The translations under genes were made by a program, and so were the position numbers. The notes below the pieces were generated by a model. It searched no databases. It was not told the DNA's origin and was given only the letters and a program-made list of their open reading frames with translations. A stretch of DNA of 63,180 nt, filler included, from Dugesia japonica (taxonomy: Eukaryota), in the NCBI GenBank assembly GCA_001938525.1. It is 7 parts of 7 records of this genome, joined end to end, with 100 filler letters (N's around TTAATTAATTAA, not from the genome) between each part and the next. Parts side by side here need not be neighbours in the genome. Positions count along the whole stretch, not along the records: positions 54,205 to 63,180 come from MQRL01616177.1; 6 more parts are not named here. One strand, written 5' to 3'. The stretch's first letter is position 1; each line of letters begins with the position of its first letter. Positions 1 through 63,180 of the stretch are shown in pieces.

Positions 1-162
1 ATTTGCCGCCTTTTGCTTACAATCGTGGTTGTAAAGCTACACAAATGCCTCCAATTAAGATAAATTATTTTCAGAAATTATTTTCTATTTGCTTTGTTTC
101 ATTAAATAAATTTAAAGTTTGAAATTTAAAAAACAAATATTTGTGAAATTAATTGTTGTGAT

Positions 163-720
163 TTGAAAAATCAATTATCTTTAGAAGATGTATCTATTAT
201 AGTGGTAGCGGTAAATATATATTCTGTTACAGATAGGTTATTACTAAATGTGTTCTACAGAGGAAATGATATTTCAAAATTTATAAAGTGTTGTAAATTA
301 TATTTTGATTCTAAAAACATGAAACAACAGGAGAGATTAATCTCTTGTCTGATAAATGATTTCCTGGAAGAACATGAAAAAACATTGAAAAAGATAAACT
401 GAATTTAGGCTCGTTTACGTTTGGCATTTAAGAAAGAGAAAGATGCTATCAAAGATTATTAAAATTTGATTAAATACAGGCATGAAAATTAAGAGATTCA
501 AGTTTATTTTAAGACTGTAAAATATTGACGGAAATAATAAAGACTTGTTTAAGAATTAATTCAGAAAATTGTTAGTTTCTTCAAAGAAAAATCAAATTTC
601 TTGGACACATAGTTAGCAGGGATGTTATAACTTATTCGTTTTAAATAGAGGCACAAATAACATTTGGCAAACCTAACTGTGTGAAAAAGTTACGAAGTTT
701 TTTAAGAATTTGTAATTGTT
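163..720 (+). mobile_element. Decayed, internally deleted Ty3/Gypsy fragment (PBS, gag piece, RT C-terminal piece)
   Basis: TGGTAGCGGT at 203-212 resembles a tRNA-Leu PBS. QQERLISCL matches the gag of the element near 50950 (KQERLVSCL). 594-720 encodes KFLGHIVSRD and PNCVKKLRSFL, seen again at 48658-48840. Confidence 0.75.
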
Positions 721-1537
721 GTTTTGATAACTAAACGGAACTAGATACAAAATATATTTTAAAAAACTGCCGATTACGTAATTAGTTCGACTAAACAACA
801 TATATTTCTACATCCCCCTCTCGTATTTATTTTTAGTATTTAGGGTTTACTTTTCGCTCTCGAATTGGATAGGGCTTGTCTTTATTTTCGGTTTTCTCCA
901 ACTCATATATATTAGGTCTCATTGTTCCACTGATGATAGATTCAGATTTGTAATTAGTTTGACGAATCTTTCCCTTGAACCGTTTCACTTGGTGAATATT
1001 CCTTGTTATTCTTTAATTGTTCAGTAAAAGCTCTAAATTATTATTAGGTAAAATATTATTAACTTCCCATGATCCTGAGAATCTCCTTAAAAGCATACCC
1101 CTCTCATTGGTTTTTACCATAGCCAAATCCCCTACTTTGGCTTTTTTTTGTTCTGTTTGTGGTTCTTCCAGTATTTTTAGCTGATTCCTTTCCTCCTTAA
1201 TTTTTGTTTCTGAAAACTCTTTCTTTTCTTGTTCATTTGTTTTCTGATTCTTTATTTCTTCTAAAGCCATCTTAGTACCTAATCTCATTTCAGTACCAAA
1301 TATTATTTCGAATGGCGATATATTGTGTTTCTTTGATTTAGCTGATTGCATGCTCATTTTTACAAATGGTAAAATTTCTACCCAATTTTGTTTATTCGAT
1401 TGGCTCATCGTAAATATTTTATCTTTTTCCGTCCTGAATGTTCCTTCTATTAATCCATTTCCCTCATGGTAATATGGAGACGAGTAGTAATACTACTATC
1501 AGCCAGAAAATTGGTATAATTAAAGGTAAAACAATTC
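720..1537 (-). mobile_element. Ty3/Gypsy 3' end: integrase C-terminus, PPT and start of 3' LTR
   Basis: ORF 1013-1408 has NWVEILPFV...SPFEIIFG (integrase core end) and a GPY/F-like region. The minus strand reads GAGAGGGGGA (822-813) directly followed by TGTAG. Confidence 0.75.
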
Positions 1538-1602
1538 NNNNNNNNNNNNNNNNNNNNNNNNNNNNNNNNNNNNNNNNNNNNNNNNNNNNNNNNNNNNNNN
1601 NN

Positions 1603-2378
1603 TTCTTAAATAACGGCCACAAAATTAAAATTATATCGACATATTTATCTTTGAATACCAAGCATAATAAAATCAAACCAAAAACAAACACAGTTATTAC
1701 ATTACCTCTTATTAATGAGAAATGTAGCCAAATCATGCAAAATATAATAAAAAATGCTAATTTCAAATACAATCCAAAAATTATTTTCAAAGCTCAAGCA
1801 CCTTTGGGCATCAATTACAAAAACCAAGACAAAACTTTTGTGGTCTCAAATGCATTTGTGATGGTAGAAATATACGCAATAAGAAAAATGTCACTTATAA
1901 AATAACATGCATCATTTTTCAAGAAACGTATATAGGTAAAACATGCAGAACCATCCCAACAAAAATTAAGGAACATTTGAAATAAAAAGAAAGTGAAGTC
2001 TTCAAACACTTTCAACACAAACATAAAATTTCACCAGAACAACATCACATTACATGGAAAAACTAGGAACAGGCTACATTTCTACACTTCATAGAAAACA
2101 AACATGAAGAATTACTAAGTAAAGAAGACAATCCTAAAATCAATGTAATTTATAATAATTAAATAATTAAATATAAATAAAAACTAAAATTAATTAATTA
2201 AAATTTAGTAAAAATAAATTAATTCAAAGAAAATTATTATTATAAGAAAAAATATTGAATAAATTAAAAAGTCAATTCCTGAAGAAGACAAAGCCGAAAT
2301 ATATAATTGTTATCAAAAACCAAAAAAAAACAAAATTTTAATCGAAACTTTTATTTTAAATGAATTCTGAAAAACGAT
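1603..2378 (+). mobile_element. Penelope-like element 3' fragment (GIY-YIG endonuclease remnant and pseudo-LTR)
   Basis: Linker ITLPLINEKCSQI, then frameshifted VTYKITC...ETYIGKTCRTIPTKIKEH (about 1890-1976), the Penelope GIY-YIG signature. Downstream AT-rich tail carries a hammerhead core at 2279-2299. Confidence 0.8.
2279..2312 (+). ncRNA. Degenerate minimal hammerhead ribozyme core
   Basis: CTGAAGA-AGACAAAGCC-GAAA-TATATAATT in the Penelope tail. Stem II has a mismatch and stem I is not evident. Confidence 0.45.
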
Positions 2379-2487
2379 NNNNNNNNNNNNNNNNNNNNNN
2401 NNNNNNNNNNNNNNNNNNNNNNNNNNNNNNNNNNNNNNNNNNNNNNNNNNNNNNNNNNNNNNNNNNNNNNNNNNNNNNNNNNNNNNN

Positions 2488-2549
<62 letters not shown>
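2488..2549. repeat. (TTA)n microsatellite
   Basis: Perfect TTA repeats adjoining an N gap. Confidence 0.95.
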
Positions 2550-3559
2550 GACAAAATATTTTTTCTTTTGATTTATTATTATGAGAATTATTAATTATAC
2601 CTCAATTTTTTAAATTAAATTAATTTTTTATAACCATTTTTAATTTCTTGAATATTCTTAAATAAACACACATTTTTATTTGATTTTCTTTATTTAAATA
2701 GTCAGACATTTTAAATTTCTAGAATTTCCTTATTTAAAATTTTAATATTATTATTATTCTTTTTTTTAATTATTATTGGTCATAAAATTTCTTTTGACGA
2801 TTTATTATTTTAAAAATTATTTGAATTATCATGAATATTATTATTATTATTTGAAGTATTAATATTTGAATTATTATTATTTGAATTATTATTATTTGAA
2901 TTATTATTGTTGGAGTGAAACACTGGATACCGAAAATAAAAAATGGCGACAAGTAGACTCGAAGTTAAAAAATTGTCGTCAGAAAAGAAAGCGAAGCATC
3001 CAGATCTAAGAAGAATATAGTCGGGGAAAGAAGGAAATAATTAAAAGGAAAACCGAGATTGGTAGTCTAAACCAACGAAATAATCAACAAAACTCAAAAT
3101 TTACAACAAGAAACCACTCAGAAAAGAACAGANNNNNNNNNNNNNNNNNNNNNNNNNNNNNNNNNNNNNNNNNNNNNNNNNNNNNNNNNNNNNNNNNNNN
3201 NNNNNNNNNNNNNNNNNNNNNNNNNNNNNNNNNNNNNNNNNNNNNNNNNNNNNNNNNNNNNNNNNNNNNNNNNNNNNNNNNNNNNNNNNNNNNNNNNNNN
3301 NNNNNNNNNNNNNNNNNNNNNNNNNNNNNNNNNNNNNNNNNNNNNNNNNNNNNNNNATTTAAATAAAATAATTCGAACAATTTAAAATAAATTATTTTTA
3401 AAAAGAAAAATAATTATTTCATGAAAAATGTCAAAAACAACGACTTTCCATCGTGAGTAAATTAGCAATTAAAAAGATTCTGGTCGGGAAAAACTCAGAG
3501 ATTTTGAAAATCTAAGTTAAAATATCGGTAGAAGTCTCAGAGAAAAGATACAGGGGTTT

Positions 3560-3735
3560 AAATGTTGACCAATAGATTCGGAGTCCAAAAATATCAACCA
3601 ATAAAAAGAGCTCACATGACGTTCAAGCCAATGGAAACGTCAAGAAAGTCGTACGATACCAAATAACCAATGAAAGGAATGGGGGTGTGAAGAGAAACCG
3701 GTATAAATACCGATGTAATTTCCATTCAATCAATC
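3560..3735 (+). promoter_or_regulatory. LTR-type Pol II promoter (CCAAT cluster plus TATA box), duplicated at ~3864-4013
   Basis: CCAAT at about 3569, 3598, 3629 and 3668; GGTATAAATACC near 3700; TCAATC ~25 nt downstream. Confidence 0.45.
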
Positions 3736-4092
3736 TATGTTTTCCAGTCAAATACGGTAATTGAACGGAGATTATTTGAAGTAACTATTTTGTTATTCAA
3801 TCATGGATGCAACNNNNNNNNNNNNNNNNNNNNNNNNNNNNNNNNNNNNNNNNNNNNNNNNNNCAAAAATATCAACCAATAAAAAGAGCTCACATGACGT
3901 TCAAGCCAATGGAAACGTCAAGAAAGTCGTACGATACCAAATAACCAATGAAAGGAATGGGGGTGTGAAGAGAAACCGGTATAAATACCGATGTAATTTC
4001 CATTCAATCAATCNNNNNNNNNNNNNNAAATACGGTAATTGAACGGAGATTATTTGAAGTAACTATTTTGTTATTCAATCATGGATGCAACG
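3586..4092. repeat. ~228-bp near-identical direct duplication across an N gap
   Basis: 3586-3813 is repeated at 3864-4091. May be a contig-overlap artefact. Confidence 0.85.
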
Positions 4093-4924
4093 ATTTCTGA
4101 CTTCAACCGAAAATGGAACATTATGGTGGATCCAGGTAATCAGTAATATTTATCAAGGAAATGATTACTTCAAACCTCGTGCTTACTCCGGATCGGGATC
4201 CAGACCACGTTAGTTCTATTGATTGTCTTATTTGTTAAATTAATGTATAGCAAGTGAAGATTTGAAAATTGAATATATTTTTCCACTTGTTACAAACTTG
4301 CGTTCTTGATAATTTTAAATCTTAGAGTATGGAGTGTTAAAATTAACGTGATAATTGACTGAACCCAGTTAAATATGTTTAATTCTAAAACGAAAATTTA
4401 TAACTAATTAAGACTCAACGGACTGATAAAATCAAAATCCATTGAAACAGGTGTTAAACGGAAATCTAATAAATTAATGATGGATAAGTAGGATTTAAAT
4501 CTGGCGAGTATCATGGGAAATGAACCCGAACCAAAGGGGTGCGAGTCTGTACTCGAGCTACGAGTCAACGGCTTCATTTCGAAGATCTGGATTTTTTTGG
4601 GGACACCAGATTCAAATTGATCGCTGGGTTTTACCGGGTCAATTACCCTAGACTAAATTTCATATAAAGTTCCACCACCTTAGATGTAATCATATAAAAA
4701 ATCAACCCACCTAGGGTAAAACCCCAACATTATTATTTTATTACTATTGTCTTTATTAGTTATTTTAATTAAATTTTATACATTCATTGGATTTGATAAT
4801 AGTGAGTTGAAATTTTATATCATTTTGCGGATCCGAGTCTAGTCAATTATTGAAGATGATGATTGATTGTTTTTAAACAATTATTGTTTTTAAACATCAT
4901 GTTTTCTCTAATGATATCATCAAT

Positions 4925-5570
4925 TTAATGTACATAGATATTAACAATCTATATGGCTGGCCATTAAGTCAAAAATTGCACTTTGCTGATTTTTAATGAG
5001 TTCATTGAGTTTAGAATCAGTTTTTATTAGAATTTATGACAACAGAACTTAACTCACTACCATATGTAAACACATTAAAGATGGACATTACCATACCAGC
5101 AGAAATTTAAGATGAGCTGAACAATTTACCAGTTGGAGGGGAATATCAAAGTGCTCTAGAGTCAAAGGTGAAAGAACTAACTAACGTTAAAAACAATTAT
5201 TTAATTTACTGGACGTTGCCTCAAATATAATTACAGTTAAGGGTACAGATAATAAAGGTAATAACAGATTATCTTAAGTACAGATAATAACACCTCTACA
5301 GAGGTGTTAAATTTAAATAAGCATCAATGTTTGATAATGTAAATAGTAATACTATATTGAAATCACAATGCAAATCAAAGAAGAAAAGTTATTACAAGTT
5401 ATTAAACAATAGCCTAAATGGTAAAACAGTTATGAATTTAATAAAGATAATAAATCCGAACTTGTGTAAATCAGCTCAAGAATTAATGACATGTGAAAAG
5501 ATAGATTCAGAAAAACAACTAAAATTGATGATGATTGTATACATGTTTTAATGAGTAAAGTCATTGTTTG
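4925..5570 (+). pseudogene. Polinton/adintovirus protein-primed DNA polymerase B fragment
   Basis: MYIDINNLYGWPLSQKL at 4928 (motif A, cf. YxDxNNLYGWAMSQxLP), KMDITIP..DELNNLPV, KNNYLIYW, and YKLLNNSLNGKTVMN (motif B). Multiple stops and frameshifts. Confidence 0.85.
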
Positions 5571-8500
5571 CTTAGATCAATCAAGCTACATATGACAGAC
5601 CTTGCTGGACTGGAGTAAATTGAGAATGTGTAAACTACAATATATTGAGCTGGGAAAGTATTGAAAGTTGAAAATTTTAAAGTAAATAATGAGAAGGAAT
5701 TAATGAAGCCTAAGAGCATAACATTGAAAACAAAGAAATTAACAATCGACCATGCCTTCATTTTTAGAATCAGAATGACATGGTCTCAGCTGTGCAATCT
5801 AGAATAATCATCAACGTTGGAGTATCAAAGGGTCACAAAGTCGTTCTATCAAATAGCGACTCTAAGAAAGTGTGAAAACAAGAATATAAGTTTTCCATAC
5901 GGATATTATACATCAAATAACATGTAATAAATACTTTATTTTCGTAATAATCCTTTTCAATTCCACTCCATTAAATTCAATGTACCTAAATGTATGATAT
6001 TATTTTATTTTAGATAATATTTAAAATTTTTCTTTTTAGGAAAATGGTGTCAAAAAGAGAAACGATATATGTGAAAGTGTACCAGTNATGTTAAGGGACA
6101 CAAATAATGATTAATTAAACAAAAACTAATTCTTTTATGGCTATAATATTGATTGAAAGGATTTTGAGCTCTTTATACGGCTAAAAATTTCAAGTTCAAC
6201 AAAGAAAACGCATTACAGTTGCGAGTTCAGCAAAGACTAATATAAAAAAATTCAGTTTTTAGCTTTATCAATAATGAATTTAGATTACATTAAAGAAACT
6301 ATTTTTGAACAAATTGATTCAAATTATTTTGATGAGACTTTAAGGATATTTTAAATATGCTTTGTGTAATTATTATATTGTAATGATTGTAAAAATATGA
6401 TTTCTTTTTCAAATAAAGTTATTATTCTAAAATGAATGATTTAGAAAAATTAGCGGAGAAATTATTTAAGTTAAACATAAATGATGATAAAGTAGCAATT
6501 GCATAATTATTTGATGAAACAATTGATGAAAATGCTGATGAAGAATTTATTGATATTCAATGAAACGAGCAACTTGTAAATGAAAAACCGGATGATACTC
6601 AACAAACAAGGGCAAATGATTATTTAAAAAATACCTGATTCTTATCAAGAAAATGTTGATAAAAAAATGATTTATTCTCAAAACGAAGGGGAAATTACAA
6701 ATAACATAGAACTTAACTTTTTAATGGAATGAGATTCGATAAATTGGAATTAAATTATATTACATTTTATTTAGAACACTTAATTCAAATACTAGATGTT
6801 CTAAATCCTAAATTGCTTGAGGAAGAATCATACTGAGTACATTAAAGGCATATAAATTATTTATTTATTGGGGACAATTACGTAGAGCCCGTTAAAGTCT
6901 CCTGTCTCAGTGTTGGGATAACCGTGATGTATGCTGTGTTAGTGTATGATACACAGAACTATTTAATAGTTTAGCTAATATCGTAAAAGATAATAAAAAA
7001 ATTTTTATAAATTAACCAACAAGTAATCAAATATTTTACAAATTTTATTAACATCAAAACAATAAGAAAATTTACTGTTTCTTTACGCAAGAGGATTACC
7101 AATCAANNNNNNNNNNNNNNNNNNNNNNNNNNNNNNNNNNNNNNNNNNNNNNNNNNNNNNNNNNNNNNNNNNNNNNNNNNNNNNNNNNNNNNNNNNNNNN
7201 NNNTCTTTCTTTAAATCTTTCTGGCAGTAGTCAAAAATTTTAATTGATAGTTTGATCTGTTTTTATCTGTTTTCAGATCTGAAATCTTTTGATATAAAAT
7301 ATTCCTGTCTTTATTACGTTTGGCGGTTGCCGAGTTTATGTCTTTTCAAATATATTTGAAATTATTTTACTTCTGCATTTCATTCCATTTTCGGCTGTTG
7401 CCAAGTTTTATTTTTAATTTTAATTTGAATTTGTGTGATCAATACAAATTGAATTGATCCACAATTTGCTATAATAATAATAATTTTCATAATAATAATT
7501 TTTTTATTATAAGATAAACATATATACTTGTATGTATGTATGAATATACACGCATTTTGTAAAAAAGCATTTATGTAAAAAACAACAACTTTACAATTGT
7601 ATTATTAACATAGTTACCATATATTTTTTATTATTTACGTAGTTATCTAATGTGGGAGGAATTTGTTTTTAGATTATTGTTATATTTTGGAGATTTTAGT
7701 TTGGCAGTCTTGATATTATTGCAAGGTATTTGGCAGTCTCTATATGTTCCTAGCAGTCTAAAATTTAAATAAAGTTAAATAACATAAATTAAATTTAATT
7801 GACATTAAAAAATATTCACAGAGATATTTAAGATATTTAAGATCTTTAAGATATTTACATAATAAAATATTCAAATTGAAACATTTCTTTACAAAATGAT
7901 AAAAACATAGTATTTTTGTTTTCTTATAAAAACATATTAGCTTGGATCTTTTACCAGCAAAATGATTAAAGCATAGAACATTTTCAAAAAAAAATTAGGT
8001 AGGAATTTAACTTAGCAAAATGATAAAAGCATAGAACTTTTTCTATAAAAAACATATTAGCTAGGAACTTTTCCATAAAAAAATAGCTAGAAACTGTTTC
8101 CATTAAAAACATTAACTAGAAACTATCCATCTACTGCAATCGAAAAAAATAATTATCTATTGTTTTTATATGAAAAAGTAGAGCTAAAAAAATTTTAAAA
8201 AACTAAAAAATTATAAATTTAAACAAGAACTTTTCTACTGTAGTGTGACAAGCAATGAAATTACAGAATAGTATATCACTTAGTTTTCTAATGAAATATC
8301 TCAATCAATCAAATTACAAATTAATAAATTACTTATTCTTAGAAACACATTTTCTACCAATCAGATTGCAGGATACAATATCACCGAAGTTCTATATCAC
8401 TTTGCCACAAGGGTTTAAGGATGATACAGTGCGCCCGGACCAACCTACTAACAATAATATAATTAAAGCAGTTTTTATTAGAATAATGAATGATATTCAA

Positions 8501-9236
8501 GAGAAAGGTCATGTTAAAAAATTTTATTGGCACAATAAAGCCACAAAAAAAATAAAGCAAAATAAAATATACATTAACTAGTGAGCTCCATTGTGCAACA
8601 AAAAAATTTTCAGAACTGCAAGAAAAATTAATATTAAAAACAAAATAGTTGAATCAAAAGAATTGGATAATTATCTTAATGAAAATTTTAATTTATGATA
8701 TTAATATATGATTTTATACTTCACCCAAATATTATATTTATATAATTATTATACTTTTATTATCAATCTATCTTGGTTCACCTCTCAATATTGTCTCTTT
8801 TAATTCTGGCTCTACATTTGTTTTTACACTGGTATTCTAGATGGACACTTTAATTTAAATCTATAGCTCGTAAAAATTTCATTTTTAATTATAAATATAA
8901 AAAAGAAAAATATTCCTATTCTAATTAAATATGATAAATAAAAAGTTCAACGTTTTTTAATTAAATTCAAAGCTTATATAAAAATAAATTTTTGAATTAT
9001 TTTCTCGAAATTGGAATATGTGAAAAATTTAAGCTGTATTTTGTAAATCTAAAAATTGAGTTAGTTATTTGATAAAAACATAAATTCATAAATTACTTAA
9101 TAAATAAAGTTTGTTTAAAATTATCGCGTAAATTAACATTTATTAAAATTTTTAAACAAAAATAATATATATTTACTAATTAATGTGGTACTTTTTGAAT
9201 TCTTATATGATTTTATGATTGTAGTTAAATTTTAGA

Positions 9237-9263
9237 ATGAATAAAGGCGTAGAAACAACAAAC
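9237..9263 (+). CDS. MARK/Par-1 kinase, putative first coding exon (MNKGVETTN)
   Basis: ATG at 9237 and GTATGT donor at 9264. Splices in phase 0 to the exon at 9382, giving an N|H junction like vertebrate MARK3 (DTEN|HTS). Confidence 0.6.
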
Positions 9264-9381
9264 GTATGTAATTTCATTTTTTTGTAATAATTAAAATAAA
9301 TGATTTCAATTTTATTTAATTAATATAGATTTTATTCCTTAAAATAAAATATAAATTATGTAATCTCTAAAAAATATTTAG

Positions 9382-9591
9382 CATAGTAACAAAGGGGCAA
9401 CATCTGGGAAACATGGATCCAGTCATGCCTCTGAAATTTCTCGCAGTACTAGTGCAAATCAAATCAAATTTCGACACCTTCCACTCCCACCGGAAGATAC
9501 ACACGTAGGGAAATACAGATTTATTAGAACTATTGGGAAAGGAAATTTTGCGAAAGTTAAACTTGGAGTTCATGTTACTACACAAAAAGAA
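9382..9591 (+). CDS. MARK: MARK/Par-1 family Ser/Thr kinase exon (start of kinase domain)
   Basis: TTTAG acceptor and GTAATA donor bound 70 open codons ending [33 protein letters not shown] (cf. [33 protein letters not shown]). The exon stops just before the VAIK motif, as in MARK genes. Not in the ORF track. Confidence 0.93.
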
Positions 9592-10173
9592 GTAATAAAT
9601 TTAATTCTCGTATAATATTTATATTTATTACAGTTTCTATTTTATTTTATTCAATCATTTAATTTGATAAATCTATTAATTATATTTTACAAATATTTTT
9701 CAAATAAGTTTCGATAAATTTGCTTTACATTCGACCACTATTTTCCCTGAAGTTGATTAGTTAATCAATTTGATTTAAATATCACGAATTTTAATCTGGG
9801 AATATTTAAATGTGTGCAATTGCATGTTAAACTAAAAAAACTAGCATTTTAATAACATGTGTTAGTTGAGATTTGATGCATTTTATTTCAAATGTAAATC
9901 TTGGGAATAAACTATATAGTACTTTTTTGAATAAATTCTCTAGATATACTTGATAAAATAATTTAATTTAGCTTCTAATTTAAAAAATGTTCTATTTTTT
10001 ATATTCTAAATGATTGATAAACCACAGCGGAAAAGAAAACCAAGTAAGACGATCGCTAAGGAAACAGTACATATATTTATGGAGATGGTGATATGGAAAA
10101 CGCTATGATGAAATAAGCCTAGCATTGAATCTCTCTTCGCAAAAGAAAAACTATTAAAGTATGAAAAATTTCA

Positions 10174-10380
10174 TTTAAAACCACCAACTACATCGTCACC
10201 GTCATTAACGTTCCAAGCCATCGTGATTTAATTAAAAACCGGATTATTAAACTTCACAAGCAAGCTGATTGTAACGTTTTGATTGTGGTTCCTGGCGTTA
10301 ATGGATTAGAAGTTGGTATTAGCAAGAATGGTGAAACCAGGGAACACGCTTTTTACGCTCATACTATGGTTGTCAAATAA
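10174..10380 (+). pseudogene. EEF1A: Elongation factor 1-alpha pseudogene fragment
   Basis: Translates FKTTNYIVTVINVPSHRDLIKNRIIKLHKQADCNVLIVVPGVNGLEVGISKNGETREHAFYAHTMVVK*, colinear with eEF1A [68 protein letters not shown]. The G3 motif DAPG is mutated to NVPS. Confidence 0.9.
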
Positions 10381-10402
10381 TAAAACATATATTATCAAAA
10401 TG

Positions 10403-10503
10403 GAATTATATGGACTATTAAAATGAAAGAATATGGACTATTATAATGAAATAATATGGACTATTGTAATGAAATAATATGAACTATTGTAATGAAATAA
10501 TAT
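10403..10503. repeat. ~23-bp tandem minisatellite (GAAATAATATGGACTATTGTAAT-like)
   Basis: At least four imperfect units running into the spacer. Confidence 0.85.
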
Positions 10504-10603
10504 NNNNNNNNNNNNNNNNNNNNNNNNNNNNNNNNNNNNNNNNNNNNTTAATTAATTAANNNNNNNNNNNNNNNNNNNNNNNNNNNNNNNNNNNNNNNNN
10601 NNN
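10504..10603. other. Artificial contig-joining spacer (also 18935-19034, 28017-28116, 36732-36831, 45352-45451, 54105-54204)
   Basis: Identical 44N-TTAATTAATTAA-44N blocks with stops in all six frames. Confidence 0.97.
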
Positions 10604-11399
10604 CATTAAAATAATCTAATTGAATTTCAAAATTACAAGTAAAAATATAGAACAGGTTAAATAATTAAATACTAATTTAACAGTTTATTTACCACTAGTG
10701 ATGAGTAAAGATCTGCACATAGTGAGAAATCCAGTGCACTGTGATTAGAAAATTGAATTCCAGTGTACAAAGCACTGATCACTGTTCACTAAAGACCAAC
10801 GAACAGTGAGAAAATCAATAAGTGAGAGAAAAGTTTAATGTAGAGTAAATTATCATCGAAATCGACCAATAGAAAAAGTAGGCTGAATTGAGTAAATTAT
10901 TAAATTATTTTCTGTTACTCAAGGACTCCTAAATTAAATAGATGTTTTTTTCAATATAACCTTTTATCTATACAGTTTGGTGATTTTTAACCGCGTTATT
11001 CGTACTTACCGTAACATTTTTCATCGATTAGTATTAATTTCGATAGATCTTGAGTTACCTTTGATATTTTCAAAAAATGTTATCAAATCCGAGAGGACGG
11101 CTGTACATATTCGTTAGGAAACATTTTTCCCTAGACAATATTTTAACCTGGTACAGTCACTTTTTTCTCCTGAGTAAAATAATACCAAATTTAAACCATA
11201 CGAGTTATGTACTCCGAGAAAATTGAGTATAAAAATTAAAAATTTGAGATTTTTTCACCATAAAACCTTATTTATTTAATCGAGTATTGACTTTGGCGAT
11301 TTAAGTTAACAGATTTAGAATCAGCGAAAGATTCTCTATCTAATATATACTTTTTAAACTTATTTGAGAAATCAAAAATCCACTTTATTTGACCTCATC

Positions 11400-11924
11400 G
11401 AGTAAATTCCTAACCAAATCATTCAAAAATTACCCAAACTGTCCATTCCCGAGAAAAACATTGACCAAATTCACCTGAACTAGTCAAAAATTGACATTAT
11501 TCGACCACACCGAATAAACTCCCAACTAAATACACAAGAAAAATTAAACACCACATTACCGCTTAAAAAGCCTGAAAAAATATTGCCACCTAATAAGCTT
11601 AAAAAAATTTTCCCAACTAAAACCACTGGAAAATTCTACACCAATTAATCTTATTAAGTAAAATTTCACCAATAAAACTAATCTGATGACATAATTTGTG
11701 TGCAAAAAAATTTCCCAACTAAATACACAGGGAAATTTAAAAAACAGTAACGTAATAATGTCGCGACGAAATTAATTACATTATGTAATGCACACAAATG
11801 TGTGCCGCCGCCTATTTATATTAGAAAAATACAAAAACACTTATGTAATAATCCGATTACAGCACTAATCCGGGGATGACGTAATCGAATGTGTGTTGGT
11901 ACAGTGCGCCACTATCTATCTACT
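11400..11924. mobile_element. Possible Polinton terminal inverted repeat region
   Basis: Ends in ACTATCTATCTACT (reverse complement AGTAGATAGATAGT), like the AG/AGT-repeat termini of Polintons. Internal TCCCAACTAAA repeats at about 11520, 11611 and 11713. Polinton genes lie nearby. Confidence 0.4.
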
Positions 11925-12169
11925 AAAATTATTACTATATTGATGTTATGAATTTAAATCTGCTTATAAAAATTAATTAATAATTATGCTTAATAGCATA
12001 ATTAAGGAAAGTAATTATAAAGTTCATTGATAGTTATCAATTTATTAACTCATCATTAAACGCTGCGATTTAAATAATAAAGATAACGCTGTTAACATCA
12101 AAATAGTTTAATGATAATCAAATTATTAAGTCAAAAGAGATTTTTTCATATGACATTGCAACAATTTCA

Positions 12170-12431
12170 TATTTTATATTTTTGGTAACAATCTCTCTGT
12201 GATTTGATCGGTTTTTACCGCTGCCACCATGTTAGATGAGTTTGAAGTACTTTACAAATTATTTTAATTATTGAATTTAGATATTTAACAAAATCCGATC
12301 TTACTAAATTCCCCTTTAAAATAAAAAACATTAAAATCTGCTTTAAAATCTATTACAATAATCATTATAGACTGAACAGAAAGTCTAACTAACACTCTGA
12401 TCCGCTGGACTCAAATCAAATAGTTTGTTAC
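12170..12431 (-). mobile_element. LTR plus PBS remnant
   Basis: The minus strand reads TGGCAGCGGT at about 12225-12216 (tRNA-Leu-type PBS, same type as at 203). Confidence 0.4.
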
Positions 12432-12500
12432 TGCACTCTCACAGAAGAGAGTCACACGAACCAAACCGAGCGCTGATAAGGAACGTACGGCGTAAGATAT

Positions 12501-12731
12501 TTGCGTTACCTTACGAGCGTGTCTCTAGTGATAGAATTTCATAAACTCTTAAAAAGTTATAATTTTTTAGAAAATTCAGTATTGAGTTTTTCTAAACAAA
12601 ATAACTTAAGTGAAAAAACAGTGAGAAAATATTTAAGAGAATTTAATATTCCTTATAATAGAAGATCAAAGATTAAAACTTTAAAAAGAGATGTTAATGG
12701 ACAATATGAATCTTTAAAACAAAGATATTAA
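12501..12731 (+). CDS. Small helix-turn-helix-like protein, probably Polinton-associated
   Basis: SVLSFSKQNNLSEKTVRKYLREFNI fits an HTH pattern; it lies upstream of the capsid gene. Confidence 0.35.
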   Translation: MRYLTSVSLVIEFHKLLKSYNFLENSVLSFSKQNNLSEKTVRKYLREFNIPYNRRSKIKTLKRDVNGQYESLKQRY

Positions 12732-13043
12732 CGTCTGCAAAATCAAAATCCCAAAGGGTTCCATCAAATTCCTAAACCACAAAATAGAAATCCTATCAAA
12801 CCCAATCAAAATCAAAACCAAGAAACACAAATTCCAAAAACCCTCATTCAAAAACCTAAAATAGAGCTAACGCAAACGAAGAGAGAGCTAAAGTAACCGA
12901 AGAACGATTATAATAAAATGAGTAATGATGATTTTAAAAAATGTATGGAAAATAAAATAAGAGGATCGGCGAACGCTATTTATACACTACTTGTGCTGTT
13001 GGTTGGAAGTTTTGAAATTTTTGTTATTTTTTATTATTAGAAA

Positions 13044-14027
13044 ATGGATACAATAAAACTCAATCTTGATAGTAATATTAATTTTCAACATTTATTTTTG
13101 AAAAATGATGTTTTGAGAATTTCACCTTCATCTGNTTCAATTAATAATTTAATGTCTTCTGGAGATATATCTTTTCAATCTTTTCAATCTTCAAATCCAT
13201 TAGATATTTCTAATTCAATATTATATTTTAAAATAGAGATTGATGTTAAAGATTGAGATAAAATAACTTTGGAAAATAATTGGTTTCCAAGTTTATTTAA
13301 AACAATGAGATTAACTTTAGGACCTTCAGATGTAGAAATAATTAATAATCCTGGAACAGCATCAACAATCTTAAATTTTATAACAACTAGTTCAACTTAT
13401 AAAAAGATATATGGTGAATTATCAGGATGGATTCCAGATATAAATAAAGGAGATGTTGATGTAGAAGGTCCTGATGCAAATCTTGGTTTTTATAAAAGAA
13501 AGAAACTTTATAATTCGAAAAGAAATTTGAACGTTGTTTTCTATTAAAACATTTAGTTGAATTTTTACAATGTTACAACAGATTATTATATAGTACAATA
13601 GTTGAATTTACTTGTAATATACAAATAAATGATAAATTACTATTCTTTGGTGATAAAGATATAACAGCAAATTTAAAATTAAAGACTTTAGAAGTACATA
13701 TTCCAGAATGTAGATTATTACCAAAAATGGAATTAAATATTTTAGAAAGAATCAACACAAATAAATCTATTTAATATTGATAATAATGAAATGATTTTCC
13801 CCTATTTAAATTATGTAAATTGTTGTAAAGACTTTTTCACTGAACCACAATTATCTTTACAACAGTTTAGTGATTTGTATCCAATCTTTTGTTTTTATGT
13901 AAGTTCCCAAGATGATAAATTAAATATTAGTAATGTAGATGTAACTTTACATATAAATACAGATAGTGATTTTAAAGGAACTTTATATTGGTGTATTCTA
14001 GAAGAAAAACAAATTGAAATGAAATGA
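13044..14027 (+). pseudogene. Polinton/adintovirus major capsid protein (double jelly-roll), disrupted and apparently internally deleted
   Basis: GDISF...ISNSILYF, LENNWFPSLF..MRLTLG..DVEIINNPGTAST, and C-terminal QFSDLYPIFCFYVSSQDD...VDV match the Polinton MCP pattern. Split over ORFs 13044-13256, 13269-13547 and 13791-14027. Confidence 0.8.
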
Positions 14028-14093
14028 TCTAGTTCTTAAATTGTTATGAATGAAAATAAACGAGGTGTGGATTTCATTTAGATTTTAAATAAA

Positions 14094-14633
14094 ATGTATA
14101 ATAAATGTTATTTTGAAAATTGTAACAAAATCTTACTTAGAAAATACAAAGCTAGACATTTACGAATTTGTTTAAAGAATATTNAAACAAATATTGGCGG
14201 TGATCTTCAATCTTCTAAATTAACTTCAGCAATTTTAAAACCATTTACTTGGGAAAAGTTTCCAGGAGAAAGACATGTGTTTAAAAATAATTATGCTGGA
14301 CCTGGAACAAGATTAGATATAAGATTAGACGAAAATAATAATCCTAAACCTGGAGAAGAACCAATTAATAGAGTAGATGAAGCGGCTTTAAAACATGATT
14401 TATCTTATCAAAATGAAAATTTATTACAAGCGGAGCGCATTAGAGATAGGCATTTAGCCGATGTGAATTTAATTCATGATTTGAATAATATTCCGAATCC
14501 AACCACTTCTGAAAAGATACAAAGAGCTCTTGTAAAATTAGCAATGAAAAGTAAAATCGTCGCTAGAGGCTCCTTGACCGAAAGGATTCTTTTAGGTGTA
14601 GGAACGAACGAAAGGGAGTCTCATCCCTATTAA
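14094..14633 (+). CDS. Zn-finger plus parvovirus-type phospholipase A2 domain protein (adintovirus PLA2X-like)
   Basis: N-terminal C-x4-C...H-x3-C, the Ca-binding loop NYAGPGT, and PINRVDEAALKHDLSY...DRHLAD with the catalytic HD. Confidence 0.88.
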   Translation: MYNKCYFENCNKILLRKYKARHLRICLKNIXTNIGGDLQSSKLTSAILKPFTWEKFPGERHVFKNNYAGPGTRLDIRLDENNNPKPGEEPINRVDEAALKHDLSYQNENLLQAERIRDRHLADVNLIHDLNNIPNPTTSEKIQRALVKLAMKSKIVARGSLTERILLGVGTNERESHPY

Positions 14634-14690
14634 AAACAAAGAAAATAAATTTAAAATAAAGAGAAACAAGGAACTCCTTTCAGTCGTCCC

Positions 14691-14870
14691 ATATTAGCAA
14701 ATGAATTACATCATGAATATAGAAAACCAAAACATTTTCTAAAAGTAATAATAAAAGAAAAATATAATACTTGGGGTTGTGATATTATTGACATTGTTTA
14801 AAAATCAAGTGATGATTATAGATATATTTTAGTTTGTATTGATTTATATTCTAGATTTGGTTTTTGTGAC
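14691..14870 (+). pseudogene. Polinton-type retroviral-like integrase, N-terminal fragment
   Basis: ILANELHHEYRKPKHFLKV...NTWGCDIIDIV*...YRYILVCIDLYSRFGF (cf. LAxELHKPxR...WQADLVDM...YILxxIDVFSKYAW). Truncated at about 14870. Confidence 0.85.
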
Positions 14871-14874
14871 GACC

Positions 14875-15170
14875 CTCAACTCTTGATTTACGAATAATAT
14901 CAAAATTATGATGTTTTATAACAACTTTTGCAATCTCATATTCAAAAGAATTTTGATTTAATAATATCACATTGATAGCCAATTCTGGTTTTGTCTATGA
15001 ATCCACCAACATGTTATTAAAGTATTAATTAATTTGACATGGTTAAAATAAATTTTAAATGATTAAATTAAATACTGACGAAGACAAGGTCGAAATATCG
15101 ATTCGTTATCCAATATCAATAATTAAAACCTAAATTTTGATCTAAGCTTTTATATTAAATGAATGATTAA
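14875..15170 (+). mobile_element. Penelope-like 3' fragment with hammerhead core, truncating the Polinton integrase
   Basis: CTGACGA-AGACAAGGTC-GAAA at 15075-15095. The tail AAATTTTGATCTAAGCTTTTATATTAAATGAAT is homologous to about 2333-2365. Confidence 0.6.
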
Positions 15171-15543
15171 ATTAAATTAATAAAAAATTAATTTCAACTT
15201 TTTGCTGTTTGAACAATACCTATTATTACATGGTTAAAATAAAATTTAAATGGTCTAAATGGCTTACAAGGTTTTGATTAATGAATGGTTATGGTTAGGT
15301 CACATGGCTTTGTGAAAATTCTAGAAATGTCTATTATCTTACTTGGGTTTGAACGATACCTTAGTTGACGGGATTAAAATTAAAGGAATTTAGTTAAATA
15401 TAAATATATATAAATATATACATATAAATACAGTTTACACTTTTGCAGGGTTTTATAAAGAAAAGGTCTACTAGAATGTTGTGAAATCAGATGGTATTGT
15501 TTGTTCTTTGAATAAGGTTCTAAAAATAACTGATTTGATTTAG

Positions 15544-16305
15544 TTAAATTTAAAGGGTCTACGTGAGCACAACGAATCTGTCAAAGTCATTCAAAATGAT
15601 CCAGTCAATAGTTATACATCAACAGTCAAATATTTTAAAAATCATTCAGAAACAGTTAGCTTCCAGACAAAAAATAGTAAGCCAGAAGTAAAATTTAGTA
15701 AAACAGCAGTAAAAAATGGTACCGCACCAGTTCTTGGATGGCAAGTTTATGGAAGAAATCGTATTTTTAAGATGGTGTAAGTGAAAATAGTATTAATTGT
15801 CTATTGAGTTGGAGGTTCATTTGGTAATAAGGATAAACAGGAAATTTGTTTTAAATTAATTTGTGAAGGAAGAATAAAATTTTATTAATTTACATTTTCT
15901 CAATTGTAAATTATGACATAAATTGTAAATTAATTAATTTTACAACTTTCGAAATTTAAAATATTTATAATTATTATTATTATTACTATTATTATTAATA
16001 ATTTTATAACTATGGGTTTAAGTTTTTATAATTTTTGTGTATAGGATTCCATTTCAAACAAAGTTTCAGAAATTGGAAGTCTTCTATGAGAAAATCATTG
16101 ACAAACAAACGTCAACAGGAAACGAATCAAGTAAGAAAAAAACAATATTAATATTAAAAATAATAGAACACCATTTTTAAAATATTTATTAGCTGCAATA
16201 AATTTCGACGGAAAAATTGTCATCATCAATCAATTAAAGAATAATAAAACAAACTATTTACAAAGTTTAAATGACTATATAATTTTAATTATGCAGTCTC
16301 AATAA
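15544..16305 (+). CDS. Three candidate 3' exons of an unidentified gene (15544/15556-15776, 16045-16130, 16193-~16305)
   Basis: AG acceptors and GTAAGT/GTAAGA donors. The phases join into one open frame (…GWQVYGRNRIFKMV|IPFQTKF…GNES|TAINFDGK…*). No recognisable domain. Confidence 0.4.
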
Positions 16306-16334
16306 TGATCAATGAAATAATTTTAAGAGCGATG

Positions 16335-16685
16335 TTGAATTTGTCAACTGTACATAAATTTTAGGATTTATTGCCCTTATCAACAAAGGTTAACATTTCT
16401 CTCTCCCAATAATTATTAAATCCACTCCAAAAGATTTTAAAATCAGAAAACCCCATTGACTCAATTTTTAATTCTTTAAAATTACTTTCCAATAAAATCA
16501 CTGCACAGAGCAAGAATTTAATTAACCTAAGAAAATTATTTTGCAAATGTTTAAAGTCAATAGGGTTTTCTGATTTTAAAATCTTGTGCAATGGATTTAA
16601 TAATTATTTGGAGAAAGTAATTTGTGGAGCTATGTTGATAGGGACATTATATTCTAAAATTTGTATTCAATGACAAAACACAAGG
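16335..16685. mobile_element. Foldback/MITE-like element with ~125-bp imperfect inverted repeats
   Basis: AATAATTATTAAATCCA..AAGATTTTAAAATCAGAAAACCC.ATTGAC (about 16407-16460) is mirrored at about 16555-16608, and similarity extends outward. Confidence 0.75.
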
Positions 16686-17489
16686 AGCAAAAATTAAATC
16701 GAGTCTATATTGAACAAATAATTCAAAATAGTTCTATACATCAGTAATGGTGCTTGTGGTTTCATCATTGCTGGAGAGCCGCCTTTGATCCTAGTTGTTA
16801 ATCTCTCTGATTACTTTTTGTATTCATGTGATCTGTTAAATTTACTTGCTTTAAGTGATGTATATTCAGTCAACGATGTTCACTAACTCTTTTTATCTTT
16901 CATTTCCTCAAGTCTTGATCTCTGGGTCTTCCCAATGTTTCTGTTCTTGGACTGCGAGTTGTTCTTTTAGTGTCATAATCTGCAACTCTTTCTGACATAA
17001 TCTATCTTACACTATCCACCAAGACTTGAAATGCCCGGATGGATCCCCAGCAAATTCCAGAGTCCTGGCATCTGACTAACTGGATTCATATTAATTATCC
17101 GCCCGTGCTTGCTTAAGGCATTCTCAGCAACAAATCAAATAATACGTTGTGACATCTATAATAAACGTAAGTCATACTAGATATAATGGTTAATAATGCG
17201 TCTATTTTAAATTAGGAATGTAATTATTCGAAATCGAATCATTAAAGAAGAATTTAAATACAACAAAGATTATTAAATCAGTGCTATACATCATTTCGAG
17301 AAAACATTTTAACTATTCGTATCTTTATAATACTATAACCAATATAATATTTATTCAAATCGATTTAGTTATTGAATTGATCAAATCAGATTTATTAATT
17401 AAAAGGGTTGATAATCTTGAACAATCATTACTACCAAATCATTCATTAAATTACATGTGAAATGAAAAAATATTATAAAACTATAAATG

Positions 17490-17790
17490 TTACTTGGCCG
17501 GAAAAAGTGTTAGCGGACAAAATGGTACGCGCAAAATGGTATGATGGCAAAATGGTACTGACAAAAACATTTAGAGTGAGTTCGATTGGATATAGTCAAC
17601 TTTGGGCTGTACACGGCTTTTACAATCTTTTACACGGTGAAGTTTATCTTGCAGTGTTTGCTTTACAGTATTAAAGAACCAAACAAGAATATCAAAACCT
17701 CTATCAAGAAAATTTCAATTTTAATGCAGAATTGAATCCAATTTTGATTGCAATTGATTTTGAATTGGCAGCCATTTATTCCACAGCATA
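17490..17790 (+). mobile_element. MULE (Mutator-like) remnant: subterminal repeats plus transposase fragment
   Basis: Three CAAAATGGTA repeats, then YSQLWAVHG...VFAL...TKQEYQNLY...LNPILIAIDFELAAI (MULE domain pattern). Confidence 0.7.
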
Positions 17791-17859
17791 TCGAAATCTA
17801 TATCTTTGAAATTCTCACTGCAGTACCAGAATACAGAGAAATCTATGTAATATGTGATT

Positions 17860-18540
17860 TAGTGTTTTGAAATTACCCGAATTACAACTACCCGGGTATT
17901 CGAGTAGTGAATTTTCAAACTATTACCCGGGTTAACCGGAAAATTTTAAAAATACATGTAAATTCGTAAAAACTATAAAAACTACTGTAATGTAACATTT
18001 AGATATCGTCGCATTGCTATATCTGTCCACTCATCTACTGTAATTGTAAATTTTAAATCATTTTCAATTTTCTTTTAATCAATGCTACAGTTTCAACTTT
18101 TCTTTCCTCTAAAAATTTGATAACACAATTTTAGATGGTAGTTACAAAGGTGGGCATTTTGTAATTTCGATTAGTGACAAAATCTCGAATAGCTTCACAT
18201 TTNACAATAGTATTTAAATGAAATTCTATCTTTTGCAGCAGATCTTGCAATTATTTCTTGCAATAATGGTCTATGTACAAAATACAATATTCTTAAATTA
18301 GTATTTTGCTCATTTGATTGTACATGAGTATGTTTATTTAGTGGTGCTCCACTAATTTCCTTAGAACTGCTGCATTTTGATGATTCAACGTTAATATCAT
18401 GGATTTTCGAGTGGTTTTTCATGGCAGTGGTATTTCCTCCTTTAATTGGAATTTTTCATGTGCATCCAACTACTTGACAATGCGATTCATTTAATGTTAT
18501 TTTTTGAAATAGTTTCAGACTCTTGATTGTTACGACATTT
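17860..18540 (-). mobile_element. hAT transposon remnant with BED zinc finger
   Basis: The minus strand gives SRV*NYFKK...HCQVVGC...GGNTTAMKNHSKIH (BED finger). TACCCG subterminal repeats at 17875-17940. Confidence 0.65.
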
Positions 18541-19309
18541 TAGGAGCTTAAAACCACAAGTTAAATACACAAAATTATTGCGTAAAAGATTTATTTAATG
18601 TTTTCTAATAAATGTTCTATTTAAGTTTCTCAATTTAGCAACTTTAAATAAATATATAAATAAAAACAATAAATATTGAACACCTTAAATTTTATTGATA
18701 AATGTTTTACTTATTTCACTTTTTTAATTTAACTTTGTGTGCACAAAAAATTTAAATGACAAAAAAAATTAACCTTTAAATAGTTAACATAGCAACCATC
18801 CACAATCAAAGCTTACTTGTATATGATTAGTGGAAAGAAACCTATATACNNNNTATGAGGAAATAATTAATAATTTCAGCCAATAAGAATTGAGATAACT
18901 AAATATTATTATTTAGTTAATTGTATCTTATAATNNNNNNNNNNNNNNNNNNNNNNNNNNNNNNNNNNNNNNNNNNNNTTAATTAATTAANNNNNNNNNN
19001 NNNNNNNNNNNNNNNNNNNNNNNNNNNNNNNNNNAACTATAACAATAAAACTTTGACAAATATACTTTTAAACAGATTAATAAATATCAAATAATTAACA
19101 ATTTAATAAAAAAGTTTATTTAAATAAATGCTAACCTACTTCAATACAGTTGAATAAAAAACTGAATACAACTGCAAAAACAAAAAAATACAATTTTCAA
19201 AAAATTTTCCCAAATTCAAATATCTTCTTCATTACCAAAACACAAAATATAAATTTAAACAAACCAGAAATTCCTAAACAAGTCTCTATCATAAATTCCT
19301 TACATCCCT

Positions 19310-22300
19310 CCTTTAAGAATTTTTCAATCTTTTCCACGTTCCTTTCTAAACGTTTCCCATCCGCACTTTGCAAAACATATCGTCTGTCATGTACTTTTCC
19401 AAAACTGTAAATGGTCATTCGAATCGATCCTGACTTATATCCCCCGTTTCTACTTTCACCAACACTTGTTCTCCTACCCTGAAATGTCTTTTCATTAAGA
19501 CCTGGTTTTTCTGTTGATTGCATTTTTTTTCATTACTTCTTCTTCATACGGGCTCACACCAACATTCTCTACTGAGTTGTCTACCAAAAATCATCTCCTC
19601 TGGACTTTTCTGTGTTGACGTCTAAATCGCTGCATTCAAAGCCAATTCTACTTCTGGTAGAATTTCACTCCAATCTGTACTGTCTCTATCCCGCNATGTA
19701 ACATTAATCCAATCCCTTATTGTACGAAATTGTCTCTCAATTAATCCGTTCGACGTGTGATGATAAGGACTCGATGTGCTTAATATTCAAATCCCGAGCA
19801 AAATCATTCATCGCTTTCGATTCAAATGTTCTGCCGCAATGTAAACAAATTTTACGAGAACAGCCAAATTTTAATATCCTACTCTTAACTATTGCTTCCT
19901 GAATCGTCATCTCATCCTGTTCGTTTAAGCTATTAATATCACATATTTCGTACACTGATCAATCATCCCCAGAATATATTTCTTTCTACCTTTTGTTTCT
20001 TTCAGAGGACCGTAAATATCCATAGAAATAACTTCGAACCGATTTACAGGTTCTGTAATCTTAACTTCTTCCTGTGTTGTAGTAGTTACTGATTTATTTT
20101 TTTGGTAAATTCTGCAACTACGCACAATTTCTCAAATATTATTTATCAGTTGTTTTCCATGGTATTTATTCCTCATATAACCAACCGTCCTATTTACACC
20201 AGCATGACACAATAAACTATGGATACCTTTAATTTTATTTCTCATTTGATCTTCTGGAATCCATTCTTTCCAGACGAACTCCCTTTCTTTTCAAATATTT
20301 TTTGATTCTCATCATCTTCCACCAAAATTTCATTTAACATTCTCGTATTAATTTTGCCTTTCATCGCTTCTTCATGTATCGTTTGAGATTGTACACAGGT
20401 TTCATACTTCAACCGGCTTAACATATCTGTATTTCCATAAAGAACTCCTTTTCTATATTCAAGACTTATATCTAGGCTACTTAAATAGTTAATCGAAGTT
20501 TGAAACTGTGGAGTAATCGGTTTCTTTGTAGACATCATAAAAGTTATTGATTTATGATCTGTTCGCAGAATAAACTTCCTTAAATATAAATAATGTTTGA
20601 AATGTACTAAAAAATAGTACACTGCTAACATTTCTTTTCTCGTTATACAATATCCTTTTTCATGACTCGTCATCGAATGTGATCCGTAAGCAATAATGCT
20701 TTCCTTTCCTTCACTATCTTTCTGCAATAAAACTGCCCCAATCGTATCGAAACTTGAATCTGTATCAATTATAAAATCTTTATTTAAGTCCGGAAATCCT
20801 AAAATTTGAGTTGTCTGCAACGCGTTCTTTAATCCATCAAAAATGTTGTTCAATTCCTCTGTCCAAATCAATTTTTTATTACTCGATCCACTGCATAATT
20901 GTTCTAATATTCGAGCTTTATTTGCATACCACTTTATGAATTTTCTATAATAGTTACAAATTCCGAGAAAACGTCGCATTTTCTTCACACAATTGGTCGT
21001 CGAAAAGTCTTATTAGCTTCTATCTTCGCTGGATAAGTACGTACTCCTTTTACACTAATAATATGACCTAGAAATTTAATCTCTTTCTGGAGAAACACAC
21101 ATTTTCCCGCATTTATCCTCAATCCCGCATCCATAATTCTTGATTACACCCTTTCAATAATTTTATAATCTTCTTTTGAATTTGAGAAAATCAAAATGTC
21201 TTCTAAATACATGATCGCCCCGACCAAATCTCCTATCAACTTCGTCATCATCTCTTGAAACTTTCCAGGTGCCGCTGCTATTCCAAATGGCATTCTATTT
21301 AAACAAAATTGCCCTTCTTTGGTTGAAAAAGCCGTTTTCTCCTGTGATTCTTCACCTAACTCTACTTGATAGTATGCGTTCCCTAAGTCAATCGTACTGA
21401 AATACTCAGATCCTTCCAATGCATCCCACATTTCATTTATATTCGGAATAGGAAAAGCCTGTCTCTCTGTTATTGCATTTAATCTCCTAAAATCTAAACA
21501 TAAACGAATATCTTTCTTATCTTTCTTCCAAATGCACACCAGTGGTGTATTCCAAGGTGTAATGCATTTCCTAATGATATTATTTTCAAATAAATTCTGA
21601 ATTGCCTTGTCAATTTCTCTCTCTAAATTTCATGGTTGTCTATATGGCTTAACATTGATCGGACCTCCATTCGTAACAATCTTGTGAGTAATCAAATGTG
21701 TCTTGCCTATATCCCACTTGTCAGCCATAAACACATCTGCTTTCCCTTTACAAATTTCCCGCAATCTTATATCTATAGATCCAAATATACTGCAAAATTT
21801 TGACCATCGTTCTCCATTCCAAATTTTTCTTCCAAATCGCGCTTCTATATTGCATATGTAATTATTGTATCTTTCTTCGACACTGGCGACATCTGCTTGT
21901 GTAAGCTGCAGACCAAAACTCTTTAACAAATCCATTCCTCCAATTACGCCAGTATTTACTTGTTTGATCACCACAAATGTGACCACCTGACTTACTAATC
22001 CAATCTTTACCTCTGCAAATACTCTCCCTACCGTCTCCAACCTACTATTATCAGCACAACGTAATTTATCACCGCTTTTTTTCAATTGACCTCCTCTAAC
22101 TTGTTGAAATACTCTAAACTCATCACATTAATACGTGCACCTGTATCTAGCAATCCATCCACTGTATATCCATGAATACACATTGACACACCAGGTCTAC
22201 CTTGAAACCTATTATAATTTTTTTGTCCCTCTTCTATGGCCTCCACTATCTCAACTTCATCTTCTCTAAAATTTCTTCTCTTCATAAACCTATAAGCCTT

Positions 22301-22318
22301 CTCCCACACTTTGTCCAC
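19310..22318 (-). pseudogene. pol: Gypsy pol (protease, RT, RNase H, integrase), frameshifted
   Basis: LLDTGA (PR); RLCLDFRRLN...MPFGIAAAP...YLEDILIF (RT, YLDD changed to YLED); TDSS...EMLAV...TDHK (RH); H-x4-H...C-x2-C and ISMDIYGPL (IN). Confidence 0.93.
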
Positions 22319-22566
22319 GTTCTCCCACTTCTCTGCTCCTTAAGGATACTCAACTAGTCTTTCTATTATTATACGGCTCCAACCAACTCCTCTACTGGTG
22401 GAAACCGTTTGTTTGGGACAGATTTTCTTATTTCTTCCTCTTCGGATTCTCTATCAAACTCTCGTTCCTTTCTCTTGTTTTCTTTTTCTATCACGTTTAA
22501 CTGATTATATCGTCGTCTATGTTCATCCATATCTATTCTGTCCCCCATTTATCGACTTCCAGTATT

Positions 22567-23145
22567 TCAGTAACAATTTTCCATCCGATGGTTCCCACTA
22601 TTACATCGTCTGCATCGCCCCTCTGGGCACCATCTTCTAATATGACCAACTTTCTCGCACCCGAAACATCTAATTTGTTGTCTTTCTTGGTATTCTCTAC
22701 TAATATGGCCCTTTTTATGACACGACCAACATTCCTGTACTTCTTTCACAGGACAATTCTCTCTTCTATGACCAACTTTATGGCATATCCAATATTTTCT
22801 CTCTCTTTTGTCTTCACTTCTATCCCATTGTCTGGCATCTGTAAACTCTCTCGGTTCCGCTCGTTGTCTACTTACAACTCTCGCATAACTGCGTACTACA
22901 TTAAATTGTTCCCTCTTCTGCTCTACTCGATCCAACAAAACTAATGTTTCTAGTTTTCTCAACACTACTTCTTCTTCTATCTCCCGATTTTCAGTACAAA
23001 AAACAAGCATTTTGGCAATTAACTGTTCCTTTGTAAACTCTTTATTATCAAATATCTTACCTGCCATATTTTCTACTTTCTTTATATATGGTTTTACTTC
23101 CATATTTCCTCGTTTAAAATTTAATAAATTCTGTAAATATTCCAC
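22567..23145 (-). pseudogene. gag: Gypsy gag with four zinc-knuckle-like motifs
   Basis: YWICHKVGHRRENC, CWSCHKKGHISREY, CFGCEKVGHIRRWC and CRRCNSGNHRMENC. Confidence 0.88.
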
Positions 23146-23371
23146 TATGTTTTTATCTTTTTCAAAAGCCAGATGTAAACGAGACTGAAACCCCTCAGTT
23201 TTTTTCGCTGTATTTTAACGTATTCTTCTACTAAATCTTCATCCAAAAATATACAATTTTCAAAAAATTTTACCAAATTTTACCAAATATCTTCTTCATT
23301 ACCAAAACACAAAATATAAAATTTAAACAAACCAGAAATTCCTAAAAAATTCTCTATCATAAATTCCTTAC

Positions 23372-23372
<1 letters not shown>

Positions 23373-23425
<53 letters not shown>

Positions 23426-23790
23426 NNNNNNNNNNNNNNNNNNNNNNNNNNNNNNNNNNNNNNNNNNNNNNNNNNNNNNNNNNNNNNNNNNNNNNNNNNN
23501 NNNNNNNNNNNNNNNNNNNNNNNNNNNNNNNNNNNNNNNNNNNNNNNNNNATAATAATAATAGCAGGGTTAATGATAGTAGTAATAGTAATGTGAACACA
23601 CGTTAGTGATGACGCTGTAATAATGTTATTACTGATAATAATCAAAAATTATTAAAGATAAACTTAATAATAATAGCTAGGTCATAAAGGTGATGATAAT
23701 AACTACAATATTAAATGTTAACTATCCTAATGTTAATTGTAATGATAATAATAATAACAAAGATTATCTGTGATAATGATAGAGATCATA
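23373..23790. repeat. (TAA)n microsatellite and degenerate extension
   Basis: Perfect TAA run, an N gap, then decayed TAA/TGA triplets. Confidence 0.9.
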
Positions 23791-37353: not shown

Positions 37354-38730
37354 TTAAGTTGAAGCGAGCTTTTCGTTTGTTGGAACTGAGTCTATTATTT
37401 GATCACCACCGATTTCGAGTTCCATCTGACTCCAATCTATAGAAATTTCTTCATCATCGAATGGTTTTGGGTGGGGGTAAATTCCATTGAGCTTTTCTTC
37501 CATTAGCTTTTCATTGATATTAAGTAATTCCATATAAGAGGGCGCACCATCTACAAGACTTAGAGAGTTATGTGAATTCCAGGCAAGGTGGCTCCATTTT
37601 ATATTGGAAACAATCATATTGCTCTTGAGGTGACCAATCTTTGATTTTGGGAACTTCAATCTATTGAGAATCGTATCGTTGTTCGTTCTCCACGATCCGA
37701 GGCATCCGACTACAAATGTATCCAGGACAACTTTCCAGTTTGGGAGAATTTTCTCAAGGCCTTCTTTCAGTATTTGGTACTTTGAGATATTAGCTTGATG
37801 GCATTCTTCCATATTTTCCGAGTTGTCGTAAGGCGATTTTACATCTATTAGCCAAAATTCCCGACCTTCTTTTATTTCGATCTGCAAGTCCACTCTCAAC
37901 AATGAATTCAAAAGCCCACATTTTTGGTCTTTGAGAATAGATAAACTGGGACTTGAATCCTGCAAAGCTGCAAAAAGAAGATTAAGTAATGCATTATGTC
38001 GATTAACGATAAAATGCATATTAGCCGGGCACGATCCAAGCACGTGATATTGAGATTCGATATCATATTTGCATTTTCTGCAGTTCTTTTTCTCTTTAGC
38101 ATTATGAGGACGACCATTGACTGGAAGAGTGTTNGTCCTCGCTTGNTGAATGAAAAGCCAGTCTGANATTTCGNGACTGCCATTGTGAAGAACTTTGGAA
38201 GACATCTTATCTGAAGAAAGAGCAGACGCAGAAACACCAGCTCTGCATTGTTCTGACCATTTAAGCAGATTTGAGAGTTTATAAAGACGGTGAATTTGAA
38301 AACTGGTATCAGATTTTGAATTTCCATGAATGGTGAGACTCTCAAATTTAGCATTGACTTGAAGACAGAAGCCAAGTTCGTTGTGCTTAAAGATTATGGT
38401 GAGGTCACAATGTTCAGCGAGATGTTTAATGCTGTTTCGGATTTTAGTCCACCATGATTTAAGACCATTCTCTCGGTCTCCTTTATTTAGCCAATCCATC
38501 ATTGAAGAGTAGTTTGGGTAGTATGTAATTTTAAGGTCTTCTTGAACGCCTTTAGACAAGCTGTATAAGTTGATACCAGCAACGATTGGATCATTACAGG
38601 TGAAGATTCGGAAGGTATGAACTATAGCTTGAATGGCGTATTCATCTCTAACTGATGTCAGACCAAGCCCACCCATATCTGATGAAGAATATATAGGTAA
38701 GCTGTAGAGGCATTGAGTGGAAGACCACAA
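37354..38730 (-). CDS. Thumb/linker, CCHC zinc knuckle and restriction-like endonuclease
   Basis: GGLGL, CRKCKYDIESQYHVLGSC, RHN, RVDLQI...IDVKSPYD...SKY and VVGCLGSW. Joined to RT by a small indel in a (TA) run near 38690. Confidence 0.93.
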   Translation of the reverse strand: MWSSTQCLYSLPIYSSSDMGGLGLTSVRDEYAIQAIVHTFRIFTCNDPIVAGINLYSLSKGVQEDLKITYYPNYSSMMDWLNKGDRENGLKSWWTKIRNSIKHLAEHCDLTIIFKHNELGFCLQVNAKFESLTIHGNSKSDTSFQIHRLYKLSNLLKWSEQCRAGVSASALSSDKMSSKVLHNGSXEXSDWLFIXQARXNTLPVNGRPHNAKEKKNCRKCKYDIESQYHVLGSCPANMHFIVNRHNALLNLLFAALQDSSPSLSILKDQKCGLLNSLLRVDLQIEIKEGREFWLIDVKSPYDNSENMEECHQANISKYQILKEGLEKILPNWKVVLDTFVVGCLGSWRTNNDTILNRLKFPKSKIGHLKSNMIVSNIKWSHLAWNSHNSLSLVDGAPSYMELLNINEKLMEEKLNGIYPHPKPFDDEEISIDWSQMELEIGGDQIIDSVPTNEKLAST

Positions 38731-39908
38731 ATCTGTTTCAATCTTTTTCTAACTTCAAAATCAAGTCCTCTGCTAAAAACTGTGTTTTTGACTTCATGAT
38801 GGCCATAACCTGAGAGTTCACGGTTTGATTTGTTAAAATTTCGAAAGGCAAAAGTGAATCTGGATTGGATGAATGTTTTGAAGGCTTCAATCTTTTGCCA
38901 AGGAAATAGAATTGAATCCACTAATTTGTCAAAGTCTGCAATAACTACTTTAAACAGCTTGTCCGGAGAGTTCTTTAAGCATTTGCTAATGTCGACACCA
39001 AGATATTTATATTTATCCATGTAGCTTAGATTTGGTAAAGCTGATTTGTTGATATATATAGCCTCTGATCGATCAAGTGTGGCCATGCGTCCGCATTTAG
39101 AAACATTAAAGGACATGCCACTACAAATTGTCCAAAAGTTGGCAGTATTGACCATATTTTGTAAATCTAAACTATTTTCAGCGATTAAAGCGATGTCATC
39201 AGCATAGGCTAAGCATTCCACTCTAAAATTACCTATACGAGCCCCAGCATTCCGAACAAGAGCGCATTCTGTAAGAACAGGATCAAGTCCGATATTTAAG
39301 AGGAGCATAGAGAGCAGGCATCCTTGACGAACTCCTCTTTTGATTACAATAGGAGATGTGACGATATTAGCGCAGATGAATAATGTTGAACAATCATCAT
39401 AGAAATTTTCGATAAGGTCAGAAGATGATTTTTCCATTCCCATGAGTCTAAGAACACTCGTAATATGATGAATTGGAATGCTTCCAAAGGCATCAGAAAT
39501 GTCTAAGAAGGCGATATGGAGATGCTTCTTTGACCCATATTCTTCGAGCATGCATCTAAGGATATTATTGTGTTCAGTGCAGCCCTCAGATCTACCTGTG
39601 ACTTTCTGCAGAGGGAATGATAGATTATTATTATCAATCCAATTTTCAATCTGTTTAGCCAGGCATGCAGTAAAGAGTTTATAGGTACACTCAAGTAAAG
39701 CAATTGGCCTCCAAGATTCCATTTTGTTATAATGTCCCTCTTTATCCGGTTTAGGGATTAGAAGAGTGGAGTATGATTTCCATCTTTTAGGAATAATTCC
39801 TGTTTTGATAATTCTGTTAAAGAGAAGACACAGAAATTGGGCTTGAGGATCGCAATATTTTATGTCACCATAAGTAACATTACTGATACCTGGGCTACTG
39901 TTTGACAT
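38658..39908 (-). CDS. Non-LTR reverse transcriptase
   Basis: SSPG, LIPK, WRPIALL, AFLDISDAFGSI, GVRQGCLLS, LAYADD and YKYLG. The frame is open up to the N gap at 39943, so it is probably continuous with the protease ORF. Confidence 0.97.
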   Translation of the reverse strand: MSNSSPGISNVTYGDIKYCDPQAQFLCLLFNRIIKTGIIPKRWKSYSTLLIPKPDKEGHYNKMESWRPIALLECTYKLFTACLAKQIENWIDNNNLSFPLQKVTGRSEGCTEHNNILRCMLEEYGSKKHLHIAFLDISDAFGSIPIHHITSVLRLMGMEKSSSDLIENFYDDCSTLFICANIVTSPIVIKRGVRQGCLLSMLLLNIGLDPVLTECALVRNAGARIGNFRVECLAYADDIALIAENSLDLQNMVNTANFWTICSGMSFNVSKCGRMATLDRSEAIYINKSALPNLSYMDKYKYLGVDISKCLKNSPDKLFKVVIADFDKLVDSILFPWQKIEAFKTFIQSRFTFAFRNFNKSNRELSGYGHHEVKNTVFSRGLDFEVRKRLKQICGLPLNASTAYLYILHQIWVGLV

Positions 39909-41472
39909 TGAGTTGAGAATTTGGATGAGATCGCATTGGTCGANNNNNNNNNNNNNNNNNNNNNNNNNNNNNNNNNNNNNNNNNNNNNNNNNNNNNNNNN
40001 NNNNNNNNNNNNNNNNNAGATTTTAAAGCAAAGTAATTTTCAATTGAATCTTTAGTTGGAGAAGTATTGACCCTAGAATCGAATTTGATGAAATCGAATA
40101 CAGATTTTGGAGAGTGTTTAAACTTTTCGCGTAAAGAAAAGTCAAATTTATATCTATCTTTTCTGAAACGATTTGTGCTGTTAATGTTCTTTGACTTAAT
40201 ATTCCTCATCTTCAAAATATGATTAGTGTAGGCATTTTCAATTTCTTCAGGAGAGAAGTGCTGGAAATCAAGAAACATTTTTGCAATAGTGGAAACTCTC
40301 TCATGAAGAGTGTGAGTTTTCTTAGAAGAATAAGTAGGATTGATTTCCACATCGATTTTAGCGGAAAGGCTGATAAGAGACACCATTTTTTCACGAACTT
40401 TAGGCAAGTTAATGTTTGTGAGATTTTGGTTGTGTATGATTCTTTCAATGATTCCACAAGTAACAAGACCATTGTCAGAACGGCTGGTAGAAACATCGTG
40501 ATGAGGAGGACTAAGAGTAAATTGAGTCTCAACAGTTGGTTTGTTTCTAAAGAAGGAATTGAGATTGTTATTGAGAATAACACCAATATCAATCAACTGT
40601 TTATTTAGCGTTTGACTAGTAGTATCAATCAGGAACGATTTATGGTTTTTTTGATTAAATACAAATATGTTCCAATTCATATTAGAGAGAACAAAAGGGC
40701 AGACAATAAGATCCTTTTCAATAAACTGCCTGTATGTGATGTTTTCTTTAATAAATCCCTCATTACTATTGGCTAGGTTGATAGAACAGTCAACACTAAG
40801 AACCAGATGTTTAGAGGATTTAACGAATTCAGATAGATACCTCATCAAATGGAATTTATCAAAGTTTTGTAATGATTTTGAAGCTTCCATTTTTGAAGTG
40901 TTTTTGAAGTAACCACCACCATCAAGGCCACTGGCAGGACCTTTGTCGGAATCTTTAGTAGAATTTTCACATGCATACGAATGAACCCATGAGCGAATTT
41001 CTCCAATGTCAACCTTCTTAGGAATTCTGCCAATGGAGATCTTCATAATGTATCCACAGACTAATGGGCCACAATCATTACCATTAGTCTGCTTTTGATG
41101 TTCATTAGATTCGGTTTGGAAAACGAATTTTCTTCCAAGTTCTTGATTGAGGGTTCTAGTCATTTCTCTACCAATAGTAATGGTATTTGAATTAAGTCCC
41201 CCAAGAGGATCGAGGATCATAGATTTATAGTTGTAGGCAAAAAACAAGACCCAGTGATTATTGTTGACAAGAATAACTGTAAAGATTTTTGAAATATCAC
41301 TGAAATCAAAGTTATTCCATGTCTCACTGATAGAGGTCGAGTTTTGCTTAACTAAAGTAAAAACCCAGCTAGGAATCACTACTGATCTTTGATTCTTCAT
41401 ATTAACTTCAATGTAGCGATCAATTTGTGCATCGCTGAACCAAAAAGTGTCTTTGTCAGGTGGCTTTTTCAC
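39895..41472 (-). CDS. Tandem Ulp1/SENP-like (C48) cysteine protease domains
   Basis: Domain 1: WFSDAQID, NNNHWVLF, ILDPL, QKQTNGNDCG (H-D-C triad plus oxyanion Q). Domain 2: CPFVLSNMNWNIF, LIDTT, SRSDNGLVTC (His and Cys replaced by Asn). Confidence 0.88.
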   Translation of the reverse strand: MKKPPDKDTFWFSDAQIDRYIEVNMKNQRSVVIPSWVFTLVKQNSTSISETWNNFDFSDISKIFTVILVNNNHWVLFFAYNYKSMILDPLGGLNSNTITIGREMTRTLNQELGRKFVFQTESNEHQKQTNGNDCGPLVCGYIMKISIGRIPKKVDIGEIRSWVHSYACENSTKDSDKGPASGLDGGGYFKNTSKMEASKSLQNFDKFHLMRYLSEFVKSSKHLVLSVDCSINLANSNEGFIKENITYRQFIEKDLIVCPFVLSNMNWNIFVFNQKNHKSFLIDTTSQTLNKQLIDIGVILNNNLNSFFRNKPTVETQFTLSPPHHDVSTSRSDNGLVTCGIIERIIHNQNLTNINLPKVREKMVSLISLSAKIDVEINPTYSSKKTHTLHERVSTIAKMFLDFQHFSPEEIENAYTNHILKMRNIKSKNINSTNRFRKDRYKFDFSLREKFKHSPKSVFDFIKFDSRVNTSPTKDSIENYFALKSXXXXXXXXXXXXXXXXXXXXXXXXXRPMRSHPNSQLNVKQ

Positions 41473-41474
41473 AA

Positions 41475-41951
41475 TCAGGCTTTTTGGTGATTTGGGTCTG
41501 ATTGTGGAGCTACACCATCAGTTTTCCATTTTTTTAGAATGAGGCTTTGCTGGAGTTGAGATGGCCAGAGCAGATTTGAGTTTGTTTTTTTATTTCTGGT
41601 ATTGTTTCCAACACAGCTGCTGTCCTTGATTGGTTCATCAATGCTGGAATTAGCTGATAGATCAAGAATCTCAACTGTTTGATTATGATCTTTGGAAGGT
41701 AAGTTAAAATCTATTGCTAATTCAATAGGAACGAGATTTGTAAAAGTGTTCATGGCAATAGCAGCAGTGGGTGAAGGCTGCCTTAGATCTATTGGTGGAA
41801 CTATAGATTGGAGTGGTATGACGATTGATGAGTTTGTTTGATCTTCATTGGTGATCTGGTCGTTGATTTTCAGAGACGAATGTTGATCTACCTGGTTTGT
41901 TGAGTTCGGAAGATTGATTGGAGGAAGAGTATTCTTAATTGGAGTCTTCAT
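41475..41951 (-). CDS. Pro/Ser/Asn-rich linker segment of the polyprotein
   Basis: Bridges the 727-aa and 525-aa ORFs via frame changes. Confidence 0.5.
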   Translation of the reverse strand: MKTPIKNTLPPINLPNSTNQVDQHSSLKINDQITNEDQTNSSIVIPLQSIVPPIDLRQPSPTAAIAMNTFTNLVPIELAIDFNLPSKDHNQTVEILDLSANSSIDEPIKDSSCVGNNTRNKKTNSNLLWPSQLQQSLILKKWKTDGVAPQSDPNHQKA

Positions 41952-44118
41952 GCAATGTTGTAGATTGGGATTGCTTTTCCTTGAAATTGTTATTAGAAAA
42001 GATCACGCTATGAAGGAAAGAGCAAAGTCTTGGAGCGCCCTTCGATCTCAGGAATTCTGCTAAGTCCGACATCTGATCAGATGAAAGTGAGCAAAGGCTC
42101 CGAAAACGACAGCACTTCCGCATCAAGCGAAGGAAGGAGAGAGTAAGTTCTCTGGTTCTTTGTCTATTCGGATCTTTGAGAAGTTGTTGATAGTTGTGTA
42201 AAAAGGTAGTGTTCTTAGAACGAACATAATCAAGGATGTTTAGATCAAAAGATGAGCAACTCCGCTCAATATCCAAGAGGATGGACCTAAGAGTATCAGG
42301 GAAGATAGGAGTAGGTCCACGTTTTGGAGTCTTAAGAGGAGCTTTTTGAGGCAGAGTCCGATTAGTGTTAGGGATTTGAGAATGGGTATTATTGGATTTA
42401 ACAGCGTCACTGTAGGATGAATTGAAAGGTAAGATTTTTTCAGTAGCCGGCGAGAGATTAGAAAAATTATCGGCAGTTGTGAGATCTTTGGCAAAATTGC
42501 CCGGTAGACTAACAGAATTCAGCCTAGTGTTTAAGTCCATGATCTTATCAAATAATGGATTCTTAGGAAGATCAAAATGAATAATAGTTTGAGCCAATAG
42601 GTCGATGAGACGCGGTGGAAGATTGGCGATATTAAACAGCTTATTAGTGAGCTTAGAAAAGCTGGAGGCTAGATCACGATAGAAGACTTTTTTCTTCTCT
42701 GGGAATAGGAAGATGGTAACATCAAGACAGTGTAGCATCTTACGGAGGAGGTCAGCCATGATGGGGTTATGTTCGTCAATCAAAATAAGGTCTCTGTCTA
42801 AGGATTGGAGCGAAAACAGAAGTTCTCTAGATATTGGGGAGCTATAAACCGGGTGCCAGATCTCCGCAAGATGCGAAAAATCATCGCTAACAAAGGTATT
42901 AGCCATCGAGATACGGAGATTATTAGGAAGATCATAATTTAACTGAGAGACAGTTACAGAGCGAGAAGCAGAAGCAGGAGTATTGAATCTGCAAGGAGAA
43001 ACACAATGACGAGTACGGGAGCCGAATTTAGTGTGGTAGAAACAAAAGGCAGAGGAAGGAGAAGTTTGTTTGTTAAAAGAGCAGGGGCCAAAGCAGTGAC
43101 GGGCAGCATCTCTAAACCGACAATGATAAAAGCAGGTGAAGGCCTTTCTTTCAGATGAGTTAATATCATGGTTATAATCATCATAAAATTTATCTTTGGA
43201 AGTAGAGGAATTAGGCTTAAAATTACCATAGTTATAATGTTTTTCATCTTGATTATTAGTTTTGAGAACTGTCAGGTTATGATTCACACTGTCATTAGCA
43301 TAATAATCTTTATTAATAACTTCATCAGTAAGTTTCGACATTTTTTCACAAATTGATTCGAAATTTTGTGAAAAAATTTTTCTTTCGCCTTTCTTTTCAT
43401 TTTGTTTAACCGAGGTATTTATAGTTGTTGCTTGGCAACGTGTAATTTCAGATAACCTTAGGTTAATAAAATTAATAAATTTTATTAAAAAATCAGGGTT
43501 TTTGAATTCATTTAAATTAGCTGTTTTAGAGCTATTGGTAGAAGTGAGATTATGGGAAATAATGTCTTGAGGAAAATCCTGATTTAATTTGGGTGGATTA
43601 AAAGCAAGAGCATGAGAATCTTGCACAGGTGAAGCAGGTATAATATTATTCAGAGAATTCAGTTTTAAATTATTGTTAAGGAGAAATTCAAATGCTTCCA
43701 GTTTGTTGAGAATATTGTTGAGATTCTCTGTAATTTTGGAAGTGTGGCTCAAATGAGTGGGTTTATTATTATGGATGTCGGGTTTAACTGAATCAATTGG
43801 ATTAGAATAAATACCAGTTTTCAGACTTCTGCAGTTATGAAAGGCAGGTATAGGTGAAATAGTGTCAGAATCAGGATATTTATTCAGGTTAATCTGATGG
43901 TTGATATAATTNATATCGGAAATAAGCTCATCAATGGAGATCTTAGCAGGGTCGTTTTTTATAATAAAATTGTTATCAACAGCCGACTTTTGAATATTAT
44001 TAAAATTATTAACAGGATCATTATTACTATGTTTATTACTATTTTGAATATTTTTATTTACAAAATCGTGGTAATTACAGCTGCTTATAAAATCTTTATC
44101 ATAGTTAGTATTATACAA
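41935..44118 (-). CDS. Retrotransposon N-terminal region with two C-x2-H-x9-C-x3-C zinc motifs
   Basis: 727-aa ORF containing CFYHCRFRDAARHCFGPC (43134-43081) and CFYHTKFGSRTRHCVSPC (43044-42991). Confidence 0.75.
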   Translation of the reverse strand: MYNTNYDKDFISSCNYHDFVNKNIQNSNKHSNNDPVNNFNNIQKSAVDNNFIIKNDPAKISIDELISDXNYINHQINLNKYPDSDTISPIPAFHNCRSLKTGIYSNPIDSVKPDIHNNKPTHLSHTSKITENLNNILNKLEAFEFLLNNNLKLNSLNNIIPASPVQDSHALAFNPPKLNQDFPQDIISHNLTSTNSSKTANLNEFKNPDFLIKFINFINLRLSEITRCQATTINTSVKQNEKKGERKIFSQNFESICEKMSKLTDEVINKDYYANDSVNHNLTVLKTNNQDEKHYNYGNFKPNSSTSKDKFYDDYNHDINSSERKAFTCFYHCRFRDAARHCFGPCSFNKQTSPSSAFCFYHTKFGSRTRHCVSPCRFNTPASASRSVTVSQLNYDLPNNLRISMANTFVSDDFSHLAEIWHPVYSSPISRELLFSLQSLDRDLILIDEHNPIMADLLRKMLHCLDVTIFLFPEKKKVFYRDLASSFSKLTNKLFNIANLPPRLIDLLAQTIIHFDLPKNPLFDKIMDLNTRLNSVSLPGNFAKDLTTADNFSNLSPATEKILPFNSSYSDAVKSNNTHSQIPNTNRTLPQKAPLKTPKRGPTPIFPDTLRSILLDIERSCSSFDLNILDYVRSKNTTFLHNYQQLLKDPNRQRTRELTLSFLRLMRKCCRFRSLCSLSSDQMSDLAEFLRSKGAPRLCSFLHSVIFSNNNFKEKQSQSTTLHEDSN

Positions 44119-44126
44119 CGAATTAT

Positions 44127-44774
44127 TTACATTATAACAGATTCAAAAACATTTAAGGGATTATTGCTAGAAAACGCATTAAAATTACTTTTAACCTGGT
44201 CTGAAGCCGTAAATCTAGCTGATAGAGTACCGCAAGCATTATCAAGTCGATTTTGGTTGTTAATGGCATCCTGTGTGATATGTGGTACATCAAATATATC
44301 GTTGAGTTTGCTAGGATTTTCATGGTAAATAGGATTGGAATCAGGATTTCTTTCACGAAATGGTCTTTCATAATTTGCAGTGCCATTTTGCTTGTATTTA
44401 TTCAAACCGAATCTGGNACCNGTNGCAGGAATAGATCTACTATNAATGGTAAATCCTTGTTGGTAATTTGCATCAGTGCGGTAGCCATTGTATTCATTAC
44501 TTGAGGCATTTGGATGTTTGTAGCGATTAATTGGGTAATTTGAATTCCTGTAATTATTACGGTTTTGGCGATATTTGGTGAAGTTTTTGAATCTTTTCTG
44601 CTTTTGGTAATTATTAAATCCACTGAAATTAAAACCAAGTGTCATTTCTTGGTCATTTTCAATTTCACATTCATTTAAGGATCCATAGTGGTCATATTGT
44701 CCGACATTTTCATTTATATTTTCAGTGGAAATTTGCTTATCCATAAGTAAACTGATAGAAATGATAAAATCCAA
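44127..44774 (-). CDS. Asn-rich N-terminal segment of the retrotransposon polyprotein
   Basis: 215-aa low-complexity ORF in tandem with the next ORF but in a different frame; no domain recognised. Confidence 0.5.
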   Translation of the reverse strand: MDFIISISLLMDKQISTENINENVGQYDHYGSLNECEIENDQEMTLGFNFSGFNNYQKQKRFKNFTKYRQNRNNYRNSNYPINRYKHPNASSNEYNGYRTDANYQQGFTIXSRSIPXXGXRFGLNKYKQNGTANYERPFRERNPDSNPIYHENPSKLNDIFDVPHITQDAINNQNRLDNACGTLSARFTASDQVKSNFNAFSSNNPLNVFESVIM

Positions 44775-45759
44775 ATTTNNNNNNNNNNAGTTGAATAATT
44801 AAAATTTCCAAATATCGAAAATATACTATAGAATTGAGAACAATTTGCCAAATTTGATAATTGATATACTTCCAACTGTTTAAAATTGTGACAAATTTAC
44901 TACTTATTAATAGCAGTAGAGCATAACAAATTTTTGCTTCTGTCCAAGCGCACGAGCATGTTGGATAATATTACGTAACCTTAACCTGTGGGTTACGTAA
45001 TTTGAAATTTAACCTCATTGATTGCTCAATTTTTTGACTTATCTCTCACAATTAATAAATTAAAAATTAATATAGCAAACTTTCAATATTTTATTCGAAT
45101 CAACATAATTTGGAATAAAAATTTCAATAATTAGTAGTAGAAAATTGAAATGTACAGGTTTTGATGTGAATTTAGGGGTCATCTATTGAAAAAAGGGGTT
45201 CTAGGGGTTTTTTGCATTTTAAGTGGTGATAATCGATTCCAAACTAGGCTAATGTCCGCCCGAGAAATGTTAAGGACTATTGCCGGAATCGAATAAACCA
45301 AAAATCAGCTCAATCGGATTACGTGGTAAAATTCTGTGTGTGTTTGAATATNNNNNNNNNNNNNNNNNNNNNNNNNNNNNNNNNNNNNNNNNNNNTTAAT
45401 TAATTAANNNNNNNNNNNNNNNNNNNNNNNNNNNNNNNNNNNNNNNNNNNNTATATATATATATATATATACGAGCTTTATATATAATTTCAATAGATAA
45501 ATAGAGAAAAAATGAATAATAATAATATTTATTATATAACATGGTAACTGTTTTATGTAATGCTAAATCCTATAAAATTGATTACTTATTAGTTCAAATA
45601 CCTTTTTATATGTGCATTGATTATGTAATAGATCCCATTTCATTTCTAAACGGCTCAGGTAATTATTCTAAATTTGAAACTTTACTCGTGTGCACCTAAT
45701 TTTCTACTCACCAGTAACATTTCAAAGCTTGTTGCATAAAATATTTGAAGGAGTATTAT

Positions 45760-46450
45760 ATGCATGGTATTTTAATATGTAGTAAAACTAAAGAGTTACA
45801 AAACAAACGAGTTGGTAAAGTTTTCATGTACTAAAAAATACTGGTTTAAAATTAATTCAAGTAAATATTTGGTCAAGTCTAAAAAACTGAATATTTTAGA
45901 ACATTAGATTAGCGTTAAAGTGTAGACACAAATGATGAAACTATCGAAAATATTTGAAAAGCCGTTATGCAAAAATTCATCACACAAATACAAATGTTTG
46001 GACAATTAAAAAATTATTACAGGCGTTTCAAAAAAGATTATTCTTTACTTACAGCACCATTGTATGCAATGACGATAGGAAAATAAAAGAATGGACAAAA
46101 GAATGTGAGGGTAGTTTTCAGTCTTTGACGATGAAATTGTGTAGTGCTCCAATTTCGACTTTTCAAAATAATAGTAATAAATAATATTACACACTATTGC
46201 TAGTTTTGGGTCGTTGTAATGGGTTTCGATGGAAGTAACGGATAATGGATTAGAACATGTCATAACATATCGTTCTCAAACTCTAAACAATNGAGAAAAA
46301 GGCTATTGTGTTACTAGCAATGAATTATTAGCTCTGCATGAGTTTATCGTGTATTTTAAACACTTTTTGTATGGCAAGAAATTTAGAGCAAGAGTTGATC
46401 ATAAAGAATTGATCTTTTTGATGAAGACTAGTAAGCCCATTTGTTGATCT
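45760..46450 (+). mobile_element. Gypsy RT/RNase H fragment, heavily decayed
   Basis: EKGYCVTSNELLALHEFIVYFKHFLYGKKFRARVDHK and EWTKECEGSFQSL...SAP. Confidence 0.82.
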
Positions 46451-46608
46451 TAATTTTTACTATTTTGGATAATCGTATGTTAATTCCTATTCCTTATTAA
46501 AATTTACAGAATNNNNNNNNNNNNNNNNNNNNNNNNNNNNNNNNNNNNNNNNNNNNNNNNNNNNNNNNNNNNNNNNNNNNNNNNNNNNNNNNNNNNNNNN
46601 NNNNNNNN

Positions 46609-46883
46609 AGGGTGTCCCTCGAAATTTTTCAAATAAAGTCAAAAATACCCTGTTTTTTTGACAACTTAATTAAAAACAGTTGAATAAGGGATACTTTGAC
46701 GGTTGTTTAAATTTTCAATATTAATTGGTCAATTAAGTGCAAAATTTATTTGTTTGCAATAATATTTTAAACCTTTAATAAATGTGCTATAACAAATTGC
46801 AATTGAAGCAAAAAATTAGTGTGCCGTGAAAATTTTTAAATCAGACAAATGTGCCGTGGATCAAAAAAGTTTGGACAACACTG
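46609..46883. mobile_element. hAT (Charlie/Buster-like) terminal fragment
   Basis: GTGTGCCGTG repeats and the terminus AAAAAAGTTTGGACAACACTG followed by GTCTATAC (hAT-type target). The other end lies in an N gap. Confidence 0.6.
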
Positions 46884-47470
46884 GTCTATACATTTTGTAG
46901 AATAGGAAAAGGTATTAGTGTAAGTAGAACCGCACAATTTTAAAAAAATATTTAAATATGAGGGCACTTACAAAATTAGTAAATATATTAGCCTTCATCA
47001 AGTGCTTTTAGATTATGCAGGAGAACTTTAACCCAGAAGACTTGAATGTCTGCAAAAAGTGAAAATGAAACTTAGAAAANNNNNNNNNNNNNNNNNNNNN
47101 NNNNNNNNNNNNNNNNNNNNNNNNNNNNNNNNNNNNNNNNNNNNNNNNNNNNNNNNNNNNNNNNNNNNNNNNNNNNNNNNNNNNNNNNNNNNNNNNNNNN
47201 NNNNNNNNNNGGAAAATTCTAGTATTTTAACTTAAATCATTGAATTTAATAAAATGTTTATATGCTGTCAAATTTTGCTTTGAAAGTGAAACTAAATTTA
47301 TTAAGTCATTAAGTATATTGTTGGTTACTTAAGTGTTTTAAATAAACTACTTTTGGGTAGACTATGCAAAAGGATTACGCATATTTTGTCTGTGTATTAA
47401 TTATGTAATTGTTATGGAAATCTTCAATTTTTAATTCATTTTGCAAATCACAATAAATGTTTTTAGTCAT

Positions 47471-50400
47471 CATTTATTTCACTATTACAACACATGTTTA
47501 GTAAGATAATTACACTTGAAATAGACCTGATTACATATTAAAATAGAATTTGATCATTTTCTATTGGCTAAAATCTGTCTTGACTTTTTTTCTTGTTTCT
47601 ACCTTGATGAGTACAATATCGTCCAGTTTGAATTTTTTGTTAGTAATCACGTCCGAAGTGTTTTCTTTAGTTCTATCTGAGACTTTTGACTCATACCACT
47701 TTTCTCTGATAATTTTCTTTCCAAATATGATCTCAGCTGGGCTCTATCCAGTTGTCTTCTGTTATGTTGCGTTCATTGTAAAATCTATTTCCGGTAAAAG
47801 ATCTGCCAAATCTGTTGTCTTTCTTTCCCAAAGTGTTGCATTAATCAAATCTCGAATTGTCCTGAATTTTTGTCTGTTTACATTATGATGATAGAGACTT
47901 GAAAAGCAAAATTTAAAATCTAGCTTTAGGGCAAAATCTCGTATAACTCTGGATTCAAAAGCTTTCCTACAATCTAGTCTTATTTCTCTTGGACATCCAA
48001 ATCTCACTATCCACTTTTCAAAAATAGNNNNNNNNNNNNNNNNNNNNNNNNNNNNNNNNNNNNNNNNNNNNNNNNNNNNNNNNNNNNNNNNNTCGATTAT
48101 TCCAAGAATGTATTTTTTTCGTCCACTTGTTTCCCGCATTAGCCGACATATATTTGTGAATATGACTTCAAACTAATTTATAGCTTCTAAACTCTATGTC
48201 TTCTCTTTAGTTGCTGTTGTCACTACTTTGGTCTTCTGACAAATTTTACAACTACAAACTATCTCTGTGTTTTGCTACACAATTTTTTCGAAATGTATTT
48301 TTTTCTCATATATTAATACACTTTTCAACTACTGCATGACATAATAATTTATGTATTTCTTCGATTATTTCATGTATTTTGCCATTCAAAATTTCCATTT
48401 GCTTGATTAAATTTGTTTCTTCAGAAATGTTTAATTGCTCTTCTTTTTCCTTTTCAATTATTTTCAGTATTCTCGTTTTAATCTTCCCTTTCTTGACATC
48501 TTTACTGTGTCATTAGAGATTTCTTCAGACCCTCGAAAGTATCGTTTATTTTATCAGTCCATTCTAATTTCTTGTAGCTTATTCCGCTACACAACTGCTC
48601 TTAGATCATTGATTCTTGCGTAGTTTTCTAAGAGCCTTCTGTAATATTTACATATTTCTAAAAACTTCGTAACTTCTTCACACAGTTAGGTCTTTCAAAT
48701 GTTCTTATTGCTTCTAATTTAGACCTATCAGTTCTCACATTATCCCTGCTAATTATGTGTCCAAGAAATTTGATTTCGCTCTGAAGAAATTGACACTTTT
48801 CTGAATTAATTCTGAAACCAGTACTCGTTATTTCCGTCAATACTTTTCAATGACTTTATAGTGTTGATCTTTATTGTTCGTAATATCAGAATGTGTTCAT
48901 CAAGATAAATCGTGGCTTGATTGATTTCGCCTGCCACTTTTGTCATCATCTCCTAAAATGTCCCTGGTTCCGCTGCGATGCCAAATGGCATTCTATTAAA
49001 ACAATATTGTTTGTGCTTTGTTGAAAACGCCGTTTTTCTTTGAGATTCTTTTTCGAAATCTACCTGATAGTAAGCATTTACCAAATCTATTGAACTGAAA
49101 TATTTGGCTCCATTTAACTTGACCATAATTTCATCGACATTAGTAATCGGAAAGGCTTGTCGTTTTGTTACTTCAATCAATTGTCTAAAATCCAAACAGA
49201 TTCTTATGTCCTTCTTTTTCTTTTTTCAAAAACAAATCAGTGGGTTATTTCATGGAGAATTGCGTTTCCGGTTAATATTATTCTCGAAAAGGTTATGGAT
49301 AGCTTCTTCAATTTTAGATTTCCAATTTATTGGTTGACTATACGGTTTTACATTGATTGGTTCACCACTTGTGATTATTTTGTGTCTTGTCAAATGTGAG
49401 GGTCTTACATCCAATTTATCTGCCATAAAAGCATCTTCTTTACTTTCAATTATTTTCAATAACTGTTGATTCTCTTTAATCTTCAAAATATTTTAGTCTT
49501 TTGTCTATCGCTCTCCATTTTTAATTTGTCTCACTAATTTCGCTTTAATATTGCAAATGTAATTTTCAACTTTTTCATCTGTTTTTCTATCGATCTTTTG
49601 CATAAACTAGTATCCAAAGATCTTCTGCAAATATATTCTACCTATCAGATCTGGTGTTACACTTTCAGCAACTAAGAATGTAATCTCTTAACAAAATTTA
49701 TCAATTATCATTCCAATTCTAACTTTTCCTACAATTTCCAGTGCACTATTATTTGCACAGCGCAATTTTTTATCACTCATTTCTAAATTTACTTCTCGTA
49801 ATTTATTAAAACAACTCAAACTCATAACGTTAATTCTATCCCCGGTATATAATAAACATTCAATTTTTTTGCTTGAATTGATACCGTAACACTTGGTCTG
49901 CATTGCAATATGTGGTACGAAATATTTGTTTTCTTTTTTATTTCAATTGTTCCGAACTAATTTTATTTTTCTATCATACCAAAAATTTTCCCTCTTTAAG
50001 AACCTGTATACTTTTTCCATAACTTAAATGATATCATCCCAATTTTTGAATCTCTGAGGATAATTACTCACTTCATTTAAGAATGGGTGGATAGAACCAG
50101 CTTCTCTACTGGTAGAGCTCTATCTTTTGGGTACTTTCTTTCAGAATCACTTTCATACACTTCCTCATATCCATCGTTTATACTAACATCTTCATCTGCA
50201 ATCGCATGTACTCCATTATATCGGTTTCTTGATCTTTCTGCAGTCATAAATTTCTCACTTGTTCTTTTCATTTTCAAATTTGTGTAGCACTCTTCTACTC
50301 TACTTTAACTATTATCACATCGTTTACAACTCACTTCTTGACATAACCTTCTAATATGGCTTACCTTTTCACAACCAAAATATTTTCTTAGTTTTTTATT

Positions 50401-51123
50401 TGAACAATCTCAATTTATGCGTCCTGTTTTATGAAAACTCCAGCACAATATCACTGTTTTTGTCAGACAATTTGCTTTTGTATGACCGATCATTTGACAT
50501 AACCAACATTCGATACTTTGTTTTTCCTTTCTTTGATCCAAATATCTATTCACTATATGAATTACAGGTTTCTGGTTATTTTGACTTGTAACTCTTGCGT
50601 AGCTTCTAGTTCTTCTATATTCTCTCGTTTTAGCAAAGTTACTTCTTCTTCAACTTTTTTGTTATCTGAACAATATACAACAATATAAACAATATACAAG
50701 TAGCATCTTTGCAACCATATTTTACTTAGAAAAACCTTTATTTGTAAAAAATCATTTTACTAAATCGTGTACATTTTTAAAATAAACTCGAGTCTCTTCA
50801 TTTCCACACTTCTAGTTAATAAAATTTGGAAAGTCCTTGATAACATCTTTCTCTTTCTCAAATGCCAAACCTAATCAAATCTTAAAACCTTCTACCTTTT
50901 TCAACGTCTTTATATATTCTTCCAACAAATCTTCATTTAACAAACAAGATACTAATCTCTCCTGTTTTTTCACCTGGGTGATATTTTTAGCTTCAAAATA
51001 AATTCACACCGCTTGATGAATTTTGGAATAAAAAAGTTTATTTCATTTATTTCACTATTACAACACATGCTTACTTGAAATAGAACTGATTACATATTAA
51101 AATGGAATTTGATCACTTCTATT
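47471..51123 (-). mobile_element. Second Ty3/Gypsy element, decayed with internal deletions
   Basis: Gag with CCHC remnants (about 50280-51000), PR LLYTGDRINVM, RT MDFRQL...MPFGIAAEP, and IN GCPREIRLD. Flanked by ~80-95-bp direct repeats (47471-47565 and 51044-51123), probably LTR remnants. PBS-like AGCGGTG near 51005. Confidence 0.9.
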
Positions 51124-54100
51124 AGATAAAGCTATTAAATAATAATTATTTTCTTATAGTAATAATGATAGTTTCATTAAACGCTAACTAAAGTTTTATT
51201 TATAAAGCTACTTTATCATCAAAATATTTTTAAAATTTTTATGTTCAACGATTAATTTTGGTTGGAATTGTAAAGATAAAGTAAAGAGAAAATTTTTTTA
51301 TATCTCAATTATTTGTTACTAAAATAAAAAATAAAATATATTTTTAAGAAATTAACGTATGAAAATTATATTAATTTACCTATATTTATAAATTTCTCTA
51401 ATAAATTTCCAATATGATAAGCAATGGCGTCATGTTTTGATTGTGCATTTAATTTGATAAAAACAAAATTATTTCCAATTTTGAATATTTACTGAAAACT
51501 TGAATATAACGCACGCGTACTATATTTGGTGGAAATAGTAGTTCTTTTAAGTAAGACCCACTTTAAATTTGTATAAATTACTAAACATGCAAAGATGGTA
51601 GCATTACTATTTCCAGTGGTCAATATTTTGTTATTATTAATAATAGTATAGTAGTTTATATGACATTATGAAATTCATACTAATAACAATATTATTTCCA
51701 AAGATTTATTACATATTGCTTATTTATGCTCACAAAACAATCTATTTTTACATTACAATTAACGTGAAATAAATAAATTTAAATAATTTATAAAATTATG
51801 TTTAATATGTATTTTAATAAATAATCTTTGTACATATTCTTTTTTTTTATACGTAAATGATGCTCGAAGTATTTTGTTTTATCTAAGGTAATAAAGTTAT
51901 TGATATGTATGACATGAATCTTGATTAAAATTAACAATCTTGCAGTCTCTGAAAATGTGGTCCGAAAATATTAATCGAGTCCAAAAATCTCAAATATATC
52001 AAAACCTATAACTCAAAGGTAACCAGTTAAAATTTTAAAAATGACATTGTGAAACAATTGAGAGAAATGAGCCAATTTGAGTTTGTAGCCAACACACTAC
52101 ATTTTCTAAATACATGAGTTCTGTTTCACTCACAAAATATTCTCAAAGAACAAAACATTTTCTTAATCCTAGATTCAATTTCAAGATTGATTCCCGACAA
52201 AGATGCTCATAATTTGAAAAAAAAGTTTTCAATTAAATTCTTCCTTCAATTACTTTTAGAACTACTACTCCACTTCGAACTCACCTTTTAACTCTTTCAC
52301 ACCGACTTTCCGCTGATGACACTAAACTAAATTTACACATTGGAACTTATTATTATTGATCTAAATATGAAATATTCTCATTTATTTTAATCGTGGCGCT
52401 TCTGAATATCCTAGAAATGAAACACTGAAAATAAACTCTAAAACCGCAAATAGCTGTAAAAATATCCCAGTAAAAAAAGTTTTCTGGGAAGTATTATCCA
52501 AATAAAGTCGAAAGTGTTAATGGGGAGTTAATACATAGTGTTTCCTTATAACACTAGTAAAGCTACTGACATTGAAGTCACAACACTAAATCAAAATTGA
52601 CGGAGAAATCTTATTGAAAATATCTTACTGGTTTTTCATATAAAAAACGCCTGTACAGTTGTTGATAAAACTAATAAAAATAACCTTTGACTTCTTGATT
52701 CAACTATTTTCCTCAAATTTGAATCAAATTGAAATTTAGATGAATTGCTTAATAAGTCTAAGAGAAATATTCTAAATTCTCAACATATTTTAGAAATTCT
52801 CGTCAAGTGATTAAGTCATTTTCAAATGTAAAAATTCCATGAACCATAAAGTAGCTGTATTGATAAATCTAAAAATCTATCATAGCTCTTTCACAATCAT
52901 GTTTGAACTGTTCGGGAGGTGTGATAGTTGGTATAGACGAAAAGTGCGGAAAGAGAAAGAGTAATAAGAATGTAATATTTCAAGAGTTACGGATTGGTCA
53001 TGTCCCAGAGAAGAATAGTTCTTACACTTTTGATCATAGCTAGAAAACTAGAAGCGATTCTAACTGCTTAATCAAAAATGTCATCATCTTAGTTATTGAT
53101 AAAATTAGAAATTATATTGGCTTAGCCTTATATTAAAAAATCATTTTCTTTGTAAAGAAGCTGTTTCCAAATTATCATTTTGTATTTTTAAATTAATTAC
53201 TTATATCTTACAAAACAATTTTAACAGTAAATTTCTACCAATCAGTTAATATAACCTCTTTAAAAAGGTACAGCCTCCTTGAATTGTGGTATAGAAAAAA
53301 TATCAAAAGAATTCTATTTGAAATAAAGAAATTATTGAACATCAAAACACTTAGACCTTTCTTGTCTAGACTTTTCTGGTATTTTTGTTTCTATTCTTTT
53401 TTAAATATTATTCAAATTGTAAAAGATAAGAGAATATTTTATCTAACGTTTTTGTTAAAATTATATACAGTACTTTCTACTAACTTAATTCAAAGGGTTT
53501 TGACATTGAAATGTTCTTTCAATATCTGTCTTAACCTTAAAAAATGACCATGTTTGCAGCCACAATCAACAGCTATGAAATATTTATTCAGATACTAAAA
53601 CTTATCTTCAAGTTTTTAAGAATAGAAATTTATAATTATTGAAAAAATGAATCGGAAAATTTTATTTTACTAAAGTCATTTAACCTTTTAGTTTAGGCTA
53701 ATCCATCGAAGAAAATCAGTATAAATAACCTTTATACATTTGATTATTTGTCAATTTTGTATTCATTATAAATTAATATTTATGTGCATTTTTCAGCATA
53801 ATTATTTATAAATTTTATTCTTAATTATGTACTTTTTCATTCAAAGTAAAATAAATTAAGTAGTTTATTTAATATTTGATTAAATATTACAACTTCGTTG
53901 TAAGAATTAAAATACAAAAAATTACAAACTTTTTAACATGGTAATTCGATTAAATTTGTTTTAAACAACAAAAAAACATGGAAATTAAAATTTTAAATAA
54001 TTAAACATAAAAGAATAAAATCGATTTTATAATGTAAACAATTTATTCATCCTTATAAATGTAGTATAATTTAGTTTGTGATGGTTTTGACACCAACAAT

Positions 54101-54204
54101 CTTTNNNNNNNNNNNNNNNNNNNNNNNNNNNNNNNNNNNNNNNNNNNNTTAATTAATTAANNNNNNNNNNNNNNNNNNNNNNNNNNNNNNNNNNNNNNNN
54201 NNNN

Positions 54205-56640
54205 GTCAAAAACCATATTAAACTCTGAACATAAAGACAGAATTAATAATCTAATTAATATTACTAAAAATCTTACTTTTGATGAAACACTAGATATTAT
54301 CTATCAACAATTTTCTTGTGCTATTTAATTAAAAAATGCTAAAAACCGTATCTTGGTAATAAATCTTAAATTAAAACCCTTGATAAAAAGCAACTAAGAA
54401 CTGTATTTAACATAAATATGAAGCGTACAGTTGGTTATATTCTTAATGGAAATACTATCTCTGATACACCTAAATATGACGACATTATTAATAATTTTAC
54501 TCACTTTGATCCTACTTCAATAACTGGGAAAATATTAGACCATTTTGCCAAACTTCGAACACTCCATTAAATCTTGAATTATTTTCTTCTGACGAAATCT
54601 TACATGAATTTAGACGTGCCAAAAATACTACACCAGGTATTGATGGTATTTACTATAGGGATAATTCCAAATTAGATTATAAAGGTAAACTTCTTACTCA
54701 TTTTTTCAACAAAATTATCTTGATTGATCAAATTTCATCACAGTGGAAATCGTTTAAAACTGTTCTTATTCGAAAACCTAATAAAGAAGGTAATTATGAT
54801 AAAATCTCATGTTGGATACCGATTGCTTTACTTTCTGTTATGTACAAATTATTCGCTTCAGTCTTGACACGTAGATTGAACACTCAAGAAGTAAAATAAA
54901 TTATGCTGTAACTATTGCATGGTTAGACATAAAAAATCCTTTTGGTAGTATACCACATCAATATTTGCGGTTTATTCTTCGTTTTATTGGAGTGAGTCAT
55001 GATTTTGTTAATATTCTTAAAAACTGCTACTCTGATACAAATGGTTACTATAGTTGTGGTCCTATTCTTACAAGCAACATTACAATTAAAAACGGTGTTA
55101 AACAAGTTTGTCTACTATCTATGATTCTTTTTTTCTATTGCTATAAATCCTGTTCTTGAAGCTACTAAAACATGTCAAATATCACTTTTCATGATAAATG
55201 CTTCTTCTATTCAGGGATTTGCGTATGCTGATGACATAGCTCTAATAGCTAAAAATACTGATGATCTTCAAACTCTTGTAAATAAAGTTATTNNNNNNNN
55301 NNNNNNNNNNNNNNNNNNNNNNNNNNNNNNNNNNNNNNNNNNNNNNNNNNNNNNNNNNNNNNNNNNNNNNNNNNNNNNNNNNNNNNNNNNATGATATAAA
55401 AATTAAAAAACTACTTAGTAATGAATTTTATCAATATCTTGTTGTTCCAGTTGGAGATCGTAATAATCAAACAGCGTATGATGCTATTCAAAAATTGATA
55501 ACTGATGCCGAAAAACTGGCAACTTGTAAACTGTTTGGTTGGCAAAAACTGAAAGCTTACAAGCTGTTTTTGCATTCTCGTCTTACTTTTCCTTTTAGAA
55601 CTCGTGAAATCAAAACTAGTGATTTATCTATTCGTTTCGGTAACAGCAAATTTAAGTATAATTCTACTAGTAAACTTCGAATACAACTTCGAAAAATGAT
55701 GAATCTACCTGATCATTCTGAAATTGCTTATTTTTACACATCAACAGAAATGTGGGGAGGGGTGTATTGATCTTCTTGATGATTACCACTGTTAAAGTAT
55801 TGAACAATTCTTTAGATTATTTACTACTGATTTTGACTATACTAAAACAATTAATCATGAGTCTCTTATAATTCCTGCTTCATCAAGATTAGAGATAAAG
55901 GTACCGACTTTATCCCAAAGTTTTGACTGGATTAATGGTAAAGATAGTATCAAAGGTTGCAAATGGAAAAAACAAGTTTTATGTGTCTGAGAACGGCAAT
56001 TGAATACATTTAAAGAGCTCATGACATAACCATTACATTTACAGTTGAAATGAAAGGTACACTATTGCGTATTAATATGCCCAATCGGACGGTTACTGAA
56101 ACAGTGACTGCAGAAAACATGTTACCTTTCTACTACATAAAATCATATTTGACTCATACTGAATAATATGGCATAAAAGTAATAATAGCAACATTTTAGT
56201 TGATGCGGTGCGTCTTAGTCCAGATGTCAACAAAACTAAGCTAAACTATATGTTCTAGTCAAAATTGAATGAAATTTCATACAAAAAGCACGCACAAAAA
56301 CACTTTCAATAAATGCTCGACCTAATATCATTCTTTTTGATGAAAGACTATGTTGACGATGTCTCATTCTCACAATGAAACAATGTCACATGTTCTACAA
56401 AGATGTGANNNNNNNNNNNNNNNNNNNNNNNNNNNNNNNNNNNNNNNNNNNNNNNNNNCACAATGAAACAATGTCACATGTTCTACAAAGATGTGATATT
56501 AACAAATCATTAGGAACAAAGCGTAATAATTCGTGCCTTGAAATAATTGTTCAATATTTAAAATCCCCTGATTTAATAATCGTAATTGATTGTACTTCTT
56601 CTAGAGATGCCTTACCAGAAAGGTTGGATTCTAGTTGAAT
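54205..56640 (+). mobile_element. Second NeSL-like RLE non-LTR retrotransposon, decayed (RT to CCHC)
   Basis: TPGIDGITY, KPNKEGNYDKISCWIPIALL, GVKQVCLLS, FAYADDIALIA, WQKLKAYKLFLHSRLTF and ETMSHVLQRC parallel the element at 37354-39908. Confidence 0.9.
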
Positions 56641-57280
56641 CAAAAGTTATCAAAATTTAGCCAAAACTAATCAGTATTTATACTGATTTTACATATGTGG
56701 GCTATACACACATCAATGATTACATTAAAATAAACTATTAAAACTAACTGAATAAAAACATAAAATTTTTGTAAAATTATTATTTACAAATTATTCACAA
56801 CAAAACTTTAAAATAAAAATAATAAAGTTCAAAATTAGTCATAGATAAAATAAATAAAAACAAATGTTCCGAATAAAATTAATGAATAAGTCATAATTCA
56901 AATTAAATGTTTTTTGAATAAAAATTGATTACAAATAAAATAAATCATTGTTTTAAACATCAATATAAAGTTCGTTGTTCTGATTCTTAATTGAATTGCA
57001 TCGACTGTTGAAATTGACTTCTTCAGGTGTTGATTCGAACTTGTTGTAGATATTGATTTGAAGTTGTTGTTATGTTATGTTTTTGCCTGCATGCTATGTT
57101 ATGTATGTATTTTGCTATGTATTGTATGTATTCAGACCTCAACAATTATATTAACCAAGGAAAATAACGGATAATTGGAAAAAGTAAATTTTTGTTTTCT
57201 TTGTACAATATTACTCTATTGACATTTCATACAATATATTGTAAGATCTGAGTACGCCCAGGAAACTGATGATCGAGCTC

Positions 57281-57423
57281 CCAATTGCTATTAAATTATT
57301 ACAAGGTTGTGAGAAAAAAATGGAAAATCAAATATCGAGAAAATGAGATCCAATTGCTAATTAATTATTACAAAGTTGTGAGAATGAAAATGGAAAGTCA
57401 AATATTGAGAAAATGAGATCCAA
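57281..57423. repeat. ~70-bp tandem duplication
   Basis: CCAATTGCTA...GAGAAAATGAGAT occurs twice in tandem. Confidence 0.8.
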
Positions 57424-57784
57424 GAGCTACAAAATGAAAAAATATAGTTTTATATTTCTAAAAGTTGTTTTTATCAATAAAATAATTAATATTTGGAAAC
57501 ATAATGAGCTATTTAACTTTAAATAAGCAGTGAATAAGAAATTTTATTTTTTTAATGTTTCAAACAGTAATAGTGAAAATTCTTAACAGAGCTTCAAAGT
57601 AGTGGGAACCAGAAAAGATGGATGCTATAGTGGACATCTTCTCTGATTCGTACTACAGAAGCGGGGACAAAGACATATTAGGCCGCAGGTGAAGAAATCG
57701 AATTAATAATTCTTAAGATTTTAATTTTCTTTTAATGTTCTCGAATTTTAATTCATACCAATTATTTAAATTTGAATAACGTAG

Positions 57785-58216
57785 ATGCATAAACAGAAAA
57801 GAATGCTGAAGAGACCACGTTATGTCTGGCTCTATTTTGACGAATCTGGCAGATATTATATCGAGTGGTCTTAGGGGCGAGAAATGATAAGAAAAGAGAC
57901 CAAAGTTACTCGTGATACGATAAGTAATTTGGAAGCTGATAATGAAATGTCTCGTCTCCAACTGGCCATGAAAAATATACGGATCCGGTCTCTTGAGTGC
58001 CAAATTGAGAGAGCTGGGGAGTCGTTTTTAGCCCAGATAAAATCGCTGAAAGAGGAGCTCTCTAGTAAACCGATCCGGAAATCCAACATACGATCTCTCA
58101 TTAATACAAATGAGGCCATCGAGGAAGCCGAAGAACGCTAGATCATGTGAGAAGTGATGGGCCTGGATGGAGAGAGGCCGGTTGAGGGAGATCGTAACCA
58201 ACAATATTGTGAATAA
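57785..58216 (+). pseudogene. Orphan coiled-coil ORF, with in-frame stops (extends track ORF 57884-58141)
   Basis: GTAG|ATG at 57785, then MHKQKRMLKRPRYVWLYFDESGRYYIEWS*GREMIRKE... in one frame to TAA at 58216. AATAAA at 58215. Confidence 0.45.
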
Positions 58217-58509
58217 TAAATATTTGTATTGATTGAGATTTTAGTCCTTTGAGTTGAGAATGTACGAAGTGATACGTATGTCACAATTTTGAGCTATTTG
58301 TTTCGGGGTGGATTGTAGAGGCAGTCCCGGGATTCAGACTATTTTATTTAAATAAATAAAAATTTGTAAAATACTCATTATGACAATTACGTTGAGTGAC
58401 CGTTATTTTTGCTGGTGCAAAATACAATAATTAGAATACTTTTAAATCGAATTTATTTATATAACCTTGAATTCTGATGTAATGATTATAATTGACCTTA
58501 ACATTTCAG

Positions 58510-58835
58510 TGAATAAGAGCAATGAGGAAACCATACCAAGAAGGGAGGTGGTCACGATGCATAATCGATGGAAGGAGGAGCACAGAGAACTCCGAAACGA
58601 GGTATTAAGATTGAAGGGACAGACGATGAAACAGACTGCTAAATATGATCAGCTCAAAGAGAAGGAACTGTCACTTGAACTTGCCAATAGACTCATGGTG
58701 GACGTGATAAAAAAAGTACGCGGATCGTGAAAATTAAATGTTTGCTACTATTCGGACGATGTGGCTGAACTACCGAACCGTGCTAGCAGAGGCTGAGGAG
58801 AATGGCGTACCAGCGGGTTTGGACTCCTAGTTTAA
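58510..58835 (+). pseudogene. Orphan coiled-coil ORF (track ORF 58467-58730 plus read-through)
   Basis: TTTCAG acceptor at 58504-58509, heptad-like EHRELRNEVLRLK...LKEKELSLELANRL, and AATAAA at 58842. Confidence 0.4.
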
Positions 58836-59219
58836 TGTATAAATAAATGTTAGCCACAATTAGTTGAATTATTTTCATATTTTTATGGTCGGAATTTTCT
58901 AAGCATTTTGTGAATTATTATCAGAGTTTAATGTCTACATAATGTAACTGAAGCGAATCGTACCATAAATTACTGAGCATGCGAGAGTTATTGCTGTCAG
59001 TGTTCAGAATTCTAATGTGTCAGACGCGATACGGCAAAGTCACGCTGAACCCGTAGAAAAGAGGGACATATCATAGAGGTGATACAAATACTTGTGGTTT
59101 TTAGGTATACCCTAGATATGTTGATGAAGTTATTAATTATTAAAAGTGATATCAGAGAATGTGTAGATAACATTTAAAACATTAAAACCTAAAAAACCAA
59201 CAAATCCATTGAATCTGCT

Positions 59220-59670
59220 ATCTATTTAAAGGCTTTTGATTTGAAAATCTTACTGCAATCTACATGTATCTCCTTTGGAGCACTACATCTCAGGATTCAT
59301 TTTTCCATAATTGTTTTCTTTATTTATTCTTCATCTTGTTTAACTAATGATGTTAAACAAATGTATCTACAAAATTTATTTATTAAGGCACATATATATC
59401 TTTTCCTTCATGAGGTTTCTTGGAAAGATCCACAAATATTTACATAAATAATCTCAAAAAATTCATTAGCCGTTAACTTCATAGTTTCTTCTTTTATGGC
59501 GACTGTAGTTACTTTGTTCATTTGACACTCAGTATATCCATTAATTACTCTTTCTATTGTTTCTCTAAATTCTTCCATATCATATTCATTTGTTAAATAA
59601 TTTATAACTTTTTCTGTACCCGCGTGAACCAATAAACTGTGCATTTTGTTTACCATTTTTTACCATTTCT
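59220..59670 (-). mobile_element. Gypsy integrase fragment
   Basis: MHSLLVHAG...ECQMNK...FEIIYVNICG (HHCC region and start of the core). Confidence 0.82.
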
Positions 59671-60246
59671 GAAAGAATCCATATGTATGTACCCTATCTT
59701 TTGTGCAGTGACTAGCAGATGCCAATCCAGCTGGTGAGTGATGTTAGATTTTTATGTACACCTGCTATCAATTCGCAATTAAATGAGTAGTCAAATTAGT
59801 AATAATCGATTTTTTTATTGCACCTAAAACCAAAAAACTATATGTAATTAAGAAAGTCCAAAAATTTAGTTCATAAAATCAAAACTAATAGCATCTTCAA
59901 ATTAGAAGGTATTATAACTACTGTTTTTTTAAAAATACTGAATATAAAAATTTTTTAAATAAAACAACTTGTTGATTTTCATATAATTGTTGGGGTCCCA
60001 CCTGAGTCGAGTGACAAAAAAGGTGGCTGTGGAAAAAACAGCCCTCAGGGGAACCCTTTCAGGAATTAAACAAACCGTCCCTGTGATAGGTTTTCAGTTC
60101 ATGGTGGTTGACCTTACTCTTAATGGGAGGTACACGCCCACAAACCTTTACATTCGGGTTCAATATTTTCCCTAATTTTATAAAAATTTAAACTAATAAT
60201 TTTTTGAACATTTATTATTTAAAACATTTATAAGTCGTTTAAAACA

Positions 60247-60624
60247 CTAGGATCTACATTGCTCTACATCGTTTATAGTAAAATTAAACGCTGCATAATC
60301 ATCCTCATCGTTCCACTGTATCCAAGTTGGGTTACCGATCTGACAAGAAAGATCAGCTATATACTGTTTTAAAAAGTCGATCTTCCTTAGCAGAAGCTGT
60401 TTGTTTTCGTCCTCTAGCGCCTTAGTTTGAGCCGCCAAATCGTTTTGTTTTTTAACGATTAAGTCTAACTTTTTAATAAGTTTGTCACGCTGGCCAAGAT
60501 GTTTTAGGAGAGCCCTATCTTCCTTGCGCTTTAAGTGGCGTTCCAACAACAAACGGCGCATGATCCGGTGGCACCTTCGCAAACTTGTGGGGAAAACAAT
60601 GCTTGGCACTAAATAATTAACCAT
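60247..60624 (-). CDS. Orphan 125-aa coiled-coil protein
   Basis: Intact ORF; CTTTTCTTCAG acceptor 5 nt before the ATG; AATAAA ~30 nt after the stop. Confidence 0.55.
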   Translation of the reverse strand: MVNYLVPSIVFPTSLRRCHRIMRRLLLERHLKRKEDRALLKHLGQRDKLIKKLDLIVKKQNDLAAQTKALEDENKQLLLRKIDFLKQYIADLSCQIGNPTWIQWNDEDDYAAFNFTINDVEQCRS

Positions 60625-60744
60625 TAATACTGAAGAAAAGATAATGAATATTATGGATATTAAATTATTCTAAGGGTCATTGAAGTAATACATATCATGA
60701 CAGAGACCAATCATTATACAAGTTTTATTTATAAAATAGAAAGT

Positions 60745-61112
60745 TTAGGTACATCGGTTGGAGTTGGTCTTCGTACCCTTGTCGATCAAAAGGGGTTCGA
60801 GGTACGATTTTTCCTTGAGGTGTAAAATATCTTTGACCAGTTTATTTTCACGGTCGTGGCTGGACCGGATGATCTCGGCGAATGATTCTACTTAAGATTT
60901 CCACACTCTCTCTTGTTCGTGTGTAGCGTCCATCTCTTTGCATATGGTGATACATTTATTCTTATAACGCTTCACTTTTGCAATGGCAATGGCTATTTCG
61001 GCTACGAATCTGCGTTTCGCCAGTCGGTATAATTCCCAGGACATTTCGGTGTCCTCGCTGAATTCCCTCATTTGTTTATTAGTGGCCGATGAACGGTTTA
61101 ACGATGAATGCA
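60745..61112 (-). pseudogene. Orphan helical/coiled-coil ORF with one in-frame stop at 60892
   Basis: TTTTGGTTCAG acceptor at 61114-61113. The frame continues 49 codons past the stop to TAA at 60745; AATAAA at 60729-60724. Confidence 0.45.
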
Positions 61113-61265
61113 CTGAACCAAAATCACAATAAAAGTTAAGAACTCTAAATACGACTGCTTATAGTTCAAAAACCAAATAAAGTTGTATGGAATTTTTAAC
61201 TATTCAAACAATAAAAAGACAGGAAAACGGATTCCTATCTAAAACTTTATTCCTAACCAACGGGT

Positions 61266-61694
61266 TTATACTAGCACATCGGTGATTTCTTCCTCAGAAT
61301 TTTCGTTATTATTACTAGTCATATCATTCCGCGCCCTCCATAAATAATTTTGCACGAAAGAAGACAGTTGCAAGGTTGAGGGTAAGCGATTTGTAGTGAT
61401 GCCGACCAAAGATGGACCATCGTGCCACAGTTGCTCTACTTGGGGTATCTCAGTGGATCGTTCAAACGAGAGTGGGGCCGGTGGGAAGGCGACTCTATCT
61501 CTCTTTGGACCACACCAGCTATAGTAGGCTGCCTTCTCTGTTGCGTCCCATTGCCGATCTGTTGTGCGTTGTTCAACAGGAACATTTGAACGGTCTACTA
61601 ATACACCAGCGTCACGTTCATAGGGGTTTTGGTATCGTCGGAACACAGTGCGGCCGGAGCGAATGTCTAAACTCACTTCCCATTTGTATTCCAT
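61266..61694 (-). CDS. Orphan 142-aa protein
   Basis: Intact ORF, GC-richer than its flanks; TTGTAG acceptor 10 nt before the ATG; AATAAA 15 nt after the stop. Confidence 0.55.
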   Translation of the reverse strand: MEYKWEVSLDIRSGRTVFRRYQNPYERDAGVLVDRSNVPVEQRTTDRQWDATEKAAYYSWCGPKRDRVAFPPAPLSFERSTEIPQVEQLWHDGPSLVGITTNRLPSTLQLSSFVQNYLWRARNDMTSNNNENSEEEITDVLV

Positions 61695-61745
61695 AAGGAG
61701 GATTCTACAATTAATAACCAGTAATGTTCTGTTTAGGAATAAGGT

Positions 61746-62075
61746 TTAATTAATTAATATAACAATTTTGACATTGGTGGAGAATAATTTAAAGATAAAG
61801 TCAGTCATATGTTTTAATAGAATCTCCTACGAGACAACACGACAACAATTTGTATTCTATAAAAGTGATTCCACCAAGAATGGGGCAATTGGCTATTCCT
61901 CATCTATGTCAACTTGGTCCTGGAGTGGGAACATCTCGGCGAAACACTGAAGATCGGTTTCGTCGGGATGTTCAATCGCGCCATGCGATAGTATATGTAC
62001 CAATAGCTGTCGCCTCCACGATTTACGCCTTTCAAACTGAATCAATTTTAACATTTTTGAAAACTGATCAGCCAT
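61746..62075 (-). pseudogene. Orphan ORF with in-frame TAG stops (extends track ORF 61893-62075)
   Basis: CCAG|ACACATG and TTTTGGTAG acceptors upstream. The frame continues through three TAGs to a TAA overlapping ATTAAA near 61745-61750. Confidence 0.4.
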
Positions 62076-63180
62076 GTGTCTGGATTATCTACCAAAACAA
62101 AATCTGCTTTAGTTAACCATAAAATTTGAAAAAGAACCAATATGTAATAATTTAGTAGTATTTTTCTCATTACTATTAAAATCCTCCGTGGTCTAGAATC
62201 AATAACCGGGGTTTGCATAGTAAAAACCCAATAGAACTGAATTTTTCAATTGACCTCTCATTTTCGCTTAAATTGAAACTAGCAAAAGTTCTGCAAATTT
62301 ACTGGTGATCTGAAATTAACCCTTCATTGGTTAAAAATATAACTTCCATTTCTACGATTTTATGCAACTAATTTTCTATGGATATTGCTACTTTTTACGA
62401 ACTATATTGGTGTAAGCCTTGATCACTACGGTGGTGAAAAATCTAAACATAGTTGCTCGCGTTTTGCTAAATACAATATTATTAAACTTTACCCATTATA
62501 ACCGTAACTTTTTTATTAACTTATTTTACCTATGAAATTTATTTTGCATTTATTTTACTTATATTAGGTAGTTGATTCTTAATATGCGGCCTGCTTGGTG
62601 GGTTAGCGAATGAATCAAAAAGAAAATAAATTTTGATGTATCAGATAATTCACATTTTGCCCCGTGTGAGATCTACATTATGCAAGATATTATTCTCGTG
62701 TATTAAACTGGGCTTAATTTAAAGACGAATATTTAAATATCTAAATGAATTAACTGAAATAATTAATCAATATATAACTCAAAATAAGATTATTTAAATG
62801 TTAATTATTTGTGTTGCCCTTGGCAACAATCCAAGGCGATGAAATTATGCATGGGTTTAACCCTGTTGTTGTGCTGTATGATAACTGTAGGCGGTGTGTA
62901 TGATCATTGCGCATGCTGGCTGAATAAGAACTAATGTATGTATGTCCAGTGTGGATGTAATCATTTCGATGACAGTTGATTGTACTTGGTAATNNNNNNN
63001 NNNNNNNNNNNNNNNNNNNNNAGTTGGGAGTTTCTAATCAAGATTTACTAAGCTATCGTTTGCATATTGCATAATTAAAACCGCGTACTTTATTTAAGAT
63101 ATCAACTTCTTAGGATAATGGAAAATACAATGATCAGCATCTTTTTTCATTAACATATTCATATAGCATGTTATTTTAAA

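What the first reader, a model, noticed from the sequence alone, without database searches (positions are those of the whole stretch)
40390..41450. Non-LTR retrotransposon with a tandem active plus pseudo Ulp1/SENP protease pair
Seen: domain 1 keeps His (41256-41254), Asp, Gln and Cys (41073-41071). Domain 2 has the same layout but Asn at both the His and Cys positions, within an otherwise open frame. Established: NeSL-clade elements encode a Ulp1-like protease upstream of RT, and SUMO takes part in piRNA-guided TE silencing in animals. Inference: the duplicate may be a SUMO/Ubl-binding pseudo-enzyme paired with a deSUMOylase (anti-silencing) or a polyprotein-processing protease.
Basis: partly seen in the sequence, partly recalled or inferred. 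Interest (0 to 1): 0.7.

Follow-up and report, generated by a model that had tools for sequence, protein, structure and literature searches.

The report
Retrotransposon with active and dead protease
A family of jumping genes carries a working SUMO-protease-like enzyme followed by a conserved glycine-glycine site and a disabled copy of the same enzyme, which suggests the element cuts its own protein in two as some viruses do, and this can be tested in a test tube.

Summary
Confirmed and extended. A decayed non-LTR retrotransposon of the restriction-like-endonuclease type (minus strand, about 44800-37354) encodes two C48/Ulp1-fold domains before its reverse transcriptase. Domain 1 keeps His, Asp, Gln and Cys. 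Domain 2 has the Ulp1 fold (AlphaFold pTM 0.80; TM 0.73 to yeast Ulp1) but no catalytic Cys. This is not decay of one copy: all 9 RT-bearing hits among 43 have the layout, 0 of 25 second or third domains with a residue there keep Cys (14 Ser), a sister lineage has two dead copies, and domain 2 is as conserved as domain 1. The Asn/Asn residues are peculiar to this copy. Best reading (0.55): domain 1 cuts the element's own polyprotein there, leaving the dead domain at the front of the RT-endonuclease protein. Canonical SUMO binding by domain 2 is doubtful (its tunnel tryptophan is lost). NeSL membership and host were not established. Not found in the papers searched; Repbase could not be checked.

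The parts
41475..44798 (-). N-terminal, ORF1-like part of the element in three ORF pieces (44798-44127, 44142-41935, 42002-41475), with two copies of a Cys-x-Tyr-His-x9-Cys-x2-Pro-Cys motif at 43134-43081 and 43044-42991
   Evidence: ORFs; translations; motif places; no Pfam family
40972..41448 (-). Domain 1: C48/Ulp1-type cysteine protease with intact catalytic set (Trp 41442-41440, His 41256-41254, Asp 41211-41209, Gln 41091-41089, Cys 41073-41071)
   Evidence: Pfam PF02902 E 1.1e-7; residue places; model
40870..40971 (-). Disordered linker between the two domains
   Evidence: AlphaFold pLDDT under 50 at model residues 166-187
40912..40926 (-). Leu-Asp-Gly-Gly-Gly motif; inferred self-cleavage site after the second Gly (40917-40915)
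   Evidence: Place; first Gly invariant in 12 of 12 aligned relatives; GG or GxG in 22 of 25 proteins; cleavage is inference
40375..40869 (-). Domain 2: C48-fold pseudo-protease (Asn at His column 40677-40675, Asp kept 40626-40624, Asn at Cys column 40473-40471, Gln and tunnel Trp lost)
   Evidence: Alignment to domain 1; AlphaFold pTM 0.80; Foldseek Ulp1 1euv E 6.5e-7, TM 0.73; VIA Z 15.5, rmsd 3.4, 154 aligned
40018..40374 (-). Helical and basic segment between domain 2 and the reverse transcriptase, conserved in relatives (56% identity to P0049)
   Evidence: role not tested
38658..40022 (-). Reverse transcriptase (YADD at 39206-39195)
   Evidence: Pfam RVT_1 E 4.4e-28; the relative P0049 matches R2 retrotransposon structures best, E 1.6e-49
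37354..38748 (-). Thumb/linker, CCHC zinc knuckle (38082-38029) and restriction-like endonuclease motifs (37896-37696)
   Evidence: Read from the translation; 63-66% identity to P0049; the RLE assignment rests on recalled motif knowledge, with no Pfam RLE hit

Best explanation
The element is translated as a long polyprotein: ORF1-like region, active CE-clan protease (D1), Gly-Gly linker, dead protease copy (D2; two copies in a sister lineage), RT, zinc knuckle, endonuclease. SHOWN: D1 has a full catalytic set; D2 has the same fold without the nucleophile throughout the family and is as conserved as D1; a GG/GxG motif sits 38-51 residues after the catalytic Cys in a disordered linker. INFERRED: D1 cleaves after the Gly-Gly, as adenovirus protease and ASFV pS273R do in their substrates, releasing an N-terminal product (ORF1-like region plus protease) from a D2-RT-endonuclease protein. 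D2 then stands where R2 proteins carry their N-terminal DNA-binding module and acts as a non-catalytic protein-interaction or folding domain for the integration machinery. D1 may also strip ubiquitin, NEDD8 or SUMO from host proteins, since Leu-x-Gly-Gly is the ubiquitin/NEDD8 tail. Cis versus trans cleavage and the partner of D2 are unknown.
For: First linker Gly is one of only 9 invariant columns in a 12-protein alignment, the other 8 being in D1 (catalytic loop and last helix); the second Gly is 90% or more conserved. GG lies within +30..+61 of the Cys in 18 of 25 proteins, GG or GxG in 22 of 25, the (M/I/L)xGG or (M/I/L)xGxG pattern in 13 of 25; backgrounds in the same polyproteins are 5.8%, 10.1% and 0.8%; 0 of 4 C48 hits from outside the element group have GG there. 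The window copy reads L-D-G-G-G. Those patterns are the adenain consensus (PMC7464072, passages); ASFV pS273R, a SENP-like enzyme, cuts polyproteins after Gly-Gly (PMC4584293, passages). D1 keeps both tunnel tryptophans (13 of 19 and 22 of 23 rows) that wrap Gly-Gly in Ulp1, and a P1' Gly is proposed to relax P1/P2 selectivity (PMC9603560, passages). The linker is disordered in the model. P0022 is one 2421-residue ORF and P0049 is uninterrupted over 1324 residues. D2 identity to P0049 is 60% against 57% for D1; outside the catalytic columns, 23% against 24% over 21 pairs.
Against: No cleavage was measured. A glycine cluster can be conserved as a flexible hinge or turn. 3 of 25 proteins lack the motif (P0017, apparently frameshifted there; P0024; P0040), and P4 is not hydrophobic in 8 of 22, including the closest relative. 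The proteins are related, so the counts are not independent, and they were found with a protease query. The model does not place the motif in an active site (one search gives no contacts; pTM 0.54). No GG site lies upstream of D1 in the window's ORF pieces, and only one far upstream in P0022, so the cut would leave the protease on the ORF1-like part. Cellular SENPs need a folded SUMO as well as the Gly-Gly (established), so D1 would have to behave like the viral members. P0040 has GGG before an intact domain, an unexplained exception.
Confidence: 0.55

Rival explanations
1. D1 acts mainly on host conjugates (deSUMOylase, deneddylase or deubiquitinase) to counter silencing or degradation. The Gly-Gly linker is a hinge or an uncleaved pseudo-substrate that regulates D1.
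For: Best structural matches are Ulp1, SENPs and NEDP1. SUMO represses R1 and R2 retrotransposons about 1000- and 300-fold in Drosophila (PMC7676866, section 8). Ulp1 and OTU domains recur in DNA transposons (PMC2836005, passages). It can coexist with self-cleavage.
Against: It does not by itself explain a GG/GxG motif at a fixed place in 22 of 25 proteins. Fold rank does not give specificity: Z values for SUMO and NEDD8 proteases are within about 1.4. P4 is mostly Leu/Ile, a ubiquitin/NEDD8-like rather than SUMO-like tail.
Confidence: 0.2
2. One reading: D2 is a substrate-trap that binds SUMO or another ubiquitin-like protein in its dead active site, targeting the RT complex to SUMOylated chromatin or feeding substrates to D1.
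For: Cys-to-Ser is the commonest change (14 of 25 rows), as in trapping mutants of SENP1/SENP2 crystallised with SUMO (titles). The W515-equivalent is kept in 19 of 29. D2 has its own conserved positions N-terminal to the sheet, in the region that I recall as the substrate-binding variable region of CE-clan proteases.
Against: The W448-equivalent tunnel residue is Trp in 0 of 24 dead domains. Most D2-specific conserved residues are hydrophobic and may be structural. No binding evidence was obtained.
Confidence: 0.15
3. D2 has no partner of its own. It is kept only as a structural spacer or as part of the folded N-terminal region of the RT protein.
For: D2 is highly degenerate in P0022 (branch 3.1-3.5), and P0037 lacks one of the two dead copies of its lineage.
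Against: D2 diverges no faster than D1 outside the catalytic columns, keeps a full fold and was duplicated again in a sister lineage.
Confidence: 0.12
4. D2 is still an enzyme with changed chemistry (Ser nucleophile).
For: P0030 and P0021 keep His, Asp and Ser at the triad columns.
Against: His is kept in 7 of 29 and Gln in 2 of 23 rows; the window copy has Asn at both His and Cys columns.
Confidence: 0.03
5. D2 is a recent duplication decaying in this copy or subfamily.
For: This copy is frameshifted elsewhere. A tree forcing the window's and P0049's D1 and D2 together is 24.3 log-likelihood units worse but not rejected (p-AU 0.118).
Against: 9 of 9 RT-bearing hits, some only 20-30% identical, have the layout. 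D1 and D2 of one element are only 14-23% identical. 10 of 17 listed read differences in D2 are synonymous against about 26% expected (only 40 of 434 differences were shown).
Confidence: 0.02

Closest known systems
Nematode NeSL families and Utopia-1_TSP (NeSL clade; PMC4640811)
   Same: [quoted passage not shown]
   Different: One protease domain is described and aligned there (main-text passages and S5 Fig); no dead duplicate, triple array or Gly-Gly linker is mentioned in what I read. S5 Fig stops at the end of the domain, so it cannot show a downstream GG. No spliced-leader or U2 target was found near this copy.
R5/LIN elements of flatworms (PMC4640811)
   Different: No protease is mentioned for them in the passages read. 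Their targets are 28S rDNA and tRNA genes, and none is detected in the window.
Adenovirus protease (adenain) and ASFV pS273R
   Same: CE-clan fold (VIA Z 8.7 and 9.9 to D2); they cut their own virus's proteins at (M/I/L)xGG, (M/I/L)xGx-G or Gly-Gly-x.
   Different: They are stand-alone viral enzymes acting in trans on capsid precursors, and structurally further from D1/D2 than the cellular SENPs are; no dead copy.
Ulp1/SENP/NEDP1 cellular proteases (Pfam PF02902)
   Same: Fold and catalytic residues of D1; fold of D2.
   Different: Short core domains of about 160 residues fused in tandem inside a retroelement polyprotein; substrate untested.
Ulp1 domains of Ginger1 and Mutator DNA transposons (PMC2836005)
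   Same: Transposon-borne C48 domain of unknown role.
   Different: C-terminal to a transposase in Ginger1; in the passages read only roles in ubiquitin/SUMO pathways are proposed, and 'polyprotein' and 'cleav' do not occur in the main text.

Membership tests
C48/Ulp1 protease (domain 1) | Pfam PF02902 above cut-off | tested here: met
   32.3 bits against cut-off 20.7
C48/Ulp1 protease (domain 1) | His, Asp, Gln, Cys in CE-clan order | tested here: met
   His, Gln, Cys in 23 of 23 first domains, Asp in 22 of 23
C48/Ulp1 protease (domain 1) | Cleaves SUMO or another ubiquitin-like protein | not testable with these tools
   needs an assay
C48 pseudo-protease (domain 2) | CE-clan fold | tested here: met
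   pTM 0.80; TM 0.73 to 1euv; Z 15.5; all 22 PDB hits of a D2-centred profile are CE-clan enzymes, best E 0.003
C48 pseudo-protease (domain 2) | Catalytic Cys absent across the family | tested here: met
   0 of 25 rows with a residue, 4 of 29 rows gapped; the column is uncertain in the most degenerate rows
SUMO-trap type pseudo-enzyme | Intact Gly-Gly tunnel (W448 and W515 equivalents) | tested here: not met
   W448 equivalent 0 of 24; W515 equivalent 19 of 29; tunnel residues from PMC9603560
SUMO-trap type pseudo-enzyme | Binds SUMO or another ubiquitin-like protein | not testable with these tools
   no eukaryotic partner could be given to the complex predictor
RLE-type non-LTR retrotransposon | RT followed by CCHC knuckle and restriction-like endonuclease | tested here: met
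   RVT_1; motifs read directly; nearest solved RTs are R2 proteins
NeSL clade (NeSL, R5/LIN, Utopia) | RT groups with NeSL-1, R5 and Utopia in a tree | not testable with these tools
   No reference sequences held; the RT tree shows only that the 10 rows form their own group (SH-aLRT 98) against L1/RTE-like outgroups
NeSL clade (NeSL, R5/LIN, Utopia) | N-terminal Ulp1-like protease (some members only) | tested here: met
   scope of the feature from PMC4640811
NeSL in the strict sense | Insertion into spliced-leader exons of nematodes | tested here: inconclusive
   No Rfam family at gathering score and no tRNA in the window; element ends are not defined and assembly gaps lie close on both sides
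Self-processing CE-clan polyprotein protease (adenain/pS273R-like) | Conserved xxGG or xxGx-G site in an exposed region of the same polyprotein | tested here: met
Self-processing CE-clan polyprotein protease (adenain/pS273R-like) | Cleavage at that site demonstrated | not testable with these tools
   needs an assay

The most novel reading that the evidence does not exclude
A lineage of non-LTR retrotransposons matures its RT-endonuclease by virus-like self-cleavage with a SENP-family protease at a ubiquitin-tail mimic, and uses one or two dead copies of that protease, exposed at the new N-terminus, as readers of SUMO, NEDD8 or ubiquitin in place of the zinc-finger/Myb targeting module of R2, while the released active domain removes the same marks from host silencing factors.
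Probability: 0.15. Interest if true: 0.88.

Novelty: new variant of a known kind. Interest (0 to 1): 0.68.

Why it matters
Ulp1-like domains have been seen in several transposon groups, but the papers read offer only guesses at their job. Here the sequence points to a specific substrate and bond inside the element's own protein, so the question becomes a simple assay. If cleavage is real, these elements separate an ORF1-like product from the RT-endonuclease by proteolysis, a strategy known from viruses and LTR elements and, to my knowledge (recalled, not exhaustive), not shown for non-LTR elements. A dead protease copy kept, and even duplicated again, across lineages 20-30% identical implies an unknown non-catalytic role next to the RT. 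It also matters for anyone mining RLE elements as gene-insertion tools, since the mature protein would start after the Gly-Gly.

Tried and rejected
No genome is held for the window, so copies could not be collected directly. Laying reads showed high-copy relatives across both domains, but only 40 of 434 differences were listed and none at the catalytic codons, so the state of those codons in the host's other copies is unknown. No RNA holder was listed by the run search. One RNA run gave 42 reads from about 25% of the run, 38 under 90% alike; too few to judge level or strand. Two further protein searches gave no new members: 'longer' with alignment A1 covered only 2696-5000 residues (0 of 1719 candidates), and alignment A2 returned P0006 and 9 distant RTs, so there is no RT-selected sample. 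Two metagenome scans found nothing (0 of 31 and 0 of 36 stretches confirmed), so no dN/dS could be computed. Complex prediction of D1-plus-linker with D2 gave no verdict (0.11 and 0.00 against a mark of 0.34, alignment not used). Cluster look-up gave no names or taxa for 10 proteins. Earlier-findings searches returned nothing. The DpaA_N Pfam hit on D2 (E 0.02-0.19, far below cut-off) was rejected. Single origin of the dead domains is favoured but not proven: quick tree SH-aLRT 98, careful tree 97/75; with catalytic columns and P0022_D2 removed, P0040 falls among them, while the tree holding the 28 together is 1.3 units better (p-AU 0.56). Malik and Eickbush 2000, the NeSL-1 paper, is not held, so what it proposes for the protease is unseen.

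Full report
Observation. On the minus strand one frame runs from 41517 to 39895. Its translation holds a Pfam C48 domain (E 1.1e-7) with His 41256-41254, Asp 41211-41209, Gln 41091-41089 and Cys 41073-41071. A second block, 40869-40375, aligns to the first at 23% identity over 157 residues, far above shuffles (96 against 33.9 +/- 6.0; 0 of 2000), with Asn on the His and Cys columns, Asp kept and Gln lost. Downstream lie an RT (RVT_1, E 4.4e-28), a CCHC knuckle and restriction-like endonuclease motifs (the RLE reading is from recalled motifs). The element spans about 44800-37354 in six ORF pieces, so this copy is broken, though not inside the two domains.

Fold. AlphaFold on a 26-row alignment gave two confident domains of the same topology (mean pLDDT 85.7, pTM 0.54) joined by a low-confidence linker at residues 166-187. 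Domain 2 folded alone (11 rows) reached pTM 0.80 and matched yeast Ulp1 at E 6.5e-7, TM 0.73 and Z 15.5, rmsd 3.4 over 154 residues; the 23 chains at Z 8 or more are all CE-clan by title. The alignments held only element sequences and no templates were used.

Family. A phmmer search of 1.84 billion representatives with the two domains gave 43 hits. Nine carry an RT, and all nine have a first domain (whole or its C-terminal part) followed by one or two dead domains. I cut 60 domains from these hits, the window and P0049, leaving out P0006 (same cluster as P0049), the fragments P0024 and P0025 and eight partial first-domain tails. In 23 first domains His, Gln and Cys are present 23 of 23 times. 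In 29 second or third domains Cys is present in 0 of 25 rows with a residue (Ser 14, Pro 3, Asn 2, Thr 2, Trp 2, Leu 1, Lys 1), His in 7 of 29 and Gln in 2 of 23; the columns are uncertain in the most degenerate rows. The window's Asn/Asn is thus local: the nearest relative, 57% identical, has Lys and Ser. Domain 2 is under constraint: 60% identical to P0049 against 57% for domain 1 and 72% for RT; 23% against 24% outside the catalytic columns over 21 pairs. Reads from the host species and from a run labelled as a second organism cover both domains, at mostly under 95% identity; of the 17 listed differences inside domain 2, 10 are synonymous against about 26% expected, from a partial list. The RT tree splits the group into two sister lineages: one with D1-D2 (window, P0049, P0009, P0021, P0022, P0030) and one with D1-D2-D3 (P0013, P0019, P0036; P0037 keeps only the D3 type; P0034, without RT, has the same three domains). 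The dead domains tend to form one group (SH-aLRT 98; 97/75), and a dead domain from a non-RT protein (P0045) groups with its own active partner instead. The single origin is favoured, not proven.

The linker motif. In a 12-protein alignment nine columns are invariant: eight in domain 1 and one glycine in the linker; the next glycine is nearly invariant. Among 25 proteins with 55 or more residues after the catalytic Cys, 18 have GG within +30..+61, 22 have GG or GxG, and 13 match (M/I/L)xGG or (M/I/L)xGxG; the same patterns occur in 5.8%, 10.1% and 0.8% of equal windows further down the same polyproteins. Four C48 hits outside the element group have no GG there. The window reads Leu-Asp-Gly-Gly-Gly at 40926-40912. 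The rest of the linker varies in sequence and length (11-25 residues from the last conserved Arg). The proteins are related and were found with a protease query, so these are not independent trials, but they are mostly 20-30% identical. Misses: P0017, P0024 and P0040. P0040 is odd in having GGG just before an intact domain.

Mechanism. CE-clan proteases pass Gly-Gly through a tunnel built from the triad and W448, S513 and W515 in Ulp1 (PMC9603560, passages). Domain 1 keeps both tryptophans; domain 2 has lost the first in 24 of 24 rows. Adenovirus protease cuts at (M/I/L)XGG-X and (M/I/L)XGX-G (PMC7464072, passages), and ASFV pS273R processes polyproteins after Gly-Gly (PMC4584293, passages). 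A conserved, exposed site of this form just behind an active CE-clan protease in a polyprotein of up to 2421 residues (P0022) is most simply its substrate. I put self-cleavage at 0.55. The cut would leave the ORF1-like region with the protease, and the dead domain at the front of the RT-endonuclease, where R2 has its zinc-finger/Myb module (PMC5678591, passages). The role of domain 2 is the weakest step: a non-catalytic interaction domain is inferred from conservation alone. Host deconjugation by domain 1 remains possible and is compatible; SUMO does repress R1 and R2 in flies (PMC7676866, abstract and section 8), but nothing here shows SUMO specificity, and the P4 residue (Leu 8, Ile 4, Val 1, Tyr 1 of 22) is closer to the ubiquitin/NEDD8 tail.

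Comparison with what is known. PMC4640811 (passages, section 10, S5 Fig whole, S6 Fig parts 1-2 of 3) describes a single N-terminal Ulp1-like domain in nematode NeSL families and Utopia-1_TSP, says NeSL is confined to nematodes, and gives rDNA and tRNA targets for planarian LIN families without mention of a protease in what I read. PMC2836005 (passages) lists Ulp1 domains in Ginger1 and Mutator transposons. PMC13580325 and PMC7650587 (passages) have no occurrence of 'protease' in their main text. Ten literature searches (listings only, apart from the papers named) showed no description of a tandem active/dead protease or of a Gly-Gly self-cleavage site in a non-LTR element. Repbase, most subscription journals, bioRxiv supplements and the original NeSL-1 paper could not be seen and may bear on novelty. 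The element works like a protease-bearing NeSL/Utopia element, but membership of that clade was not testable.

Verdict. Real, family-wide and apparently undescribed; a new variant of protease-bearing RLE retrotransposons, with a directly testable self-processing hypothesis. Interest 0.68.

Noticed in passing
window 54343-56620 (+): A second, more decayed RLE element of the same group, closer to the three-domain lineage (52-58% to P0019 in RT pieces); no protease match upstream, so probably 5'-truncated. Both lineages occur in this genome.
   Followed up: partly
window 20242-23214 (-): Decayed LTR retrotransposon of Ty3/gypsy type: zinc knuckle, RT and RNase H pieces. Short integrase-like fragments near 1013-1492, 19197-19529, 28073-28501 and 47762-48172 look similar by eye.
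   Followed up: partly
window 14082-14633 (+): ORF with a phospholipase A2-like domain (PF08398, E 3.9e-8), a family that I recall from parvovirus and Polinton-like capsid-associated proteins; possibly an endogenous viral or Polinton fragment.
   Followed up: no
window 43134-42991 (-): Two tandem Cys-x-Tyr-His-x9-Cys-x2-Pro-Cys motifs in the ORF1-like region; I recall a similar motif from gypsy Gag proteins; no Pfam hit.
   Followed up: partly
P0040, residues 29-202: A GGG motif precedes, rather than follows, an intact C48 domain, and the domain groups with the dead third domains when catalytic columns are removed. It may be an element whose post-linker domain is still active, or a further upstream domain.
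   Followed up: partly
P0045, residues 213-381 and 519-678: A protein without RT that has a dead C48 domain (Ser at the Cys column) before an active one; the two group together, an independent tandem active/dead pair.
   Followed up: partly
window 10504-10603, 18935-19034, 28017-28116, 36732-36831, 45352-45451, 54105-54204: Identical 44N-12 base-44N blocks are assembly spacers, not biology.
   Followed up: yes

Follow-up and report, generated by a model that had tools for sequence, protein, structure and literature searches.

Two arrays of small coding units on one Dugesia japonica scaffold, tentatively read as operon-like accessory mini-genes of Gypsy-like retroelements

Four co-oriented coding units occupy positions 59988..62100, on the minus strand, of the 63,180-nt stretch of Dugesia japonica DNA analyzed here (the window). 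The four units match the original prediction in number and orientation, and this array (array A) consists of GC-rich coding blocks (GC 0.40-0.47) separated by U-rich spacers (GC 0.14-0.29). A second array of the same design, array B, is described here for the first time; it comprises four units on the plus strand (57566..58847) and lies tail to tail with array A on one 9-kb scaffold. The window is composed of separate pieces of 8-10 kb joined by six artificial spacers (44N-TTAATTAATTAA-44N), and the spacer at 54105..54204 bounds the piece that carries both arrays. We tentatively propose, at somewhat under an even chance, that the arrays are accessory mini-genes at or inside the 3' or solo LTR of a Gypsy-like family, expressed from one upstream promoter through poly(A) cleavage and splicing, most likely SL trans-splicing.

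The coding signal of array A is above chance. The original prediction of four ORFs of 110-140 codons holds for ORF2 (61266..61694, minus strand, 142 aa) and ORF4 (60247..60624, minus strand, 125 aa), which are intact orphans, the latter heptad-rich, helical in type and without a transmembrane (TM) segment. It does not hold for ORF1 (61893..62075, minus strand), which has 60 aa and an acidic C-terminus, or for ORF3 (60745..61071, minus strand), whose 108 codons are interrupted by an in-frame TAA at 60894-60892 and show codon-position bias before as well as after it. ORF1 has a protein-like composition (0/1000 shuffles as good) and ends after 60 codons at the TAG at 61895-61893; its extension to 61750 would ignore three in-frame stops, and the 90 nt past the first of them are without coding signal (equalled by 311 of 1000 shuffles). 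Stop-codon reassignment was set aside because the standard code suffices for the long element ORFs in the window. The predicted frame is the best of six in all six ORFs assessed (A1-A4, B1 and B2). Composition is significant in ORFs 1, 3 and 4, and not by itself in ORF2 (138/1000 shuffles), B1 (189/1000) or B2 (251/1000). At least two ATG-initiated ORFs of at least 120 aa on one strand were obtained in 1/5000 and 0/5000 composition-preserving block shuffles, and in 0/5000 of both sets when an AATAAA within 35 nt was also required. GC3 in arrays A and B is 0.44-0.56, compared with 0.19-0.38 for six further element ORFs in the window.

Poly(A)-like hexamers are present where the original prediction placed them, but AATAAA follows only ORFs 2-4 (two of the three upstream genes and the last gene of the array). 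On the minus strand, these AATAAA hexamers lie 14 nt (61246..61251, followed by a U/GU-rich tract), 15 nt (60724..60729) and 30 nt (60211..60216) past the respective stops, with a chance of 0.14 per AT-rich site. ORF1 is followed by two ATTAAA hexamers only (61818 and 61750, within 61745..61818, minus strand), the first of them 74 nt past its true stop. The spacers are 71-78% AT and enriched in T on the sense strand (array A, 119 T vs 71 A, p 0.0006; array B, 158 vs 119, p 0.02); no intercistronic motif that is common to the spacers and not AT-rich was found in the arrays. The distances from signal to next acceptor were confirmed at 44 (88 for the alternative pair 61818/61730), 137 and 98 nt. 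Array A genes are co-oriented and at most 300 nt apart, and their spacing of about 100 nt fits, as had been proposed, the flatworm operon spacing given in the available parts of PMC8629364 (peak near 100 bp) and PMC12582326 (threshold of at most 300 bp).

The splice acceptors are less telling. A YAG does precede each ATG of array A, by 4-41 nt; with 92 YAGs in 3.3 kb, however, acceptors are mostly uninformative. In a crude home-made score over 5599 AGs, the minus-strand acceptor at 60630..60631 is strong (top 0.1%) and that at 61113..61114 moderate (top 9%). Of the two candidates within 61705..61730, 61730 is in the top 7% and 61706 is weak, and the pair within 62080..62090 (62081 and 62090) is also weak. 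Acceptors 62081, 62090 and 61706 do not rank among the region's top 16, and sites just as good occur on the antisense strand. A strong acceptor is found in one of the four units (60631), the others being at chance level. The UUNYAG motif of PMC12582326, as described in the available part of that source and compared by eye, is fitted by one of the five named acceptors, 61706. The idea that a leader supplies an AUG in the frame of an ORF was rejected, none of six acceptors being in phase. Upstream of array A, 62137..62410 (minus strand) is a putative promoter region with four CCAAT/ATTGG boxes, of which the box at 62330 has AACCAATGAA.GG in common with the proximal box of a further element, X. 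Scans of the window against Rfam and for tRNAs gave no match at gathering score and no tRNA, respectively.

Array A terminates, as predicted, in ACCCCAACA (59988..59996, minus strand), 228 nt past its last AATAAA. This 9-mer, which was chosen post hoc, occurs twice in the window against 0.12 expected. It is not followed by a PBS-like TGG and hence, if the element is an LTR, the end would be of the 3' or solo-LTR type. The claim that the same terminus closes element X (2908..4729, plus strand) stands in part: ACCCCAACA and TGAACCCG are shared, but the tails are weakly alike overall and X is on a different scaffold. Element X is solo-LTR-like, running from TGTTGG to CCAACA between TTAT flanks in an ATT microsatellite, and contains a CCAAT cluster, a TATA-like box and an AATAAA at 4468, without a long ORF. 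TGAACCCG (60155..60162, minus strand, in A) lies 54 nt past the last AATAAA of A and 53 nt past that of X; it is found three times in the window against 0.34 expected and is present in all three tails (A, B and X), 157-209 nt from the ends. The U5-like non-coding tail of A (59988..60200, minus strand) has a GC of 0.46 over 60169-59988, acceptor-like sites at 60028 and 60003 and a fold z of -2.35 relative to mononucleotide shuffles. With the terminus left out, the A-X local match is reached by 10/2000 shuffles, and two unrelated loci score above X in a window-wide scan. In global alignment of the tails, A-X is equalled by 114/1000 shuffles and 135/1030 window segments, A-B by 1000/1000 shuffles and B-X by 21/1000. 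A and B each present one CCAACA end (59988 and 59202), both ends being seen in X alone. No TSD-matched TGTTG start for A or B was found on the scaffold, which is cut by the window end, and a 5' end of A at TGTTG 62828 was rejected for want of a TSD; the LTR start of A may lie beyond the window. Array A has no PPT in the form of a purine run of at least 11 in 3.2 kb (the best stretch, 13/15 purines, is inside ORF3). The linkage to gag-pol that had been anticipated was not found on the scaffold, nor was a second end or a TSD for A.

Array B repeats the design on the plus strand. Its units lie at ~57570-57690 (acceptor 57566 and donor 57689, with the look of an internal exon), 57785-58141 (118 codons with an internal TAG, and AATAAA 73 nt after), ~58230-58350 and 58482-58730 (82 aa; acceptor TTTCAG at 58508, AATAAA at 58842). 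A ~70-bp tandem repeat with CCAAT (57281..57445, plus strand) precedes them as a putative enhancer or promoter, and the tail (59046..59202, plus strand) has TGAACCCG at 59046 and the terminus CCAACA at 59197-59202. Between the ends of A and B, outside both termini, is a decayed Gypsy integrase fragment (59200..59674, minus strand; H2C2 and part of the core), the homology of which breaks off at ~59200, at the CCAACA of B (chance ~0.004 within 13 nt), marking the insertion junction of array B. No gag-pol, transposase/integrase or DNA polymerase ORF was found within A or B. The notion of a mobile-element accessory cassette gains independent support from a second array ending in CCAACA at the integrase cut and from the distinct GC3. 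Paralogy among the array ORFs was rejected (best E 0.03; A and B proteins without alignment). Elsewhere, the window holds Polinton-like remains, as well as a Gypsy RNase H with closest matches of up to 73% identity; no host gene was identified in it.

No relatives of the array ORFs emerged from any protein, family or fold search run. Two large protein searches (5.8 billion and 1.84 billion) covered ORFs 2-4 of array A. For ORF2, compared with 5.8 billion proteins 78-249 aa long, none of 11 candidates was upheld, nor was either of two for ORF3 (with X at the break). The ORF4 match among 1.84 billion representatives (E 5.7e-4, over 34 residues in a repetitive, six-stretch protein of 761 aa) was rejected as coiled-coil noise. 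Exact look-up returned 0/10 proteins, the six array ORFs had no Pfam match near the cut-off, and the best E values were 0.035 in PHROGs and 0.088 in PDB (ORF2). The ESM Atlas gave no usable match for ORF2 and a best value of 0.77 for ORF4, with low recognition (1474, 1502), and none of 197 stretches from a GTDB scan with ORF2 was confirmed. The single-sequence AlphaFold model of ORF2 has a pLDDT of 35.6; that of ORF3 (pLDDT 63.9) shows long helices, and none of its nine viral matches had an E of 0.001 or better. A WW-like look of the N-termini of ORF2 and B1 found no support in Pfam. No TM helix was detected in any of the six array ORFs (19-residue hydropathy maximum of at most 0.68), which sets them apart from MDG1 sORF2 and FAST-like fusogens; the products are most plausibly not fusogens.

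Under the proposed explanation, each array would consist of accessory mini-genes that evolve fast and lie at the right-hand terminus of an LTR retroelement of Gypsy-like type, placed just within a long 3' or solo LTR or in the 3' internal region. The design would exist in two or more diverged families, with A and B standing tail to tail on the same scaffold. A single promoter upstream, at the CCAAT cluster or beyond it, would yield a polycistronic RNA; cleavage and polyadenylation past each ORF would free its mRNA, and the downstream RNA would be re-capped by SL trans-splicing at an acceptor ~45-140 nt on, as in host operons. The products would be small, soluble and mostly helical; an intracellular role, in capsid or RNA traffic or in countering host silencing, would be the most plausible. 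What the sequence itself shows is the coding signal, the poly(A) signals, the U-rich spacers, the termini and the insertion junction of B, from which LTR-retroelement identity, a single promoter, SL trans-splicing and protein function are inferred. Counting against an operon is the need for genomic RNA to escape several internal poly(A) sites. A and B share the order CCAAT cluster, array, U5-like tail, CCAACA, and X has the identical order without an array. A bolder version, which we regard as rather improbable, would place the arrays within the LTR itself, between promoter and U5, making each LTR, solo ones included, a self-contained SL operon for three or four proteins, with families swapping unrelated gene sets.

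The same mobile array could instead be resolved in cis, one leader exon being joined to alternative last exons that each have their own poly(A) site, much as the adenovirus late unit splices a leader to alternative poly(A)-ended exons. We consider this unlikely, although the coding, poly(A) and terminus evidence serves it equally and donor-like sites occur at 62254 and 62653 (7/9 consensus positions each) and, inside ORF2, at 61676 (GAA/GTGAGT, a good 8/9 site equalled by 13/2744 minus-strand GTs). Extra ORFs of LTR elements are also typically made from spliced messages (PMC5408684), and MDG1 elements use an internal poly(A) site that separates two small ORFs (bioRxiv 2025.03.14.642691), as far as the available text of both sources goes. 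The 1 kb available upstream of ORF1, however, lacks a strong donor, ORF4 would be reached only past three read-through signals, and acceptor phases vary between units, so that a shared coding leader is absent.

The mostly chance-level acceptors might also be incidental, with every mini-gene driven by a very small promoter within the T-rich spacer, an arrangement seen in compact viral genomes. ORFs 2-4 have TATAAA at their ends or close by, and the available account in PMC10558129 describes planarian constitutive and stem-cell promoters as T-biased AT tracts without enriched motifs. Those promoters exceed 90% AT, well above the spacers, and the 44-137 nt between signal and acceptor would have to house cleavage elements too; moreover, the CCAAT clusters are mostly upstream of the arrays and the 60631 acceptor is very strong. 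We judge such promoters improbable.

Equally doubtful is an origin outside LTR elements, whether as cargo carried by some other mobile or viral element, as last exons captured from the host, or as a host operon beside an element end. The missing PPT, gag-pol and paired end of A, the foreign-looking GC3 and the Polinton-like remains would suit it. Ginger and Polinton elements have long terminal inverted repeats and a transposase/integrase or DNA polymerase. Against such an origin, both arrays end in CCAACA, one of them at a clear insertion junction, X has LTR-like anatomy with a terminal inverted repeat of only 6-9 bp, and no ORF matches a host-type protein family.

Internal exons of one ordinary cis-spliced gene with short AT-rich introns, named in the original prediction as one refuting case, would account for the GC contrast and for the exon-like array B unit at 57566-57689; they are very improbable because no good donor lies near any ORF end (best 6/9; 5-6/9 for ORFs 1-3) and ORFs 2-4 each have a stop and AATAAA, every unit having an ATG and a stop. 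A pattern that arose by chance in non-coding LTR DNA of mosaic GC content, for which the non-significant compositions, low ESM Atlas recognition, lack of homologs and a 105-codon open antisense frame in the ORF1 island might speak, is just as remote given the block shuffles, the significant ORFs 1, 3 and 4, the antisense score of -4.0 versus +8.4 for the sense frame, and the recurrence of the design in B.

In LTR retroelements, one poly(A) site is the norm, and additional ORFs are expressed from internal promoters or by cis-splicing. If ORF-poly(A) units in series are indeed resolved as an operon, this would be a new expression strategy in which a mobile element exploits the trans-splicing of its host; one would then have to ask by what means genomic RNA gets past several 3'-end signals within it. 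That a single 9-kb scaffold carries two arrays that do not align with each other suggests that the genome holds a common but overlooked repertoire of small proteins encoded by elements.

Among known systems, flatworm and nematode SL operons resemble the arrays in having co-oriented genes ~100 nt apart and a poly(A) site followed by an acceptor, but they contain host genes, mostly conserved, and the available parts of PMC8629364 and PMC12582326 describe no mobile-element cargo. In the C. elegans Gypsy element Cer1, an accessory 2.4-kb mRNA is SL1-trans-spliced and the 8-kb RNA is not; as portrayed in the consulted part of PMC3315495, this is one cis- and trans-spliced mRNA overlapping gag, not a serial ORF-poly(A) operon. 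Bdelloid Terminons are likewise retroelements with multiple accessory ORFs, some coiled-coil, but they are Penelope-like, with hammerhead and telomeric 3' ends (PMC6431247, PMC5408684, in part); array A yields no Rfam match at gathering score and ends in CCAACA. Planarian Burro/GYPSM1, compared by description only, are Gypsy-like elements of giant size that occur in AT-rich flatworm genomes and have long LTRs as well as accessory ORFs; their cargo, as described, consists of recognizable domains within a huge polyprotein or upstream of it, and the available text of PMC6431247 mentions no mini-gene array. Fish foamy-like ERVs carry, ahead of the 3' LTR, two to three orphan accessory ORFs that lack TM segments and of which some are under purifying selection, but are vertebrate retroviruses, for which separate poly(A) signals are not reported in the consulted portion of PMC5210030. 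MDG1/412 Gypsy elements also have small accessory ORFs (sORF1 and sORF2, ~70-110 aa), and an internal poly(A) site that separates the two yields a short mRNA (bioRxiv 10.1101/2025.03.14.642691, in part). They differ in having two unspliced ORFs between 5' LTR and gag, with a transmembrane sORF2, whereas array A has four ORFs before a 3' or solo-type end, none with a TM segment and each with a signal of its own (ATTAAA only for ORF1).

The two mini-gene runs near the end of the window, array A (minus strand, approximately 59988-62100) and array B (plus strand, 57.5-58.9 kb), represent a real, partly decayed and repeated architecture of orphan mini-genes. The original prediction had described array A as four ORFs of roughly 110-140 codons. 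Two of these, ORF2 (61694-61266, 142 aa) and ORF4 (60624-60247, 125 aa), are intact, whereas ORF3 (61071-60745, 108 codons) is interrupted in frame by a TAA at 60894-60892, both flanks of which show codon-position bias, and ORF1 spans just 60 codons, ending at 61893. Three stops must be ignored for ORF1 to attain its predicted length, and the 90 nt past its stop carry no coding signal. Two ATG ORFs of at least 120 aa on one strand were obtained in only 1/5000 and 0/5000 block shuffles. The amino-acid composition of ORF1 and of ORF3 scored better than 1000/1000 shuffles, that of ORF4 better than 998/1000 and that of ORF2 better than just 862/1000. Against a crude background derived from element proteins, the predicted reading frame outscored the five others in each of the six ORFs examined, two of them from array B. 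An antisense frame of 105 codons is open in the ORF1 island and scores below the sense frame. The GC3 of array ORFs is 0.44-0.56, compared to 0.19-0.38 in six other element ORFs. It is quite probable that the mini-genes are coding genes borne by an element. No relatives of the array proteins were identified in any protein, family or fold search run, and none of these proteins presents a transmembrane segment. The ORF3 model, made up of long helices (pLDDT 64), had no significant match among viral folds, and the ORF2 structure model was not usable. These missing matches say little on range, since the conserved Gypsy pol fragment used as RNase H query was likewise without an annotated close relative in the searched sets.

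The AATAAA signals lie 14, 15 and 30 nt past the stops of ORF2, ORF3 and ORF4, while ORF1 has only an ATTAAA, 74 nt past its stop. In the AT-rich sequence of the window, AATAAA is present in 14% of such intervals, and hence three in a row have a probability of ~0.003. The stretches between signals and acceptors in array A contain 119 T versus 71 A (p 0.0006), an excess that could reflect U-rich downstream elements and pyrimidine tracts or, alternatively, T-biased promoters. The predicted acceptors are the weak point of the mini-gene case. YAG occurs once per 36 nt and, in a crude-score ranking of 5599 AGs, the acceptor at 60631 is the sole outstanding site (top 0.1%); those at 61730 and 61114 fall in the top 7-9%, those at 62081, 62090 and 61706 rank lower, and equally good sites are found on the antisense strand. 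Donors by the ORF ends score at most 6/9, so that ordinary internal exons are disfavored. A good donor-like site is located at 61676 (minus), 18 nt inside ORF2; among the named acceptors preceding ORF3 and ORF4, no phase-0 partner for it was seen.

Array B resembles array A in its GC-rich units, AT-rich spacers and AATAAA signals. It is preceded by a 70-bp tandem repeat containing CCAAT, with which it spans 57281-59202. The proteins of the two arrays do not align with each other, and the composition of the array B ORFs alone is not significant (189/1000 and 251/1000 shuffles as good). A decayed Gypsy integrase separates the two arrays, and its similarity to two further window copies breaks off at ~59200. 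Because this break coincides with a CCAACA end at 59202 (chance ~0.004), array B is an insertion. Its right end is similar to those of array A and of element X, a solo-LTR-like element at 2908-4729 (+). The motif TGAACCCG, picked post hoc, occurs three times in the window versus 0.34 expected, once per tail, at 157-209 nt from the three ends and 54 nt (A) and 53 nt (X) past AATAAA. The A-X alignment including the terminus scored above 500/500 shuffles and ranked first among 658 tiles; without the terminus, its score was reached by 10/2000 shuffles and two other loci ranked above X. In global alignments, A-X and A-B were not significant and B-X was marginal. These similarities suggest, but do not prove, that the three ends are kin.

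The carrier of the arrays is a probable LTR-type element. No PBS was found after the ends of A, B or X, and neither array yielded a PPT, a left end with matching TSD or gag-pol within the window. CCAAT clusters precede both arrays, and element X shows the same order minus the array, so that the LTR itself may contain the arrays, the boldest reading and one we deem rather unlikely. Identical segments (3586-3813 and 3864-4091) flank N gaps inside element X, probably through assembly duplication, which would make X shorter than 1.8 kb. A hairpin palindrome (TGTTGCC-ctt-GGCAACA, 62812-62828), beside an N gap and at the margin of a GC-rich stretch, could mark where another insertion ends, which would limit element A to ~2.8 kb here.

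The window is interrupted by six artificial spacers (44 N, TTAATTAATTAA, 44 N) at 10504-10603, 18935-19034, 28017-28116, 36732-36831, 45352-45451 and 54105-54204, leaving pieces of 8.3-10.5 kb. It therefore consists of seven concatenated scaffolds, and long-range links within it are not real; array A lies on the final piece (from 54205 up to the window end) and element X on the first, and the two are hence unlinked. A Pfam scan of 116 ORFs (15 + 101) identified no host gene among them. The window contains Gypsy, R2/NeSL-like and Polinton-like remains, family labels that go partly beyond the Pfam names. A Gypsy element at 19200-23350 (-), with multi-knuckle CCHC gag, RT and RNase H, is flanked by direct repeats (D13, D18) and has relatives at ~350-1400 and 47500-51100. 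A non-LTR, R2/NeSL-like element at 37354-43341 (-) encodes a 468-aa upstream ORF, an Ulp1 (C48) protease and an RT, to which a decayed RT fragment at ~54370-56640 (+) is similar; upstream of the non-LTR element lies a 205-aa N/Y/R-rich ORF without Pfam match (44127-44744, -). In Polinton/adintovirus-like remains at 13257-14633 (+), a fragment resembling a double jelly-roll (Pfam E 4e-4, short of the cut-off) is followed by an ORF with a PLA2-like domain (E 4e-8). An 84-aa ORF at 24191-24445 (+), with a hydrophobic N-terminus and Cys-rich end, had no Pfam match. The AT content of the window would be compatible with a planarian host, planarian AT content being above 70% according to an excerpt of PMC11410931.

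In the mechanism we propose, the mini-genes would be accessory genes situated at the right-hand terminus of a Gypsy-like element, a single upstream promoter would drive the whole array, and 3'-end cleavage coupled to an acceptor would separate the mini-gene RNAs. We tentatively favor SL trans-splicing as the means of resolving these RNAs, because the 44-137 nt spacing matches that of flatworm operons, which peaks near 100 bp (PMC8629364, in excerpt), ORF1 lacks a strong upstream donor and acceptor phases are mixed. On these grounds, cis-splicing to alternative last exons appears unlikely, and a separate promoter for each mini-gene, with which the T excess is also compatible, less likely still.

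The element is not placed under Burro or any named family. In the literature covered (titles and starts of abstracts, with few subscription papers), we found no LTR element described as carrying an SL operon or a serial array of ORF-poly(A) units. Single parts of the design already have precedents, as excerpts of the respective reports indicate: MDG1 elements have small ORFs separated by an internal poly(A) site (bioRxiv 2025.03.14.642691), an accessory mRNA of Cer1 is SL1-trans-spliced (PMC3315495), solo-LTR donors compete with the SL in a tapeworm (PMC4558846), fish foamy-like ERVs harbor orphan 3' accessory ORFs (PMC5210030), and accessory ORFs are likewise present in Burro and Terminons (PMC6431247, PMC5408684).
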